DNA of 64,000 nucleotides from Chlorobiota bacterium (GTDB lineage Bacteria; Bacteroidota; Ignavibacteria; Kapaibacteriales; NICIL-2), in the NCBI GenBank assembly GCA_044224515.1, contig JBGAKH010000002.1:355817-419816 (forward strand). The letters run 5' to 3'. Below the pieces are notes generated by a model. The model saw nothing but the letters and a program-made list of their open reading frames with translations, ran no database searches and was not told where the DNA came from. Of this stretch, positions 1 to 64,000 are shown piece by piece. The position numbers were made by a program, and so were the translations under genes. Positions within the stretch are counted from its first letter, which is position 1. Every line of letters begins with the position of its first letter.

Positions 1-2
1 AG

Positions 3-500
3 TTGCGGGCTTTATCTGCACAACGCGTGATCGAAGTGGGTTCTCTCGCCGGCTACTCGGCTTTGAAAATGGCAGCTGCGCTGCCTGAGGGGGGTGTGAT
101 ACACTGCTTGGAACTCAATCTTGACTACTGCGACTTCATACGTCGCAAAGCTCATCAATGCGGACTGAGTCATAAAGTGCAGGTTCACCACGGTCCGGCA
201 TTGGAGAGTTTGGAAGCTCTGCAGGAATCAGCTCCATTCGATTTTGCTTTCATCGATGCCGACAAGCCAAATTATCTCAACTATTTCAATACACTTTTAC
301 CAATGATGCGAGTTGGTAGTGTTCTATGTGCAGACAACACCCTGGCCTGGGGCGAGATTGCAAATCCTGAGACGGAGTTTGAGCCGCATAATGTGCGCGC
401 GCTGCAGGAGTACAACCGTGTTGTGTCAAGCCATCCCCAAGTTCTTTCCACACTTGTTCCACTAGGGGACGGCATGACACTTTCGCTCAAACTGTCGTGA
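3..500 (+). CDS. Class I SAM-dependent O-methyltransferase (caffeoyl-CoA OMT-like family 3), 5'-truncated by the window edge
   Basis: Motifs VIEVGSLAGYSAL (SAM-binding glycine-rich loop), FDFAFIDADK and NYLNYF are typical of O-methyltransferase family 3. The ORF runs off the window start. Confidence 0.7.
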   Translation: MRALSAQRVIEVGSLAGYSALKMAAALPEGGVIHCLELNLDYCDFIRRKAHQCGLSHKVQVHHGPALESLEALQESAPFDFAFIDADKPNYLNYFNTLLPMMRVGSVLCADNTLAWGEIANPETEFEPHNVRALQEYNRVVSSHPQVLSTLVPLGDGMTLSLKLS

Positions 501-521
501 TACGAATTCTGAACGATCTTT

Positions 522-1544
522 CTAGAGGCGGATAAACTCGACTCTTCTATTCTGAGCTTTAGCCTCGACCGAGCTTTCTTTCACTAAAGCTTTGGTACTG
601 CCATATCCTTTCGAGATGAGCTGCTCGGCTGCAACTCCACGTTGAATCAAGGCGGCTTTCACAGCGTCGGCACGAGCTTGGGAGAGAATCATGTTTGCCT
701 GAGCGTTGCCGTCACTGTCTGTATGACCTTGGATTTCGTATCGAGATTCGGGCACTTCCTTGAGCTTGTCTGCGATGTCGTTCAAGAGTGTTTCAGACGA
801 CTTCAGCAGCGTTGATTGTCCCACCTCGAAATGCAAGGCATGACTAATGTAGCGTCCACCTTTCCATTGCGTTCCCAGTTCAGCCCTTCCACCTCCGTTG
901 GCAATACGGAAGTTCTTAAAGAGCATGCTCATGTTCGATGAAGCGTCGCCAACGAGCAGTAGTGAAGTGGGAGATTGATTCCATGCCGGCGAGGATAGCA
1001 CAAACTCATGGTTGCAAAACACCTTGAGAACATTGTCTTCGAACTGCAGTTCTATGTGATGCCATCGGTCATAATACAACTCGTGCACAACACTTGCTGG
1101 CGTTGGAGTACTCACACGGTTGGAGCCCAGAGTTAGACTAAACTCATCGCGGTTCGGCGTGAAATGCGCAATCTCTGCTTTACCCATGAAGATCAGCGAA
1201 ACTCCCGGATTTCCATCGTAACCGGCAGCCAACCAGGTGTCGAATTCAATGGTCCATCGCTTCCCAAGAACACTCTTTGATTTCATCTTGGGCGACATTT
1301 TCGTGTAATACTGATCGATTGACACACAACGCTCGTTGGCGTTGAGGATAACCGAAGCCTTACCTCCAAGAATCTTCCAGCCGGACGGAGCTGAGCTGAG
1401 CGCGTCCAAGGGACGATCGTCGAACAGTGTGGAGTCTCCGGGAACAAAATCATAGTGTGTCTCGCTTGATTGCGCTTGACCGATAACGCGTCCCATAAAA
1501 ATCAAGGGAAATAGAAGCATGATGGTTCGTAGTGCAATACGCAT
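522..1544 (-). CDS. OmpA-family protein: N-terminal signal peptide and a C-terminal OmpA/MotB peptidoglycan-binding domain
   Basis: Signal peptide MRIALRTIMLLFPLIFMGRVIGQAQS. The C-terminus RYEIQGHTDSDGNAQANMILSQARADAVKAALIQRGV...NRRVEFIRL is a canonical OmpA-like domain. Start set at ATG 1544; the ORF track extends it upstream to 1625. Confidence 0.7.
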   Translation of the reverse strand: MRIALRTIMLLFPLIFMGRVIGQAQSSETHYDFVPGDSTLFDDRPLDALSSAPSGWKILGGKASVILNANERCVSIDQYYTKMSPKMKSKSVLGKRWTIEFDTWLAAGYDGNPGVSLIFMGKAEIAHFTPNRDEFSLTLGSNRVSTPTPASVVHELYYDRWHHIELQFEDNVLKVFCNHEFVLSSPAWNQSPTSLLLVGDASSNMSMLFKNFRIANGGGRAELGTQWKGGRYISHALHFEVGQSTLLKSSETLLNDIADKLKEVPESRYEIQGHTDSDGNAQANMILSQARADAVKAALIQRGVAAEQLISKGYGSTKALVKESSVEAKAQNRRVEFIRL

Positions 1545-1655
1545 ACTGTATAGACTGATAATGAAAGATGCGATTCGAAATTGGTTATATTGAACGGCGA
1601 CGGAAAGGACAAAACATCCGCCCACTTTCCGTCTTCAACACTCCGAATTCACTAC

Positions 1656-3002
1656 ATGATTGCTGAGCTTATTGCCTCCCTTAGCGAAGCGGAGCGCCGC
1701 AGCCTCGAGCTAAAGATTGCTGCCAAGCCGACGCAGTTACATCTTTTTATAGGCGAGTTGCTTCGCAACCCGCAGGCCACACAGAAAGAACTTCAAGAGA
1801 AGCTCGGCTTGGCATCCAACACGGTCTTTAAAAACTTAAGTCTAGCCAAGGACGAGATCTACGAGGTCATCAAAGAACATTTGCGCAATCCTTACGATGA
1901 TCTGCTGCTGCCAAACCTCCTCTACAAACGAGGCTTGGGAACGCACGCGTCTAAACTGCGCATCAAGCTCGAGCAACAGTATGACCAACAAGGCTGGTGG
2001 AATGTCTTACAAGAATTCTACAGCATGGAGATGATTGTCGCTTATGCTGCCTGCGATATTCCGTGGCTCAGCGAGTTGCGAGACAAAGCAGCCAAAAACA
2101 TAGAGCGCATGCGTGAGTTGGTGCTCGTGGGAAATGACATCATTGTCCTCATGGCGACGGTTGAGAAAGGCCGTCTGCTGGAAAAAGAGGTACCTGCTCT
2201 CGTGAAGAAACTCCGGGCTGCTTTGAAGCGCGCACAAAGTTTGGATCACCCTGTGCCAATTTTCAACGCCCTGCATTCACTCTTTGTCATCCATACCCAA
2301 TACCTGATTGATGTCTCGAAGGCTAACGATATCATGAGCACGGTGCATGACTTAGTCAACAACTATGATGAGCGACTGATTCCCTATGCACGAAACGTTG
2401 CGTGGCTCAATACCATGGGCTTCTATGCAGAGTTTAATGTGGGCATATCTCCGGAGCAGTTTATCAAGAAAGCTGAGTCGGGAATTGCGAGCAGAAGTTT
2501 GCTCTTTGATGCTCAGGCTCTCTTGAGTATTTGCAGTTACCACTTTTTGGAGCGTGATGTAAAGCGCTTCGATGAAGCATTTAAGCGTTATACCGACCTC
2601 CCTTCTGAACAGAGCTTTGGTTACAAGAAGAACTATTTGAGCTGTCTTCATTCCTATCTTCACAATGACAGCGCTGAGTTTCAGCGACAACGCAATGAGT
2701 TCTATGCCCAAGAAGAGAATCGAGCCTACTCGGATTATGACCTTATGATCCGCTATCTGGAGATCTTGACCATCTTGAATCAGAAGCAATTTGAACTCGC
2801 AGAGGACAAACTGGAAGCAGCGAAAAAATTCGTCCGACGTCATTTCAGCGAGTCGCGCATCAAGCACGAGAAACACAATTGGGACCTGCTCACTTCGGCC
2901 ATGGGACTCAAAGCGAAGAGTTCTACCGCAGAACCGGTTTTCCGAGTGACGCGCTTTCTACAAGCCGAAATGCGCAGCAAGAAGACGGGTAAACCATCAT
3001 AG
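1656..3002 (+). CDS. Putative transcriptional regulator: N-terminal helix-turn-helix followed by a long all-helical (TPR-like) domain
   Basis: The segment ATQKELQEKLGLASNTVFKNL looks like a classic HTH. The remainder is predicted helical with no catalytic motifs. It is paralogous to the product of 32763..34181 (shared N-terminal pattern LSEAERRSLELKIAAKP versus LSPDVRRRLPESVKLSS). Start chosen at ATG 1656. Confidence 0.4.
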   Translation: MIAELIASLSEAERRSLELKIAAKPTQLHLFIGELLRNPQATQKELQEKLGLASNTVFKNLSLAKDEIYEVIKEHLRNPYDDLLLPNLLYKRGLGTHASKLRIKLEQQYDQQGWWNVLQEFYSMEMIVAYAACDIPWLSELRDKAAKNIERMRELVLVGNDIIVLMATVEKGRLLEKEVPALVKKLRAALKRAQSLDHPVPIFNALHSLFVIHTQYLIDVSKANDIMSTVHDLVNNYDERLIPYARNVAWLNTMGFYAEFNVGISPEQFIKKAESGIASRSLLFDAQALLSICSYHFLERDVKRFDEAFKRYTDLPSEQSFGYKKNYLSCLHSYLHNDSAEFQRQRNEFYAQEENRAYSDYDLMIRYLEILTILNQKQFELAEDKLEAAKKFVRRHFSESRIKHEKHNWDLLTSAMGLKAKSSTAEPVFRVTRFLQAEMRSKKTGKPS

Positions 3003-3390
3003 AAGAAGGGATGCGAGCGCCGCATGACCACCTTTGTTCCGGCCCCGTCGGCAGAGCCTTTTTGAGCATTTTGGCAGGATATCACAACGACAGCAGACAT
3101 TCTCCCGACCGGTGGTGTGGCCCGCTATGCATGGTGTACCGGAGTTTTGGACAGTGCCGGGTCTATGACGACATCGACTAGAGTCCGTATCGGTTTATAG
3201 TGTGCAACTTCAAACTCCGGTAGAGAGTCGGCCAACTTTGCAACACTAGCATTACGACAAACGACTCCTTTGCCCCACCTTGAAATAGACTCATGTCTGC
3301 ATCGCGACTGAAGACAAGGTGCTCAGACAGCGGAAAAATGTCTATTTTCGTTACGCAGCATCACTATCGCACCACGCGTATCATAGCGGC

Positions 3391-5577
3391 ATGGTTCGAC
3401 GTCTCAAACCCTTTCCTTTTATTAAACAACGTGACATGACAGAGTGTGGAACCACCTGTCTGGCCATGGTGTTTAAGTATTACGGACTTACCAATATTCA
3501 AGCGGCTCTGCGAGAGATCGCCGGTGTCAGCGCGCGCGGTTCTGATCTCTACACATTGTCACTGGTGGCCGAGCGCTTTGGCTTTCAAACGGAGGGGGCC
3601 CGGATCAAGTTTGATCATCTACAGAAGATCCCGCTGCCTTGTATCGCCCATTATGAGGGTAACCACTTTGTTGTTGTCTACAAAGCAACCGCGCACGATG
3701 TCTGGATTGCAGATCCGGCTTCAGACAAAGAACGACTGAGTAAAGAAGAGTTTCAAAGCAAGTGGAATGGAGTTGTCCTTGCATTGGATCCCGGAAAAGA
3801 AGTCTTTGCCTCGAAGGATGTTGTGGAAATCGCTGAACAGTATTCTCGGCGACAAAAGTTCGTCACTCGCGCCTTCTATTCCTCGCTGCTCTTTCCATTC
3901 CGAGCGGTTCTGCGCGACGTAGTCATCGCCTCTTTTGTCATGACCTTGTTGGCTTTGGCTCTGCCATTCTTGACACGCGTCGTTGTAGACAACGTACTGG
4001 TCTTCCAAAATCAAAACCTGCTTTACGCCATACTGCTGGCTATGCTGCTGGTTTTTGTGCTGCAGGTTGTGTTGACCTATGTGCGACATCTCCTATTCGC
4101 TCAAATGCGAATCGAGTTTGAGTTTGAGTTCTTCAGTCGCTTCTTTCGACACTTCACACAACTCACACAAGCCTACTTTGATTCTCACAAAAGGGAAGAC
4201 TTCGTTCAGCGCTTTCAAGAGAATCTCAAGATCCGCAACCTCTTCAGTGCCGGAACTCTGCAGTCTGCCCTTGATGTTGTTCTCCTTTTCATACTGATAC
4301 CGGTTCTTTTTAGCTTTCATACATCTCTAGCACTGTGTGCCACAGCTTTCCTCTTTGCGTTTATTGTGGCGACCGTGATTTTTACACCACGCATTCGTCG
4401 CCTGCAAGAAAAAGTCTTTCATGAAAACGCTAAGACAATGGGGTCGTTTCTCGACTCTTTGATTGGTATGCCGACTATTAAACTCCTCTCGGCAGAAACG
4501 CTGAAGTATTGGGAATGGCGGCACGTTTATAAACGCGCCCTCAACAAAGTCTTAAGCGCCTCTCAAAGCCAGATCATGCTCAATTCGGTTCTGCGCACGA
4601 TCATCTTTAGCGGACAAGTCAGCATGTACTGGTATGGAGCTTATCTGAGCTTTCATGGCGAGCTGAGTATCGGCCAATACATTGCGTTCATCAGCATATT
4701 CAGTATGATGATGAATGCGGCAAGCACAGTCAGCGACTTATGGTTTGTGATTACCGACCTTAGTGTGACCTTTGCCCGTTTGAACGACGTGTTTATGCAG
4801 GAGCCGGAGAACGCAGATCTGGCAACGCAGCTCACCGAACTCCATGGGTCGGATATTGAGATCTCCTCGCTCACATTCTCCTACGACGAGAGCGACCATG
4901 TGGCACTTCGTAACATTCAGCTACGTATCGCCGCAGGTGAGCATATCGGTGTGGTCGGACGCAACGGTAGCGGTAAAACGACTCTTGCGAAGTTACTGGT
5001 TCGACTCTATGATAACTATCAAGGTTCTATCAGCATTGGTGGAACAGAGTTGCATAATCTGCATCCGCAGTACCTGCGACAAAAAGTCGCAATGATTCCG
5101 CAAGACGTGCATCTCTTTAATGGAACCATTCGCGACAACATCGCAATGGCGCGTCCCGATGCTACTATGGATGAGATTATTGAGGCTGCACGAAAAGCAG
5201 AGCTGCATGATTTTGTCAGCAGCATGTACCTAGGCTATAATCAGAAGATCGGTGAAAGCGGATCGGGTCTCAGTGGTGGTCAACGTTTGCGCATCGCCTT
5301 TGCTCGATTGTTCTTGACGAATCCGGATATTATTATTCTCGACGAAGCAAGTTCGGCGCTGGATGTCATTGCCGAACAGAAGATCATGCAGCGGGTACAC
5401 GAACATTTTAAGAGCGCCACCATTATCTCAATCGCACATCGATTGAGCACCTTGCAAAAAGCTGATCGTATCGTTGTTCTCGACGCTGGTCAACTCGTTG
5501 AACTTGGTACACACGAAGAACTCGTGCAGAAACAAGGTACCTACTTCCGTTTTGTAAAAACCTATGTCGACTTCTAA
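3391..5577 (+). CDS. ABC transporter with N-terminal C39 (double-glycine) peptidase domain; bacteriocin/peptide-exporter type, ATP-binding plus permease
   Basis: C39 catalytic Cys context QRDMTECGTTCLAMVFKYYG with a downstream His (IAHYEGNHFVVV). Six-TM core. Walker A GRNGSGKTT, ABC signature LSGGQRLRIAFAR, Walker B IIILDEASSALD. Start at ATG 3391 (MVRRLKPFPF...) preferred over the GTG at 3319. Confidence 0.8.
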   Translation: MVRRLKPFPFIKQRDMTECGTTCLAMVFKYYGLTNIQAALREIAGVSARGSDLYTLSLVAERFGFQTEGARIKFDHLQKIPLPCIAHYEGNHFVVVYKATAHDVWIADPASDKERLSKEEFQSKWNGVVLALDPGKEVFASKDVVEIAEQYSRRQKFVTRAFYSSLLFPFRAVLRDVVIASFVMTLLALALPFLTRVVVDNVLVFQNQNLLYAILLAMLLVFVLQVVLTYVRHLLFAQMRIEFEFEFFSRFFRHFTQLTQAYFDSHKREDFVQRFQENLKIRNLFSAGTLQSALDVVLLFILIPVLFSFHTSLALCATAFLFAFIVATVIFTPRIRRLQEKVFHENAKTMGSFLDSLIGMPTIKLLSAETLKYWEWRHVYKRALNKVLSASQSQIMLNSVLRTIIFSGQVSMYWYGAYLSFHGELSIGQYIAFISIFSMMMNAASTVSDLWFVITDLSVTFARLNDVFMQEPENADLATQLTELHGSDIEISSLTFSYDESDHVALRNIQLRIAAGEHIGVVGRNGSGKTTLAKLLVRLYDNYQGSISIGGTELHNLHPQYLRQKVAMIPQDVHLFNGTIRDNIAMARPDATMDEIIEAARKAELHDFVSSMYLGYNQKIGESGSGLSGGQRLRIAFARLFLTNPDIIILDEASSALDVIAEQKIMQRVHEHFKSATIISIAHRLSTLQKADRIVVLDAGQLVELGTHEELVQKQGTYFRFVKTYVDF

Positions 5578-5823
5578 GCAGATACTCTGCTCAGAAGTAC
5601 AAAGTTGTCGGGCAGCGAAAAGTGCTCCGGGAGGCTCGGTTTTTTAGCTACTAAAGCTTGCTGCAAACCGTCAAGGCCTCCGCGACGTCCAAGACTTTGA
5701 TCATCATCGCATTGAACCATGAACCTCAGAACAACACAGACTTGCGAACAGAGCCCGGATGCAGGGGCTTTAGCGGGCATCGCGAATGTCCTAAAGTCTG
5801 TCTGTATATGCGACAAAGCAGCG

Positions 5824-6540
5824 ATGCGGTTATACCACTGTGTTAGAATCACGTTTCTCATGCTGATACTGCTTAGCTGCAGTATGAACGCGCAAAAAGC
5901 CGGAAAGCGTGATGCAGACCCGGATCCTGAGGATTTCTTGATGATGGATAAAGAAGCCGTTCTGGATCGTCCTTCTCTACAAAAAGCATTCGTATATCCT
6001 GATTCAGCTCGTAAAGCCGGTTTGCAAGGCAAGGTTGTCGTTAAAGTATTGATCGGCAAAAGCGGTAAAGCTGAGCGTTACCTCGTTGTTGAATCGGTAC
6101 ATCCCCTTCTCGACAGCGCCGCGGCACGCGCCGTCATGAGCGCAAACTTTAGTCCCGCCGGATATGCAGGCGAGAATATCAAGAGCTGGATGGAAGTTCC
6201 TATAACGTTTAAGATGAATGCCGGACGTTCTCAGCCCGTGAAGATTCAAGGTGATATTGAAGGTGATGGGTACCAGCGCAGCCAGTTCGACACCAAAGTC
6301 TTCTACGATGCGTTGGATAAGAATCTTCTTCAAGCACTGAAACAGCCGACAATCAATGTTTCGATTACTGTTGATGCGAAAGGACGTTGCACTGCGGTAC
6401 AGAGTCCCGGTGTGCTACCCGAAGCCGTACTGAACAATATTCGTCAAGCCTTGCAACAGCAGCAATTTGTACCGGCATTGAGAGATCGAGTAGTTGCGGA
6501 AGATCACTTGACCCTTATCATTGAGACGCAAGCACGATAG
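5824..6540 (+). CDS. TonB C-terminal domain protein (putative lipoprotein)
   Basis: Signal/lipobox-like N-terminus MRLYHCVRITFLMLILLSCSMNA. The segment AFVYPDSARKAGLQGKVVVKVLIGKSGKAERYLVVESVHPLLDSAAARAVMSANFSPAG...WMEVPITFKM matches the TonB_C fold signature. The ORF track extends the N-terminus to 5719. Confidence 0.55.
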   Translation: MRLYHCVRITFLMLILLSCSMNAQKAGKRDADPDPEDFLMMDKEAVLDRPSLQKAFVYPDSARKAGLQGKVVVKVLIGKSGKAERYLVVESVHPLLDSAAARAVMSANFSPAGYAGENIKSWMEVPITFKMNAGRSQPVKIQGDIEGDGYQRSQFDTKVFYDALDKNLLQALKQPTINVSITVDAKGRCTAVQSPGVLPEAVLNNIRQALQQQQFVPALRDRVVAEDHLTLIIETQAR

Positions 6541-6764
6541 AGTTAGAGTTAAGTATCACGTGGCCTAGTTTTAGCCTAACTCTAACACCTTGTCTGCAAT
6601 CCTGCTCAACGCCGTTTTGAGATCGCTAAAAATCACACCCCACAGTACCATACATGACATCAGATCAGCAAGCGGCTGCGCAGCAGCCGGATGAAGAACA
6701 TACATCTCGCTCACTTCAGCAATCCGGAAACATCGAGCAGAGTTCAGGGTTGCAGAAACGCAGC

Positions 6765-7772
6765 ATGCCGAGACGTCGCTTTTTGACCGGTCTTGGTTGG
6801 ACGTTGGGCGCAGGAGGCATTGGATTTCTCGGTCTCACAAGCATCGGTGGAGTGCAAGCACAAGGTCTGCTGAATATCGTGCGAAGCGCATTGACGCATA
6901 AACACAAGGTCGACAACCAGCCACCTGCACTTGCGGTACACACACGGAGTTTTGCTTCGGAGCAATGTGTAAAGTGTTTGGTTCTGGGTGATTGGGGTAC
7001 CGGTGATGCGTTTCAAAAGCGAGTGGCTCAAGCGATGGCAATAGTTGCCGAACGGGAGCATCCGCAGTTTGTCATTAGCACAGGAGACAACTTCTATCCT
7101 AGTGGAGTTGAGTCGGCCGAAGACAAACAATTTCAGACCAAATGGAAAAACGTATATAACGCCTCCTCGCTGAACATCCCATGGATTGTAAGTCTTGGAA
7201 ACCATGATTATCGCAAGAGTGCGGAAGCACAAATAGCCTATTCAAAGAAGGACTCCATGTGGCTTATGCCTGCTCGGTATTATACCATCCGGCGTCAGGA
7301 AGGAGAGATAAGCTGCGAGGTCTTTGTGTTGGATACCGAGGGATTGGTTCACGGTTCCAAAGCCGAAATCCGCACCCAACTCGAGTGGTTTGAACAGTCT
7401 TTGAAGTCTTCGAACGCGATGTGGAAAATTGCGGTAGGTCACCACATGATTCGCTCTCACGGTGCCTACGGTGACCAATCGTTTATGCTCAATTTGGTAA
7501 AACCCTTGCTTGACCGGTATGGAGTACAGGTCTACCTGAATGGTCATGACCACGATCTGCAATATTTGAAAGCGCCGGAAGACAGCTTCATATGCGTGAT
7601 ATCGGGTGCAGGAGGGGGGGCTAGAAATACTTCGTATGGAAAAAATACGCGTTTTGCTGCCACAAATGGCGGGTTTGTGTATCTGGCCGCAACCAAATCT
7701 GTGCTTCACCTCGAGTTCTACAACGCTGAGTCGGAAGCTTTGTTCGCAGAAGATGCGGTACGACGAGGCTAA
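6765..7772 (+). CDS. Tat-exported calcineurin-like metallophosphoesterase (purple acid phosphatase / ACP5-like)
   Basis: Twin-arginine motif MPRRRFLTGLGWTLGAGG. Metallophosphatase motifs GDWGTGD, GDNFY, GNHDY, GHHM, GHDHDLQY. An internal G7 run lies at 7614..7620. Confidence 0.75.
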   Translation: MPRRRFLTGLGWTLGAGGIGFLGLTSIGGVQAQGLLNIVRSALTHKHKVDNQPPALAVHTRSFASEQCVKCLVLGDWGTGDAFQKRVAQAMAIVAEREHPQFVISTGDNFYPSGVESAEDKQFQTKWKNVYNASSLNIPWIVSLGNHDYRKSAEAQIAYSKKDSMWLMPARYYTIRRQEGEISCEVFVLDTEGLVHGSKAEIRTQLEWFEQSLKSSNAMWKIAVGHHMIRSHGAYGDQSFMLNLVKPLLDRYGVQVYLNGHDHDLQYLKAPEDSFICVISGAGGGARNTSYGKNTRFAATNGGFVYLAATKSVLHLEFYNAESEALFAEDAVRRG

Positions 7773-7797
7773 AGTGCGATCAATCTATGAGGAAAGA

Positions 7798-7806
7798 GGG
7801 GGGGGG
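7798..7806. repeat. Homopolymeric G9 tract in the intergenic region upstream of the GT2 gene
   Basis: Direct read: ggaaagaggg|ggggggctat gives nine consecutive G at 7798..7806. A second G7 lies inside the phosphatase ORF at 7614..7620. Confidence 0.8.
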
Positions 7807-8073
7807 CTATATTGCTGGTGCATCGGCTGGGTCCTACTCGTACCTAGAACTCATCCTCGAGTATATGCAGAATGATTGCCCGCTTGTTCGATGAGCAGCA
7901 CAGGTGTAGCACCGTAGGGCTTATTGAATAGCTCATGAGCTCTTGGAAGCTTGCAAACTGGTCCATTTGTTGCATACTCTGCGTATGTACGCTATGTTAG
8001 TGTGCGTGCCGGCAAGTGCACTTCAACGGAATGAGCAGGCCGAACAACAAGTATCACCCAGGAAATCAGCCAC

Positions 8074-9345
8074 GTGGCACAAGAATCACACGAAGAATCA
8101 CCATCAGCGCGTCCGGACGCACAAGAGGCCGGTGCGCAGCCGAACCGAAACAAGCGAAACCGATATGGACGTCGTAACGATCGACGCCATGGCGGCTCAC
8201 GTAAGAATGAACAACGCGAAGGCTCCGAAACAGGTCGAAACGACGCTGATTTTCGCGAAAACACAGATTCCATGGTAGCCGAGTTGCGTGAAGGAGCTGA
8301 GGATACGGCGATCGAAAGCACAGAAACACCAAAGCGTCAGGACCGTTCAGAGCGACGTCCACGTCAAGACCGTGGAGAGCGATTCGATCGATCGCAGCGT
8401 GGACCTCGTTCAGCTAAGCCATCCATCAGCGTCGTCATTCCTTTGTTAAACGAAGAGGAATCGCTGAACGAACTTGCGGCCAGATTAGCTCCTGTGTTGG
8501 AAACGGAGAGCGCAGGTCGTTATGAGGTCATCTTTATCGACGACGGCTCAACGGACTCATCGTTTGAAGTATTGCGAGCATTGAATCGTCGCAACGGACG
8601 TTTTCATGCCCTTCGCTTTCGTCGCAACTACGGAAAGTCGGCAGCATTGGCAGTGGGCTTTGCAGCGGCAAAGAATGATGTCGTGATAACCATGGACGCC
8701 GATCTGCAAGATGATCCTTTGGAGATACCCAATCTTGTTGCAAAGATCAATGAAGGCTATGACTTAGTCAGTGGCTGGAAAAAACGTCGCAAAGATCCTC
8801 TTGAGAAACGTCTTCCTTCGAAGTTCTTCAACTTTGTGACCTCGACAGTCAGCGGTATCAAGCTTCACGATTTCAATTGCGGATTAAAAGCCTATCGCAA
8901 AGATGTCATCAAGACTGTGCAAGTCTATGGTGAAATGCACCGTTACATTCCTGCTCTTGCTCACTGGGAGGGCTTCCGCATTGCTGAGCTACCGGTAACG
9001 CACCACGCGCGAAAGTTTGGAAACTCTAAGTTTGGTTTTAGTCGATACTTCAAGGGCTTCTTGGACTTGTTGACCGTGGTGTTTACGACGCGCTTCATTA
9101 AGCGACCCTTACACTTGTTTGGAACACTGGGGGCACTCTTTACACTCGTTGGCTTTGGTATCGACCTGATGCTCAGTATCGAGTGGTTTTTGCATCAAAC
9201 CTCACTTACAAATCGTCCGCTGATGCTGATGGGCGTTGCCTTCATCATTGTGGGTGTGCAGTTGATTTCTATCGGTTTGATTGGGGAAATGATCGTAAAA
9301 AACAACCTCTCACATGCCGAGTACAGTATCAAAGAACGTCTATAA
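8074..9345 (+). CDS. Family 2 glycosyltransferase (polyprenyl-phosphate / DPM1-ArnC-like) with an Arg-rich low-complexity N-terminal extension and C-terminal TM helices
   Basis: GT2 core ISVVIPLLNEEESL...VIFIDDGSTDSS...NYGKSAALAVGF...TMDADLQDDP with two or more C-terminal TM segments. The N-terminal ~115 aa are rich in R/N/D/E (NRNKRNRYGRRNDRRHGGSRKNEQREG...). The start is uncertain: GTG at 8074 or ATG at 8272. Even from 8272, about 50 charged residues precede the domain. Confidence 0.7.
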   Translation: MAQESHEESPSARPDAQEAGAQPNRNKRNRYGRRNDRRHGGSRKNEQREGSETGRNDADFRENTDSMVAELREGAEDTAIESTETPKRQDRSERRPRQDRGERFDRSQRGPRSAKPSISVVIPLLNEEESLNELAARLAPVLETESAGRYEVIFIDDGSTDSSFEVLRALNRRNGRFHALRFRRNYGKSAALAVGFAAAKNDVVITMDADLQDDPLEIPNLVAKINEGYDLVSGWKKRRKDPLEKRLPSKFFNFVTSTVSGIKLHDFNCGLKAYRKDVIKTVQVYGEMHRYIPALAHWEGFRIAELPVTHHARKFGNSKFGFSRYFKGFLDLLTVVFTTRFIKRPLHLFGTLGALFTLVGFGIDLMLSIEWFLHQTSLTNRPLMLMGVAFIIVGVQLISIGLIGEMIVKNNLSHAEYSIKERL

Positions 9346-9493
9346 CGTAGTGGCAGGCACGGGCATATTTGGGAGTTCTATGCTACGGCCGACATGGTTT
9401 TTTGGCATTGCGCATCGGATTATGAATTCATGGAATCATGATATAGTATATTGCAAGCAGAGCCCATTTCCCACACTGAACGCCAACTCTTTC

Positions 9494-10342
9494 ATGATTT
9501 CTCGCATCCTACGTACCACCGTAACGCTTGTAGCGTTTCTGAGTTCAGTGCTGCTGACAGCGCAGGATCAAACGATACCTGCCATTGCCGTGCCTGCACA
9601 GATCACGACAACGGCAAAGAGTCAGACCATCGTGAAGGGCGCATCAAACAACGACTACTTCAAACTTGAGCTTGGATTCAGTGCCATGTTTTTGGGTGCT
9701 GATCAAGGTGCAACCAAGTCGATCTTCTTGCCCAAGAACGATACTGCTTATGTAACCGGATCCAGCTTTTTCGGCGCACAATCCGGCTTAAGTGTGCGCG
9801 CCAACTTTGAATTAGGCGCGAACAAACGTATCAACATCCCTGTCGGCATCGACTACACCTTCTTTAGCGGCTCACAGCGTTTGCCCTCAGCTACAATCAT
9901 TCAGCACGGCAATGTCAGCGTGAATGTGTTGACCTTGGTTGCGGGTGGACAGTACCGTCTTGTAGACTTGCCACTTGCCAACGCATTTCTCTACGCCGGA
10001 GCTGAGCTTCGCGAGTCCTATTGTCCCGGACCTCGTTTTATTTATGAAGAGTCAGACACACTCGACCCCAAAGTGAGTCATGTGGTGATGGACTCAACAC
10101 TTAAAAGTGATGTCTTCCGCTTTGGTGGAGCACTGCGCTTTGGCTGTCAAGGGGAACTCAGTGATGCTTTGTGGATCAACGTCAACGTTGCCTACGGAAT
10201 CAACAACCTTCTTGGACGTGATGATCGCAGTAGCGGCCCTGAGCGTCGCGGACAACTTCTTACCCCTTCTCGTGTAAACGAGACAAACGAAGCTTTCTCA
10301 AAGTTCCTGCAGTTTGGTATTTGGCTGCAGTATCGTCTCTAA
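9494..10342 (+). CDS. Secreted hypothetical protein, probably an outer-membrane beta-barrel
   Basis: Signal peptide MISRILRTTVTLVAFLSSVLLTAQDQT. Alternating beta-strand-like pattern, G/aromatic-rich, C-terminus ...FGIWLQYRL. No enzymatic motif. Confidence 0.4.
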   Translation: MISRILRTTVTLVAFLSSVLLTAQDQTIPAIAVPAQITTTAKSQTIVKGASNNDYFKLELGFSAMFLGADQGATKSIFLPKNDTAYVTGSSFFGAQSGLSVRANFELGANKRINIPVGIDYTFFSGSQRLPSATIIQHGNVSVNVLTLVAGGQYRLVDLPLANAFLYAGAELRESYCPGPRFIYEESDTLDPKVSHVVMDSTLKSDVFRFGGALRFGCQGELSDALWINVNVAYGINNLLGRDDRSSGPERRGQLLTPSRVNETNEAFSKFLQFGIWLQYRL

Positions 10343-10344
10343 CC

Positions 10345-11439
10345 ATGTCTGACTTGCTCCCGGTCTATAAACGCGACTGCATCCATTTCCGTGGCGATAT
10401 TCCTTGCGCTCCTCATAAAAGCACAGGTGTCCACTGTGAAGATTGCCTGCATTATCATTCTCAAGTTGGTTCGATCCTCATTATCAAACTTGGTGCAACC
10501 GGAGATGTCATTCGCACGACGCCTTTGCTGCACAAGCTGTTGAGCGAATATCCCAATCATGCCATCCACTGGCTAAGCTACTCTCCGGAAGTAGTTCCTT
10601 CGGTCGTGCACAAAGCGATGCGCTTCAATGCCGAGTCGTTGTTGACCATTGAGGAAACACCCTATGATCTGCTTATCAATCTGGATAAGGATCCGCAAGC
10701 CTGCGCATTGGCGAATCGAGTAAAGGCCGGACGAAAGTTGGGTTTTGTGCTTCGTGATGGCAAACCGGCTCCTGCAAATCCGGAAGCGGAACACAAGTTT
10801 TTGACAGGTTTGTTCGACGACGTCAACCAAGCCAATACAAAATCATATCCTGAAGAGATATTTGAAATCTGCGGGTGGACTTTCAACGGCGAGGAGTACA
10901 TCCTGGATCGTCCGAAGTCAAACCGCTTTATGGATATGCGCAATGGTCGACATGTAGTTGGCCTCAACACAGGCTGCGGTGAACGATGGACGTCACGTCG
11001 CTGGCCTGAAGAATACTGGATTGAGCTCGTGCGCACACTCACGCACAAGGGTTATACCCCCTTACTTCTGGGTGGAAAGCAAGAACATGAGTTCAATACA
11101 CACCTTGCTGCCTCAAGCGGCGCTATGTACTACGGACACTTTCCGATGGATGAGTTCATTGCCTTGATGGACTCATGCGATACGGTAGTTACGACCGTAA
11201 CCCTCGCTATGCACATCGCCATTGCTCTCAGCAAGAATGTGGTACTCATGAACAACATCTTTAACCCCAAAGAGTTTGAGCTGTATGGAAGAGGCCGCAT
11301 CGTGGCACCGGCCAAGGAATGTCACTGCTTCTTCCGAGGCACCTGTACAAACGCCGAGTACTTCTGTATGAACACTTTGAGTCCGTCCATGATTATGGAC
11401 GCCATCTCGACATCGCACGCTCATCATCAGAAAGTCTGA
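10345..11439 (+). CDS. GT9-family glycosyltransferase (LPS heptosyltransferase-like) with Cys-rich N- and C-terminal extensions
   Basis: GT9 hallmark ILIIKLGATGDVIRTTPLL...LLINLDKD...GCGERWTSRRWP. N-terminal CIHFRGDIPCAPHKSTGVHCEDCLHYH and C-terminal CHCFFRGTCTNAEYFC cysteine clusters. The start ATG 10345 overlaps the previous stop. Confidence 0.6.
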   Translation: MSDLLPVYKRDCIHFRGDIPCAPHKSTGVHCEDCLHYHSQVGSILIIKLGATGDVIRTTPLLHKLLSEYPNHAIHWLSYSPEVVPSVVHKAMRFNAESLLTIEETPYDLLINLDKDPQACALANRVKAGRKLGFVLRDGKPAPANPEAEHKFLTGLFDDVNQANTKSYPEEIFEICGWTFNGEEYILDRPKSNRFMDMRNGRHVVGLNTGCGERWTSRRWPEEYWIELVRTLTHKGYTPLLLGGKQEHEFNTHLAASSGAMYYGHFPMDEFIALMDSCDTVVTTVTLAMHIAIALSKNVVLMNNIFNPKEFELYGRGRIVAPAKECHCFFRGTCTNAEYFCMNTLSPSMIMDAISTSHAHHQKV

Positions 11440-11786
11440 AGAGTAAAACACGGAGCACACATCTATAGCTCAAGTGACGTCACGTTTTAAGTAGCTCCTC
11501 CGAAGGCGACGTCGCATGCGCTCATGTATCAAACGAGAGTGTTCTTTGTTATGCTCCGCTTCGCGGAGCCGGGTATTGCTTGCATTCTAAGCATCTAAGA
11601 ACATACTGAGACGAATGCAGCTTCAATCCTGTCGTTCGTACTGTCGGTTGTCAGTCTAGTAGTGCAGAGTCATCACCTGCGGATTTCGGTTCTTGAGCAC
11701 TTCTATTCAATAAACATTTGCTAGCTTGACTTGAAGGATTGTTCAGGGCGGAGAACCAATTGTAACACAACAACGAGGAGTCTACA

Positions 11787-12329
11787 ATGCTACTTGGTTT
11801 ATCATCGGGAGCGTTGGATCAGCGATTCGCAGCGCAGCGAGATTCTCTATGGTGTTGGGCTGCATCGTTACAGATGATTTTTCACCATTATGGTGTTCGA
11901 CTACCTCAAGAGCGTATTGTTAAAGAGGTGTTTGGTTCGACTCCCTGGGGTACGGCACCCAATAAACCGGCGGACTTCTTACACATAAGCAAGGTTTTGA
12001 ACAGGGGCGGAGTCGACAGTGTCGGACGACGTTTCCATGTAAAAAGTATGCTTATGCCGGGTGCTCCCAATACAGAAACGTTGGCTGAGGAGCTGTCTGC
12101 GCAGCGTCCTGTACTACTCAGTTACCAGAGTCGTCCGCGCATGAACCACGCCGTGGTCATCACGGCCATGGAACTAAGTGCACAACAGAATGGATTAGTC
12201 TTCAAGCGTATGGTTGTGAGAGATCCCAACCCCAAAGCGCAAAACCGGGCACTGAAAGGACGTCGAGAAGTGCGTCCGTCGACACTTCTGTCAAAAGCGG
12301 CTGCTCATTGGATCATCCGCGTTTGGTAA
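11787..12329 (+). CDS. Minimal papain-fold (clan CA, C1/C39-like) cysteine peptidase domain protein
   Basis: SLWCWAASLQM resembles the papain active-site CGSCWAFS. NHAVVITAM resembles the papain His motif HAVxxVGY. C-terminal HWIIRVW resembles YWIVKNSW. No signal peptide. Homology judged by eye only. Confidence 0.4.
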   Translation: MLLGLSSGALDQRFAAQRDSLWCWAASLQMIFHHYGVRLPQERIVKEVFGSTPWGTAPNKPADFLHISKVLNRGGVDSVGRRFHVKSMLMPGAPNTETLAEELSAQRPVLLSYQSRPRMNHAVVITAMELSAQQNGLVFKRMVVRDPNPKAQNRALKGRREVRPSTLLSKAAAHWIIRVW

Positions 12330-12592
12330 GTCAATCGAAACAAATGATTTAGAATTAGAAGAGAGAGGCTCTCGCGAGAGGATATTCTGCCGGGCAGATC
12401 ACAACATTCTCCGTGGAGCTACGTCATTCACTACATGAAGCTGTGGACAAAATTTAATCCACGCTCTTCTCGGAGATCATCTATCAGCGACGATCATTAA
12501 CTATTTTTGTCATCTCAACAGGGTCGAACGTGCAGGATAGTAATAGCTGTCTGAATTCGCACCCACGATATTCCAAAGCATTCGGAGAAACT

Positions 12593-12928
12593 ATGCAAGC
12601 TACTCAGCCTATTCACGTTACAGACGATTCATTCAAGACCGACGTCTTGGATTCCACCGAACCCGTACTCATCGATTTTTGGGCTGCATGGTGTGGTCCT
12701 TGTCGTATGATTGCACCGATCATGGACGAATTAGCCACTGAACTTGAGGGCAAGGTGAAAATCGCGAAGGTAGACGTGGACAACAATCCTCAAGTCTCAT
12801 TGGAATACGGCATTCGTTCGATTCCTGCCTTGTTGCTTTTTCACGGTGGCAAGGTTGTGGACAACATCGTAGGCTTGGTACCCAAGAACTACATTCTTGA
12901 GCGTTTGGAACCCTACATGAACAAGTAA
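12593..12928 (+). CDS. trxA: Thioredoxin
   Basis: WAAWCGPCRM active site, about 110 aa, thioredoxin fold pattern. ATG at 12593. Confidence 0.85.
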   Translation: MQATQPIHVTDDSFKTDVLDSTEPVLIDFWAAWCGPCRMIAPIMDELATELEGKVKIAKVDVDNNPQVSLEYGIRSIPALLLFHGGKVVDNIVGLVPKNYILERLEPYMNK

Positions 12929-12968
12929 AACGTGCCGGTGTCAATCATAAAGAGTACAGCACCAATGA

Positions 12969-13004
12969 AAAGGACCGCGAGCACTAGCTTCCGGTCCTTT
13001 TTTC
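12969..13004 (+). terminator. Rho-independent terminator after trxA
   Basis: Stem AAAGGACCG / CGGTCCTTT (9 bp) with a 14-nt loop, followed by TTTT. Confidence 0.6.
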
Positions 13005-13124
13005 GTTGTCTGTCTCCGTACTTTTGTAGCGCACGAATGCTTCATTCATAGAAGCAAGGCAGCCAAGAGGGCGCGCGCAGCGCGACCATAGTTCTTCATC
13101 TCTTTCATCTCTCGCAAGACTAAC

Positions 13125-13460
13125 GTGGCACGTCCTACACTTCTCACGACAGAACAGATTGAAGAACTACTGCGCGAGCATGCATTGTGGAGAAGCACGG
13201 ATGCGAGCATTCACCCTCAGTCGATCGTGCGTGAACTGCATGCGGTGGACTGGATGTCTGCTTTGGCATTGGTAAACGCCATAGCCATCGCGGCCGATAC
13301 CATGGATCATCATCCTGACATCTTCTTATACGGATGGAACAAGATTCGTGTCAGTATCAGCACACATGATCAAGGAGGATTGACACTCCTTGATTTTGCA
13401 TTGGCAACGAAAGTGGACGAATTGGCATTGCAGTCTGAGAACGCCCATAAGAACGACTAA
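13125..13460 (+). CDS. Pterin-4a-carbinolamine dehydratase (PCD/DCoH)
   Basis: EQIEELL...HALW...HHPDIFLYGWNKIRVSISTHD is the PCD signature. 111 aa. GTG start. Confidence 0.7.
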   Translation: MARPTLLTTEQIEELLREHALWRSTDASIHPQSIVRELHAVDWMSALALVNAIAIAADTMDHHPDIFLYGWNKIRVSISTHDQGGLTLLDFALATKVDELALQSENAHKND

Positions 13461-13524
13461 CAAGAACACGGGCTCGTGGTACAAGCACGAGCAGTATAAA
13501 ACAGCATCTTCTCACCAATCTTGA

Positions 13525-14808
<1,284 letters not shown>

Positions 14809-14840
14809 ACTTCCTACAAGCATTCAGTTTCCATAAGAAG

Positions 14841-14878
14841 AATCCCGTGTAGGCCCAAGCCCTGCTCGGGATTTTTTG
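14841..14878 (+). terminator. Putative terminator after eno
   Basis: AATCCCG...CGGGATT stem with a 19-nt loop, followed by TTTTTT. Confidence 0.4.
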
Positions 14879-15009
14879 TTGTTCGAGAATTCGGCTGAAG
14901 ATGTCTTCATTCTACAGTATCTTGAGTAGAACGTAGTGAGCTGCAAAGTGTACGGGCCAGGTACCTGCGGCTAATTCATGGTTTGTATCATTCTTAAAAG
15001 GGGTTTAGC

Positions 15010-15522
15010 ATGAAGCGATTTTTTATGCTTTCACTGGTCGTGTTGTTGACTCTTGCTTATACGAGTGCACGGGCAAGCGGACCAATCGATCAGGGTTCGT
15101 GGATCATCGATGGTAATGTCGGTTTGAACGCAAGTTTATCGGGTGGTGGCGGTACTACCATCTACCTCCAGCCATCTGCTATGATGTTTATCCAACAACG
15201 ATTGGCGTTGGGTGGGGACTTCATCCTGAATGCAGGGGGCGGTACTACAACATTTGGTCTGGTGCCTACGGTCGCCTACTTTTTTGGTGATACACGTGGC
15301 AAAGGATTCCCATTTATTCGAGGTGGACTCGGTTTCTCCAGTACAAGCAATGGCTCCGGTACAAGCTTTACTTCGGTTGACATCATGTTCGGAGGAGGTT
15401 ATGCACTGCTTATCAGCAAAGAAGTCTTCTTGAATTTCTCCGGTACCATGAATATCTACACGGCTGACGCCAGTGGTACGATTCTTAACCTCAATGGCGG
15501 CGTTGGTGTCTTCTTGTACTAA
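15010..15522 (+). CDS. Small outer-membrane beta-barrel (OmpW/porin-like) protein, Gly-rich
   Basis: Signal peptide MKRFFMLSLVVLLTLAYTSARA. Eight or so amphipathic strands, Gly/Thr-rich loops, C-terminal ...GVFLY aromatic end. Confidence 0.5.
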   Translation: MKRFFMLSLVVLLTLAYTSARASGPIDQGSWIIDGNVGLNASLSGGGGTTIYLQPSAMMFIQQRLALGGDFILNAGGGTTTFGLVPTVAYFFGDTRGKGFPFIRGGLGFSSTSNGSGTSFTSVDIMFGGGYALLISKEVFLNFSGTMNIYTADASGTILNLNGGVGVFLY

Positions 15523-15594
15523 ACATGTCGCAACAGGATAACCCTGTCCCTGTCGACACGCTCCACTGCACCGTCGTTCATCTATCCAGAAAAA

Positions 15595-15638
15595 CAAACC
15601 CTGCAACCAAATCAAGTTGGTTGCAGGGTTTCATTTTT
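15595..15638. terminator. Bidirectional Rho-independent terminator between convergent genes
   Basis: Perfect 15-bp stem AAACCCTGCAACCAA / TTGGTTGCAGGGTTT with a 6-nt loop. T-run on the plus side, A-run on the minus side. Confidence 0.8.
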
Positions 15639-15662
15639 TGTGATGATAGAGAAGCCAAGTGT

Positions 15663-16430
15663 TCAGTCGTCCGACACGTCTGACCGCAGTGCACTGTCCC
15701 TGAACGGGGAGTTGATTTCGTGAATCTTCATTGCTTTAAACGCCAGAGCCACTGCGATACTTAGCACCGCAATCGCGCCGAAGGCAATAAGGCCCGGTCG
15801 ATCCAAGAAGATGAAAAAGTCATACAGTCCGTGGGCTACTACGGCAGACATCAAAGCAGTAAACATCAGAGCGGTACGATCGCGGGCAAACTTTGCCAAT
15901 CCCATGAAGTAGCCCATGAACACGGCGTTGGCTGCGTGCGCGGGAACAGCGGTGAACATGCGACGAAGAGCGATGTTCACGGGATCACCGATACGATTAT
16001 CGAAGACGTAGAGTAAGTTTTCCAAGGTCGCAAAGCCCATTGCAATCATCACCGAGTAAGTGATACCGTCGAATGGTTCATTGAAGTCTCGTTTATTCCA
16101 CGCGAGATAGCGTAGCACCATATACTTCGAGAGTTCTTCGCTCAGAGCAACCACAAAGAAGGCATGAACAAAAATCGTAAAGACATTAAGGGACTTCTGA
16201 AATCCGAGACGTTCGATGCCTAATTGGATGGCAACAGGAGGCACAATTGAGACCATGCCAGCAATGAAGCAGGCTGCAAGTAAAGCGTGAGGCTCGCGCT
16301 CGTGACGGTCACGACGATACACAAGGTATGCAATGAGGATGCCCGGAAGAACACTCAAAGCAACTTGGGCGAAAATGTCCCAAAACGAGTTGTTCCAGAA
16401 TAGGTCTTCAATCATCACGGGCAATGCCAC
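15663..16430 (-). CDS. prsW: PrsW-family intramembrane metalloprotease
   Basis: Multi-TM protein with the EExxK (LSEELSKY), FATLENLLY and HGLYDF motifs of PrsW/M82. An alternative start is the ATG at 16415. Confidence 0.7.
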   Translation of the reverse strand: MALPVMIEDLFWNNSFWDIFAQVALSVLPGILIAYLVYRRDRHEREPHALLAACFIAGMVSIVPPVAIQLGIERLGFQKSLNVFTIFVHAFFVVALSEELSKYMVLRYLAWNKRDFNEPFDGITYSVMIAMGFATLENLLYVFDNRIGDPVNIALRRMFTAVPAHAANAVFMGYFMGLAKFARDRTALMFTALMSAVVAHGLYDFFIFLDRPGLIAFGAIAVLSIAVALAFKAMKIHEINSPFRDSALRSDVSDD

Positions 16431-16436
16431 AGCATG

Positions 16437-17543
16437 CTATGCTCTGGCCACTCCATCGGTTGGACGTACGACTTGACTGACTTCCTGCACAATGTCGTCT
16501 GCCGTGTTTTTGGCACTTTCAGCCAAAGCTTCGGCACGTGATGCAAGAACTTCCGCTGATTCCTCCAATTTGTGTTTAGCGTGTGCGGCTACTTCTTCTG
16601 CAGAGTGCAATGCTGCATTGGCGAGTTCACCTGCACTATGAGCAACGTCATGCACTGTTTCTTGCATGCTCTTTGATACAGCAACCATACCTTCTGCAAA
16701 ACGCTGCTGCATTTTCTCTTTGGGAATACGTACCACATTCGTGGCAAGGTGAAGCTTTTCTAAGATGCGGATCACGTAGGCGCTGACATCGATCTGCCAC
16801 CACTTCATACCATGAAAAGCGCTGGTAGGAAAAGCATGGTGATTGTTATGCCAACCCTCACCCATTGCCAAGATGCCAATGATCATACTGTTGCGACTTT
16901 GATCTGTGGTGTTGAACATGCGTCCACCAAAAACGTGACACCATGAGTTCACGCACCATGTCACATGCGAGGTCAAGAATATGCGCACGAGTCCGCCCCA
17001 GAGGAGTCCCTCCCAGCCACTCACAGCAAAGGGTATGGCTAAACCAAGTATTGTCCACAGATGAAATGTCTTATCAAAAAACAGTGCCATGCGATCGTTC
17101 TCAAAGCGCTTTCCGAAACGGGAACGAATGGCATTCACATCTTCAAAACTCATGTCCATCATCCACTCGAAATGCGCATGAATGAAACCCAGCACTGTCG
17201 GACTATGTGGATCGCCTTCTTCATCCGAGTAAGCATGGTGCTTGATGTGTACAGAGGCCCAGGAAATTGCGGGACCTTGTAGGGCCATGGATGCACCTGC
17301 CAAGAACAATGCACGAATAGCCGGATGTGGTACAAAACTGCGGTGTACCAACATGCGATGATAGCCAACCGTCACGCAGAGTTGGATAAGTGCCGCATAG
17401 ACAAGCGCGAAAAGCACAGGAAACTGTGCTGAATGTCCGTTTAGAAGCTCCCAGATTGCAAAGGCAGTACCCAGAGCCGGGACAATGACAAGGAAACCGA
17501 CGTATAAATAACTAATATGCAGTCTTTGGCGTGTGGAACCCAT
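16437..17543 (-). CDS. Membrane fatty-acid (acyl-lipid/acyl-CoA delta-9 type) desaturase with about 100-aa helical C-terminal extension
   Basis: Three His boxes HRMLVHRSF, HIKHHAYSDEEGDPHSP, HNNHHAFP. The C-terminal tail (AEEVAAHAKHKLEESAEVLASRAEALAESAKNTADDIVQEV) is amphipathic and apolipoprotein/LEA-like. Confidence 0.8.
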   Translation of the reverse strand: MGSTRQRLHISYLYVGFLVIVPALGTAFAIWELLNGHSAQFPVLFALVYAALIQLCVTVGYHRMLVHRSFVPHPAIRALFLAGASMALQGPAISWASVHIKHHAYSDEEGDPHSPTVLGFIHAHFEWMMDMSFEDVNAIRSRFGKRFENDRMALFFDKTFHLWTILGLAIPFAVSGWEGLLWGGLVRIFLTSHVTWCVNSWCHVFGGRMFNTTDQSRNSMIIGILAMGEGWHNNHHAFPTSAFHGMKWWQIDVSAYVIRILEKLHLATNVVRIPKEKMQQRFAEGMVAVSKSMQETVHDVAHSAGELANAALHSAEEVAAHAKHKLEESAEVLASRAEALAESAKNTADDIVQEVSQVVRPTDGVARA

Positions 17544-17668
17544 TCAGCGTAAATTGGTGCGATAGTGTATAATCCAAGCGATCAGCCACAAAGATACACA
17601 AAAGCCGCACGGTGTATGGGGCGGCAGATCTTCCTTAACAAGCCCCTGTTGAAGGGTGTACAGAGACC

Positions 17669-19330
17669 ATGAACAATAAAAACGAACTCGTTGAAATCCT
17701 CGAAGAAATGGCCGTATTGATGGAATTGGGCGACATGAACGCCTTTAAAACCAAAGCCATTCAAAACGGCGCTCGCGTGCTTGACAAAGCGTCCATCAGC
17801 TTGGAAGACGCTGCGGCAGATGCCACCCGGGCCACCCAGGCGGGACTCGGTAAAGGCATCCAGGAAATACTCCGCGAGTTTGTGAGTACAGGTGCTGTGG
17901 CGGAACACCAACGTTTGAAAACCCTCATTCCGGAAGGGGTGTTTTCATTGACCAAGCTCCGTGGTGTTGGAGCAAAGAAAGCAAAGGCTTTGCATGAGCA
18001 CTTAGGCATCAATAGTATTGGTGAACTTGAGCAAGCCTGTCGCGAAAACCGCTTACTTGAGCTCAAGAGCTTTGGCGCCAAAACGCAAGCCGCTGTCTTA
18101 GTCGCCATTGAAACGTGGAATTCAGCCCAAGGACGTCTACTCCTTCATCGCGCCACCGCGATGGCCGAGGAGCTGCGTCAAGAGTGTTTGCACCATGGCG
18201 CCGTTCGAGTTGAGCGGAGTGGAGAATTAGCTCGCTGGTGCGAAGTCATCAACGAAATCTGTTTGGTATGTCAGTCATCGGATTCGGCAACACTCTGTGC
18301 GCACTTTGGCGTAGCGGCAGATACACAAGAGATCAATGTCCTTCGCGACGGAATGCGTGTGCGAATCATCGTGTGTGGCGAGGATACCTTTGAGCGAGAG
18401 CTATTCAGATCGAGCTGTGCAGCAGACTTCCTGCGCGCATTCGAGCAAGAGTTCAGTGTTCCCGGCGGACTCGACCGTGCGGGCATATTTGCGCACAACA
18501 AATTGAGCGTCGTATCGCCTGAGTTATGCGAAGATCCTTCGATTCTGCAGCGTGCAGCCGAACACGATCTGCCGGAACTCGTCGAAAACCGTCACATGAA
18601 GGGAATGCTCCACATCCACACACACTGGAGCGATGGCGTCCATTCCTTACGAGAAATGGCACTGGAGGCTAAAGACTTGGGCTTCGAGTACATTGCGGTA
18701 TGCGACCATTCAAAGACAGCTTTTTATGCAAACGGACTCAGCGTTGACCGCGTCTTGATGCAGCATGAAGAGATTGACAAGCTTAATGCGGAGAACCTCG
18801 GTATTCGCATTCTCAAAGGTATCGAAAGTGATATCCTGAGCGATGGATCCTTGGATTATGAAGAAGACATCCTGCAGCGTTTTGATATGGTTGTGGCCTC
18901 AGTGCACTCAGCCTTCAGCCTGGCGAAAGAGGTTCAGACCCAGCGCATTATCAATGCCATTCGAAGTCCGTACACGACGATTGTTGGACATCCTACCGGT
19001 CGACTTCTGCTTTCACGTAAGGGTTATGAGTTGAACATCGAGGCGATACTCGAGGCTGCTGCCGATACCGGAACCGTAATCGAACTCAATGCCAACCCGC
19101 ATCGTTTGGACCTGGATTGGCGCTTTCATCAGCGAGCGGTGGACTTAGGAGTAAAGATTGCCATCAATCCGGACTCTCATCAATGTGCAGCACTGAAGGA
19201 AGTGTTTATCGGCGTTGGTGTCGCCCGCAAGGGCATGTTGCGTCCAAGCGACGTCCTCAATACGCTGTCCCTCAGTGAATTTCAGAACTTCTGCGCGGAT
19301 CTGCGCGTCCGCAAATCCTCTATGAACTAA
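17669..19330 (+). CDS. polX: Bacterial family X DNA polymerase (PolX) with C-terminal PHP phosphoesterase domain
   Basis: N-terminal HhH/Pol-beta-like region (GVGAKKAKALHEHLGINSIGEL). The C-terminal PHP domain has His/Asp clusters (HIHTHWSDG, CDHS, HSAFS, GHPTGR, NPDSHQ). Confidence 0.8.
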   Translation: MNNKNELVEILEEMAVLMELGDMNAFKTKAIQNGARVLDKASISLEDAAADATRATQAGLGKGIQEILREFVSTGAVAEHQRLKTLIPEGVFSLTKLRGVGAKKAKALHEHLGINSIGELEQACRENRLLELKSFGAKTQAAVLVAIETWNSAQGRLLLHRATAMAEELRQECLHHGAVRVERSGELARWCEVINEICLVCQSSDSATLCAHFGVAADTQEINVLRDGMRVRIIVCGEDTFERELFRSSCAADFLRAFEQEFSVPGGLDRAGIFAHNKLSVVSPELCEDPSILQRAAEHDLPELVENRHMKGMLHIHTHWSDGVHSLREMALEAKDLGFEYIAVCDHSKTAFYANGLSVDRVLMQHEEIDKLNAENLGIRILKGIESDILSDGSLDYEEDILQRFDMVVASVHSAFSLAKEVQTQRIINAIRSPYTTIVGHPTGRLLLSRKGYELNIEAILEAAADTGTVIELNANPHRLDLDWRFHQRAVDLGVKIAINPDSHQCAALKEVFIGVGVARKGMLRPSDVLNTLSLSEFQNFCADLRVRKSSMN

Positions 19331-19470
19331 TGGTGCCGGCTGAACGTCGCAGCTAGCGGACACCGCGTCGGTTGTATTTTTGCTGCTTGTCTTCGCTGCT
19401 AAGTCGCGAAGAGGGGAGCCGAACCACTCCTGCGCTAAACCGTTCGAACATCACCTGTAGGTCTCTATTT

Positions 19471-20682
19471 ATGACGCTGAAACACGTTCGCGAGCAGCGA
19501 CTCTTCGTTGTTGCTCTCTTATTGATTCTCATCGATCAAGTCACCAAAGTGTGGATCAAAGGATTTCACATTTTGGGTTTGGTGCATGAAGGCATGCCAC
19601 TGGAAAGCAGCAGACAGATCTTCGGCGAGTTGCTTCGCTTTAGCTACGTGGAAAACCCCGGGATGGCTTTCGGCGTGTCGTTCGGAAGCGCAAAAATCTT
19701 CCTTAGTCTCTTCTCAATCATAGCCGCCGGAGGTTTGGCGTGGTACCTCCACAAGCTGCGTCACTCGACGATATGGGTGCAACTGGGTGTGATGCTTCTG
19801 CTAGCCGGGGCGGTGGGAAATTTGATTGACCGCGTTTTCTATGGATTGATCTACAACGAAGCACCGTTGTTTTACGGCAAGGTTGTGGATTTTATCGATG
19901 TGGATTGTCCTGATTTTAGTCTCTTCGGACACAGCTATACCCGTTGGTGGGTCTTCAATGTTGCGGATGCCTGCGTGAGCTGTGGTATAACGCTCCTTGT
20001 CTTGTTCAATCACAAGATTCCAACGCTCAAGAGTCTTGACAGTCGCTTCCATGTGTCGAACGATGAAATACACATTGAGGAGTACAATCCCCAATGGGCA
20101 CATGAATTCGCAGAACTTAAGACGGTGCTGGAACGTAGCCTGGGCGGCAAAGCGCAAAGCATAGAGCATGTCGGTAGCACTTCGATTCCCGGTTTGGCTG
20201 CCAAGGCAGTAATGGATGTCGACATCGTCATCGCTGAACAGAGCTCGTTGGATGAGATTCGTACCACCCTTGAAGCATTGGGTTATGTGTATGAGGGCGA
20301 TAAAGGTATTCCCGGACGTGAAGCATTCCGTCAGAGCGACTCCATGGTTCCGCATGGTAGCGGTCACCGATGGATGCGTCAACATATGTACGTCTGTGCC
20401 TCCGACTCTCTAGCCCTGGCTGAACACCGACAGTTCCGTGAGGCGCTTCTGAACTCAAGCGAGCTTCAAGCACAATACGTGGCACTCAAACGTGAATTGG
20501 CAGAGAAGTTCCGATTGGATCGCGAAGCCTATACTAACGGAAAGGCCGACTGGATTCGCTCAGTTCTGTCCGCCGCCACTACCACAACTCCCAGTGTGGA
20601 AAACAGCCCGGAAGAAGCGTCCGACACGGCTGCAACCGACCAAAGTGACGAGTCGGAGAGCGAAGATTTTAAATCAGTGTAA
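19471..20682 (+). CDS. lspA: Fusion protein: lipoprotein signal peptidase II (LspA) fused to a GrpB-family (nucleotidyltransferase-fold) domain with acidic tail
   Basis: N-terminal half: LspA motifs ENPGMAFG, VVDFIDVD, FNVADACVS within four TM helices. C-terminal half: GrpB signature SIEHVGSTSIPGLAAKAVMDVDIV...RQFREAL...YTNGKADWI. The reading frame is continuous, 403 aa from ATG 19471. Confidence 0.7.
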   Translation: MTLKHVREQRLFVVALLLILIDQVTKVWIKGFHILGLVHEGMPLESSRQIFGELLRFSYVENPGMAFGVSFGSAKIFLSLFSIIAAGGLAWYLHKLRHSTIWVQLGVMLLLAGAVGNLIDRVFYGLIYNEAPLFYGKVVDFIDVDCPDFSLFGHSYTRWWVFNVADACVSCGITLLVLFNHKIPTLKSLDSRFHVSNDEIHIEEYNPQWAHEFAELKTVLERSLGGKAQSIEHVGSTSIPGLAAKAVMDVDIVIAEQSSLDEIRTTLEALGYVYEGDKGIPGREAFRQSDSMVPHGSGHRWMRQHMYVCASDSLALAEHRQFREALLNSSELQAQYVALKRELAEKFRLDREAYTNGKADWIRSVLSAATTTTPSVENSPEEASDTAATDQSDESESEDFKSV

Positions 20683-20836
20683 ACACTCTTAAATAGGCTT
20701 CTTAGGCTCCTTGAAAAAAAAATCTAAGAGCTTGAAAAAAATGTTTGTGTAGAAGTGAAGTCCTTTTAATTTCGCATCGAGGCTGTTCTTGAAACGCCTC
20801 CTTTCGTTGTGGTGGTGAAAGGTGAGAAGGGGAGTG

Positions 20837-20864
20837 CCCCTTGACGAGTGGTGACGTCAAGGGG
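20837..20864. promoter_or_regulatory. Perfect 10-bp stem-loop in a long convergent intergenic region (structured RNA element or terminator)
   Basis: CCCCTTGACG agtggtga CGTCAAGGGG. It is flanked by two copies of AATTTCGCATC, at about 20766 and about 20914. Confidence 0.3.
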
Positions 20865-21477
20865 TATCTCATTTCTAGCCGAACCGAAGCTTCCACACTC
20901 TCGCCTCCTTGAATTCCCCTCAATTTCGCATCCTCCACTGTCAGATTTTCTACGCTGTCCAGACTTGCTGACAAGCGCACAAACACTAGTGTTGAGGGCA
21001 ACGGCGCATCTTCAAATGTGAAATATTTGTGAAGTCACTGTGGAGAACTGTACCGTGTCGCAGGCACAACGCGAAGCGTTGTGGCTAACAAAAAATCACT
21101 CGCAGAGACGTCTTTTTATACCGGCTTGCAGCCCTTCGGGCAGCTGCGCCAAGGAGCGAAGCAGGACCTTAGCGCTTCGCTACACGGACGTTCCACATGG
21201 AAGTATCGCGTGCAGTAGCAGTGGTAGCTCTGATTGGAGGCTATTGTCCGGTATCCCGGGCTAATGTCTTCCATTCCGGGTTGTCTTCTCGATCTCCGTA
21301 GGCCTAGAGTGACAGGGACACGATTGTTTCAACGTCCGGCCCTATGCGTACAGAGGCAACGTTAACAGAGCAGTTCTCGAACGACGCATGAGCTGTGTTT
21401 TTCGACATCTGGAGCTGTGCTATGAAGAACCGAGAACAAGGTCTCAAAACCCGAGGTCAGGGCTGAATTGGTTGTCC

Positions 21478-22230
21478 CTAGTAGCCCAATGTTTTTATCA
21501 GGAAGGTCACAGCGAAAACGAGCATAAAGACGCCGTACATGCGTTCCAGGCTTTGGTTACGGAGACGCAAGGCTAAGCGAGCCCCGAGCATGGAGAATGG
21601 GATTGAACTCAGAGCGAGAAGGAGTGCAACGGACCAGTCGACATGTCCGAGTAGGGAATGCACGATCGTGCCGGGCAGTGCAAGTCCGGCTACACAAAAG
21701 AGAGAAGAAGCCAAGGCTTTCTTCAGAGGCATGCGAACGAAGCGTACAAAAGCGGGCACCATAACAATACCTCCACCAACGGCGAGCAGACCGGAGAAGA
21801 CGCCTGTGATACAGCCAATGGCGAGGAATCGTGCAGGCGAATAGAAGGACTCATGTTCGAGGTCTTCTCGTAAGAGCCACGAACGAACGAGGAAACTGAC
21901 TGCCACATAGAGCATGACTGCAGCAGTGGCGATCATAAGCGTATCAGACTGTACAAAGTGCGAAGCGTAGCTGCCAAGGATGTTCAGCGGAACGGCGCTG
22001 GCTAAGACCCAGCCTACGGCACGGAAGTCAACGAGCGAGCGCTTATAGTAGGAGTAAGAACCACTTAGGGCTGAGGGTATTGAAGCCGGTAGCGGTGAAG
22101 CCAGAGCAAGGATCGCACTCAAGCCTCCAAACATCTTGAGCAGTGGCGTGGCGATCAAAGCGCCACCGATACCGAAGAGTCCGGAAGACAGACCAATGAC
22201 TATTCCAATAGCCAAGTGAATGAAGATCAT
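21478..22230 (-). CDS. TauE/SafE (TSUP) family anion exporter
   Basis: Eight TM helices with duplicated Gly-rich motifs (GLSSGLFGIGGALIATPLL; GLLAVGGGIVMVPAF). Start ATG at 22230 (MIFIHLAIGIV...). The track extends to a GTG at 22278. Confidence 0.75.
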   Translation of the reverse strand: MIFIHLAIGIVIGLSSGLFGIGGALIATPLLKMFGGLSAILALASPLPASIPSALSGSYSYYKRSLVDFRAVGWVLASAVPLNILGSYASHFVQSDTLMIATAAVMLYVAVSFLVRSWLLREDLEHESFYSPARFLAIGCITGVFSGLLAVGGGIVMVPAFVRFVRMPLKKALASSLFCVAGLALPGTIVHSLLGHVDWSVALLLALSSIPFSMLGARLALRLRNQSLERMYGVFMLVFAVTFLIKTLGY

Positions 22231-22485
22231 GCAATCGATGTAATAAGTGAGAGCCGGAAGATGAGAAGAGTAGAGCACACAACTCGAGAATTGTCAGTGC
22301 GTCTGTAGTGAGACACACCCGGAGTGCATTCAAAAATACATCGTTGCACCGAGGAGAGAGTTAACAATGGAGAGACATTGGCGCAAGCATTAGTTCGCGG
22401 GCTGAGGAAGCCGTGGTGTAAGCTTGTAGGAGGTGGTATATTGCATGATCTAACGCGAGCATTGACCATGTGTAGAGCTTCAGGG

Positions 22486-24231
22486 ATGAAGAGAATGAGA
22501 CAGCTACTCTTGATAGGGGTGGCTTGTTGTGTTGCCTCGTGCGGAAGCGGACGCATGTGCAGAACGGAGGGTCCACCGGGAAGCATGGGCTCAGTGATCA
22601 ACTCAGCGGCCGATGATATGTCTCCGCACATCGTGCGTGGCGCACTCCTTTTCAGTTCCAATCGCAGCCTCACAGACCTGCAGCAAGAGATGTTGCATAC
22701 CGATCTACCCGAGGCGGTGTTTCGTTCCGAGCGACGAGCAGACGGAAGCTTTGCACCTGCTGACGTCGACGTAGAGTTGGCATTGAATGTCAACAAAGCA
22801 GGAACACCCGCGGTCTTGTTAACGGAAGACTCTCAAGGTCTCATTGTGTTTCCGCGTGCGATAGGCAGTGCAAAAGAAGCCCAGGTTGATTTGTTCGAGA
22901 CCGTGCTGCGAAACGGACAATGGACGCCGGCTGCAGTGATCTCGGAGTTGGAGAGCAAGTATTGGGATTCACAGCCGGCACTTTCGGCTGATGGACAAAT
23001 CCTAGTTTTTTCGTCTGACCGTCCCGGCGGTTTTGGCGGAACGGACTTGTGGTATAGTCTACGCACGGAGGGCGGATGGTCTGCCGCTCGAAATCTTGGC
23101 AAAGAGATCAACAGTGCTGCTGACGAGCAGAGTCCTTTTCTGGACCACAAGTCAGATCTGTACTTTGCATCAAACCGCACACAAGGACCTAATCAGCGGG
23201 GCTTTGAAATCATGCGTGCAACGCATGTTGATCAAACAAGTTGGGCCGGTGTGGAGTACTTACCGTCACCAATCAACTCTGAAGCGGATGATATAAGTCC
23301 GGCGGTGAGTGGCGACACCATCTACTTTGCATCGCGCCGTAGCGGCGGTTGTGGTGGCTACGATTTGTATGCGATGCAATTGTGCGGACCGGTATGGGTA
23401 CGTGGCGAAGTACAGAGTTCTTCAACACTCAGTCGGCGCAGCGGTATCATAACAGTACTCGATTCTGTGGACCGAATAGCTCCGATTCCCGTACCGGAAG
23501 ATGGTCACTTCGAGTTCAAAGTGTGGCCGAACCGTCGCTACATACTTCGTTACCTCAATGAATGTTCGGACTCAACCTTGGAACAAGAGTTTAGTACGCC
23601 GTGTAACGAGTCGAAAGTTGTTGTGCTTCAAACCAAGCTCAAACTACCCGAGCAAAAGCCTGTTTTCAATCTCCACGAATACGACGTCCCTTTCTTCAGC
23701 AAAGGATATTACTTACCGAGCACTACCCAGGAGCTCAACGATCTACGTCTCAAATTTGCTTACAACTTTCTTGGTGTGGAAGAGAGCACCAAATACATTG
23801 TGCAGCCCGGCAAAGAGTACAATGACTATGCACTGAAAGTAGACAGCGCTTTTGACCGCATGCGTGATTTTATTCTCGGTGTACTCGAATATCGGAAGAG
23901 GGGCTGTACCACTAGTCCGGAAGCCTTCAAACTAAAAGTTGAGGCCTTTGCCGATTCCAAAGGATATGCTAGTACGGCGGTGTACAACGGACCCGACATC
24001 TCCGACGACAAACTTGAGCTTCAGGTAAAAGCCGGGACGCCAATGACAAAGGGACTCATGGCAAGCCTCCGCGCTTACTATGTAATTAAAGTACTTGAGC
24101 TACGTTTGTCATCGAACCCCCTCTACCAAGAGTACAAGAACCGTCTCAAATGGCGCATAGCACCCCGCGAAGATGAAAAGTCCGCCGACCCCGAAAGTCT
24201 GATACGAATGGTAGATGTTGGAGTGGAGTAG
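22486..24231 (+). CDS. Lipoprotein with four TolB-like PD40 beta-propeller repeats and a degenerate OmpA-like C-terminal domain
   Basis: Lipobox LLLIGVACCVASCG. Repeats DDMSPHIV..LLFSSNR, DSQPALSADGQILVFSSDRPGGFGGTDLWYS, DEQSPFL..LYFASNR, DDISPAVSGDTIYFASRRSGGCGGYDLYAM. C-terminal ...EAFADSKGY...LRAYYVIKVL resembles OmpA but lacks the canonical D/R residues. Confidence 0.55.
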   Translation: MKRMRQLLLIGVACCVASCGSGRMCRTEGPPGSMGSVINSAADDMSPHIVRGALLFSSNRSLTDLQQEMLHTDLPEAVFRSERRADGSFAPADVDVELALNVNKAGTPAVLLTEDSQGLIVFPRAIGSAKEAQVDLFETVLRNGQWTPAAVISELESKYWDSQPALSADGQILVFSSDRPGGFGGTDLWYSLRTEGGWSAARNLGKEINSAADEQSPFLDHKSDLYFASNRTQGPNQRGFEIMRATHVDQTSWAGVEYLPSPINSEADDISPAVSGDTIYFASRRSGGCGGYDLYAMQLCGPVWVRGEVQSSSTLSRRSGIITVLDSVDRIAPIPVPEDGHFEFKVWPNRRYILRYLNECSDSTLEQEFSTPCNESKVVVLQTKLKLPEQKPVFNLHEYDVPFFSKGYYLPSTTQELNDLRLKFAYNFLGVEESTKYIVQPGKEYNDYALKVDSAFDRMRDFILGVLEYRKRGCTTSPEAFKLKVEAFADSKGYASTAVYNGPDISDDKLELQVKAGTPMTKGLMASLRAYYVIKVLELRLSSNPLYQEYKNRLKWRIAPREDEKSADPESLIRMVDVGVE

Positions 24232-24398
24232 GGGGAGTGGGAGTGGGTTGAGAGTGGGGTTAAACGCTCGAAAACTGGCCATCTTTGGACTTCCATACCT
24301 ATTTTTGAAACTCGCATTCTAAATGCTACGAACGATCGACTCGAAAATGAGCTCGTTTGGGAGTTTGCCTTCACACTTTCAATCGTATTTAGTACTTC

Positions 24399-25298
24399 AT
24401 GAAGTCTCAAAAGCAAGGTTCTGCACTAGTTAATCTCGTTGGCTGGTATCGCGATAACTCTCCACTGGGTTTTGGTAAAGCAAAGCTCAGCAAGTTTGCT
24501 TTAAAAAGCCTCGGCATAGCCGAAGTTGAGGCACAATCAAACGACGGCTGTACTTTTCTCCTGCGAATGCCGGATGATGCCTCGTGGTTCAGCATCTACT
24601 TTGATGGAAATTTCGAGACCGGCACTTTGGAGCTGATGAAGAAGGTTGTCAAGTCCGATGACGTGATTCTTGACATTGGCGCAAACCTCGGGTGGTATAC
24701 AGTGCATCTTGCCAAGTTGCTTCCTATCAGGCACTGTCACGCATTTGAGCCGGTACCGAATATCTATGACAAACTGAAAAAGCATTGTGAAATCAATGGA
24801 GTAAGTTCCAAGGTCACCTTGAATCAATGTGCGCTTGGAGATCAAAACGGAACGATTGAATTACATACCTTTCCGGATTTACCACATGGACACTCGTCAA
24901 TCTCTACTCTTGGTAAGACGAATTACGTGACGTCCCATGCCCCGATGTTCAAACTCGACGATTTCATTGCCTCAAACAATCTCGAAAAGATTGATTTTAT
25001 TAAAATGGATGTCGAGGGTGCCGAAGCGCTGGTACTAAGTGGAGCACTTGAGCTATTAAAACGTAAAGATCCTCCGGTGTGGGTCATTGAATTGAACATC
25101 GAGACAGCAGCAAGTTTTGGACATCGCCCTGCGGACCTATTGAATACACTGTTGTCTCATAATGATTATGACTTGTACAAAGTAGATCGTGGTTGGGGAT
25201 CTACGAGAAGAATGAAATCGGTGGACGATTATGAAAATGGTGACAATGCTGTCTGTGTCCCAAAAACAAAGAACGATCGCATGCAGTGGCTAAGGTAA
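24399..25298 (+). CDS. FkbM-family SAM-dependent methyltransferase
   Basis: ILDIGANLGWYT (SAM motif I), AFEPVPNIYDKL, IDFIKMDVEGAE are hallmarks of Methyltransf_21/FkbM. Confidence 0.75.
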   Translation: MKSQKQGSALVNLVGWYRDNSPLGFGKAKLSKFALKSLGIAEVEAQSNDGCTFLLRMPDDASWFSIYFDGNFETGTLELMKKVVKSDDVILDIGANLGWYTVHLAKLLPIRHCHAFEPVPNIYDKLKKHCEINGVSSKVTLNQCALGDQNGTIELHTFPDLPHGHSSISTLGKTNYVTSHAPMFKLDDFIASNNLEKIDFIKMDVEGAEALVLSGALELLKRKDPPVWVIELNIETAASFGHRPADLLNTLLSHNDYDLYKVDRGWGSTRRMKSVDDYENGDNAVCVPKTKNDRMQWLR

Positions 25299-25572
25299 AG
25301 CTGAAACTGACCAATCTTGAACCAACCATTCAGCACATTGTCATTTGCTGATGTCACTGTAACTTTTCTTGTCAATAGTTGCTCTGAAGAACGGCTTCAT
25401 CGAAGTATCGATGAGGCTGTTTCTATGTTGGCTAGTTATGCTGAGTGTATTTAATGGGATAATTCTTTTGAAAACGTCAAAATGTCCGTACCGTGGAGCA
25501 TGGTATTTGAAGCTTCCTTCTGTATCTTCGTCACAGGCGGACATTTTACTATTTACCACTATTGGAGTCACC

Positions 25573-26352
25573 ATGAAAACTCTTCTTGCCGCACTTTTTT
25601 GCTCACTGCTGCTTATTAGCAATTCTGGTTGCAGAAAGTTTGATAATGTCTCGGATCCTTCCGACACTACAAGCTGTAATACGAATTACTCAATGTTATT
25701 TAACGGACGTACTTCCTATATGGAGGTACCAAGCACCCCTGAATTGAATCTCTGTGAAGGAAGTTATACCATTGAAACTTGGGCTTTCTTCAATGAGTAT
25801 TACGGTGGATGGCAGGTACTACTTGCTAAGGATAACATGGACAGCAATACAGAGTGGCTTTTAACGGCAGATGGTCCGACACATCGCTTTCGTTTTCAAA
25901 CCAGGGATTTTTCAACCGTGCTTTACAGTACAACACCGGTGATGTCAGGAAGATGGTATCATTTGGCAGCCGTTCAAGACTTTGCCAACAATACTGTGAA
26001 ACTGTACGTCGATGGCGTTTTGGAATGCGAAAGGAACTTGGTCGGTAGAATAGTCACTACAAATTACCCGATTCGATTTGGCACTCGCATTAATGATATC
26101 ACTGCAGGCAGTCCGTGGTATGTTGTCGATGGGCAAATGGATGAAGTGCGAATTTGGAATGTTGCTCGCACTGCAGAGCAAATCAATTCCAACAAAAACA
26201 AGACATTAAAAGGAAACGAATCCGGTTTGGTAGCGTACTGGAGCTTCGACGAAGGTAAAGGTACAAAAGCTGTTGACCATACATCGCACGGACATGATGC
26301 GGCTATGTTTGCATCGCCATTCTTTATGATCACAAATTGTCCTGTGAAATAA
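25573..26352 (+). CDS. Lipoprotein with LamG-like (concanavalin A-like lectin/glucanase) jelly-roll domain
   Basis: Lipobox LLLISNSGC. The pattern WYHLAAVQDFANNTVKLYVDGVL...DEVRIWNVARTAEQI is the LamG_3 signature. Paralogous to the C-terminal domain of the next gene. Confidence 0.6.
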   Translation: MKTLLAALFCSLLLISNSGCRKFDNVSDPSDTTSCNTNYSMLFNGRTSYMEVPSTPELNLCEGSYTIETWAFFNEYYGGWQVLLAKDNMDSNTEWLLTADGPTHRFRFQTRDFSTVLYSTTPVMSGRWYHLAAVQDFANNTVKLYVDGVLECERNLVGRIVTTNYPIRFGTRINDITAGSPWYVVDGQMDEVRIWNVARTAEQINSNKNKTLKGNESGLVAYWSFDEGKGTKAVDHTSHGHDAAMFASPFFMITNCPVK

Positions 26353-26459
26353 CAATCAGATATTGTTGAGCTACGACCCATGCTGACCATGAGGTCAGCA
26401 TGGGTCATTCTCATCACTGCGGCACAATGTTAAAATACATTTCCAACATTCACACACCT

Positions 26460-27773
26460 ATGAACTTACGGTCATTTCTACGTACCTGGACATCAGTTCT
26501 AGCCATCACAATAATTGGACCGTTGTTCTGGTCATGTAGTGGTGACAGCGTTACTGCACCAACCACAGGAACTATTTCAGGTGTGGTGAACATTGACACT
26601 GGCGGAGTTGCCGCGGGAGCTCTTGTGTATACAGTACCCCCTTCTGCATCCGTGTTGTCAGACTCTCTTGGCAGATATACAATTGGTGACGTTTCAGTTG
26701 GAACGGTCACAGTCTATGCGTTGAAAATTGGTTGTGACACAGCGATGGTATCGGTTAACGTCCTATCGTCGAAAGTAACGACAACGGACATTTTACTTCA
26801 TGTGTCAAAGCAAAACAACGCGCCCAATCAAGCCAGATTGGTTGCCCCGGATTCAATTGCAACGCATGTATATAAAGACAAAATTTTGCTTAAGTGGTCG
26901 TGTTCAGATCCCGATAACGATGCGTTGAACTATGATGTTTACATGGGTACCGGCTCAAATCCCGGCGATTTGAAGTTAGTGGCTAAGGGCTTGACTACAT
27001 CGGAGTATAGCGCAACATTACAACAAGGATATGTTGAATACCAATGGCGCGTAGTTGCTCGAGATCAACTTGATAAGGCCAGTACAAGTCCAACGTGGAG
27101 GTTTGTGTCAAACTCTGAATGGGCACTTCACTTCGACGGCCTATCACAGTACGCGCAAGTCCCTTCCTCAACAGCACTGAATTTGTCGTCACAAGACTAC
27201 ACGATTGAGATGTGGGTCTACATCGACTCATTTGACCCCGAGTGGCAAGTTATTATGACGAAGGATGCGACGAATAGCAACACAGATTATCTCGTGCAAG
27301 CAAATCACGACGGAAGGATTTTGTTCCAGTCAAGAAACTTGCAGAACATGGTCTACTCTAAGAATTATTTTAAGGCTGCCACTTGGTATCACCTTGCATT
27401 TCAGCAAAGTCTTGATGAGAACAAGTTAAGAATATTTGTTAACGGTTCTTTAGTAACGGAAGCTGCGCTTGCGGGATCCGCGGTGACGACTAGTTCGCCT
27501 CTCTTGATCGGAGCTAGAATAAATTCTGCTTCAGGTGGATTACCAACCGCCTTATTCGCCGGTAAGATTGATGACCTGCGAATATTTAACACAGTGCGCA
27601 GCGAAGCGCAGATAAACGCCGATATGACGACTCCCTTAAGCGGTTCAGAAGTTGGTCTTATTGCAGGGTTTAACTTTAATGAAGGACAAGGCAACACATC
27701 ACAAGATGTTAGCGCTAACCTAAACGTCCTTACTTTGCGTAACAATCCCACTTGGGTGGTTGGTCATAAATAA
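26460..27773 (+). CDS. Secreted protein: CarboxypepD_reg-like domain, FN3-like domain, LamG-like domain
   Basis: Signal peptide. GTISGVVNIDTGGVAAGALVYTV (carboxypeptidase regulatory-like beta-sandwich). A PKD/FN3-like middle region. C-terminal WYHLAFQQSLDENKLRIFVNGSL...DDLRIFNTVRSEAQI LamG signature. Confidence 0.6.
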   Translation: MNLRSFLRTWTSVLAITIIGPLFWSCSGDSVTAPTTGTISGVVNIDTGGVAAGALVYTVPPSASVLSDSLGRYTIGDVSVGTVTVYALKIGCDTAMVSVNVLSSKVTTTDILLHVSKQNNAPNQARLVAPDSIATHVYKDKILLKWSCSDPDNDALNYDVYMGTGSNPGDLKLVAKGLTTSEYSATLQQGYVEYQWRVVARDQLDKASTSPTWRFVSNSEWALHFDGLSQYAQVPSSTALNLSSQDYTIEMWVYIDSFDPEWQVIMTKDATNSNTDYLVQANHDGRILFQSRNLQNMVYSKNYFKAATWYHLAFQQSLDENKLRIFVNGSLVTEAALAGSAVTTSSPLLIGARINSASGGLPTALFAGKIDDLRIFNTVRSEAQINADMTTPLSGSEVGLIAGFNFNEGQGNTSQDVSANLNVLTLRNNPTWVVGHK

Positions 27774-27867
27774 GGCCAGTCTTCATACGGAACAAATTGT
27801 AGGTTCTGCAAAGTCCGGCTGTTGACGGTTCCGCCTTAAGGCTTCTTCTATTAAGACAGGAGAGTGC

Positions 27868-30800
27868 ATGCGTCCCCTCTACGTATTGCTTCTTGTAAGC
27901 ACACTACTGAGTGCTGCTATCGAAGCTCAGAACTACAAGTGGAACTATTTCAACAAACTCAATTACCCGCGACGAAACTACCCTGCTCAAAATCATTGTG
28001 CCGTATTCGACGATTGCAAAGTACTTGTCGCGGGAGGCTATGTTGGAGGTAGTTCCTCAACATTCGGGCAGCCGACGAAAAAGTGTGAGATCATCAATGT
28101 TTGTTGCTCCAATGTGACTCTAACCGGGGATATGGTCATACCTCGGGCCGAGCACATCCTCTTGACAACACCGGATTCAAACGTAATTGCTATTTCCGGT
28201 ATCACGCAAGTGACTAACGAGAACAATTTCACTGGCACGCACACTACGACGGTGGAACTCTACACTCGGGCTACAGGTACTTGGTCAACCATAGGTAACA
28301 TAAACACAGCAAGAAGGCAGGGTCAAGGTGTTTTTATCAGTAGTCACGAAGTCTTCATTATCGGTGGACGCATTGAGGATCTCTCTACGCTCGGCTCTGC
28401 TGAGATCTTCGATCTAAACACAGGCACAAGCACCAATGTAGCCAATGCGCCTATGCCGATAAACATGCACGTTGTCGGTATTGCAAGTAATGGAGATGTT
28501 ATCATTGCTGCCGGACGAAATGGCGGCACCGATGCCACGCGAACACCTAACATTTATCGATACAACCGTTCAACCAACACCTACACTCAAGTTGGTACGT
28601 TGCCCTCAGCAGTTCGTTCTCTTGCCCTACGAAAAGTCTTCGACGGACGTCTGCTAATGAGCGGAGGATTGATTAACGAATCCAGTCCGCAGATTTCCAG
28701 TTATATCGAAATAGAAAACAGCGGTAGCTACTCTCAACTGGGAAGTTCGTTGCAACCACGATGGGGTCATGGAATTGGACAAATCAATAATGATTCCTGT
28801 ATAGTCTTTGGCGGTGGTGGAACGACACTTCTTAATACGCGAGCAGAGTGTGATTGGATCAATGTGTCTACAAATCAAGTCAGTGCGGGACCGTCGCTTC
28901 CCAAAGGTCTTGCAAGCTTCAACTATGCATCTGTACCACTGAGTAAGAACTCAAGCGGACAAGTCCTTGCATCCGCAGTGCTAGTGATAGGTGGTGTGAG
29001 TGGTGCCAGCGAAATGCAAAAGGAAACCCCACGCGACACAATCTTCATCCTCCGCCGCTGCAGCGTTCCCGACTCCATTAAAAGTCAGACTGTGACAAGC
29101 GAATGTGCAACTGTACGACTATATATCGACTCCTTGTATCGCTGTTTGACTCCTACCCTTATCCGTTGGTCGTTTGGTGATAGCACCTACACGCAGACAT
29201 CTCCATGGTCCACCACACATACCTATCCGCGCAAAGGGACGTATGTGGTGAAGGCTACGTTGGTGTATGCGAATTGCGCAGACTCAGTGGTTCTGCAACA
29301 GAATGTAACGATTACAACGGGTGCAAACATTGTGTCATCACCTCGCACGATTGTAAAATGTGCAAAGGACTCCGTTGTGCAGTTACACGCTAGTGGTGGA
29401 GTACGCTATCTCTGGTCGCCGGGCAGCGGTTTAAGTGATTCTACGAGTGCGAATCCTATTGCACGACCTACAAAGGACACGAAATACATAGTCTACGGCT
29501 GGTCTGCGGATAGCTGTCGAGGTGTTGACTCTGTGTTCGTTCGAGTAAGCTCCGGACGTGCCAATGCCGGACCGGACAAGTCGATGTGCGGTCAGGGCGA
29601 CTCCGTTGTCCTCGTAGCTTTGGCTGATACCAAGATTCGTTCCGTGAAATGGACACCGAAGACCGGATTGGATTGCGACACCTGCCTTGTTACAAACGCC
29701 AAACCAACGGTCACTACCAATTATGTCGTCACTCTCGTTGACACCAACGGATGTGTTCTCTACGATACTGTAAAGGTGAGCATTAGAGCCGGATCTGCAG
29801 CTCGCATTGCCGGTGGACCCATTATGAATATCTGCTCGAGCTCAGACTCTGCTTTGCTCTCGCTGACAACGAAGGGTGGAGTGCGAAGCGTACGCTGGAC
29901 TCCAAATGTTGGGTTGTCATGTGATAGCTGTTTTAGCACCAAAGCGCTACCGAAGACCGCGGTGACTTATAAAGTGTTGATCACAGACTCAAGTGGCTGT
30001 ATAACGGTCGACAGCATACAGGTTACTGTCAATAAAACATCAAATCAGATTCAATCAGGTGCGCCCCAGTACATATGCTTCAAAGGCGACTCAGCCGTAC
30101 TTTCTGTTTCCGGAAAAGTGAAAGGTATTCTTTGGTCTCCTTCCACCGAAGTCTCGTGTTCTACCTGCACATCTACTCGCGTCAAACCTCCGACCACTCG
30201 CTTCTTTAGGTACAATGCCGTTGACAGTGCGGGTTGTTACTTCAGCGATTCGATTAAAGTTACGGTGTTGCCAAAGTCAACAGTCGATATTGCTCCGGAT
30301 ACGAGCGTGTGTGGCTCAACAGCTATTCTGCTCAACGTGTATGGACAATATCAGAACATTAACTGGACGCCTACCGGCGGTTTAAGCTGCACGAACTGCC
30401 CAACCGTCCTGGTAAACCCAACACCGGGTAAAACCATTACCTATTATGTTACTTCGCACAACGGAAATAGTGCTGACTGTGATAATCGTGACTCTATTAC
30501 CGTTCGCTTTGCACGGGGTATCGATGGACAGCTTAAGGATCAAGTAATCTGTCCGGGTGATTCTCTTAGCGTCACGCTGCGTCCTTTTGGTGGACACATC
30601 CTCTGGAATAGCTCACCTGATATTTCATGTGATACCTGCAGAAGCATCACCATAAAACCGACTAAAAACGGAAAGTATATTGTCACGGGAGACTCACTGG
30701 GATGCATATCCCGTGATACCTTCCTTGTTACACTTGCTCCAACTACACTCTCGGTTCCTAAGACTCTCAGTGCATGCGCCGGACAACGAGTCATGATGGG

Positions 30801-32739
30801 GGCAACAACGAATTCGACGATTGTCACGTGGACTCCGCCCGATGATTTGTCTTGCACTGATTGTCCAAATCCTCAAATCACGGCATCCGTTTCACGCACC
30901 TACTACGTCACCGCCGGACGTGGAAGCTGTCAAGTACGCGACTCGGTAGTTCTCACCGTAAAGCCGGCACCAAGTTTTAGTGCTTTCCCTCTCGACACGA
31001 CCATTTGTGGTCACGATCCGGTTATTGTGCACCTTACTGTGCAACCAAGCGGAACTACAGTGAGCTGGGATCCCAACTCAGATTTACAGTGTTACAATTG
31101 TGCGGATAATGTCATACGACCCACCACAGACGATGCACAATACACGGTTCATCTACGTAGTCCATCGGGTTGTGACACAAGCTTGGTCGTGCGCATCCAT
31201 CGCGTCAGTCTTCCCAAGCCGAACATCGTGGCTTCACGTCGAAAAGTATGTCAGGGCGACACACTCAGTTTGCAGCTCAGTCCGGTTAGTGGAGCTACCT
31301 ATAGCTGGAGCTCAAACAAAGGATCCGCAGCCCACATCGGTTGCGACAGCTGCAGTACCACAGTAGTCCAACCTCAGGACTCCACTCGATATTATGTCCG
31401 CATCCGCTTGAATGGCTGCGAGACCCTTGACAGTATTGACATTGCGGTCGAAGCTCGCGCTCAAGTTCAATTAAGTGCCGATACGACGGTGTGTGCCGGA
31501 ACCCTTGTGCAAATGCATGTGACGGGCGGAGATGTCGTGGAATGGGGCACTCATCCGGATATCAGCTGTACAAGCTGTCGCGATCAAGTCGTCACGCCTC
31601 AACACAGTACAACCTACACCCTGAGGGTGGGAATGGGAGTGAGTCCGGATTGTTGGCGAGACACCTCAATTACCATAACAACCATCCCTTGTAACGTCAA
31701 AGTTGACATTCAATCTACCGGTGTTGCACCCTTCCTTGCATGCGACAGCGCTCGAAGTCTTGTGAGTATCTTGAATGATGGCGACTTGACTTTGCGCATC
31801 GACAGTGTGATTGTCGCGCCAAGCAGTAGTGCATCGGTATCAAAAGCTGATCTGCAAGCACTTCAGGCGCAGCTTCCCACCACACTAGCGGCACACGGAG
31901 GAACGATTGCGTTTACTCTGAACCTCATACCCCTTCAATCCGGTGCGGCATCAGCGGATATTCTGGTGTACTGCAGTGACTCTGTCAGAATAGTTCACCT
32001 AGCCTTCACGAGTTACAATCGAATCGTCGACTTGAGCCTGCCGCCTACGTACAGTCTGCGTTCGGATACCACGATTCATCTGCCGGTTACAGCACGAAGT
32101 GTTGCTTGGTCTGAACTGCGACTGCGAGACAGTATTGTGGTTACAGTGCATATCGACTCATCAGCCCTTCTCTATCAAGATGTAGCTAAAGGCGCTGCGC
32201 TAAACGCAGATTGGCGTGTATCCTTCGATACACTAGCCAGTAGCTCTGCTAATCAAGTCTTCACCCTTCGCGGAAGTTCCGTTCTAAGCAGTGACGGAGA
32301 GTGGTTTGTACCTGAATACAAGACGTTGCTTCCAGTGCATTCGCCGGTTAATGCACAACTAAGCGCGCGATTTCCTTCTCTGCGTATACCCTGTGCAGAC
32401 CAAAACAACAGTGGTAGTGTGATGACCTTCTCTGCATGCGCCTTTAGTTTGCGACATGTCACGACCACTGCCGCATCCTTTGGACTTATCAATGTACATC
32501 CTAACCCTGTACGGAGTGGAAGTGTGCACCTGCGTTATGGTATCGCCGTCGAAGCTGCGGCCAATCTCGTAGTGTATAACACTAGTGGTCAGCTTGTTGC
32601 TGTGGTGTCTTCGGGTCTTCACTCGCCCGGAGAGTATGACGTCGACCTTTCAACACGTGGTCTTTCCAATGGAGAGTACCTCATACGTCTTGAAGTGTTC
32701 GGTCAGGTGTACTCAACGCCGCTCGTCATAGCGAACTGA
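27868..32739 (+). CDS. Giant T9SS-secreted adhesin-like protein: N-terminal Kelch/galactose-oxidase-type beta-propeller, about 13 tandem Ig-like Cys-pair domains, C-terminal Por secretion sorting domain
   Basis: Signal peptide MRPLYVLLLVSTLLSAAIEAQ with an AGGAG-like RBS upstream. Kelch-like blades (AVFDDCKVLVAGGY, VFIIGGR, AAGRNGG, LMSGGL, IVFGGGG). About 85-aa repeats, each with W-[ST]-P-x(3)-[LV]-[SD]-C-x-[TS]-C and a second Cys (for example WTPKTGLDCDTCLVTNAKPTVTTNYVVTLVDTNGCVLYDTVKV). C-terminal ...INVHPNPVRSGSVHLRYG...YLIRLEVFGQVYSTPLVIAN is a T9SS CTD. Confidence 0.8.
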   Translation: MRPLYVLLLVSTLLSAAIEAQNYKWNYFNKLNYPRRNYPAQNHCAVFDDCKVLVAGGYVGGSSSTFGQPTKKCEIINVCCSNVTLTGDMVIPRAEHILLTTPDSNVIAISGITQVTNENNFTGTHTTTVELYTRATGTWSTIGNINTARRQGQGVFISSHEVFIIGGRIEDLSTLGSAEIFDLNTGTSTNVANAPMPINMHVVGIASNGDVIIAAGRNGGTDATRTPNIYRYNRSTNTYTQVGTLPSAVRSLALRKVFDGRLLMSGGLINESSPQISSYIEIENSGSYSQLGSSLQPRWGHGIGQINNDSCIVFGGGGTTLLNTRAECDWINVSTNQVSAGPSLPKGLASFNYASVPLSKNSSGQVLASAVLVIGGVSGASEMQKETPRDTIFILRRCSVPDSIKSQTVTSECATVRLYIDSLYRCLTPTLIRWSFGDSTYTQTSPWSTTHTYPRKGTYVVKATLVYANCADSVVLQQNVTITTGANIVSSPRTIVKCAKDSVVQLHASGGVRYLWSPGSGLSDSTSANPIARPTKDTKYIVYGWSADSCRGVDSVFVRVSSGRANAGPDKSMCGQGDSVVLVALADTKIRSVKWTPKTGLDCDTCLVTNAKPTVTTNYVVTLVDTNGCVLYDTVKVSIRAGSAARIAGGPIMNICSSSDSALLSLTTKGGVRSVRWTPNVGLSCDSCFSTKALPKTAVTYKVLITDSSGCITVDSIQVTVNKTSNQIQSGAPQYICFKGDSAVLSVSGKVKGILWSPSTEVSCSTCTSTRVKPPTTRFFRYNAVDSAGCYFSDSIKVTVLPKSTVDIAPDTSVCGSTAILLNVYGQYQNINWTPTGGLSCTNCPTVLVNPTPGKTITYYVTSHNGNSADCDNRDSITVRFARGIDGQLKDQVICPGDSLSVTLRPFGGHILWNSSPDISCDTCRSITIKPTKNGKYIVTGDSLGCISRDTFLVTLAPTTLSVPKTLSACAGQRVMMGATTNSTIVTWTPPDDLSCTDCPNPQITASVSRTYYVTAGRGSCQVRDSVVLTVKPAPSFSAFPLDTTICGHDPVIVHLTVQPSGTTVSWDPNSDLQCYNCADNVIRPTTDDAQYTVHLRSPSGCDTSLVVRIHRVSLPKPNIVASRRKVCQGDTLSLQLSPVSGATYSWSSNKGSAAHIGCDSCSTTVVQPQDSTRYYVRIRLNGCETLDSIDIAVEARAQVQLSADTTVCAGTLVQMHVTGGDVVEWGTHPDISCTSCRDQVVTPQHSTTYTLRVGMGVSPDCWRDTSITITTIPCNVKVDIQSTGVAPFLACDSARSLVSILNDGDLTLRIDSVIVAPSSSASVSKADLQALQAQLPTTLAAHGGTIAFTLNLIPLQSGAASADILVYCSDSVRIVHLAFTSYNRIVDLSLPPTYSLRSDTTIHLPVTARSVAWSELRLRDSIVVTVHIDSSALLYQDVAKGAALNADWRVSFDTLASSSANQVFTLRGSSVLSSDGEWFVPEYKTLLPVHSPVNAQLSARFPSLRIPCADQNNSGSVMTFSACAFSLRHVTTTAASFGLINVHPNPVRSGSVHLRYGIAVEAAANLVVYNTSGQLVAVVSSGLHSPGEYDVDLSTRGLSNGEYLIRLEVFGQVYSTPLVIAN

Positions 32740-32762
32740 CCTAGGGATCCGTCAGCTGAGTT

Positions 32763-34181
32763 TTACACTTTAGAAGTGTCGACGGTGCTCGTTTTCGGGA
32801 GACGGCTCTTGTACTTGTTCCAACACAACAATTGCATCATGTTGAAGATGTCGACAGAACAATGATGCAAGGAGTTATAGTAGTCGCGATCCGCGCTTCG
32901 AAGGGCAGTGTGTTGCTCTACGGCTTTGAGAAGAGTGCGGAGATGTCGAAACTCGGAACGCCACAGCTCTGCATCGCGAATATCTTTCTTGGTAGCAAAG
33001 TATCGTAGCGACCTGGCAATGAGCTCAAGGGCATAGAAACTGTCACCACTGAGAGCAAAGGATACACATTCTAAAAATCGGAGCTCGGCCTCAACGCCTC
33101 TGTACACTTTGACCGACATAGCAAGTCCGGCGCTGATGAACTTTAGGGCCATGTCCGTATTACCCGTGTAGAGATAATACATGGAAAAGTCGGTAGCATC
33201 CATAGGCCGCATCAAGTCTTTCCCGAGTATGGCCATAGTTCCGAAGCGCATCTTTAGAATCTGCTCGGCCTTGCGCAGCTTGCCGGACATCAAGAGAATG
33301 CGGAAGTAGTACAGATTCAACTGTCCATTGCGACGATAAATCTCAGGATTTTCCTCCCACACTGCCTCGCATTGTTGCAATGCTTTGTCCAATCCGTCCA
33401 AATGAAGATAGGTCTCCGCAAGTGATCCACGTACAACATAGCGCGCCTCAGGATAGATGGTAGGGTTTGCAATGAGGATATCCAAAGCGCGTTCCCACCA
33501 CAGCACGACGTTTTCAAGTCGGGAGGTGGCAGTGTAAAGCTGCGCCAAGGCTCGACACAGAACGATTTGAGACTCGGGCCACTTCTTGGATTTGATTGTT
33601 CTCCACGTCTCCAACAGCTCCTTTTCGTAGGGAGCCAAAATCTCATCGCGCTCGCCCTTGATGTAGTGAATCACGATCTCTCGGATCATGGTTCGAATGC
33701 GCACAAGGTAGGGTGCCTCAGGACTCTTAGCCACGCTGCGGTAACGCTTACATATTTGAGTCCATATTTTCTCCTGAAAGATTCGTGCTTCAAACAACAA
33801 ATAGCTGTTAACTGCCGTATGATACAACTGCTCCATATCGTCTGCTGCAGCATCGCGACGGTATTGTCGATCCCGCTTTGCCAGCTCGTGCACATAGTTC
33901 TCATGCAATCCACTCTTTGCCAAGATGTGAAAGATGCTCTCGCGTTGGAGCTCGGAGATGTACTCATACGACCGAGATAAGATCACACTCGCGCATTTGT
34001 CAAAGTGCGCAATGGTCATACTAAGCTCAGACGGTAGCTCGCGTGCATCACGTAAGCGGTCGGCAGCATCGATGTGTGACACTAACACCCTCTGCTCAGT
34101 ACTACTGAGCTTCACGGACTCAGGCAGACGTCGACGTACATCGGGTGAAAGGGAGGTCAGAAATTCGCTCAAATAACTCAT
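32763..34181 (-). CDS. Putative HTH-containing helical-repeat regulator; paralogue of 1656..3002
   Basis: Same size and N-terminal pattern as the 1656..3002 product (LSPDVRRRLPESVKLSSTEQRVLVSHI). All-helical. Start at ATG 34181; the track begins at a TTG at 34235. Confidence 0.4.
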   Translation of the reverse strand: MSYLSEFLTSLSPDVRRRLPESVKLSSTEQRVLVSHIDAADRLRDARELPSELSMTIAHFDKCASVILSRSYEYISELQRESIFHILAKSGLHENYVHELAKRDRQYRRDAAADDMEQLYHTAVNSYLLFEARIFQEKIWTQICKRYRSVAKSPEAPYLVRIRTMIREIVIHYIKGERDEILAPYEKELLETWRTIKSKKWPESQIVLCRALAQLYTATSRLENVVLWWERALDILIANPTIYPEARYVVRGSLAETYLHLDGLDKALQQCEAVWEENPEIYRRNGQLNLYYFRILLMSGKLRKAEQILKMRFGTMAILGKDLMRPMDATDFSMYYLYTGNTDMALKFISAGLAMSVKVYRGVEAELRFLECVSFALSGDSFYALELIARSLRYFATKKDIRDAELWRSEFRHLRTLLKAVEQHTALRSADRDYYNSLHHCSVDIFNMMQLLCWNKYKSRLPKTSTVDTSKV

Positions 34182-34449
34182 CGTGTGGGCAAACGGTTTG
34201 TCGACGGAAGTCTCAACTGCATACAGCGAGCCCAACGATGTTTCGCGGCATCGTCAACGGCCCGGTAAGAATAGAAGCAAAATCGGATTTTTTTCGCCTT
34301 GTCACTGCTCGAATTTCGCCCGCCGTCCGCAACGCTCTTCAAGGTCGGCAATAAATGAAGGTTTGAAAGAGCATCCGATGCATCTGCCTCGACACCCCGG
34401 GGCGCGCATCATTCGGACACCACACCATTCTTCAGAGGAGAGGACCCAC

Positions 34450-35439
34450 ATGTCGTATTTAGTTTCAGAGACCACCACTCTACGAAGGAGAAGCTTGTTG
34501 CTCTTCGTGAAACTGAGCAGTGTCGTGGTATTATGCGTGCTTTTCAATTCCGCCCTGCTCAGAGCGCAAGTGCACTATCGAATCATAGACAACGAACCAA
34601 ACGCGTGGAACTGGATGGCATCGGCCTCGATCCACACCCAAAACTTTAACTCTGCCAATCTTCGGCTAACTGCCGGCTTCAAACCGGTGGACTGGCTTGT
34701 TCTTAGCGCACGACACACCTTGCCTTTGTATGCGCACGCCTTTTCAGGCGATGCCAACGCGGCGTCTTGCTCGTTCAGTGATGCAAGCGCTGTGCTGCGA
34801 CTGGGTTCAGCGTGGACGGAGAAAGAGCGGGTGACGGTTAGCTCCTCAAGCTCAGAGTACGGTGGAGTTCGCACACACAGCTCTTCATATTTCGAGGCAG
34901 ACATGAAAGTGTACAGCTACGTTGGGTTACGTGGTGGTTTGTGTTTACAGAACATGGTACAACCCATCAACGCGGCGCGCTTCGACATCGCAAAAAGCGA
35001 TGAAACTGCTCGCATCGTGGACACAAACTGGACCGGAGAAACACGCGTGACCGCAACAGGGCTTCACGCCGGAATCGAGTGGGGAAGAGACTCGCATGCC
35101 AACGTCGAGTTTGAAGCTGATGGCGATCGAGGTCGTGCTCAGGTCTGCTACAACGCACGATACTATCTGGACTTTCTCTACATGCCGGATCTGAACTACC
35201 ATCATTTCAGCTCCGCAGGAAGTGACTATGCGGTGCAAACAAAGGCAGATCGATCATACACCCAGCTCGGTGGACGCTTTGGTTTCGAACAGAATTTCCG
35301 TTGGTGGACGTGGGGTGCTGAACTCGGCTTGCAACGTCGCTTCGGTGACGGAGAAAGCACGAAACTTTCCGAAAACGGCTACGGCTACCTGAACTTCTTC
35401 TTCGGCTTTTCCATAGCTAACTGGGCATCCGCTGAATAA
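34450..35439 (+). CDS. Secreted hypothetical protein (possible outer-membrane protein)
   Basis: Signal peptide MSYLVSETTTLRRRSLLLFVKLSSVVVLCVLFNSALLRAQ. Beta-rich with aromatic-rich C-terminal segment NFFFGFSIANW. The track extends the N-terminus to 34183. Confidence 0.4.
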   Translation: MSYLVSETTTLRRRSLLLFVKLSSVVVLCVLFNSALLRAQVHYRIIDNEPNAWNWMASASIHTQNFNSANLRLTAGFKPVDWLVLSARHTLPLYAHAFSGDANAASCSFSDASAVLRLGSAWTEKERVTVSSSSSEYGGVRTHSSSYFEADMKVYSYVGLRGGLCLQNMVQPINAARFDIAKSDETARIVDTNWTGETRVTATGLHAGIEWGRDSHANVEFEADGDRGRAQVCYNARYYLDFLYMPDLNYHHFSSAGSDYAVQTKADRSYTQLGGRFGFEQNFRWWTWGAELGLQRRFGDGESTKLSENGYGYLNFFFGFSIANWASAE

Positions 35440-35804
35440 ACACATAGCGAGAAGCGCAACTGGAAATGCAAGGATGACCGGTCAAGTAGAACAATGTGTA
35501 CCGTGTCTTTAGTCCAAACTACTGAGATGACGAAAAACGAAAGCGCTTCTGTTCGTGTAATACGCTTCCGAGCGCAGGAAGTATCTCATGATAGCTCGTG
35601 ACGGCTCGAGAAAACTCAAAAAAGCTTACAACATTCACAACAACTCACGCTCGCTCAAGCCAGCGTACAACATCTCGCATGGCACGTTCAGAACACTCAT
35701 TGAGCAGTACCATGCCTTCGTTGCGGGGACCAATACTTGCCGGTTCACGACAACGATCGACTTACAACACCTTTACACACTACCACAACCAAAAAAGAAT
35801 CACC

Positions 35805-36398
35805 ATGACGACAACAACAAAGCAAGCAAGCAAGACACATGGAAGAGGTGTAAGCAGAGTCTTTCACCTGGCCAAGGTCGGACTGAGTATGAGCAGCCTT
35901 TGCGTTGCTTTGTTCTTAGCCGGCTGTAGTCTTCCGGAAATCGAGAACGCAGTGGCTGCCTCACAGTTGAGCACTGTCGACTCAACAATCAGTGGTGCTG
36001 CAGGCAGCTGCGAATGGAATGTGGACGGAAAGAGTTTTACATCCAAAGGACTCTACCGTAGCTCCACCAAAACCTTGATCATGCATGCCGATGCTGACAA
36101 CATTCTTGAATTCACCTTCTCTACAGCGACGCCAAGCTTGAAGCAAATGAGTATACCATTGGTTCCGGTGGCAATCTATCCCTATAATGCGAGCGTGTTG
36201 TTGAAGAGGCGCAATACGGATGGAAGCGGTTACCTCAGTACAGGAGTCAACGTCATTGGCTCTTTGGACATCATGGCGCTTACCGCGAATCAGCTCAGTG
36301 CGCGTATCAGTTTTGATGCCAGTGCCGCAGCATACGGCACCGGTGCACTATCAACGATACACGTTAGCGGAAGCGTGACAGATGTTCCGATTCGCTAG
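35805..36398 (+). CDS. Hypothetical lipoprotein
   Basis: Lipobox LFLAGCSLPE after an H-region. No recognisable domain. Confidence 0.45.
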   Translation: MTTTTKQASKTHGRGVSRVFHLAKVGLSMSSLCVALFLAGCSLPEIENAVAASQLSTVDSTISGAAGSCEWNVDGKSFTSKGLYRSSTKTLIMHADADNILEFTFSTATPSLKQMSIPLVPVAIYPYNASVLLKRRNTDGSGYLSTGVNVIGSLDIMALTANQLSARISFDASAAAYGTGALSTIHVSGSVTDVPIR

Positions 36399-36766
36399 TC
36401 CCTATGCAATGACGTGACCTTAGGCGGTCTTCCACATCGTGGCACGGCGAGTCAACACAGTCTTTCATCAGCATACGCAGAGCACCGGCCCTCGTGCAGC
36501 GGGCGTCGCCCGATGCATAGACAAATAACTTCTTGAGATCCTAGAAGACAAAACGCTCCCTCACGCGCGGCAAAATATTTTTTAGCTCGGGCGCTCTGCA
36601 GCACTGATAGTTCCTCGTGACGGCTTATTTTCGCATCGGCTACTTTATGGGATTGCCGCAGCATGAGATCAGCCCTTGATCTGTGGGCTGCGGCAGTAGT
36701 CAACGAGAGCAGCATCTCGTATCCTGTTCCACCGCCGTCTCAACACAACAAACTCCCGGGAGCACT

Positions 36767-37897
36767 ATGCTCTACTATTTAGCGTTGTGGCTCGAAAAGA
36801 ACTTTCAGCCACCGGGCATGGGCGTATTTCGTTATGTCACCTTTCGCTCTGCCGGCGCAGCGATTACTGCATTGCTTATCAGCTTTGTTGTGGGTCCGCG
36901 CATCATTCGTGCATTGAAGCGACACCAAATGGGTGAGCAAGAGAAGCGCGAATTGGCAGGTGTGGGCACGCACAATCTCAAAGCCGGAACACCGACAATG
37001 GGAGGTCTCATTGTGCTAACCGCTCTCCTGGTGCCGACACTCCTGTGGGCTAATATTACCAATGCCTATGTGATTTTGATCGTCCTAGTGACGGCCTGGC
37101 TAGGAATGGTTGGTTTCTTGGACGACTATTTAAAAGTAGTGCGCAAGTTTCCTAAAGGATTGATCGGACGCTATAAGATAGTAGGACAAGTCGGTATTGG
37201 ATTGATTCTTGGCGGCACGATCTACTTCTATCCTGAGCTCTTCGATGATAGCATGCGTGCCGTGCACACCTTCACCACAGTTCCTTTTTCCAAGCACATC
37301 AATTTCGATTGGGGTTGGACCTACATTCCCGTGGTCATATTCGTCTTGACCGCCACCTCGAATGCCGTAAACCTCACGGATGGTTTGGACGGGCTGGCAA
37401 TGGGTACTGTCGGAATTGCAGCGCTCACCTTGGCTCTTATTGCGTACTTCAGCGGCAATGCGGTCTTTGCCAACTACCTGAACATCATGCACCTGAGAGG
37501 GGCAGATGAGCTCACAGTGTTTTGTGCCGCCCTTACCGGTGCAGCTATGGGATTCTTGTGGTTTAACAGCTTTCCCGCGCAAGTATTCATGGGCGACACC
37601 GGCTCGCTCGCCTTGGGTGGTGCAATTGGAGCATTGGGAATTTTGATAAAGAAAGAGTTTCTACTTCCCATTGTTGGAGGGATCTTCTTTGCTGAGACCA
37701 TTTCGGTTATCATCCAGGTAAGCTACTTTCGGTACACCAAGAAGAAGTACGGTGAAGGACGTCGCATTTTCAAGATAGCGCCCCTACACCACCATTTTGA
37801 GAAATCGGGTTGGCATGAATCGAAGATTGTTACGCGGTTTTATATCATAGGAATCATGCTTGCCATTATTACCATGGCAACCTTTAAGGTTCGGTAG
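36767..37897 (+). CDS. mraY: Phospho-N-acetylmuramoyl-pentapeptide transferase
   Basis: MraY-specific motifs KAGTPTMGG, FLDDYLKVVRKFPKGL, NAVNLTDGLDGLA, FMGDTGSLALGG. Ten or so TM segments. Confidence 0.9.
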   Translation: MLYYLALWLEKNFQPPGMGVFRYVTFRSAGAAITALLISFVVGPRIIRALKRHQMGEQEKRELAGVGTHNLKAGTPTMGGLIVLTALLVPTLLWANITNAYVILIVLVTAWLGMVGFLDDYLKVVRKFPKGLIGRYKIVGQVGIGLILGGTIYFYPELFDDSMRAVHTFTTVPFSKHINFDWGWTYIPVVIFVLTATSNAVNLTDGLDGLAMGTVGIAALTLALIAYFSGNAVFANYLNIMHLRGADELTVFCAALTGAAMGFLWFNSFPAQVFMGDTGSLALGGAIGALGILIKKEFLLPIVGGIFFAETISVIIQVSYFRYTKKKYGEGRRIFKIAPLHHHFEKSGWHESKIVTRFYIIGIMLAIITMATFKVR

Positions 37898-37960
37898 TGT
37901 TATTGTCAAAGAGCGGGGTCAGCTAGGCGGTTCCGTCTCCAAGGCCAAATCATCATTTTT

Positions 37961-38332
37961 ATGAAGCTCTATTCCGGCATACTTGTTCGCAGTTGCGCAG
38001 TGCTCCTACTCCTATTGAGTGCCTGCGTAACACCTGTAAAGAAAGACTTTCCACCCAACTCATTCGTGGTGAGTGGACGAATCAATCCGGTTGGAGGCTC
38101 CAAGAGTTTGAAAGGAACAGAGTGCTGGGTACTGGAGTGCGGGTCATCCGATTTGCGACAACTCAAATATTACCAGCTCAGCGGAGAGAAAGAGATCATG
38201 GACCGACTGCATGAAGAAGACATGAAGGTCACTGTTCGCATTGTTGAGCGACCGGATTTGAGCACCTCTTGTAACGTTGGGACCATGGTTGAAGTCTTAG
38301 AAATAGTGGAAGCCCGTTCCAAGACAAACTGA
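37961..38332 (+). CDS. Small hypothetical lipoprotein
   Basis: Lipobox LLLLLSACVTP. 123 aa. No domain recognised. Confidence 0.4.
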   Translation: MKLYSGILVRSCAVLLLLLSACVTPVKKDFPPNSFVVSGRINPVGGSKSLKGTECWVLECGSSDLRQLKYYQLSGEKEIMDRLHEEDMKVTVRIVERPDLSTSCNVGTMVEVLEIVEARSKTN

Positions 38333-38702
38333 TGAGAAGTCACGGACCATTCTTGGAGATGTTTTTATCATGCGTCTGCTTCGCAGCCGCCGGAAAAAAG
38401 GCAGTGGTCTAGACAAAAAAGCTTGATTTTGAGAAGAAAAAGGACATCGACAAGACTTTGAGAGCATGAGCTCGGTCGGGGTCGGCGTCATCAGATAAAA
38501 AAACGCCATTTTATACACCGGACTCTTTACCTCCTCTACAGTGTGGTCGATAATCCGGGAAATGGTGAGAAGTGTCGAAGACGTGTGCTTCGTCTGCAAT
38601 AAGGCAGGCGCGCTCTGCGTCGCTAGGTCGGTACGCCGATGATAGTTCATTGGCACGCTGCCCTGCCACAGCAGCATTGAACATTGTAATGAAGGTGAAA
38701 AC

Positions 38703-41222
38703 ATGGAAGGAAATTTTTCCAATAGAGTGCAAGATGTCATCCGACTCAGTCGCGAGGAAGCGCTGCGTTTAGGACATGACTACATCGGCACGGAACATTT
38801 GCTGCTGGGTATCATTCGTGAAGGTGAAGGCATCGCTGTCAAAATCCTTCGCAATCTCGGCGTGGATCTGTTTAAACTGAAGAAGTCGATTGAGGATACC
38901 GTGCGTTCCAGCAGTGGAACCTTGACCATCGGAAACATTCCCTTGACCAAGCAGGCGGAGAAGGTCTTGAAGATAACCTATCTCGAGGCCAAACTTTATA
39001 AGTCTGACGTTATCGGAACAGAGCACTTGTTGTTGTCCTTGCTTCGCGATGAAGACAATATTGCGGCGCAGATTCTCTCGCAGTTCAGTGTGAGTTATGA
39101 TGCCGTACGCAAGGAGCTCGACAATATCATTAGTGGTAAGCCTAGTTCTCCCTCGCAGCGCGAACGCAGCACCACAGGAAGCGGTCGTGGCAAAAAAGAA
39201 TCGAGTGAACGTATCAAGACCCCTGTTCTCGACAATTTCGGTCGCGATCTGACCAAGCTTGCCGTTGAAGGCAAGTTGGATCCCGTGATCGGTCGCGAGA
39301 AAGAAATCGAGCGCGTGGCTCAAGTGTTGTCGCGCCGTAAGAAAAACAACCCTGTACTCATCGGCGAACCCGGTGTAGGTAAAACAGCAGTTGTTGAAGG
39401 ATTGGCTCTTCGCATTATCGAAAAGAAAGTATCGCGCGTACTCTTTGACAAGCGTATTGTAACATTGGATTTGGCTGCTTTGGTAGCCGGAACCAAGTAT
39501 CGAGGACAATTCGAAGAACGCATGAAGGCCGTGATGAATGAGCTCGAGAAGGCCAAGGATGTGATTTTGTTTATCGACGAAATTCATACCATCGTTGGTG
39601 CGGGTGGAGCTTCCGGTTCTTTAGATGCCTCGAACATGTTTAAACCGGCGTTGTCGCGCGGCGACATCCAATGTATCGGTGCCACAACACTCGACGAGTA
39701 TCGTCAGTACATTGAGAAAGACGGCGCCTTGGATCGTCGTTTTCAGAAGATCATGGTTGAGCCACCGAGTGTTGACGAGGCAGTGCAAATCCTCAGCAAC
39801 ATTAAGGAGCGTTACGAAGAGCATCACAACGTTCGCTATACCGATGGTGCAGTGAACCAGTGCGTCAAGTTAGCGGATCGTTATATCACGGACCGCTTCC
39901 TTCCCGACAAAGCAATTGATGTTTTGGATGAGGCCGGTGCACGCGTGCACTTGTCGAACATCTCTGTGCCAAAAGAAGTTTTGGAGCTCGAAGCCAAAAT
40001 TGAAGATGTGCGTAAACAAAAGAACGATGTCGTAAAATCTCAGAACTTTGAAGAAGCAGCTCGCTTACGCGACCTTGAAAAGCGCTTGCAAGCAGAGCTC
40101 GAAACAGCCAAAGAAGAGTGGGAAACCAAGTCAGCCGAAATGGTCTTCACCGTGGATGAAGAAAACGTAGCCGATGTGGTTGCATCGATGACCGGAATTC
40201 CGGTGAATCGCATTGCCGAAAGTGAATCAGCCAAGCTTCTGAAGATGGGCGATGAACTAAAAGGTGTGGTGATCGGACAAGACGAAGCGGTGCAGCAACT
40301 CAGCAAAGCTATTCGCAGATCACGTGCAGGTTTGAAGGATCCATCACGTCCGATTGCGTCCTTTATGTTCCTCGGACCAACCGGCGTAGGTAAGACAGAA
40401 TTGGTTAAAGCGTTGTCGCGCTATATGTTCAACTCTGAAGAAGCCCTTATTCGCATCGACATGAGCGAGTATATGGAAAAATTCAGCGTGTCACGTCTTG
40501 TCGGTGCACCTCCGGGCTATGTAGGCTATGAAGAAGGCGGTCAATTGACCGAGAAGGTTCGTCGTAAACCCTACAGCATTGTCCTCCTCGACGAAATCGA
40601 AAAAGCGCATCCGGATGTATTCAACATCCTCCTGCAGGTATTCGATGATGGTATTTTAACGGATGGCCTTGGTCGCCGCGTTGACTTTAAGAACACCATC
40701 ATCATCATGACATCGAACGTAGGCGTTCGCGACGTCAAGGCCGGAGGCCGAATCGGCTTCTCATCGAACGACACCGGCAACGATAAGTACGAAGCAATGA
40801 AGAGCACGGTTGAAGAGTCGATGAAGCGTCTCTTTAATCCCGAGTTTCTCAATCGTATCGACGACTACATCATCTTCCGTCACCTGAGCAAAGACGACAT
40901 CTACAAGATCATCGATCTTCAAATGGCACGTCTACTCAAACGCATGGAGTCCAACGGCATGAGCATTGAACTTGCAAAGTCAGCCAAAGACTTCTTGGTA
41001 GAAAAGGGATATGACGAGAAGTACGGCGCACGTCCGCTTCGCCGAGCTCTGCAACGTCACATCGAAGATGAGCTTGCAGAAGAAGTGCTTAAAGGCACTC
41101 TCAAAGAAGGCATGAAGATTAAAGTGAAATTCGACAAGAAAGCCAACAAATTGGTCTTCAGCGAAGTCAAACAAAAAGAAGCCGAGGAAATCACCGAAAG
41201 CGATGAAAACTCAGCTGAATAG
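38703..41222 (+). CDS. clpC: ATP-dependent Clp protease ATP-binding subunit ClpC (class III Hsp100, two AAA+ modules, UVR-like linker)
   Basis: Clp N-domain repeats. NBD1 Walker [13 protein letters not shown]-like [18 protein letters not shown]2 Walker [11 protein letters not shown]-terminal ClpB_D2-small. No long M-domain coiled coil, so ClpC rather than ClpB. Confidence 0.9.
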
Positions 41223-41230
41223 TACAAGAA

Positions 41231-41258
41231 AAACCCGGCCAATGAACCGGGTTTTTTG
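41231..41258. terminator. Rho-independent terminator after clpC (shared with the convergent gene)
   Basis: AAACCCGG ccaatgaa CCGGGTTT (8-bp perfect stem), followed by TTTT. Confidence 0.75.
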
Positions 41259-41342
41259 TTTGTGCTATGGTGTGGGCGAATCATGAAGCGTCAGTAGCCT
41301 GCACATAGGAGCGCACTATCTCGCATCGGCCTCTACGCCTCA

Positions 41343-42155
41343 CTACAATCTGATTTCTAATCCTAGGTGTATGCGAAGGAAGTCGATGGTGCGAGCTGCG
41401 TCACTTGGATCATCCGGATTTTTCGCGTCATTGAGTTCGCGTTCGTACAAGTCGTCTTTGGGTGCTTGCTGAGTGAAAGGAACATAGCTTTTACCGAGTA
41501 GGTTGATGAGCATGTATTCAGCACCACCGGCAATCACAATAGCCGTTCCCGGCAAGGTATAGCATAAACCTAGGTCGGCGCTTGCACCTATACGTCCCAC
41601 ATAGGGAACCTTTGTGGTTGTTGTGAACGCAAAGTCGTTCGGGAAAACCGTTGTTACCCGCGTATGTCCTCCTACCATCGATGCAAGGATAGCGCCTTTT
41701 ACGTAGACGTTAAAGGCCTGATCGCGACTCCGGAGATCATACTCTGCTCCGAGTTGAAGGCTCCAGATATTCATTTCCGCTTCGTCGCGAGGCCAGCTGT
41801 CTGAATTCCTAACAGGCGCCAGAGTATCGCTAAAAAACCTGCTGTAGTAAAAGCCAAAGAACAGAGCGCTCCGATTGTTTTCGAGCACATAGCTCAGTTG
41901 AGAGCTTAGGCTACGAGCTGACGCGACTTCGGAGGGACGGAATGGATATCCTTTACTATTGTAACTCAAATAGAGATCTCTGCGAAACTCCGCTATACTC
42001 TCACGCATCGACTGCGATACTGCGATGTTCTCGCTATACGACAAGTTGAAGGCGAAGCGATGCAGCGTCGAATCTCCTGCATAGAGAGAGGTGCATGCGA
42101 GTAAGCACAGGTTCAGAACGATATAGACGGCATGAGTTGTGCTCAGTGTTTTCAT
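41343..42155 (-). CDS. Secreted hypothetical protein (beta-rich, probably outer-membrane) downstream of the ECF sigma/anti-sigma pair
   Basis: Signal peptide MKTLSTTHAVYIVLNLCLLACTSLYA. No domain recognised. Confidence 0.4.
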   Translation of the reverse strand: MKTLSTTHAVYIVLNLCLLACTSLYAGDSTLHRFAFNLSYSENIAVSQSMRESIAEFRRDLYLSYNSKGYPFRPSEVASARSLSSQLSYVLENNRSALFFGFYYSRFFSDTLAPVRNSDSWPRDEAEMNIWSLQLGAEYDLRSRDQAFNVYVKGAILASMVGGHTRVTTVFPNDFAFTTTTKVPYVGRIGASADLGLCYTLPGTAIVIAGGAEYMLINLLGKSYVPFTQQAPKDDLYERELNDAKNPDDPSDAARTIDFLRIHLGLEIRL

Positions 42156-42225
42156 TGGACACCGTGTTAGTGGTTATAGCGAGTTGACGTTGAAGTGTGT
42201 TGATCGATGCCTTGGAATCGTTGGA

Positions 42226-43530
42226 TTACAAACTGAAACGTAATCCAACACTGAGTCCGGTTTTTGAACTACAGTGTACTTTAGAACGTAAAAGGTACTG
42301 AGCAAGGGTTGACTCCACTGCAGCCTGAACAGAAACTCCTTGGATTGGCGAATAGTCTATGCCTGTGCTGAGCTTGAGCAATGCTCCAAGCTGTGAGGCA
42401 CCAAGGCCCACCTGCACATAGGGATGTGTTGATGAGGTATAGAACGTTGGATCAAGTTCGTAACGAAACAGAGCCGTTGCGTAGGTAATGCTCGCAAATC
42501 TCAATTTTCCTTCCGCACGGGCTTCATGGGCGTCCATAAGCTCTTCTTGTCCGAGTTCAATACCAAACTCTTGACCAAGTCCCACGGGACGACTTAACGC
42601 GAGCGCACAATTCGAAGAGGAGCTGAGATCATCAGCGAGTGGACTCGGACCACCGATGTATCCAAGACCAACGAAGCGTCGAAGGTTGAGCGAAAAGCCT
42701 GTGGCGGGGCATTCCTGATAAACCAAGCGCGGTACGCTCACAAAAGCCAGGCTGTTCGAAGAGGCTTGTGGCGACTCATCCATGAGACCTTCGCGTCGGG
42801 AAATGGGTTGCGATTCGTAAACACTAATACGATCTTCATCAGCCGTCGAAGTAGTTTCATTAGGCGAGTCCTTCAGCGCCAAAGCAACGGTGGGAGTGGA
42901 CTCATAAGTCATGGTCTCTCGAACACTACTTCGCTTGCCTCCCTCTCGCGAAAGGTGTACTGCATAGCGTTGACCGAAGCTCGCGCCTCTCTCGCTACCG
43001 GCATCGTTCGGATTACTCGACATGGCTTGGCTGCGTAAAGAGCTTGATGTGGTAGAGAATTCAGATTTTGATGTGGTAGAGAATTCTGTCTTGGATGAAG
43101 CAGACAAGTCCCTGTCAGTCGAAGCAGAGAAATTGGAGCCGGATGATGTGTAGAGCGATGAAGCGACCATCAGACTGCAAACAGAACTAAGCAGCGCTGT
43201 TGCCACATATGGATAGATGGTGCTCCACAATGTAGAGAGCGCAGCACTCGAGCTTGAAAGAGCAGGCGCAATACTCGCTACACTAAAGGACTTAGCGTTT
43301 AGACGAAGACCTGCTTTTTCAAATATGCTTTCAACATTCGGCTCGGGAAGAGTTGAATTCGAGCGCGACAAGAGTGCGTGGCGGGTAAGCCGTAGAACTT
43401 CATTGAATTCAAGGCGCAGGCTTTCGTTTTGAGCGAGTGCCGCAAAGACCGATGAACTTTGTGATGCCGACAGTTCGCCATCCAGAAGTTCATAGATCTT
43501 GGTGTGTGAATCGTCGTAGAAGTCTTCCAT
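42226..43530 (-). CDS. Putative anti-sigma factor: N-terminal anti-sigma domain, one TM helix, Ser/Thr-rich linker, C-terminal beta-rich domain
   Basis: Lies 3 bp downstream of the ECF sigma gene. N-terminal YELLDGELSASQ...LRLEFNEVLRLTRHAL is the typical RskA/ChrR-like sigma-binding region. TM segment IYPYVATALLSSVCSLMVASSL. A long S/T-rich tract follows. Confidence 0.55.
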   Translation of the reverse strand: MEDFYDDSHTKIYELLDGELSASQSSSVFAALAQNESLRLEFNEVLRLTRHALLSRSNSTLPEPNVESIFEKAGLRLNAKSFSVASIAPALSSSSAALSTLWSTIYPYVATALLSSVCSLMVASSLYTSSGSNFSASTDRDLSASSKTEFSTTSKSEFSTTSSSLRSQAMSSNPNDAGSERGASFGQRYAVHLSREGGKRSSVRETMTYESTPTVALALKDSPNETTSTADEDRISVYESQPISRREGLMDESPQASSNSLAFVSVPRLVYQECPATGFSLNLRRFVGLGYIGGPSPLADDLSSSSNCALALSRPVGLGQEFGIELGQEELMDAHEARAEGKLRFASITYATALFRYELDPTFYTSSTHPYVQVGLGASQLGALLKLSTGIDYSPIQGVSVQAAVESTLAQYLLRSKVHCSSKTGLSVGLRFSL

Positions 43531-43533
43531 AAG

Positions 43534-44112
43534 CTAGTGATTGAAATGTCTGTGGGATTCTAAAAGTTCACGTAGACGTGTCTTTGCACGTACAATACGG
43601 TTGCGTACGGTACTGAGAGGAACTTCGCAGACCTCTGCGATTTCTTGGTACGACAAGCCGTTGAACATCTGGAGAATTACCGCCTCGCGTTGTTCTTCAC
43701 TGAGCAATCGGAGTGCAGCATGTAGATGCGTGCTCATTTCTTCTGATTGTAGGGAAGAGGCGGCGCTTTCTTCAGGAAATTGAACGAGTTCCGAGATGTC
43801 GTCAGGAGTGATATACTCTGTTCGAGTGCGTCTGTTAATGTTGAGACATCGATTGCGAGCCATTCGAAACAGCAGAGCCGGAAGGTTCCCGATGTTGTCG
43901 ACTTCTTGGACATATCGCAAGAGGTCGACAAAGGTCTCCTGCAATACATCCTCTGCTTGATGCGAACCGTTTAGGATACGCTGGGCATAGGTAAAGACTG
44001 AACGTGCATGACGTCGGTAGATCTCGCGAAAGACCTCTTCACGATGCTGTGATCGGCTCCGTAGATATCCGATAAGCTCCGAGTCTGTATGGGTAGAGAA
44101 TCTTCGTGTCAT
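43534..44112 (-). CDS. ECF (group IV) RNA polymerase sigma-70 factor
   Basis: Region 2 (FREIYRRHARSVFTYAQRIL...EDVLQETFVDLLRY) and region 4 (LSEEQREAVILQMFNGLSYQEIAEVCEVPLSTVRNRIVRAKTRLRELL). Confidence 0.85.
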   Translation of the reverse strand: MTRRFSTHTDSELIGYLRSRSQHREEVFREIYRRHARSVFTYAQRILNGSHQAEDVLQETFVDLLRYVQEVDNIGNLPALLFRMARNRCLNINRRTRTEYITPDDISELVQFPEESAASSLQSEEMSTHLHAALRLLSEEQREAVILQMFNGLSYQEIAEVCEVPLSTVRNRIVRAKTRLRELLESHRHFNH

Positions 44113-44303
44113 TAGGCACTGAATAGGAACACAAGCTCTCGTTTTGTTTCAGGATAACCCGTGCAGAGGCGTAAAATAGTAGTCCTTTCCATGCACGCGC
44201 ATGCAGGAGCGCACACTCAAGCGCATTCATGCGCGCACGATTTCACCCGCATGCACACACTCGATGATCTTAGGAAAAAAAACTGTAACTCAGTATCGGC
44301 TTC

Positions 44304-45974
44304 TTATTCAATCACCACGACGCGGGAAATGAGGCGTCCGTCTATCAAGCCGTGAAGGAGTGCCAGGTGCTCCCCTTGCGCGTCTTCGCGCCGGAGTAGT
44401 AGTGTGCTCTCGACAGAACCGTGTTCGATGCGAGATGCCAGATCGCAGAGTACCACGCCATGCAGTGAATACAAATGCAGGTGTTGGACAGTTGTGATTG
44501 GAGTTCCAAAGTGTACTGTTGTTGAGTGTTGGAGAGGATGCGGATTGAGATGCAAGGTTGCGGCGCTTTGTTGTTGTTCGATGCCGACGGTGGCGCAGTT
44601 GCTAATGAAGGCTGTGCTTTCATCCTGGTTGTCCATGCTAACACGCAGCACGAAAGTTGAGGGAGGCGTCGAGCTACGCGTATAGCGGAAACGCAGAGTG
44701 CGCAGACTGTGAGGAGCCAGTGCTTCCACGGTATCATCCGCCACGAGTTGGAGTTGAGGTTGATCGATACTAAGAGTACTGATGCGTCGTGTTTGCGACG
44801 ATTGATTGACCAGCGAAGCTGTCCACTCTGCGGTATCGAGACTGAAGTCACATACCATACTCGAGCTCAAGAAGTGCGTGGTGTTTTTCTGTGCATCACC
44901 GATGAAATCCAGACGTTCTACAAATTCCGGGTGATCTACAAGAGGGTTACGTTTAGCCTGGTAGCGTGCAATCGTATCGCAGCGAGCATGCTCACGCTCG
45001 TCCGGAGGATCCATTTGATTCCAGATGCGTAGATCGTGATCCATGGAATAGGGTGAGGTGTAGTATCCGGTGAGATTTCCGTATCGGAGCAGATAATAAA
45101 AGATGCTTCGTGCGATGTTGCCTTTGCTGACGGTGCGAGGTTCAAAGACGGTGTCTCCTTTGGCGGTAAAACCTAAGCGAGACCCACCGCCGGCGTCTTT
45201 CCATACTTTGACAATTGTTCCAAAAGGAAAATTCGCGCGCATGGAGTTTGCGTTTGGATTCGTCGGGTACAGGTGATTCACATCACTTTGCATGGGGTCG
45301 ACGGACGAACCACGACTCTGCACCCAGGTATGTTCGGTATTGAATTCACCGTTGGGAGGAATGCCAACCGTGTAGATCTTCTTTCCGGTGTAGATGCACT
45401 CCACGGAGTCATTGACGTTGTCTGCTTTTCCAAACATCATTTGACGGGCGGGCTTATAACCGAGCGAGGTATGATTTACCACCATTGCGTGCAGACTGTC
45501 GTAGAGAGCAGAGTATTCGAGGTTGTATGTTGTTAGGTAGTCCGTGCTCGTACCGGAACCATACAGCAGGATGTCTTTGGAAAGCTCTGTGCAGCCCACA
45601 AGCATGCGCATGCGCAGCCAGCCTCGCAAGTCCACGTTGTGACGTGCTTTTATTGTTATCTCAATCTGCACGCTGTGTCCGGCCTCGATGATCGTTTGCG
45701 AAGTGATATTCGTCGAAACTTCCATGGCGAAGTACGAGGTAGAACCGATGTACTGTGGAGGATACAACAATGCGGCACTCGAACTGTTGTTGGAGACCGG
45801 GAAGGATCGAAGCACACTTGTTCCGAGATCGACACGCCCAACTTCAATGCTGTCCGGAAGCTCAATCCATGGTCCCTTAAACACTGACGCAGCAGAAAGC
45901 GACACATCCAAAACGCAACCCAGCGTAAGGGTCAGACAAAGAAGCTGTAATCGAAGTACCTGAGTGGTTTTCAT
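44304..45974 (-). CDS. T9SS-secreted extracellular endonuclease I family nuclease (signal peptide, Endonuclease_1 domain, C-terminal sorting domain)
   Basis: Signal peptide MKTTQVLRLQLLCLTLTLGCVL. The NTEHTWVQSRG (EHxxP-type), NPNANSMRANFPFG, IFYYLLRYGN, DTIARYQAKRNPLVDHPEF motifs fit EndA/Endonuclease I. The C-terminal ~90 aa are beta-rich and T9SS CTD-like. Confidence 0.7.
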   Translation of the reverse strand: MKTTQVLRLQLLCLTLTLGCVLDVSLSAASVFKGPWIELPDSIEVGRVDLGTSVLRSFPVSNNSSSAALLYPPQYIGSTSYFAMEVSTNITSQTIIEAGHSVQIEITIKARHNVDLRGWLRMRMLVGCTELSKDILLYGSGTSTDYLTTYNLEYSALYDSLHAMVVNHTSLGYKPARQMMFGKADNVNDSVECIYTGKKIYTVGIPPNGEFNTEHTWVQSRGSSVDPMQSDVNHLYPTNPNANSMRANFPFGTIVKVWKDAGGGSRLGFTAKGDTVFEPRTVSKGNIARSIFYYLLRYGNLTGYYTSPYSMDHDLRIWNQMDPPDEREHARCDTIARYQAKRNPLVDHPEFVERLDFIGDAQKNTTHFLSSSMVCDFSLDTAEWTASLVNQSSQTRRISTLSIDQPQLQLVADDTVEALAPHSLRTLRFRYTRSSTPPSTFVLRVSMDNQDESTAFISNCATVGIEQQQSAATLHLNPHPLQHSTTVHFGTPITTVQHLHLYSLHGVVLCDLASRIEHGSVESTLLLRREDAQGEHLALLHGLIDGRLISRVVVIE

Positions 45975-46309
45975 AAGATTCCTTGAGTTAGCGTGAGTTA
46001 GCGAGACATCACGGGCGTCAGCGTGATTTGCCGGAGTTTGTTTCATATTCTTCATGAGCATTCGCCGAGCGACGGTAGTCGTTCGTCACGGATCCGATAT
46101 AGGCTTCCCGAGATTCAGGATGCCCGAACACGATTTCTTCCGATTCGTTGGTGCCCGCGAGGAGAAGACGCAAAATACGTCGAAAACACAGTGTTTTTTG
46201 GGTAGAATCGTCGACCCACGGGTCAGAAATGCTCGCTGCCATCACGCGGAAAACCTTGCCAAAGACCTCCTTCTCCTTATTTTGCGGGTTCATTATGCAG
46301 GAATATTCC

Positions 46310-47557
46310 ATGAAGCGAGTAGTCATTACCGGTCTTGGGGCACTGACGCCCATTGGAAACACGGTGACTGAGTATTGGGAGGGATTGCGTAGCGGTCGCA
46401 GCGGTGCTGCACCTATTACGCACTTTGATGCCACTAAATTCCGCACACGCTTTGCGTGTGAAGTCAAGGGATTCGAAGCATCCAACTTCATGGATCGTCG
46501 CGAAATCGGACGCACCGACCTCTTCTGTCAATACGCTCTTGCCTGCGCGCAAGAGGCTGTGGCAGATTCGGGAATGAATTTGGATACCGTTGACAAAAAC
46601 CGCATCGGTGTTATTTGGTCCTCCGGTATTGGTGGTCTCATCACACTGGAAGAACAAATCTCGAACTTCCTCAAGGGTGATGGAACTCCGCGCTATAGTC
46701 CATTTTTTATTCCCAAGATGATTAGTGATATGGGTGCGGGACTCATCAGCATTCGCTATGGTTTCCGCGGACCGAACTTCTGTACGGTTTCGGCCTGTTC
46801 AAGTTCATCACACGGCATATTGGATGCCTACAACTACATTCGTCTCGGAAAAGCAAATGCTATTCTCGCAGGTGGAAGTGAAGGCGTCGTTACACCTTCG
46901 GCAATCGGTGGCTTCAATGCGATGAAAGCACTGAGCGAGCGTAATGATTCACCGGAAAGCGCTTCACGTCCTTTCGATAAAAACCGTGACGGATTTGTAC
47001 TTGGTGAAGGCGCGGGTGCAATCATGCTTGAGGAACTCGAACATGCTTTGAATCGTGGCGCGCGTATCTATGCTGAAATTGTTGGCGGTGGTGCTACCGG
47101 TGATGCCTATCACATTACTGCCGGCCATCCCGAAGGATTAGGTGTTATCCTGGCAATCGAAGAAACCTTGCGTGAAGCACAATTGGCGCCGTCCGACGTA
47201 GACTATATCAACCTGCACGCAACCTCTACACCTGTTGGCGATCCCGCTGAAGCAGCTGCCATCATCAATGTCTTTGGCGAACATCTCGACCGCTTGCACG
47301 TCAGTGGCACCAAATCGATGACGGGTCACCTCCTGGGTGCTGCGGGCGCAATTGAAGCAGTTGCAGGCGTTCTTGCCATGCACCACAACACTGTTCCTCC
47401 CACGATTAATATTGAGGAGCGCGATGAAGCGGTGGATGCTCGATTGAACGTAACGGCGAATACCGCGGTACAAAAAGAGATAAACGTTGTGATGAGTAAC
47501 ACCTTCGGTTTTGGTGGACACAACGCAGTGATCGCTTTCAAACGTTTTGCTAACTAA
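46310..47557 (+). CDS. fabF: 3-oxoacyl-[acyl-carrier-protein] synthase II
   Basis: KAS II pattern: MKRVVITGLG, active-site Cys in VSACSSSSHGI, His-His motifs HATSTPVGD and GHLLGAAGA, FGFGGHNA. ATG at 46310; the track extends to 46148. Confidence 0.9.
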   Translation: MKRVVITGLGALTPIGNTVTEYWEGLRSGRSGAAPITHFDATKFRTRFACEVKGFEASNFMDRREIGRTDLFCQYALACAQEAVADSGMNLDTVDKNRIGVIWSSGIGGLITLEEQISNFLKGDGTPRYSPFFIPKMISDMGAGLISIRYGFRGPNFCTVSACSSSSHGILDAYNYIRLGKANAILAGGSEGVVTPSAIGGFNAMKALSERNDSPESASRPFDKNRDGFVLGEGAGAIMLEELEHALNRGARIYAEIVGGGATGDAYHITAGHPEGLGVILAIEETLREAQLAPSDVDYINLHATSTPVGDPAEAAAIINVFGEHLDRLHVSGTKSMTGHLLGAAGAIEAVAGVLAMHHNTVPPTINIEERDEAVDARLNVTANTAVQKEINVVMSNTFGFGGHNAVIAFKRFAN

Positions 47558-47835
47558 GTGTTGGCGAGATAGCGAGAAGTGTAGTCAACAGTAGCGGACG
47601 TTGGATACACTTGCTTATCGGTACGTACATAGGAGTGCGGTCCGCCGGTTGAAGCCCAATCGTTTTTCTCTTCATAAGCAAGGCGCAGCGAAGCTGCGCC
47701 CTGATAAAAAGTCCCCTGAACGTGCCCGCTGCCCATACCTTAGGTGTGGTGAGAAGTACATCCCTTGGCATACCAAGTTCTCCTTATAGTCCGGGTGAGA
47801 GAGTCACTAAGTTCTTCATTCATTAGCCAATTTCT

Positions 47836-49647
47836 ATGAGTTCAGTATCTGTTGAACAGCTTAGTGGTGCGGAAGATGTTCGTTGGAACCTAAGCGACCT
47901 CTACCCTGATATTTATGGCAGCGCATTTGAAGAAGACATGCGCAGCGTTGAAACCCACGCCAAAAAGTTTGAGCACGATTGGCGCGGTCGCATTCAGGAC
48001 TGTACGAGCACTGAGCTTGTTCAACTCCTGAATGAGAGTCAGGAGATGATAGAGAGAATTTCGCGACTGGTTATTCGTGTAAGTCTTGAGTTTTGCACGG
48101 ATCACCACAATCCGAAATTGGCTGCTACGTACCAATCTATCAACGAGTTTGCCAGCTCGCTGAGTCGCTATATGATCTTTATCGATATCGAGCTTCAGGA
48201 GTTGAGCGACGAGCGTTTTAGTGTGCTTTGTGATGCTGAGGAGCTGAAGAACTTCCGTCATTTTCTGCGCATCAAGCGTGTATTCAAAGCGCACATTCTG
48301 AGCGAGAAAGAGGAGATACTTGGTAGTGAAAAGGAGATAATCTGTGGCGCTGCATGGCAGCGATTTTTTGAGCAGATGCACGCAACAAAAACCTACGAGT
48401 ATGATGGTCGGCAGGTATCGCAACAAGAAGTCATGATGCATCTCTCCGATCCCGATCGCACACATCGCAAAGCCGCAGCCGAAGCACTGTCTGCGGGCTT
48501 GGCGGAATCGGTGAAGATGAACGCCTTTGTGTTTAACACGATATTGTCGGATCGCCTGATTGAAGATCGCATACGCAAGTACTCCGGATGGCTCAGCTAT
48601 CGTAACATGAGTAACGAGAGCAGTGATGCTGCCGTACAGACTCTGATTGATTCCGTCGTGAAACGTTACGACATCAGTCATCGTTACTATGCTCTGAAGA
48701 AACATGTTCTCGGTCTCGATGAGTTTGCAGACTATGACCGCGGTGCACCGATATCGATCGACACGCATAAAGTACACTGGTCGGAAGCCAGAGCTATAGT
48801 ATCCAAAGCCTACCATGAGTTCGATGAGCGTATTGGCGACATAGTCGACGAATTCTTCGACAAGCAGTGGATCGACGCTGCCCTGCGACCCGGCAAGCAG
48901 AGTGGCGCTTTTGCTGCCGCTACGGTTCCGGGAGCACACCCGTACATTCTGATGAACTACACCGGTCGCATGCGCGACGTAAGCACCTTGGCGCATGAGC
49001 TAGGGCACGGCATCCATGCATACTTGGCGCAACCCAGAGGACTCTACAATCAAAGCACGCCACTGACCGTGGCTGAAACCGCGTCGGTCTTTGGAGAGAT
49101 GCTGATCTTTGACTCGATGATGAACAATGCGACAGACGATAATGAGAAGCTTGCGCTCATTATGGACAAGCTTCACGACATCTGTAGTACAGTGTTTCGT
49201 CAAGTCTCATTCCACTGCTTTGAGGATGCTATCCATACGGCACGACGAAGCCAGGGCGAACTCAGCGTCGCTCGTTTTAATGAGCTGTGGTTGAAGAGTC
49301 AGAAGGAGTGCTATGGTGAGTCTGTGCGCTTTCCGGAGGGACATGAAGTGTGGTGGTCCATGGTCTCTCACTTTATCCATTCACCGGGCTATGTCTATGC
49401 CTATGCTTTTGGTGAATTGCTCGTACTTGCACTCTATGAACTCTATAAAGAAGGTGCTCCCAACTTCAAGCAGAATTACATCAACCTGCTCTCCGCGGGT
49501 GGTAGTGACTCTCCTCAAAATCTGTTGAAACCCTTCGGCATCAACCTCGATGATCCCGGCTTTTGGTCGCTGGGTTTACAATTCATCGACTCCATGCTGC
49601 ATCAAGCTGAAGAACTCGTTCAACGCCGTGATGCGCGCGCCTCGTAA
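47836..49647 (+). CDS. pepF: Oligoendopeptidase F (M3B family metallopeptidase)
   Basis: HEXXH zinc site TLAHELGHGIH. About 600 aa with M3 family overall pattern. Confidence 0.85.
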   Translation: MSSVSVEQLSGAEDVRWNLSDLYPDIYGSAFEEDMRSVETHAKKFEHDWRGRIQDCTSTELVQLLNESQEMIERISRLVIRVSLEFCTDHHNPKLAATYQSINEFASSLSRYMIFIDIELQELSDERFSVLCDAEELKNFRHFLRIKRVFKAHILSEKEEILGSEKEIICGAAWQRFFEQMHATKTYEYDGRQVSQQEVMMHLSDPDRTHRKAAAEALSAGLAESVKMNAFVFNTILSDRLIEDRIRKYSGWLSYRNMSNESSDAAVQTLIDSVVKRYDISHRYYALKKHVLGLDEFADYDRGAPISIDTHKVHWSEARAIVSKAYHEFDERIGDIVDEFFDKQWIDAALRPGKQSGAFAAATVPGAHPYILMNYTGRMRDVSTLAHELGHGIHAYLAQPRGLYNQSTPLTVAETASVFGEMLIFDSMMNNATDDNEKLALIMDKLHDICSTVFRQVSFHCFEDAIHTARRSQGELSVARFNELWLKSQKECYGESVRFPEGHEVWWSMVSHFIHSPGYVYAYAFGELLVLALYELYKEGAPNFKQNYINLLSAGGSDSPQNLLKPFGINLDDPGFWSLGLQFIDSMLHQAEELVQRRDARAS

Positions 49648-49841
49648 GAGACACAGATTCAACCAACCATTAGCCCAGCGGAGACGGCAATCCGACTTGC
49701 GTGTAGTACAATTGCGCTGAGCCCGTGCGAATGAGTTTGTAGAAATTCAGCATACTGGCGTAGCGCCTACCTGTCTCAACACGGCCGCTCAAAATGTAGT
49801 GATTCTGATCTGTTTTAGCCTCCTGAGAAACGATGATGATT

Positions 49842-49873
49842 TTTTAACAAGCCCGGGTCTAAAAAGCGGGCTC
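49842..49873 (+). terminator. Hairpin plus T-run between pepF and the arginine cluster (terminator or leader attenuator)
   Basis: AGCCCG ggtctaaaaag CGGGCT, followed by ctaCTTTTT. Confidence 0.35.
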
Positions 49874-49934
49874 TACTTTTTCTCCATAGTGTATTTTCGC
49901 CTCCCCATTTTTATTCATTTTTTCATGTACTTCA

Positions 49935-50636
49935 TTGAACAATACAGAAGGTAGCGGTGACGCGTCACGGCTCAGTTTCAACATCCATAGAGCAACTGAA
50001 GCCCATTGTGAGTATGCAGAGACCATCTGCCACATTATTGAAGAATCGGCAAAGCAACGGGGAACCGGTATTGCCAAACGACAACCGGAGTATATCCGAA
50101 CGAAGATGCGAGAAGGCAAGGCTGTTATCGCGTTGACGGGTGACGGACGTTTCGCCGGCTTTTGTTACATCGAAACCTGGGAAGACCGTAAGTACGTGGC
50201 GAACTCAGGGTTGATTGTGGCACCCGAGTTCCGCAAGCTGCATCTTGCAAAGCGCATTAAACAAGCTGTCTTCGATCTTTCTCGAGAGAAGTTTCCCGAG
50301 GCGAAGATCTTTGGTATTACGACATCAGCAGCCGTGCTGAAAATCAACAGTGAGCTGGGCTACCGAGCCGCGCACTTCAATGAACTCACAACCGACGATG
50401 CCTTTTGGAAAGGTTGTGAGAGCTGCAACAACTTCGACATTCTCCAACGCACCAAGCGCACGATGTGTTTGTGTACCGGCATGCTCTTCGATGCCTCTGA
50501 AGAGAAGCGCGCTGACAGTGCATCGACACTCGTTCAGATCAATATGCCGGATTCACTGGTGTCTGAACTGCGAGCCGCATCACACGACATCGAAGCAGCC
50601 TCTGCGCCACTTGTTGCAGAGGAGGCAAAGGCATGA
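49935..50636 (+). CDS. GNAT-family N-acetyltransferase leading the arginine operon (candidate N-acyl-glutamate synthase)
   Basis: GNAT fold motifs (VANSGLIVAPEFRKLHLAKRIKQAV; GYRAAHF). Its stop overlaps the argG start (ATGA at 50633..50636). The TTG start at 49935 is uncertain. Confidence 0.6.
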   Translation: MNNTEGSGDASRLSFNIHRATEAHCEYAETICHIIEESAKQRGTGIAKRQPEYIRTKMREGKAVIALTGDGRFAGFCYIETWEDRKYVANSGLIVAPEFRKLHLAKRIKQAVFDLSREKFPEAKIFGITTSAAVLKINSELGYRAAHFNELTTDDAFWKGCESCNNFDILQRTKRTMCLCTGMLFDASEEKRADSASTLVQINMPDSLVSELRAASHDIEAASAPLVAEEAKA

Positions 50637-51826
50637 AGAAAGTTCTGTTGGCCTTTAGCGGCGGCTTGGACACCTCCTATTGTGTAAAGTATTTGCACCA
50701 CGAGTGTGGCATGGAAGTGCATACAGCTATCGTCAACACCGGAGGATTTACCTCTGCGGAGTTGCAGAGCATCGAGTCTCGCGCGAAAAACCTGGGTGCT
50801 GTAACGCATACAACTATCGACGAATCGCAAGCTCTTTACTCTGAGTGCTTGCGCTATCTCGTTTTCGGAAATATTCTAAAGAATAACACCTATCCCTTAT
50901 CGGTGAGCGCCGAACGTGTCTTTCAAGCCCGTGCTATTGCCAAACTCGCACAAGAGATGAAAGTAGATGCCGTGGCTCACGGATCCACCGGCGCAGGTAA
51001 CGATCAAGTGCGTTTCGATCTGGTGTTTCGGGTGATGTGTCCGGAGTTGCAAATCCTTAGCCCCATCCGCGACAACAAACTCTCACGCGAGGCGGAGATT
51101 GCATACTTGCAGAGCAAAGGTGTAGAAGGAGATTGGACCAAGGCACAGTACTCGATCAACCAAGGAATTTGGGGTACAACTATAGGTGGACGAGAAACCT
51201 TAACTTCTTCTCAAGCTCTTCCGAGTGAAGCATATCCAACGCAGTGTAGTGCTGCCAACGAAGCACGAATTCACTTGCAGTTTAAACGCGGTGAGTTTGT
51301 AGCTTTTAACGATCGCTCCTTTGCACACCCTGTGCACGCTATTCAAGCATTGGCGCAGGAGCTTGCACCCTATGCCATTGGACGCGATATTCATATCGGC
51401 GACACGATAATTGGGATGAAAGGACGCGTAGCCTTCGAAGCAGCCGCACCACTGCTCATCATCAAGGCACATCACACTCTTGAGAAACACACCCTCACCC
51501 GCTGGCAGTTGAATTTAAAAGACCAGCTAGCGTTGTGGTATGGTCAGTTGTTGCATGAGGGACAATTCATGGAGCCTGCATTGCGTGCGGTGGAAGCTTT
51601 CTTTGAAACGACGCAAAGCAGCGTAGATGGTGTTGTGCACGTGCACCTGGCTCCCTACCGCTTTGCTGTTGAGGGAATAGAATCGGCGCACGACATGATG
51701 AACACGAGCTTTGGAGCGTACGGAGAAATGAATACGATGTTCAGCGGCGATGATGTGCGAGGATTCTCACGTATTCTAGCTAATCAGTCGTTGATACATC
51801 GGGCAGTCAACGGTGGTGCGCAATGA
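50633..51826 (+). CDS. argG: Argininosuccinate synthase
   Basis: AFSGGLDTSY (PP-loop SGGxDTS). ArgG overall pattern. 397 aa. Confidence 0.9.
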   Translation: MKKVLLAFSGGLDTSYCVKYLHHECGMEVHTAIVNTGGFTSAELQSIESRAKNLGAVTHTTIDESQALYSECLRYLVFGNILKNNTYPLSVSAERVFQARAIAKLAQEMKVDAVAHGSTGAGNDQVRFDLVFRVMCPELQILSPIRDNKLSREAEIAYLQSKGVEGDWTKAQYSINQGIWGTTIGGRETLTSSQALPSEAYPTQCSAANEARIHLQFKRGEFVAFNDRSFAHPVHAIQALAQELAPYAIGRDIHIGDTIIGMKGRVAFEAAAPLLIIKAHHTLEKHTLTRWQLNLKDQLALWYGQLLHEGQFMEPALRAVEAFFETTQSSVDGVVHVHLAPYRFAVEGIESAHDMMNTSFGAYGEMNTMFSGDDVRGFSRILANQSLIHRAVNGGAQ

Positions 51827-52788
51827 CACGAGTCGGAATTGTTGGAAGTGCCGGTTTCACGGCGGGTGAGCTTCTGCGTATTCTCATTCGACATCCCTAC
51901 GTGGATGTGGGAATGGCGTATAGTACAAGTAGTGCGGGGCGCTTGGTGTCGGACGTCCATCAAGACTTAGTTGGAGAGACATCACTACGCTTTAGCGACG
52001 TGGTCGACGATGATGTGGATGTGTTGTTTCTCTGTGTTGATCATGGACAGAGCTCTCAGTTTCTACGTGAACACCCGTGGCTGCTCGAGAAGAAAATCAT
52101 CGACCTGAGCAATGAGTTCCGTCTTCCTGCTTCGACGCATGATTTCGTATATGGTCTACCGGAACTCAATCGCGATCGTCTACGTAACGCCCGGCATGTC
52201 GCGAATCCCGGATGCTTTGCAACGGCAATTCAACTCTCGCTCCTTCCATTGGCGGCCCGAGCCCTTGTAAAAAGCGAAGTCCATGTGCAAGCAATCACAG
52301 GATCCACCGGTGGAGGTCGTAAGCATGAAGCTTCGCTGCACTATTCGTGGCGTGCCAACAATGTGCAAGTGTATAAGGCATTTCAGCACCAGCATTTGCC
52401 GGAAGTCAGACACTCTTTGTCGCAAGCGCAAGGCGCTGAGATACCGACTTTGAATTTTGTTCCCATGCGAGGCAGTTTCACGCGTGGCATTTTGGCTTCA
52501 GCTTACACGCAGTGTGGTATGTCGCAAGCGGAGCTGATTGAGTGTTATCGGAGTTACTACGCTTCGCATCCCTTTGTGCACTTGGTTGATGACTCTCCGG
52601 ACATCAAGCGTGTTGTGAACACAAACAAAGCACTCTTGCATGTAAGTGCAGTAGACGACAAAGCCTTTGTTGTGTGTGTCATCGACAATCTGCTCAAAGG
52701 TGCTAGCGGACAAGCGGTTCAGAACATGAACCTTATGGAAGACTACGACGAGTCCACGGCGCTTTCGCTCAAAAGTGTCGCATTCTAA
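51823..52788 (+). CDS. argC: N-acetyl-gamma-glutamyl-phosphate reductase
   Basis: VGIVGSAGFTAGELLRIL NAD-binding N-terminus and the catalytic Cys context NPGCFATA. The start overlaps the argG stop (ATGA). Confidence 0.9.
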   Translation: MTRVGIVGSAGFTAGELLRILIRHPYVDVGMAYSTSSAGRLVSDVHQDLVGETSLRFSDVVDDDVDVLFLCVDHGQSSQFLREHPWLLEKKIIDLSNEFRLPASTHDFVYGLPELNRDRLRNARHVANPGCFATAIQLSLLPLAARALVKSEVHVQAITGSTGGGRKHEASLHYSWRANNVQVYKAFQHQHLPEVRHSLSQAQGAEIPTLNFVPMRGSFTRGILASAYTQCGMSQAELIECYRSYYASHPFVHLVDDSPDIKRVVNTNKALLHVSAVDDKAFVVCVIDNLLKGASGQAVQNMNLMEDYDESTALSLKSVAF

Positions 52789-52844
52789 CATCCAAACACA
52801 AGGCAGCAGACGAGCTGCGCCCTCACGTACTCACAAGACGATCA

Positions 52845-53801
52845 ATGAAACGATTCTTTTCAGTGCAAGACTGCACGTCGTTGCCCGAACTCATGGAGCT
52901 CGCGATGCACCATAAATCAACGCCACTATTAAACTATGGTCTCGGCAAACACAAGTGTCTTGGATTATTGTTTTTCAACCCAAGCCTGCGCACGCGCATG
53001 AGCTCACAGCGCGCGGCGTACAATCTGGGCATGGATGTGATAGTGATGAATGTAGGAGCTGATTCATGGACCTTAGAGACGCGCGACGGCGTTATCATGG
53101 ATGGCAGTGCAAGTGAGCATGTTAAAGAGGCTGCTGCCGTGATGAGTCAGTACTGCGAGATTCTGGGAGTACGCAGTTTTGCCTCACTGAAGGATCGTGA
53201 AAGCGACTATGCTGAGGAAGTGCTGGAGTCTTTCGCAGCATCCGCCACAAGTCCGATGATAAGTTTGGAATCAGCAACCCGACATCCTCTGCAGTCCTTC
53301 GCGGACATGATCACTATCGAAACGCACAAGAACCGAGAGCGTCCACGGGTGCTCCTCACTTGGGCTCCACACCCAAAGGCTCTCCCGCAAGCAGTTCCTA
53401 ACTCCTTCGCAGAGTGGAGTCTCGCAATGAACTACGATCTGGTCATTGCTCACCCACCCGGTTACGAGTTGCATTCTGCTTTCACTGCCGGTGCAGAAAT
53501 CACCTACGATCAAGACGCAGCGTTGAGGGATGTCGATTTTGTCTATGCAAAAAATTGGTCGAGCTTTAGCCAATATGGGTCAATTTTGAGTCAAGATCCG
53601 AAGTGGCAAATCACTGAGCAGAAGATGTCGCTCACGAATAACGCGCGCTTCATGCACTGTCTACCGGTGCGACGTAACATGATAGTGAGCGATGCCGTGT
53701 TGGATGGTCCTGCATCCATTGTCGTTGAACAAGCAGCAAATCGCGTTGTGAGTATGCAAACGGTTTTGGACCGCATGGTGCACGGTCTAATGCAGTCATG
53801 A
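52845..53801 (+). CDS. argF': N-acetyl/N-succinyl-ornithine carbamoyltransferase (argF', Bacteroidetes type)
   Basis: Transcarbamylase motifs SLRTR (STRTR-type carbamoyl-phosphate site) and HCLP (MHCLPVRR). Its position inside an acyl-ornithine-type cluster fits argF'. Confidence 0.8.
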   Translation: MKRFFSVQDCTSLPELMELAMHHKSTPLLNYGLGKHKCLGLLFFNPSLRTRMSSQRAAYNLGMDVIVMNVGADSWTLETRDGVIMDGSASEHVKEAAAVMSQYCEILGVRSFASLKDRESDYAEEVLESFAASATSPMISLESATRHPLQSFADMITIETHKNRERPRVLLTWAPHPKALPQAVPNSFAEWSLAMNYDLVIAHPPGYELHSAFTAGAEITYDQDAALRDVDFVYAKNWSSFSQYGSILSQDPKWQITEQKMSLTNNARFMHCLPVRRNMIVSDAVLDGPASIVVEQAANRVVSMQTVLDRMVHGLMQS

Positions 53802-53908
53802 GTTTGACTGAATACCATGAATATGTCTGCATGCCGCAAGAAGGAGTGTAGAGGGCTCGTAGGATAGTGCCGGAGATTTTTTGCTAAGGCGTCGCTACGC
53901 GCCGCCTC

Positions 53909-54694
53909 ATGGAACATCAAAAGGAGACCACTGTGAACACATCGCTTCTCGTTCTCAAATTGGGCGGCGACATTGTAGATGATGTTGATCGACGACGGAG
54001 TGTACTCTCAACGCTTGCTCAGTCCAAGCAGAGATGTATTCTCGTACATGGTGGAGGCAAGGTCGCATCGGAGCTAAGCACGCAGCTTGGCGTGTTGACA
54101 GAGATGGTTGATGGACGTCGCATCACTGACGTCGAGACACTAAAGATCGTTACTATGGTGTATGCCGGTCTCATCAACAAGACTCTCGTAGCCGATGCTC
54201 AACTCTGTGGTCTTAGTGCAGTTGGGCTGAGTGGTGTCGATGCCAATCTCTTGCTGGCACATAAACGTCACGTTCAGACAGTTGACTACGGTTATGTCGG
54301 CGATATCGATGCAGTCAACGTCTCCTTTCTGCAGCATCTCTTGGAGCAGCATCACATGCCGGTAATAGCGCCGATTAGTCATGATGGGCAAGGCCAGCTT
54401 CTGAACACCAATGCCGATACAGTTTGTACTGAGATCGCCAGGGCAATGTCTGTTACGCAAAACGTTGAAGTGCTCATGTTGCTAAACAAAGAGGGAGTGC
54501 TGCGGAACGCAGATGATGACGCTTCCTGTATCACTGAGCTCAGCGAAGAAGAATTTGTGCACTTGCGCGAAGAGGGCTCTGTGCATAGCGGTATGCTAGC
54601 GAAACTCGAGAATGCCTTTGCACTACATCGAGCAGGAATTCATGTACGCTTATGTTCATGGCGGAGTCTTAGCGGAGGCACCGTGTTGATCTAA
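53909..54694 (+). CDS. argB: Acetylglutamate kinase
   Basis: Amino-acid kinase family: LVLKLGGDIVDD, ILVHGGG, NTNADT. Confidence 0.85.
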   Translation: MEHQKETTVNTSLLVLKLGGDIVDDVDRRRSVLSTLAQSKQRCILVHGGGKVASELSTQLGVLTEMVDGRRITDVETLKIVTMVYAGLINKTLVADAQLCGLSAVGLSGVDANLLLAHKRHVQTVDYGYVGDIDAVNVSFLQHLLEQHHMPVIAPISHDGQGQLLNTNADTVCTEIARAMSVTQNVEVLMLLNKEGVLRNADDDASCITELSEEEFVHLREEGSVHSGMLAKLENAFALHRAGIHVRLCSWRSLSGGTVLI

Positions 54695-54790
54695 GAGTTG
54701 GACCTATCACGAGTCGATGCGTATGGAAGCAAGCATACAGTTTTTTACCCTATGTCAGAATGCAACCGGTTTGAGTCGAGCCCATAGTCA

Positions 54791-55915
54791 ATGAACGAGA
54801 GCATAGAAACTATACTACGTCGACAGAGCGAGAGTGCAATTGAACTTCTTCAGAAGTTGATTGCGACGCCCTCAATCAGTCGAGAAGAAGTGGCAGCAGC
54901 GGATGTACTAGCTGCGCACATAGGCGCGCAGGGCGTCGCGCTGCAGCGCATACAGAATAACATCTGGTGTGTCAATACCGCGTTTGAAGCATCGAAGTTT
55001 ACGCTTCTGTTGAATTCGCACCTCGACACTGTCAAAGCCAATAGCGATTGGAAGAGAGATCCACTGGTACCGCAGATAGAGGATGCTCGTTTGTATGGAC
55101 TCGGCTCAAACGATGCAGGCGGACCACTAGTGAGTTATGCTGCCGTATTCCTTGCGCTGGCTCATCGAGAGGATCTACCGATTAACCTTGTGTTTGCGGC
55201 AACGGCAGAGGAGGAGATCAGTGGTGTCAATGGCATACAGTTGGCGATGCAGCACATGCCTCGCATTGATGCGGCCTTGGTTGGGGAACCGACACAGATG
55301 CAGATGGCGACGGCAGAAAAAGGGCTGATGGTTTTGCGTTGCTGCGCGCACGGACGCAGCGGACACGCCGCACGTAATGAAGGTGAGAACGCCATTGACA
55401 TCGCGCTTTCAGATATAACATGGGTACATGCCTATCGTTTTGAGCGAGAGTCGACAAATCTGGGTCCGGTGAAAATGACCACGACAATGATCCATGCCGG
55501 CACACAACACAATGTCATACCGGATCGTTGTGAATTCACAGTCGACGTACGGAGTACCGACGCCTACACCAACGACGAGATTGAGAGTGTCGTACGAGCG
55601 CATCTGCGCTCTGAAGTCGCGGAGGTGTCCAAACGATTGCAACCCTCTTGTATAGACGAAGGTCATCTCATCGTAAGAGCCGCGCGTGCGTTATCGATCC
55701 CGACATACGGATCGCCGACACTATCGGACCAGGCATTGTTGCGTGTACCCTCGGTAAAGATAGGTCCGGGCGACAGTGCTCGCTCGCACACTGCCGACGA
55801 GTACATCGGGGTACAGGAGATACACGATGGCGTTGTAGAATTGTATCGACTGATTGAGATGATTTGTACACTGTATCGCACAGACGAGTCCGGAAGGAAA
55901 GGAGAAGCACAATGA
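54791..55915 (+). CDS. argE: M20-family deacylase (acetylornithine deacetylase / N-succinylcitrulline desuccinylase, ArgE-like)
   Basis: M20 peptidase metal-binding pattern: HLDTV, GSNDAGG, EEEISG, GEPT, HAG. Its stop overlaps the argH start. Confidence 0.75.
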   Translation: MNESIETILRRQSESAIELLQKLIATPSISREEVAAADVLAAHIGAQGVALQRIQNNIWCVNTAFEASKFTLLLNSHLDTVKANSDWKRDPLVPQIEDARLYGLGSNDAGGPLVSYAAVFLALAHREDLPINLVFAATAEEEISGVNGIQLAMQHMPRIDAALVGEPTQMQMATAEKGLMVLRCCAHGRSGHAARNEGENAIDIALSDITWVHAYRFERESTNLGPVKMTTTMIHAGTQHNVIPDRCEFTVDVRSTDAYTNDEIESVVRAHLRSEVAEVSKRLQPSCIDEGHLIVRAARALSIPTYGSPTLSDQALLRVPSVKIGPGDSARSHTADEYIGVQEIHDGVVELYRLIEMICTLYRTDESGRKGEAQ

Positions 55916-57273
55916 AATTATGGGATAAAGGACTACACACGGCAGCGAGTGTTGAGACGTTCACGGTAGGGCGCGACCGAGAGTACGACATGTATCTCGC
56001 ATGGTTTGACGTAGTTGCGTCCATGGCCCACAGCACGATGTTGTCTGAGGTTGGCTTGTTGAGCAAAGAGGATTGTCAAAGCGTGCTCGCGGGACTCCGC
56101 GTCATCCTTGGCGACATTGAAAACGGCAGCTTTGCAATTGCGGAGTCGAGTGAAGATGTGCATTCTCAGGTAGAAGAACTGTTAACTGAACGTATCGGTG
56201 AAGCTGCCAAGCGTATCCATACCGGGCGGAGCAGGAATGACCAGGTGTTGGTGGATATGAAGCTGTATCTGCGGGAGCAACTTTGTTGTGTGAGGGAAGA
56301 AGTAGAAGAGCTTTTTTGGATTCTGATGCAGTTAGCGGAAAAATACAGTGCAGTCATTGTGCCGGGATACACGCACTTTCAAGTGGCGATGCCATCTTCT
56401 TTTGGACTCTGGTTCAGTGCCTACGCTGAGTCGTTGATTGATGATGTGGAACAGCTCACAGCGGCTTATCGCGTAGTCAACAAGAATCCTTTAGGTTCAG
56501 CTGCAGGCTATGGCAGCAGCTTTCCTTTGAATCGAGTACGGACGACAGAGCTTCTGGGATTTGAGTTCATGAATGTCAGCAGCGTCTATGCCCAAATGAC
56601 ACGCGGCAAGAGCGAGAAAATGTGCGCACAGGCTTTAGGAAACATTGCTGCCACGCTATCGAAGATGGCATACGATCTATGTCTGTACAACTCACAGAAC
56701 TTCAACTTTGTAACCTTGCCGACAGACTACACTACCGGCTCCAGTTTAATGCCGCACAAGAAAAACCCGGATGTGTTCGAGCTCATACGAGCGCACTGCA
56801 ACAGAGTACAAGGTGTAGCGGGAGAGATCATCCTCCTCATCAACAACCTACCATCAGGCTATCACCGAGATGTACAGCTCTTGAAGGAGCTCATCATTCC
56901 TGCGTTCGAAGAGCTTCGAGCATGTTTGCAAATGTCTATCGAAGCCATGCCCTTGCTGGAAGTCAAGCACGACATTGAAGCGAACGAAATCTATCAGTAC
57001 ATGTACAGTGTGGATGCGGTTCACGCACTTGTTCAACAAGGCAAAAGTTTTCGAGATGCCTACCGCGAGGTAGGAGAAGGCATTCAAAGCGGAAATTTCA
57101 ACATCTCAGAACATGTATTGGCGAAGAAGGGCGATAACATAGCTCATGAAGGGAGCATAGATAACCCGGCTTTGGATCTTATACGAACTCAAATGGATGC
57201 CGCCATTACACGCGTGGACTGGCAGGCAGGACGTCGAGCATTGCACCACTTAAGTGCTCAAGCGCGTGACTAG
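55912..57273 (+). CDS. argH: Argininosuccinate lyase
   Basis: Fumarase/aspartase family signature GSSLMPHKKNPD. ArgH N-terminus MKLWDKG. ATG at 55912 overlaps the argE stop (ATGA). Confidence 0.9.
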   Translation: MKLWDKGLHTAASVETFTVGRDREYDMYLAWFDVVASMAHSTMLSEVGLLSKEDCQSVLAGLRVILGDIENGSFAIAESSEDVHSQVEELLTERIGEAAKRIHTGRSRNDQVLVDMKLYLREQLCCVREEVEELFWILMQLAEKYSAVIVPGYTHFQVAMPSSFGLWFSAYAESLIDDVEQLTAAYRVVNKNPLGSAAGYGSSFPLNRVRTTELLGFEFMNVSSVYAQMTRGKSEKMCAQALGNIAATLSKMAYDLCLYNSQNFNFVTLPTDYTTGSSLMPHKKNPDVFELIRAHCNRVQGVAGEIILLINNLPSGYHRDVQLLKELIIPAFEELRACLQMSIEAMPLLEVKHDIEANEIYQYMYSVDAVHALVQQGKSFRDAYREVGEGIQSGNFNISEHVLAKKGDNIAHEGSIDNPALDLIRTQMDAAITRVDWQAGRRALHHLSAQARD

Positions 57274-57442
57274 GCAGAACGCATAGAATGTCGGCCGATA
57301 CGGGATAAAGTCCAAAGTGTGGATTTTTGGCAAATTCTGCATGTTCTGTACGAATCTGCATCACTTTTCCACAAAAATTGTCGCTTTGGTTTGCTCACAA
57401 TCCCCAAAAATGCTATTTTCGAAGCCTTGCAAAATTAAGGAT

Positions 57443-57517
57443 GGGCGCTTAGCTCAGCTGGTTCAGAGCATCTGCCTTACAAGCAGAGGGTCGGGAGTTC
57501 AAATCTCTCAGCGCCCA
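57443..57517 (+). tRNA. tRNA-Val (anticodon TAC)
   Basis: Manual cloverleaf fold. Acceptor GGGCGCT/AGCGCCC, D-arm GCTC-AGCTGGTTCA-GAGC, anticodon stem TCTGC/GCAGA with loop CTTACAA, variable loop GGGTC, T-arm GGGAG-TTCAAAT-CTCTC, discriminator A. No encoded CCA. Confidence 0.9.
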
Positions 57518-57525
57518 CATCCAAA

Positions 57526-57557
57526 AAGCCGTTTTTCGAAAGAAGAGCGGCTTTTTT
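57526..57557 (+). terminator. Rho-independent terminator after the tRNA
   Basis: AAGCCG ... CGGCTT stem, followed by TTTTTT. Confidence 0.6.
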
Positions 57558-57888
57558 CGTATGTGGTTGATAGAATATGGCTTCCAAAAAAGCAGCAGCT
57601 AAGTGGCGCGGACGAAAGGCTAAAATTTAAAGACGAAGCCGGGAGACGCGATGCCATGGAACAGACAGGCGCTGAAGCAATATTGATGTATCCAACGAAA
57701 CCACGTAGAAGAGCTCTTTAGTCATGGCAAGAGTGATTCAGACTGATTACTCGACATCACACAATAATTAAGCATCTTTGAACTCCGGCGCATGACGAAC
57801 TGCCTCAACGATCCTCTACGAGTCGAAGAGAATCGTAGTGCGGCGCAACTCTGCAGGATTATTCTTCCCACTATCCGGGGACACATCG

Positions 57889-58572
57889 ATGCAAACATTG
57901 CCCTCCTACATTACATTTGTTTTTTCGCTCACAACTGTAGCTACTCTTTGGTTTTTTAGCGCGGCTACGGCATACAAGAAATGGACATTTATCGTCGTTG
58001 CAGTGTGGTTAGTTTTTCAGGCCATAGTTGGGATGTCGGGATTCTACACAATTACGCATACTTTCCCTCCACGCTTTTTAGCTCTTGTACTGCCACCGGC
58101 GCTCTGCATCATAGCACTCTTCAGCACGAGCAAAGGCAGAGCGTACCTCGACAGCATGGACCTCAAAGCACTGAGTCTCGTTCACACAGTGCGCATACCG
58201 GTCGAAATCGTCCTCTACTGGCTCTACCAACAAAAAATGGTACCACAGCTCATGACCTTTGAAGGAAGCAACTACGACATTCTTTCGGGTATGACAGCGC
58301 TCGCTGTGTATTTCATGTTGTTCAATGGTTCACCACTAAAAATCAGACTCCTTGTGGTGTGGAACGTTATCTGTCTCGGACTACTCTTGAACATTGTCGG
58401 CAAAGCGGTGTTGTCCGCTCCCTTTCCCTTCCAACAGCTTGCCTTTGAGCAACCTAACATCGCCGTTCTGTACTTCCCTTTTAACTGGCTCCCATCGTGC
58501 GTAGTACCCCTTGTACTACTCTCACACCTTGCGTCACTACGCCAACTTTTCAGAAAGCTACGAGAGAAGTGA
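57889..58572 (+). CDS. Hypothetical polytopic membrane protein (about 7 TM)
   Basis: Hydrophobic segments throughout (FVFSLTTVATLWFFSAA, FIVVAVWLVFQAIVGMSGF, LALVLPPALCIIALF, and others). No recognisable motif. Confidence 0.45.
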   Translation: MQTLPSYITFVFSLTTVATLWFFSAATAYKKWTFIVVAVWLVFQAIVGMSGFYTITHTFPPRFLALVLPPALCIIALFSTSKGRAYLDSMDLKALSLVHTVRIPVEIVLYWLYQQKMVPQLMTFEGSNYDILSGMTALAVYFMLFNGSPLKIRLLVVWNVICLGLLLNIVGKAVLSAPFPFQQLAFEQPNIAVLYFPFNWLPSCVVPLVLLSHLASLRQLFRKLREK

Positions 58573-58574
58573 GA

Positions 58575-59140
58575 CGAACGCCGGCTTCGCTGGCTTCGAC
58601 TTCGCTGGCTTCGGCTTCGCTCAGCCAGCGAGGAGTTAGAGTGGGATCTGCTTTACCGGCTGGCTTCGGCAAAGCAGATCACTGCCTGAGCGAAGCCGAA
58701 GCCAGTGTTGGCAAAGCAGATCACTGCCTGAGCGAAGCCGAAGCCAGCCGGCAAAGCAGATCGCTGGCTGAGCGAAGCCGAAGCCAGCCGGCAAAGCAGA
58801 TCGCTGGCTGAGCGCAGCCGAAGCCAGTCGGCAAAGCAGATCACTGCCTGAGCGCAGCCGAAGCCAGTCGGCAAAGCAGATCACTGCCTGAGCGCAGCCG
58901 AAGCCAGTGTTGGCAAAGCAGATCGCTGGCTGAGCGAAGCCGAAGCCAGTGTTGGCAAAGCAGATCGCTGGCTGAGCGCAGCCGAATCCAGCGTTGGCAA
59001 AGCAAATCACTGCCTGAGCGCAGCCGAATCCAGTGTTGGCAAAGCAGATCACTGCCTGAGCGAAGCCGAAGCCAGTGTTGGCAAAGCAGATCGCTGGCTG
59101 AGCGCAGCCGAAGCCAGCGTCGGCAAAGCAGATCGTTCAG
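58575..59140. repeat. Tandem array of 11 full units plus one partial 40-42 bp direct repeat, preceded by an inverted partial copy. Each unit can fold into a hairpin.
   Basis: Units start at 58668, 58710, 58750, 58790, 58830, 58870, 58912, 58954, 58996, 59038, 59080 and 59122 (partial). Consensus: GGCAAAGCAGATC[ACTGCC/GCTGGC]TGAGCG[A/C]AGCCGAA[G/T]CCAG[TGTT/CC/TC/CGTT]. 58580..58667 carries reverse-complement copies (CTTCGCTGGCTTCG x2; GCTCAGCCAGCGA). There are no unique spacers, and the 40-nt units break every reading frame. Confidence 0.85.
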
Positions 59141-59142
59141 CT

Positions 59143-60672
59143 TTACGGTCTCACATGCACTAGTGGAATGTCACTCGAAAACGTAGGAGACTGAATTGAC
59201 ACGACATACACACCGAACGGAAGTCCTGACAAGTCCACCATGAGATCATACCAATTCAGACCAAGAGAGCTTTGCCTGAACTGCACCTGATCTGAACCGA
59301 TTACCAGAGCCCTAGTTCCCACGATGTCATAGACTTCAACTCTTATGGAACTCAAATCAATTGTGTTTGCGATGAACGTTGTCACAGACACAGTAGTTGA
59401 TGACGGATTAGGAACCACCTTGCGCGGTTCGATAAGAGCGCTCTCCAGGCGATTGTGAACCGGAAGATCATCGCCGACCGGAACCATAGAGTCTGGCTTC
59501 ATTGTTAGGATTGCCGGCGTCGATCTGTAGGACCATGCACAAATCATTCCTTCACGAGAGTTCTTTATCAGTGACGTTGTAACATAGACGTAGGTAGAAT
59601 CGCGGTTGCCATCCTTGAAAAACGCTGGTTTTGAAACAATATAATTCCACGTCTTGCCTGAGTCAGCGGTTATTATGACTTGTCCTCGATAGAACTGAGC
59701 TATCAATTGGCCATCTTCAGTCAGGCTATTCTGGTAGATTTCTCCGTAGTCATCACCATAGGGTAAGACTGCAGCAGTTATCCACGAACGTCCACCGTCA
59801 GTTGTTCGATATATGACATTGTGAGAAGGATCGCTTGTATCGTTGTTCTTGCGAAAACCATGGGCAACTCCAATCGATGAATTGAAGAAGTAAGCGCCAT
59901 TGAACCGATCGTTGTGACTTGTATCAGAGTACACCCCGTCGATCGTAAAGCCTATTCGTGTCCAACTCTTTCCTTTGTCGGTTGTCAAGTAATTAGACGT
60001 TCCCCAGTCCAATGAAAATGGATAGTACTTTTGAACGAGGAAAGAGTTCGAATCAACAACCCACGCACGATATATGAAGTCTAGATCTTTAGGCGAGTTA
60101 GGAATCGTATCATGAACGTGTACCTGACGGAATGTCCTCCCGCCATCGAAAGTAGCCCACGTGATAAAAAGGTGATCTATGCTTGTTATACCTACTAAAG
60201 GTGCCACAGCCGAACTGAACAACACTCTATTGGCAGAGGGTAGCAGAGCTGTATCAAGTTTGTGCCACGTTACAGAGCCATCGTCAGAATAATAAAACCG
60301 CGTACGAACACCTCCCCAGAAATAGTGCAACGAGTCAAGCCTGCATGCACCATTGGTTACGACAGGATCAAATACCGGAACCAGCATCCTCCAATGCCTT
60401 CCGGTATCGTGACTACTAAAAATTTTTGGCTCAGATATTCCAGGTGGAAACGGTCCGTCGGATTTGCGTGTGTATTCAACTATCCCAAAGCCAATTATGG
60501 AGTCTGCGCTATAAACCATTTTCTGAAAGTTCACACCCGAGACCTTCCAATCCTTTGGAACCTGCTCCAGTTGAACAGGAAGCACCTGAGACCATACTGA
60601 TTCTTCGGCCAATGCTATGGAATTTGAGGCAAAAAGGCTAAGACAAGCCAGAGTGATCAACAAGTGCTTCAT
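59143..60672 (-). CDS. BNR/Asp-box repeat (sialidase/Ycf48-like beta-propeller) protein with T9SS C-terminal sorting domain
   Basis: Signal peptide MKHLLITLACLSLFASNSIALA. Asp-box repeats SxDxGxTW: SHDTGRHW, SDDGSVTW, TTDKGKSW, TTDGGRSW, SADSGKTW. The C-terminal ~90 aa are beta-rich and CTD-like (...FGVYVVSIQSPTF...). Confidence 0.65.
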   Translation of the reverse strand: MKHLLITLACLSLFASNSIALAEESVWSQVLPVQLEQVPKDWKVSGVNFQKMVYSADSIIGFGIVEYTRKSDGPFPPGISEPKIFSSHDTGRHWRMLVPVFDPVVTNGACRLDSLHYFWGGVRTRFYYSDDGSVTWHKLDTALLPSANRVLFSSAVAPLVGITSIDHLFITWATFDGGRTFRQVHVHDTIPNSPKDLDFIYRAWVVDSNSFLVQKYYPFSLDWGTSNYLTTDKGKSWTRIGFTIDGVYSDTSHNDRFNGAYFFNSSIGVAHGFRKNNDTSDPSHNVIYRTTDGGRSWITAAVLPYGDDYGEIYQNSLTEDGQLIAQFYRGQVIITADSGKTWNYIVSKPAFFKDGNRDSTYVYVTTSLIKNSREGMICAWSYRSTPAILTMKPDSMVPVGDDLPVHNRLESALIEPRKVVPNPSSTTVSVTTFIANTIDLSSIRVEVYDIVGTRALVIGSDQVQFRQSSLGLNWYDLMVDLSGLPFGVYVVSIQSPTFSSDIPLVHVRP

Positions 60673-60711
60673 GTTTTTGTGGTTTTGAGTGAATAGTTTA
60701 TAGTAAGCAGC

Positions 60712-61377
60712 TTACGGGCATTCTACAGGTCCGCATGGTATAGGAACATAAGTAAAGCCATTCCACCATTGGTAATTCCCCGTGCAAGAAACAGGACCAT
60801 TCGTTGCATAAGACGAATACTCATATCGGGGAGGATCCGGAACTGGACAGGTAGTCGATGGACAACACCACTTATAGTATCGTATGCAATTCACATCAGG
60901 ACCACATGAATAACTAGCGTAGACCTCCTCTTGACTTCCATTTGGAAGCGTTTGAAGTTGCTGTGTGTCGAAAAGTGCAGTAGCACACGCTACACTCGAC
61001 ATACTTGGGAGCAGATATCCAGTATAGGGATCCGGAATCGGACAGTTTGGTACAGACCAATTGAGTCCTCCAGACGCGAGATTGATTCGATCAATGCAAA
61101 TATTGAAAAACGTGCCTTCCATCAAGTCAAGAATAGCGCTCCGAGTGAGTCCTGGGCAGTTTGTCCAATAGTTTACTAGCGTTACAGATGGAGCATAGGA
61201 TCCACCTCCGGAGACCGTGCCGAGGCACAGTTCACAAATCACATAGCAACCTGGGTTCAGAGGTACAGGTAACCAGCCTGTTGTATAGGTAATTGATCCA
61301 GGTGGGCAAGCAGAGCGAACGCTGGTCGGCACCAACATCGCAAAAAACAGAAGGAAAACGAGCAGTGTAGCTCTCAT
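60712..61377 (-). CDS. Secreted cysteine-rich (about 20 Cys) Pro/Gly-rich hypothetical protein
   Basis: Signal peptide MRATLLVFLLFFAMLVPTSVRSA. Repeated CP.. motifs (CPPGS, NCPGL, NCPIPDP, CCPSTTCPVPDP, CGPVECP). Confidence 0.45.
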   Translation of the reverse strand: MRATLLVFLLFFAMLVPTSVRSACPPGSITYTTGWLPVPLNPGCYVICELCLGTVSGGGSYAPSVTLVNYWTNCPGLTRSAILDLMEGTFFNICIDRINLASGGLNWSVPNCPIPDPYTGYLLPSMSSVACATALFDTQQLQTLPNGSQEEVYASYSCGPDVNCIRYYKWCCPSTTCPVPDPPRYEYSSYATNGPVSCTGNYQWWNGFTYVPIPCGPVECP

Positions 61378-61468
61378 ACGTACTCCAATACTATGATGAA
61401 AAAATAGTATCGGGGGCTAGTTTGAATGATCCAACGTTTATACATTAACTATGAAGGTCTGGCATTCA

Positions 61469-61780
61469 TTACCACTGACAACAACTCATCTCACTGAAAT
61501 TCCGGTAGTACTGCATTATCACATCGACGCGACAGCGGGCTATCTTGCTTGCCACGTCGAGCGGAACCCGCGCCTCACAAAGCCTTGAAATGAAGGTCTT
61601 CCTGAACTCATGAAACGCTCTGTTCTTCTTTGGTATGCCTAAAACGAACATTGCTGCATCCAGCCGCTTGCGAAGCATTCTATAGGTCTCTCGCCGGCCG
61701 TCATAACTGAACATCTTACCGCTTTTCAATGCCGGCATGATGATCGCATCAGGATTCATACGCCTCTCATAGAAACTCAC
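61469..61780 (-). pseudogene. Truncated tyrosine recombinase (phage-type integrase): catalytic C-terminal fragment only
   Basis: Contains the HxxR (HEFRKTF) box, a second-Arg region (ARCRVDV) and the catalytic Tyr context IMQYY. It lacks the N-terminal core-binding domain and box I Arg. The upstream side is AT-rich with no ORF. Confidence 0.6.
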
Positions 61781-62870
61781 CTCGCCCTAACTTTTGTCAG
61801 CAAGAATCTGTTAAGTGCGAGTGTGCACGATGCGTTTTTGGACAAAATTAATTGCAGCAAATCGTCTCGCTATCTCCAAGTGCAAAGTTGTCGCCTTGCG
61901 TTTCGCAAGAAGGATATCTATACTGTAGCTACAACAGAACTCGAAATACACTCATACGTAGTTGGTATGGCTTATTCAACGAAAACATAATATTACTATG
62001 TCTGAATAGATTAAATGAGTGCGGTGTGGAGCGCACGCCTTCGTGTGTGGATGGAAGGCTTCGAGAATTTAAAACATGTAAATAGAAGGAAGAAGTAAAA
62101 TAATTATCGATTGCAAAATATATTTACCCTAGGATAGTAACGATTTGTTCATTATTAATTTGAGTCGAGATCACAAAGCTCCAGTGAACACGGTTTAAGG
62201 AGATCTAAGCAATAGCTACCACTTTCACTTTTATGTAAATAGTGAACGTACGCATCCTTGGGAGAGGTTTATGTAGCGTTGAATCAACAGAGAGTGCATA
62301 GTATTTCTATTGGCAAAGTGTCTCACAATAACCTCCATTGTGAGATAGCTTTAAATAGTAGGCAGGTTGAAATTGGGTAGTTTGAAAGTTCGAGCGTCTT
62401 TACGCGCCTCAATCAGTGGATTGCTCCCATATGGTTTGACAAAGACCGTGCTTGGTTATTAAAGGACTTAGCATAATTTTCAGCATGTACTTTGTGCACT
62501 AAACCAACCCTTAGCTCGAATTTAGTTCGCCGGAAAGCACAAAAGGTGTGTATATAATCTTGTAAAAATCCTGACCGTATCCATGGAAAAATATAGGTTA
62601 CATGCTCCCAATCCGGCTCCTTCGAGCTGAAGGCATTGTGCTAGCTGGTCTCAACTATTTGGGTATTATGATCCGGTAGTTTCATTCGCGCTCCCTTTTA
62701 CACTGCTCCACATGCTTCCGACACCATGTCTCGCTTATTCTGCCGTTAGGCCTCTGGTTATGCTAAGCTTGTTGTCATATAGTCATGCAACTGCATGTTA
62801 CCGATCCTTTACACTGACTACAGCCGCACTCTCATAGTTTTGCCTACATTCTGCACTATCAAACTCAATC
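61781..62870. other. About 1.1 kb AT-rich non-coding stretch (probable remnant or boundary of a horizontally acquired element)
   Basis: No ORF above 80 aa on either strand. GC is visibly lower than flanking DNA, with runs such as taaatagaaggaagaagtaaaataattatcgattgcaaaatatattta. Confidence 0.5.
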
Positions 62871-63287
62871 ATGAGAGTACTTTTCATTTGCATTCATAAC
62901 TCTGCTCGCAGTCAGATGGCTGAGGCGTTTGTTCGGGCTGAATCGGATGGTGCTATTGAGGTGGAGTCGGCGGGCTTGGAGGCCGGACGTTTGAATCCTT
63001 TGGTAGTGAAGGCAATGGCCGAGCTGGGTATCGATATCTCGCACCATCAGTGTACCACAGTTGATGAGATCTTGAAAAAGGGGGTTGTGTATACTCATGT
63101 GATTACGGTTTGCGATGAAAGCAGCGCTGAGCGCTGTCCGATGTTCCCCGGTACGAGTACACGTTTGCACTGGAGTTTCGCCGACCCATCGACGCTTGAG
63201 GGAAGTGATGAGGAAAAACTGGCGGCTATTCGTCCAATTCGTGACGATATTCGCCAACAAGTACGTGCATTTCTAGCCACATTGTGA
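62871..63287 (+). CDS. arsC: Arsenate reductase, LMW-PTPase family (thioredoxin-coupled)
   Basis: CX5R P-loop in VLFICIHNSARSQMAEAF, plus the downstream Cys pair (CDESSAERCP) used by the thioredoxin-coupled ArsC mechanism. Confidence 0.8.
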   Translation: MRVLFICIHNSARSQMAEAFVRAESDGAIEVESAGLEAGRLNPLVVKAMAELGIDISHHQCTTVDEILKKGVVYTHVITVCDESSAERCPMFPGTSTRLHWSFADPSTLEGSDEEKLAAIRPIRDDIRQQVRAFLATL

Positions 63288-63290
63288 TCC

Positions 63291-63950
63291 ATGAGTGAAC
63301 AGGGCAAAAAATTGATCGCCGAGTGCGTGGCAACCTTCTTTTTGGTCTTCTTTGGAACGGCTGCTATTGTTGTGGATCAGACCTATCATGGCGTCGTTGG
63401 ACACATAGGTGTATCCATCGTTTTCGGGTTGATCGTCACCATTATGATCTACAGCTTCGGAAGTGTTTCCGGAGCTCATATGAACCCTGCTGTCTCCATA
63501 GCCCTTTTTGTTATCAAACGCATTGAGCTCAAAACATGCCTCTCCTACATAGCCATGCAGGTTCTAGGTGCATTGATAGCTTCGCTTGCTATTAAGTCCA
63601 TGTTTCCCGCCAATGCCACTCTTGGTGCAACGCTTCCTTTAGGGGGCTATTGGCAAAGTGCTGTGCTGGAGTTTGTGATGAGCTTCCTGCTCATGCTCGT
63701 TATTCTGCGCGTTGCTGTGCGCACCCACACTTCAGTGCAGTTAGTCGGTGCGATAGTTGGCTCGGTTGTCTTGCTTGAAGCGCTGATGGGTGGACCTATC
63801 TCCGGAGCCTCTATGAATCCTGCACGAAGTTTGGGACCTGCTGTGCTTGCAGCAAATATTCAAGGACTCGAAATCTATCTGCTCGCTCCTACCCTCGGAA
63901 TGATTTTCGCAGCGAAGCTAGAGGAACTTCTGTTCGGACACCACGCTTGA
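63291..63950 (+). CDS. MIP-family channel (aquaglyceroporin, AqpS/GlpF-like) immediately downstream of arsC
   Basis: Two NPA boxes (HMNPAVSIALF and SMNPARSLGPA). Six TM. 4 bp from the arsC stop. Confidence 0.85.
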   Translation: MSEQGKKLIAECVATFFLVFFGTAAIVVDQTYHGVVGHIGVSIVFGLIVTIMIYSFGSVSGAHMNPAVSIALFVIKRIELKTCLSYIAMQVLGALIASLAIKSMFPANATLGATLPLGGYWQSAVLEFVMSFLLMLVILRVAVRTHTSVQLVGAIVGSVVLLEALMGGPISGASMNPARSLGPAVLAANIQGLEIYLLAPTLGMIFAAKLEELLFGHHA

Positions 63951-64000
63951 TACAAACCTCTGTTGCGATTCCGATGAGTCGGTGTTCCTATACCTGCCGT

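Follow-up and report, generated by a model that had tools for sequence, protein, structure and literature searches.

The window is a 64-kb stretch of DNA with a single tRNA gene, tRNA-Val with anticodon TAC (57443-57518, + strand; ARAGORN; Rfam 71.8 bits), which is the presumed integration target on the attB/attL side. A terminator-like hairpin read from the sequence (AAAAAGCCG...CGGCTTTTTT; 57523-57557, + strand) lies directly 3' of the tRNA. Next come an ORF for a polytopic membrane protein (57889-58572) and a tandem array (58668-59134), in the order that the earlier note had described. Among the matches listed in a search of 185,579 species genomes, the best ArgH relative is 57% identical, and tRNA-Val follows argH in 0 of the 36 loci checked.

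The membrane protein (+ strand) has 227 residues and no Pfam domain. AF2 models it entirely as helices, about 7-9 in number (pLDDT 76), and a fold search of the model in the PDB found no match. The family is widespread in Bacteroidota; its homologues, at about 60% identity, number more than 5000 and occur in varied chromosomal contexts. The GC3 of the gene is 0.539 versus a background of 0.52 ± 0.04, and its tetranucleotide composition falls at the 35th percentile. The gene is thus probably native, and its listing as island cargo was not borne out.

The convergent intergenic gap beyond this gene is occupied by a GC-rich (61%) minisatellite (58579-59134, + strand) in which a partial inverted copy of the array at about 58579-58670 precedes the direct units (58668-59134; 42/40-nt period, 11.3 copies, 92% matches). 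The repeat has no other copy within the window and forms the left edge of a compositionally atypical block, and two short-read Logan contigs (L083 and L001) break off inside it. The array had been described as a structured repeat, a description that does not hold for the unit itself: single units have z scores of +0.4 to -1.0 versus shuffles, indicating no significant structure, and the z = -7.6 of the whole minisatellite region arises because the inverted copy can pair with the direct units. Matches of the array to the Rfam family isrG were rejected as spurious (15-28 bits versus a gathering score of 100); the Rfam scan leaves tRNA-Val only.

The two genes that follow are both on the - strand. 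The first (59143-60672) encodes a 509-aa secreted BNR/Sortilin-type β-propeller protein. Its assignment as a BNR-repeat T9SS protein was upheld in its first part by a Sortilin-Vps10 match above the Pfam cut-off (E = 5e-11), and the second part fell below threshold, with Por_Secre_tail (PF18962) at 23.7 bits versus a cut-off of 27 (E = 6e-5) and TIGR04183 at 18.4 bits versus 23. Both sub-threshold matches fall within residues 420-496 of 509, at the very C-terminus, and the protein probably carries a T9SS C-terminal sorting domain. A PorZ-like gene 10 kb to the right indicates that the host has a T9SS. The BNR protein is a singleton 90% cluster, and its gene has a GC content of 0.459 and a GC3 of 0.457. 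The second gene (60712-61377) encodes a 221-aa secreted Cys-rich orphan protein with 16 Cys by our count, rather than the 20 claimed earlier. It has no Pfam, PHROG or NCBIfam family, and a search through 5.8 billion proteins yielded just one further sequence, a 99% variant in sample DRR350542. Its GC3 of 0.396 is 3 SD under background. The Cys-rich and BNR genes share a strand, with the former 39 bp upstream, an arrangement which suggests that the two probably form one operon. Taken together, the two genes are at the 98th tetranucleotide percentile. Viral-contig scans with the BNR, Cys-rich and membrane proteins recovered no relatives, and PDB sequence searches with three of the proteins returned nothing informative.

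A 103-aa ORF (61469-61780, - strand) separates the Cys-rich gene from 1090 bp of AT-rich DNA (61781-62870; 40.9% GC versus 49.6% for the window) that holds no recognizable gene, RNA or repeat. The earlier note had called this DNA ORF-less; it is devoid of ORFs longer than 77 aa, and none of its six frames gave a family match. Its tetranucleotide composition deviates more than that of 300 of 300 random background windows of the same size (100th percentile). A blastn search against phage GenBank entries found nothing. The next genes are arsC (LMWPc/arsC_pI258 type) and a MIP channel gene at normal GC, also as claimed. An arsenic-resistance island to the right was considered as the owner of the integrase and rejected because the 10 kb right of arsC and the MIP gene contain no mobile-element genes. 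Compositionally atypical DNA is confined to 59.1-62.9 kb (98th-100th percentile), which covers the BNR and Cys-rich genes, the 103-aa ORF and the AT-rich DNA and does not touch tRNA-Val. Within 57.9-61.4 kb, where the earlier note had suggested looking for compositional deviation, the BNR and Cys-rich genes deviate and the membrane-protein gene does not.

The 103-aa ORF is a 3' tyrosine integrase fragment, with homology extending over about 61475-61775. The score against PF00589 alone is 17.9 bits, under the Pfam gathering score of 27.1, the match to phrog_1 has E = 1.6e-6, and a word-indexed homologue search gave no candidates. The assignment is solid only because an exhaustive HMMER search identified 25 relatives among 1.84 billion representatives with a best E value of 1.9e-23. 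The full-length relatives are tyrosine recombinases of 319-392 aa that match PF00589 above threshold, and the stub aligns to just their C-terminal 80-100 residues. It retains the H-x-x-R motif and the Tyr (equivalents of H276, R279 and Y311 in the relative P0128, by alignment) and lacks the equivalents of R192 (box I Arg), K214 (Lys) and everything before about residue 235. The missing upstream part corresponds to about 70% of the protein. The earlier note was right about the retained HxxR...Y motifs and underestimated the loss as the N-terminal half. The truncation boundary is sharp and lies near 61775, and the stub is bordered on either side by unrelated sequence. Neither PHROG and Pfam profiles on stop-masked frames nor tblastn with seven full-length relatives as queries (E ≤ 50) detected an N-terminal remnant, either in the AT-rich DNA or across all 74 kb, and no integrase remnant lies directly 3' of tRNA-Val.

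The only second sample found to contain the organism, DRR350542, has 99.1-99.6% nucleotide identity, and its 1.6-kb contig preserves the order of integrase stub, Cys-rich gene and BNR gene. Comparison of the two near-identical strains shows 10 of 202 nt differing in the stub versus 12 of 3331 nt elsewhere, a difference of about 14-fold. Ten of 14 between-strain differences, including a 1-nt indel, sit in the stub (Fisher p = 1e-7), and the changes include a frameshift. The faster divergence and the frameshift mark the stub as a pseudogene. Together with the absent box I Arg and Lys, this pseudogene drift agrees with the claim that the integrase is inactivated. Judged from these alignments, the stub is a freely drifting pseudogene and the inactivated relic of a tRNA-targeting integrase.

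The targets of the integrase clade were read from its relatives. The closest full-length relative, P0128, is 59% identical over the retained part, and the best-scoring one, P0127, is 54% identical over the same part. P0128 is located 119 bp from tRNA-Val(TAC) in locus L090 and is convergent with it. Locus L091 is the attP configuration of the same element, and identity between the two loci ends inside the anticodon loop, which defines attP as the 43-nt 3' half of tRNA-Val. In two samples, P0127 is accompanied by a 46-nt 3' half of tRNA-Val(TAC), with no full tRNA, located 110 bp after the stop codon of P0127. The two nearest relatives thus use the 3' 43-46 nt of tRNA-Val(TAC) as attP, and the proposal of a tRNA-targeting integrase is supported for the clade. 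Two relatives that are more distant, P0129 and one in L097, face a convergent tRNA-Pro(TGG) at 452 and 476 bp, respectively. In 4 of 4 relatives with known context, 0.1-0.5 kb separates the integrase gene from a tRNA with which it is convergent, and these four are the only basis for the target specificity of the clade. MAG GCA_016788605.1 and Logan sample SRR10769904 are the sources of the phage-like element of L090 and L091; L110 and L111 carry the P0127 element. These elements are intact, with a full 326-aa integrase and small unknown genes spanning at least 14 kb, among them an SLT-type transglycosylase and weak tail-like matches. DNA and protein comparisons between the window and the two elements detected no similarity beyond the integrase stub and the tRNA; none was detected for the AT-rich DNA.

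The tRNA-Val of the window is 97% identical to the tRNA-Val adjoining P0128, and its 3' 43 nt match the L091 attP at 42 of 43 positions. The stub is convergent with this tRNA, the orientation seen in the relatives. The tRNA-Val attP of the relatives and the matching convergent orientation argue that the fragment does not belong to an unrelated flanking element. The gap between tRNA-Val and the stub is 3.95 kb versus 0.1-0.5 kb in 4 of 4 relatives, and the claim of a classic tRNA-island layout fails on this distance. Analogous hairpins are part of the elements in L090 and L110, where they sit between the 3' end of the tRNA and the integrase stop codon; the likeness to the hairpin in the window goes no further than the generic hairpin, so it does not establish a common origin.

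A direct repeat of the tRNA-Val 3' end had been proposed as the att site. The best local alignments of the 43-nt 3' half to 57.56-64.5 kb score 18-20, and the shuffled-query null is 18.9 ± 2.1; no repeat rises above it. The last 24 nt of the tRNA, with up to 3 mismatches allowed, have no second match in the window, and the 91 bp past the stop codon of the stub contain no att or tRNA remnant. A viral-contig scan with the host tRNA-Val 3' half found nothing. As a second copy of the tRNA 3' end is absent even in degenerate form, the end of the island cannot be mapped.

The reading that we favor, and consider probable, is that the locus is what remains, with undefined boundaries, of a decayed integration at tRNA-Val, almost all of the element having been lost. 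A stub located near the tRNA-Val targeted by its closest relatives is best read as what erosion has left of an old mobile-element insertion. An element belonging to a small, phage-like family of mobile elements would have integrated into the tRNA-Val(TAC) gene, its tyrosine integrase recombining the chromosomal tRNA gene with attP, which consists of the 3' 43-46 nt of tRNA-Val (anticodon loop to acceptor end). Integrase genes of this element family end 0.1-0.5 kb from the regenerated tRNA, in convergent orientation. Nearly all of the element would later have been lost, leaving the roughly 300-bp 3' integrase stub; the 1.1 kb of non-coding, AT-rich DNA next to it is probably a remnant too, possibly from the eroded interior of the element, and the displaced tRNA fragment that marked the far end would be gone. 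The 3.95 kb between tRNA-Val and the stub would be secondary to the integration. The BNR/T9SS and Cys-rich pair, which is compositionally foreign, lineage-restricted and intact, would most likely have been acquired later at this hot spot or be accessory cargo that was retained. We infer from the specificity of the relatives that the ancestor element integrated at this very tRNA-Val, and the order of the later events is likewise a reconstruction. Several observations run against the model: the 3.95-kb distance of the stub, the native-looking, widely conserved gene between it and the tRNA, the absence of a second tRNA 3' end and of any att or tRNA remnant in the 91 bp past the stub, the small sample of four relatives, and the AT-rich DNA with no match to the related elements. 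The position of the membrane-protein gene is not explained by one simple event.

Several other histories were weighed against this relic. It is possible, although unlikely, that the stub belongs to an older element pushed downstream by later integrations at tRNA-Val, whose integrases and att fragments have since been lost. Such accretion explains how the orientation was kept as the distance to the tRNA increased, and it suits the orphan BNR and Cys-rich pair of foreign composition. Arrays at a single tDNA are documented, Islander listing 125 tandem arrays of two or more islands (PMC4383910). Against it, the block nearest the tRNA is the native-looking one, and neither the tRNA nor the stub has a further integrase remnant or att fragment next to it.

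In the model of the earlier note, a single island spans 57.5-62.9 kb, everything from the tRNA to arsC is its cargo, including the membrane protein and the array, and the integrase was inactivated in place. Such an island would suit the placement of the tRNA at one end and of the integrase relic close to the opposite end, the AT-rich DNA ahead of the normal-GC genes and the tRNA-Val specificity of the clade. We consider this history quite unlikely. The integrase gene abuts the tRNA in 4 of 4 clade cases and is distal here, and a simple interior inversion would place it on the + strand, whereas it is on the - strand. The membrane-protein gene, of a widespread chromosomal family, and the spacer are compositionally native, the displaced tRNA fragment is absent, and the sharp cut near 61775 does not resemble decay in place.

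It is more doubtful that the interval between tRNA and integrase served as a landing pad that captured a surface module (the T9SS β-propeller and the 16-Cys orphan) together with the 42-nt minisatellite, the module being kept by the host and the element deleted. If true, the locus would parallel, in a Bacteroidota lineage, lysogenic-conversion morons that outlived their prophage, and the minisatellite would mark the recombination junction between native and foreign DNA. Finally, the stub could stem from an event unconnected with the tRNA, having come in for instance with the BNR/Cys-rich block or the arsenic-resistance genes, which would make its closeness to tRNA-Val meaningless. This would fit the missing att repeat, the unrelated sequence on both flanks and a compositional island that stops short of the tRNA, but such a coincidence is very improbable: of roughly 40 or more tRNA species, tRNA-Val(TAC) is the one that both nearest relatives use, the stub is less than 4 kb from and correctly oriented to the only tRNA in 64 kb, and the 10 kb to the right hold no mobile-element genes.

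The integration relic shows that a heavily eroded tRNA-linked element can still be traced to its target through the specificity of its integrase clade. That clade, previously unnamed, is a small group of tyrosine integrases from Bacteroidota-like genomes (25 representatives among 1.84 billion proteins), with 3' halves of tRNA-Val(TAC) or tRNA-Pro(TGG) as attP. For annotation of this uncultured lineage, 59.1-62.9 kb is probably acquired DNA and the 103-aa ORF a pseudogene. The locus represents ordinary biology and opens no new mechanistic question.

Lysogenic-conversion modules such as the gtr operons of P22 and the Shigella Sf phages lie between the integrase gene and the att site. The window resembles them in having intact surface-protein genes between the presumed attachment site and the integrase relic of a decayed element. 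It differs in that its proteins are unrelated to Gtr, and the interval between integrase and att site is free of genes in the clade relatives with known context (n = 4).

The tDNA islands cataloged by Islander provide a second comparison (PMC4383910). The attP of the relatives, the 3' part of the tRNA from the anticodon loop onward, is like the anticodon-centered class A, and the window shares the intact tRNA on the integrase-proximal side, here tRNA-Val, with the island downstream of it. The window differs in its lack of a displaced tDNA fragment and in its integrase, which does not adjoin the tDNA and is reduced to a pseudogene of the 3' third or less of the gene. This stub is homologous to the PF00589 catalytic domain, and the complete catalytic set and the N-terminal core-binding domain are absent. 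The locus would fail the Islander filters (PMC4383910).

The nearest counterparts are the elements of L090/L091 and L110/L111, which have in common with the window the tRNA-Val(TAC) target, the convergent arrangement of integrase and tRNA and a hairpin at the tRNA end. Those elements are intact, whereas the likeness in the window is limited to the integrase stub and the tRNA. Cryptic or defective prophage remnants (islets) at tRNA hot spots carry truncated integrase pseudogenes. Compared with these islets, the remnant in the window is exceptionally small (about 0.3 kb is recognizable) and is separated from its target by native-looking DNA. It shares with them the neutrally drifting truncated integrase, the near-total loss of element genes and the retention of compositionally atypical accessory genes.

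The window's only tRNA gene by ARAGORN and Rfam is tRNA-Val(TAC) at 57443–57518. To its right lie a + strand gene for an all-helical 227-aa membrane protein (57889–58572), a GC-rich tandem array with 11 units, each 42 or 40 nt long (58668–59134), preceded by 1–2 inverted partial units, and three − strand ORFs. These encode a 509-aa BNR/Sortilin-type protein (59143–60672), a 221-aa Cys-rich secreted protein (60712–61377), and a 103-aa fragment with weak Phage_integrase similarity (61469–61780), the stub. The stub is followed by 1090 bp of AT-rich DNA (40.9% GC, 61781–62870) without a credible ORF, then by arsC and a MIP channel gene of normal GC. The tRNA, membrane protein, array, AT-rich ORF-less DNA and normal-GC arsC and MIP genes listed in an earlier note are all present. 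Its BNR-repeat T9SS protein is of the BNR/Sortilin type, but the T9SS C-terminal domain match is sub-threshold; its 20-Cys protein has 16 cysteines, and individual units of its "structured repeat" show no more folding than shuffled sequence does. tRNA-Val is flanked by an imperfect 20-nt direct repeat of 80% identity (57404–57423, CCAAAAATGCTATTTTCGAA; 57521–57540, CCAAAAAGCCGTTTTTCGAA), which may be due to chance. The arsC gene (thioredoxin type) and the MIP/aquaglyceroporin gene form a pair without arsR upstream, where there is only AT-rich non-coding DNA; downstream are a gene for an ABM monooxygenase and one for a 518-aa protein without family match (window 62871–63950; 3079–5377 of L089, a Logan contig covering the 10 kb right of the window).

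The stub's Phage_integrase match alone falls below the Pfam gathering score, and a word-indexed protein search with the stub returned no relatives. Exhaustive HMMER comparison with 1.84 billion representatives identified 25 relatives at E ≤ 1e-3 (best E = 1.9e-23). Full-length relatives are 319–392 aa with PF00589 above threshold, and the stub aligns solely with their last 80–100 residues. The alignment shows that the stub keeps the H-x-x-R and Tyr positions and that its box I Arg, Lys and entire N-terminal domain are missing, in agreement with the earlier description of a tyrosine-recombinase fragment. No trace of the missing part was detected in the AT-rich DNA or across 74 kb by tblastn with seven full-length relatives (E ≤ 50), or by HMM scans of stop-masked frames. 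Because homology ends sharply near 61775 and no N-terminal trace was found, the stub is a truncation rather than the product of in-place decay. The same organism is present in a second metagenome, DRR350542 (99.1–99.6% nucleotide identity), with the stub, Cys-rich and BNR order unchanged. Ten of the 14 differences on its contig, including a 1-nt indel, fall inside the stub's 202 nt, compared to 12 differences in 3331 nt of neighboring genes and argE-argH (Fisher p = 1e-7). Both secreted-protein genes are conserved, and the stub drifts as a pseudogene. Truncation, missing catalytic residues and excess between-strain differences bear out the claimed integrase inactivation. The stub's clade is very small (25 matches), and Arg-Cys (K[IL]ARC) is nearly invariant at the usual second His/Trp position (the LGH motif) in alignment A1 (P0127–P0139 plus window 61469–61780).

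P0128 is the closest full-length relative of the stub (59% identity). In L090, a locus in a Bacteroidota MAG (GCA_016788605.1), it is positioned 119 bp from and convergent with a tRNA-Val(TAC) 97% identical to the window tRNA, at the edge of a cluster of small unknown genes. The same element occurs in L091, from Logan sample SRR10769904, where int is flanked by element genes on both sides. L090 and L091 are 100% identical as far as a point inside the anticodon loop, and therefore attP is the 43-nt 3′ half of tRNA-Val; 42 of these 43 nt are identical in the window tRNA. In two samples, P0127, the best-scoring stub relative, is followed 110 bp after its stop codon by a 46-nt tRNA-Val(TAC) 3′ half instead of a complete tRNA. 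For two more distant relatives, the distance to a convergent tRNA-Pro(TGG) gene is 452 and 476 bp. The int-tRNA design is the same in 4/4 distinct elements with enough context. These results show that tRNA genes are the targets of the clade, specifically tRNA-Val(TAC) for the members nearest to the stub.

The uncharacterized, tRNA-Val-integrating P0128 element (L090 1–6296; L091 1–13981, on a contig of at least 23 kb) is seen both integrated and as attP, and attP, attL and the crossover region are directly readable. It encodes an SLT-type transglycosylase, gives weak tail-like matches, and is phage-like at best. PHROG matches are missing for almost all of its genes, and the gene directly upstream of int encodes a secreted CAP-domain (PF00188) protein.

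The membrane protein belongs to a well conserved family of unknown function. It has more than 5000 homologs at ~60% identity across Bacteroidota, the same divergence as ArgH against the same taxa (the closest ArgH among the matches listed is 57% identical), in unrelated chromosomal contexts. Family members are polytopic and 225–235 aa long, and an alignment of 37 sequences has 65 invariant columns. The family is not covered by any model in Pfam, NCBIfam or PHROG, and neither PDB sequences nor PDB folds match (AF2 model, pLDDT 76). The gene is host-typical (GC3 0.539 versus 0.52 ± 0.04; tetranucleotide distance at the 35th percentile), and composition turns atypical only right of the array. The BNR and Cys-rich block is at the 98th tetranucleotide percentile, the Cys-rich gene has a GC3 of 0.396, and the AT-rich DNA deviates more than all 300 background samples. 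The foreign-looking block is therefore 59.1–62.9 kb and not 57.5–62.9 kb; the compositional deviation expected of the island was found there but does not extend to the host-like membrane gene. A second low-GC patch, three adjacent + strand genes at 24399–27773 (GC 0.425–0.451; GC3 0.415–0.463; 96th tetranucleotide percentile), deviates as much as the BNR/Cys-rich block and may likewise have been acquired.

The Cys-rich protein is a true orphan whose sole other sequence among 5.8 billion is a 99% variant from DRR350542, and the BNR protein is a singleton cluster. Neither has relatives in viral contigs or in related integrase-bearing elements. The two genes are on one strand with 39 bp between them and are probably co-transcribed. 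Their intactness beside a decaying pseudogene suggests the host uses them.

A 61% GC minisatellite (58579–59134) fills the gap between the convergent membrane and BNR genes, from 7 nt past the membrane gene's stop codon to 8 nt before that of the BNR gene, at the native-to-atypical composition switch. Its units, 42 or 40 nt long, are of either the GATCACTGCC or the GATCGCTGGC sequence type; 1–2 inverted units at the left end form a 28-nt perfect inverted repeat (58604–58631 with 58761–58788). The 64 kb contains no other copy of it. The short-read Logan contigs L083 and L001 end within it, and its copy number in the source assembly may therefore be unreliable.

The stub lies less than 4 kb from the sole tRNA, which is the species used by the stub's nearest relatives, and it is convergent with this tRNA as they are with theirs. 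A coincidence is unlikely, and we infer that this tRNA-Val was once the integration site of an element of the stub's family. The proposed tRNA-targeting island with a dead integrase holds to that extent; the layout departs from the classic one, as 3.95 kb separates the stub from the tRNA and not 0.1–0.5 kb as in its relatives. The 91 bp past the stub's stop codon contain no tRNA-derived sequence, and the att site sought as a displaced tRNA fragment was found nowhere right of tRNA-Val. The layout calls for tandem accretion or some other rearrangement, and the att/int traces expected of either are absent. A simple inversion cannot give the strands seen. No single simple event accounts for the position of the native-looking membrane gene between tRNA and stub. 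The 10 kb right of the window (L089) lacks mobile-element genes. The locus is best explained as what heavy erosion has left of an integrative element specific for tRNA-Val; its boundaries are undefined, and it adjoins a small, probably acquired block of secreted-protein genes. The chief point is that target specificity can be cleanly inferred from a 300-bp pseudogene. The attP design of its clade corresponds to the anticodon-centered attP class described by Islander (PMC4383910).

Follow-up and report, generated by a model that had tools for sequence, protein, structure and literature searches.

The locus analyzed here lies in a window of 64 kb (the window being the whole stretch of DNA that was analyzed), downstream of a complete arginine operon which consists of argG, argC, a gene for N-acetylornithine carbamoyltransferase, argB, a gene for an M20 deacetylase and argH. 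The operon is followed, on the plus strand, by a tRNA-Val(TAC) gene with its terminator (57443-57560; ARAGORN, Rfam), the tRNA itself occupying 57443-57518 and the stem-and-T-run terminator 57524-57560. Next comes a plus-strand gene (57889-58572, stop codon 58570-58572) for a 227-aa hydrophobic, multi-segment protein. This protein is a member of a large family conserved in Bacteroidota (3555 matches, approximately 60% identity) that is not represented by any Pfam or NCBIfam model. From the other side, a minus-strand gene (59143-60672, stop codon 59143-59145) that encodes a BNR/Sortilin-type protein of 509 aa, which carries a T9SS sorting domain at its C-terminus (Pfam/NCBIfam), converges on the repeat array described below. 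Beyond the BNR gene, there are an ORF for a Cys-rich 221-aa protein, a weak integrase fragment (Pfam E=0.0028, under the curated cut-off), arsC and a gene for an aquaglyceroporin (MIP). The other genes of the window are housekeeping ones, including those for enolase, a ClpB-like protein, FabF, PepF, PolX and an ECF sigma factor, among others. No ParA/ParB, Rep, Cas, transposase or RAYT proteins were detected among the approximately 45 ORFs scanned over the 64-kb window.

The convergent gap between the gene of the 227-aa protein and the BNR gene is 570 bp long, and 555 bp of it are occupied by a repeat tract which starts 7 nt past the former gene and approaches both stop codons to within 7-8 nt. 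This close fit of the tract to both stops could hint at function. Most of the tract is a direct tandem array (58668-59134), the one outstanding array reported by TRF over the window (11.3 copies, period 42, 92% matches, score 689). With the unit borders set by cutting at the invariant GGCAAAGCA, the array resolves into 11 complete plus-strand units (58668-59121; TRF, unit table and alignment) of, in this order, 42, 40, 40, 40, 40, 42, 42, 42, 42, 42 and 42 bp, that is, seven units of 42 bp and four of 40 bp. These are followed by a truncated twelfth unit, a 13-nt stub with the sequence GGCAAAGCAGATC (59122-59134, plus strand), whose end is 8 nt short of the BNR stop codon. The unit consensus is GGCAAAGCAGATCACTGCCTGAGCGCAGCCGAAGCCAGTGTT; the alignment of the 11 units contains 33 invariant columns, with a mean identity of 92%, and the 13-nt block GGCAAAGCAGATC as well as the dyad arms are almost invariant across the units. 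When up to 3 mismatches are tolerated, a 25-nt pattern of the unit gives 11 matches in the array and none in 100 shuffles, which, together with the TRF result, shows that the tandem repeat described in the first-pass annotation of this DNA is real. The units abut, with the repeat taking up all 42 columns, so that the array has no spacers and hence, as had been concluded from inspection, is not a CRISPR; furthermore, no Cas families were found in the approximately 45 window ORFs scanned. The GC content of the array is 61% compared to 49% for the window. Each unit contains a single GATC, but this was dropped as a potential signal given that the frequency of GATC in the window is unremarkable (observed/expected 0.84). 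By eye, the unit contains no Bacteroidota-type promoter motif (TAnnTTTG).

At the left end of the tract, the array is capped by an inverted partial copy, which had been placed at 58580-58667 from inspection and is indeed present, albeit interrupted. Its core (58604-58631, minus strand) matches the complement of unit 3, a G..G variant with a CC linker, at 28 of 28 positions, the match to 58761-58788 being perfect over these 28 nt, and is recovered by nhmmer as a minus-strand match at 58603-58657. A unique 13-nt insert, GGAGTTAGAGTGG (58632-58644), splits the inverted copy in two, and the inner part (58645-58670) is complementary to the junction of units 2 and 3 at 25 of 26 positions (96%). The outer end of the inverted arm (58580-58603, minus strand) consists of degenerate 15-bp sub-repeats, CTTCGCTGGCTTCGA, that derive from the GAAGCC/AGCCAGCG motifs of the unit; TRF reports a period of 15 with 2.5 copies at 58585-58621. 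The inverted and direct parts meet in a head-to-head junction (58645-58680) with 14-nt arms, paired at 13 of 14 positions, and an 8-nt loop, around which the one strongly structured element of the tract is built. The predicted fold of the 46-nt junction core (58640-58685) has an energy of -22.2 kcal/mol (z -4.0), and for 58600-58700 the values are -58.3 kcal/mol (z -7.5) on the minus strand; the plus-strand fold of the junction reaches -64.5 kcal/mol (z -4.3).

The variation among the units is limited to columns 10, 14 and 18 (the latter two fully linked), 26, 34 and 39, plus the 2-4 nt linker. All four allele combinations are found at nearly every pair of variable sites, so that the four-gamete condition holds almost throughout, which implies recombination or gene conversion between units and bears out the notion, already put forward in the first-pass annotation, that the units are mosaics of variant blocks. 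When the register is shifted by 25 nt, two adjacent unit pairs become identical, and neighboring units are marginally more alike than in permuted order (P about 0.05-0.07). The alleles at columns 14/18 follow the order AAGGAAGGAAG(G), with a period of 4 and a post-hoc probability of approximately 0.0065; the other variable sites do not follow this order. Such periodicity is not obviously predicted by simple slippage of single units.

The unit appears to be private to this locus. The 25-nt pattern has no match elsewhere in the 64-kb window, the unit core pattern has none in 185,579 species genomes or in viral contigs, and a blastn search of the tract against plasmids and phages returned none either. 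When 1.6 Mb of retrieved DNA was searched with a profile of the 11 units (nhmmer), the window and its two short-read counterparts alone contained full units. Neither the window nor the public collections contain the hundreds of REP-like copies that would have made the array a generic dispersed element, a possibility that had been raised on first inspection. A metagenome collection yielded a single non-tandem 22-nt match (L082), located where an unrelated Lys/Glu-rich ORF ends. This match is judged to be due to chance because approximately 0.5 chance matches are estimated at that information content; being a single copy inside an unrelated ORF and at chance level, it was not retained as a relative of the unit. 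An array of 6.7 copies of a 42-bp repeat (L086) is only about 50% identical to the unit and was not accepted as homologous. The same applies to a 20-bp repeat (L088) whose reverse complement matches unit positions 12-31 at 18 of 20 positions, or 29 of 33 with flanks (24 bits), given its different period, higher-order organization and apparently proteobacterial context. This repeat is a weak lead that was found through similarity and involves a low-information motif (GAAGCC hexamers). Across approximately 1.5 Mb of other Bacteroidota loci, about five arrays have a period of at least 20 and 4 or more copies, and none exceeds 5.5 copies; compared with this set, the array analyzed here is unusually long, yet it is the same kind of object.

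The lineage that carries the array is poorly sampled, as indicated by the low identity of ArgH (at most 52-58%) to the 185,579 species representatives, the best of which are all from Bacteroidota. The BNR protein has only one real relative (P0122, 46% identity), encoded in a syntenic position on a contig of another assembly (L084; GCA_039810585.1), which shares with the window the gene order arg operon ... tRNA-Val - BNR - arsC - MIP (argG 77%, argH 62% and BNR 46% identity). The syntenic gap in this relative is only 215 bp long and includes approximately 180 bp past the BNR stop, then a canonical terminator that adjoins the BNR 3' end, and then tRNA-Val; it contains no tandem repeat. In the lineage of the window, approximately 1.6 kb, comprising the gene of the 227-aa protein and the array, are interposed between the tRNA-side terminator and BNR. 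The first-pass annotation placed the array in a tRNA-proximal region with a decayed integrase, which holds insofar as tRNA-Val is 1.05 kb upstream and the weak integrase fragment is 2.3 kb beyond the array, and inside a putative island, which holds only in part. Because BNR and arsC-MIP are syntenic in the relative, these genes are ancestral rather than island cargo, and the 3' end of the tRNA has no att-like direct repeat of 14 nt or more, so that a tRNA island was rejected. Judging from this comparison, the lineage-specific insertions are the gene of the 227-aa protein with the array and the 221-aa ORF with the integrase fragment, and only these.

Several explanations of the array other than a minisatellite have to be weighed. 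Misassembly of tandem repeats is frequent, and an independent short-read assembly (run SRR28480385) breaks within the array. Its two contigs (L083 and L001), which match the window exactly at 57466-58715 and 59088-61203, each end approximately 47 nt into the direct array, where the repeat would be expected to stop a de Bruijn assembler. Nevertheless, both array edges are matched exactly by these independent contigs, and the non-redundant mosaic of variants across the units is not what collapse or stutter produces: the longest exact repeat inside the array is 61 bp and all 62-mers are unique, so that reads of 100-150 nt can resolve the mosaic. Judging from these matches, an assembly artefact appears unlikely, with hardly any probability left for expansion or misjoining of the repeat by the assembler; the copy number of the array comes from a single assembly. 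It is also highly improbable that the array is the remnant of a decayed gene for a protein with 14-residue repeats, GFGCAQAVICFANT, on the minus strand. The frame is kept through the 42-bp units, there is a minus-strand ORF of 138 aa (58636-59052), and an exhaustive phmmer search with this ORF retrieved long proteins with GFGQAQAxIKAxxx repeats of 14 residues (E-values down to 6e-30, 38-43% identity). However, these are large Laminin_G_3-type proteins without a recognized repeat family, with about 7 of 14 identities per unit, and nothing similar is encoded near the locus. The E-values of such repeat-versus-repeat comparisons are presumably inflated, with very many 14-residue repeat families likely to be present in the collection, and the same search also matched a few spurious ORFs over other, unrelated minisatellites, those of L086 and L088 among them. 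Moreover, the ORF starts within the array, the 40-bp units shift the frame, every unit variant is non-synonymous in the minus-strand frame, and the tract starts 8 nt past the BNR stop, with no gene called there and none in the syntenic relative. No Pfam/NCBIfam-type family matches the array, no ORF over it is called in any collection, and its six-frame peptides have no match among 5.8 billion protein clusters; given, in addition, the frame shifts caused by the four 40-bp units, the array is non-coding, in agreement with the initial assessment. Structured RNA modules, either in a 3' UTR or in a stand-alone transcript and possibly processed into units, are very improbable as well. Each unit is an imperfect palindrome in which columns 13-20 and 33-40 form the two strands of a helix with a 12-nt loop, and 85% of the cells of this intra-unit helix are paired compared to 17-44% with the partners slid. 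Pair 14-39 is the sole covarying pair (A-U four times, G-C three times, G-U twice and one mismatch). By contrast, at three of the four variable stem pairs (13-40, 18-35 and 19-34), the variation consists of disruption only, with a C.C mismatch at 18-35 in 6 of the 11 units, C.U at 19-34 in two units and loss of 13-40 in the four 40-bp units. Covariation is non-significant both for the intra-unit helix (score reached in 124 of 500 shuffles) and for the inter-unit helix between adjacent units (437 of 500). Single-unit folds are no better than those of dinucleotide shuffles (z -0.90, -0.63, +0.44 and -0.10), and the minimum-energy fold differs among the unit variants. Folds of the whole tract yield z-scores of -7.0 and -9.8, which would favor an RNA but are strongly negative because the inverted copy pairs with the direct units. 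In an Rfam search at a permissive E-value, only tRNA-Val reached its gathering score and nothing on the array did; the matches to isrG (the best one, with 27.9 bits compared to the gathering score of 100) and mir-6131 are far under the gathering scores and spurious. The hint of selection on structure that had been seen in the complementary variant pairs is not borne out by these results, which give no support to the unit hairpin as a structure under selection.

A mobile or dispersed repeat of low copy number, either REP/REPIN-like or a BrickBuilt-type MITE with an internal minisatellite, that inserted in a terminator region is unlikely but resembles the tract in several respects. The REP/BIME elements of Proteobacteria consist of palindromic units of 20-40 bp clustered 3' of convergent or tandem genes (PMC3733652; bioRxiv 10.64898/2026.03.23.713779), and an imperfect palindrome 3' of convergent ORFs, as found here, is in the preferred REP location (PMC3733652). 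The nearest Bacteroidota precedent is the minisatellite-MITE BrickBuilt of Porphyromonas gingivalis, which, similarly to the array, is a spacer-less tandem repeat that is always intergenic, species-restricted and bounded by inverted-repeat ends (PMC4596501); the inverted unit at one end gives the whole tract inverted-repeat termini. However, REPs are high-copy, dispersed elements that carry GTAG/CGTC tags, are associated with RAYTs and alternate in orientation in BIMEs, whereas none of these features was found for the array in the window and the public collections. The tract contains no GTAG or CTAC and a single CGTC (59118), the ORFs scanned include no RAYT or transposase, and the eleven units are direct, with a single inverted copy at the left end, rather than alternating. 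Besides, a family of several hundred copies in a genome of a few Mb would be expected to give several further units in the other 63.4 kb, where there is none, and no spurious ORF from other such arrays was found in a collection that contains the source assembly. BrickBuilt, for its part, is present in 19 copies per genome and combines a 23-nt unit with distinct leader and tail subunits (PMC4596501), in contrast to the 40-42 nt unit, the absence of a leader and tail and the single known locus of the array; nor is there a target-site duplication, the flanks GACGAAC and GTTCAGC not being direct repeats. Yet another possibility is that the array loads a protein, as a sopC-like centromere, iterons or phased binding sites, with the unit dyad serving as the operator. 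The sopC centromere of plasmid F comprises about 12 direct repeats of approximately 43 bp, and the dyad inside every repeat is an inverted repeat to which SopB binds (PMC3177203), which is close to the organization of the array; the 42-bp period corresponds to four helical turns, and the near invariance of the GGCAAAGCAGATC block and the dyad arms would suit binding sites. However, sopC is located beside sopAB on a plasmid and its inverted repeat is a contiguous one of 16 bp (PMC3177203). The array, on the contrary, is chromosomal, in a housekeeping context beside the arg operon; its dyad is split into 8-nt arms 12 nt apart, with the C.C mismatch in more than half of the units; and the helical phasing is broken by the four 40-bp units, resulting in mixed 40/42-bp periods. 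Furthermore, no gene for ParA/ParB, Rep or another DNA-binding partner was found among the ORFs scanned in 64 kb, and the syntenic relative lacks the array. The centromere or iteron version was rejected for lack of par and rep genes among the scanned ORFs, and a protein-loading array in general is quite improbable. A similarly small probability applies to a functional loading platform of recent origin, that is, sopC-like sites with the binder encoded elsewhere or a transcript cut into RNAs of approximately 40 nt; if such a platform existed, the two unit types would follow their strict AAGGAAGGAAGG order because of a functional dimer-of-dimers arrangement. Altogether, the array lacks the defining features of CRISPR, of REP/BIME (no dispersal in the window or the public collections), of a sopC-type centromere and of an intrinsic terminator.

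We consider it reasonably probable that the array is a lineage-private, non-coding minisatellite of the VNTR type with a 42-bp unit. It fits the general class of bacterial intergenic minisatellites, the MIRU-type VNTRs (PMC3635867). The MIRU/VNTR loci of Mycobacterium tuberculosis resemble the array in being direct, spacer-less, intergenic and non-coding, with a unit of tens of bp and mosaic variants (PMC3635867). There are also differences: MIRUs occupy many loci per genome, and in practice it is the difference in copy number between strains that defines them (PMC3635867), whereas the array is known from one locus in one genome, its unit is imperfectly palindromic, and one of its ends is capped by an inverted copy. 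Under the minisatellite reading, a GC-rich imperfect palindrome of approximately 40 bp in the convergent 3' spacer would first have given rise to one inverted duplicate, and replication slippage or unequal recombination would then have multiplied the palindrome head-to-tail. Subsequently, short-tract gene conversion, with homogenization, would have redistributed the variants of five or six sites between units. We infer that slippage combined with conversion is the most likely origin of the array, which probably has no dedicated sequence-specific function. Three observations count against the minisatellite reading, namely the period-4 order of alleles, the 11 copies compared to the maximum of 5.5 elsewhere, and the tight fit of the tract to the stops.

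Even so, the tract may have an incidental role at the 3' ends of the two genes. The gap contains no hairpin-plus-T-run terminator; the candidate stems in it are weak, with 5 bp each and tails such as GATCTGCTTT, and the strong junction hairpin lacks a T-run. Canonical terminators are found at 57524-57560 and in the syntenic relative. Given that there is no canonical terminator in the gap, transcripts of both genes must enter the tract. The tract, above all the head-to-head hairpin of approximately 100 nt, could then impede read-through and protect the 3' ends of the convergent genes. By analogy with the REP/BIME clusters of E. coli, it may act as an incidental barrier or 3'-end stabilizer. REP/BIME clusters are in part Rho-dependent terminators and mRNA stabilizers, and those between convergent genes are associated with higher expression of both (bioRxiv 10.64898/2026.03.23.713779). 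If this analogy holds, the locus would be a case in Bacteroidota in which de novo amplification of a repeat has taken over a REP/BIME-like role in the 3' UTR. The minisatellite is large, private and located in place of a canonical terminator, in a lineage whose nearest sequenced relative shows approximately 62% identity in ArgH. For typing strains of this organism, the array could be of use as a VNTR marker, and short-read assemblies can be expected to break at this position.

Columns 14 and 18 of the alignment of array units (58668-59134) define two linked alleles, A..C and G..G. Along the array, these alleles alternate strictly, AAGGAAGGAAG(G), with a post-hoc P of about 0.0065. The other variable sites of the array lack a four-unit periodicity, and therefore a simple duplication history fails to account for the order of the two alleles.

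The segments immediately flanking the repeat tract (58569-58579 and 59135-59155) are mutual inverted repeats, GTGAGAC-GAAC ... GTTC-9 nt-GTCTCAC, which overlap the two stop codons, those of the membrane protein and BNR genes. These repeats may be what is left of a short terminator stem present in an ancestor, or may have arisen by chance. A canonical terminator, with a stem and a T-run, is located 3' of tRNA-Val at equivalent relative positions in the window (57524-57560) and in the nearest syntenic relative, L084 (11705-11747). In L084, this terminator directly faces the 3' end of the BNR gene and could serve tRNA-Val and the BNR gene alike.

Minisatellites are also present in other sequences. 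The metagenome contig L088 carries a 20-bp tandem repeat, CGACTTCGCTCAGCCAACGA (565-840), in a proteobacterial-looking neighborhood that includes genes for LysR, cytochrome b561 and YceI. The reverse complement of this repeat matches the palindromic core of the window unit at 18 of 20 positions (29 of 33 with flanks), a similarity that could reflect either convergence or distant relatedness. Another minisatellite, 42 bp x 6.7, found in L086 (5273-5552) as well as in L087, is unrelated to the window array. In L086, where a phage tail tape-measure-type gene lies close by, this minisatellite is annotated as a 248-aa 'protein' (P0147), which demonstrates that minisatellite arrays end up annotated as ORFs. 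The two small minisatellites of L084, one of 23 bp x 4.7 in the spacer that separates the argB-like (AA_kinase) gene from the carbamoyltransferase gene (18272-18380) and the other of 26 bp x 2.8 adjoining the MIP gene (8000-8071), are likewise unrelated to the window unit.

Beyond the BNR gene, the region 60712-61780 encodes a Cys-rich 221-aa ORF with a hydrophobic, signal-peptide-like N-terminal segment and no family match. The adjoining 103-aa ORF shows a weak match to phage integrases (E=0.0028). Both ORFs are missing from L084, and thus may represent a decayed insertion independent of the array. Farther downstream (62871-63950), arsC, encoding a thioredoxin-type arsenate reductase, is immediately upstream of the MIP (aquaglyceroporin) gene; this pair, common to the window and L084, looks like a small arsenic-resistance module.

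Elsewhere in the window, the region 24000-32739 has a lower GC content (0.44-0.45 at 24-28 kb) and encodes an FkbM-type methyltransferase, two Laminin_G_3 proteins and a 1623-aa protein with Kelch, PKD and CHU_C Ig-like domains; this may be a horizontally gained surface-protein cluster. A signal peptidase II (LspA) domain and a GrpB domain occur together in a single 436-aa ORF (19372-20682), which represents either a fusion of an unusual kind or an ORF call that extends too far. Finally, a C39-peptidase ABC exporter of the bacteriocin/peptide-export type (3319-5577) is preceded by an OmpA-family gene and by a 473-aa ORF that lacks annotation.
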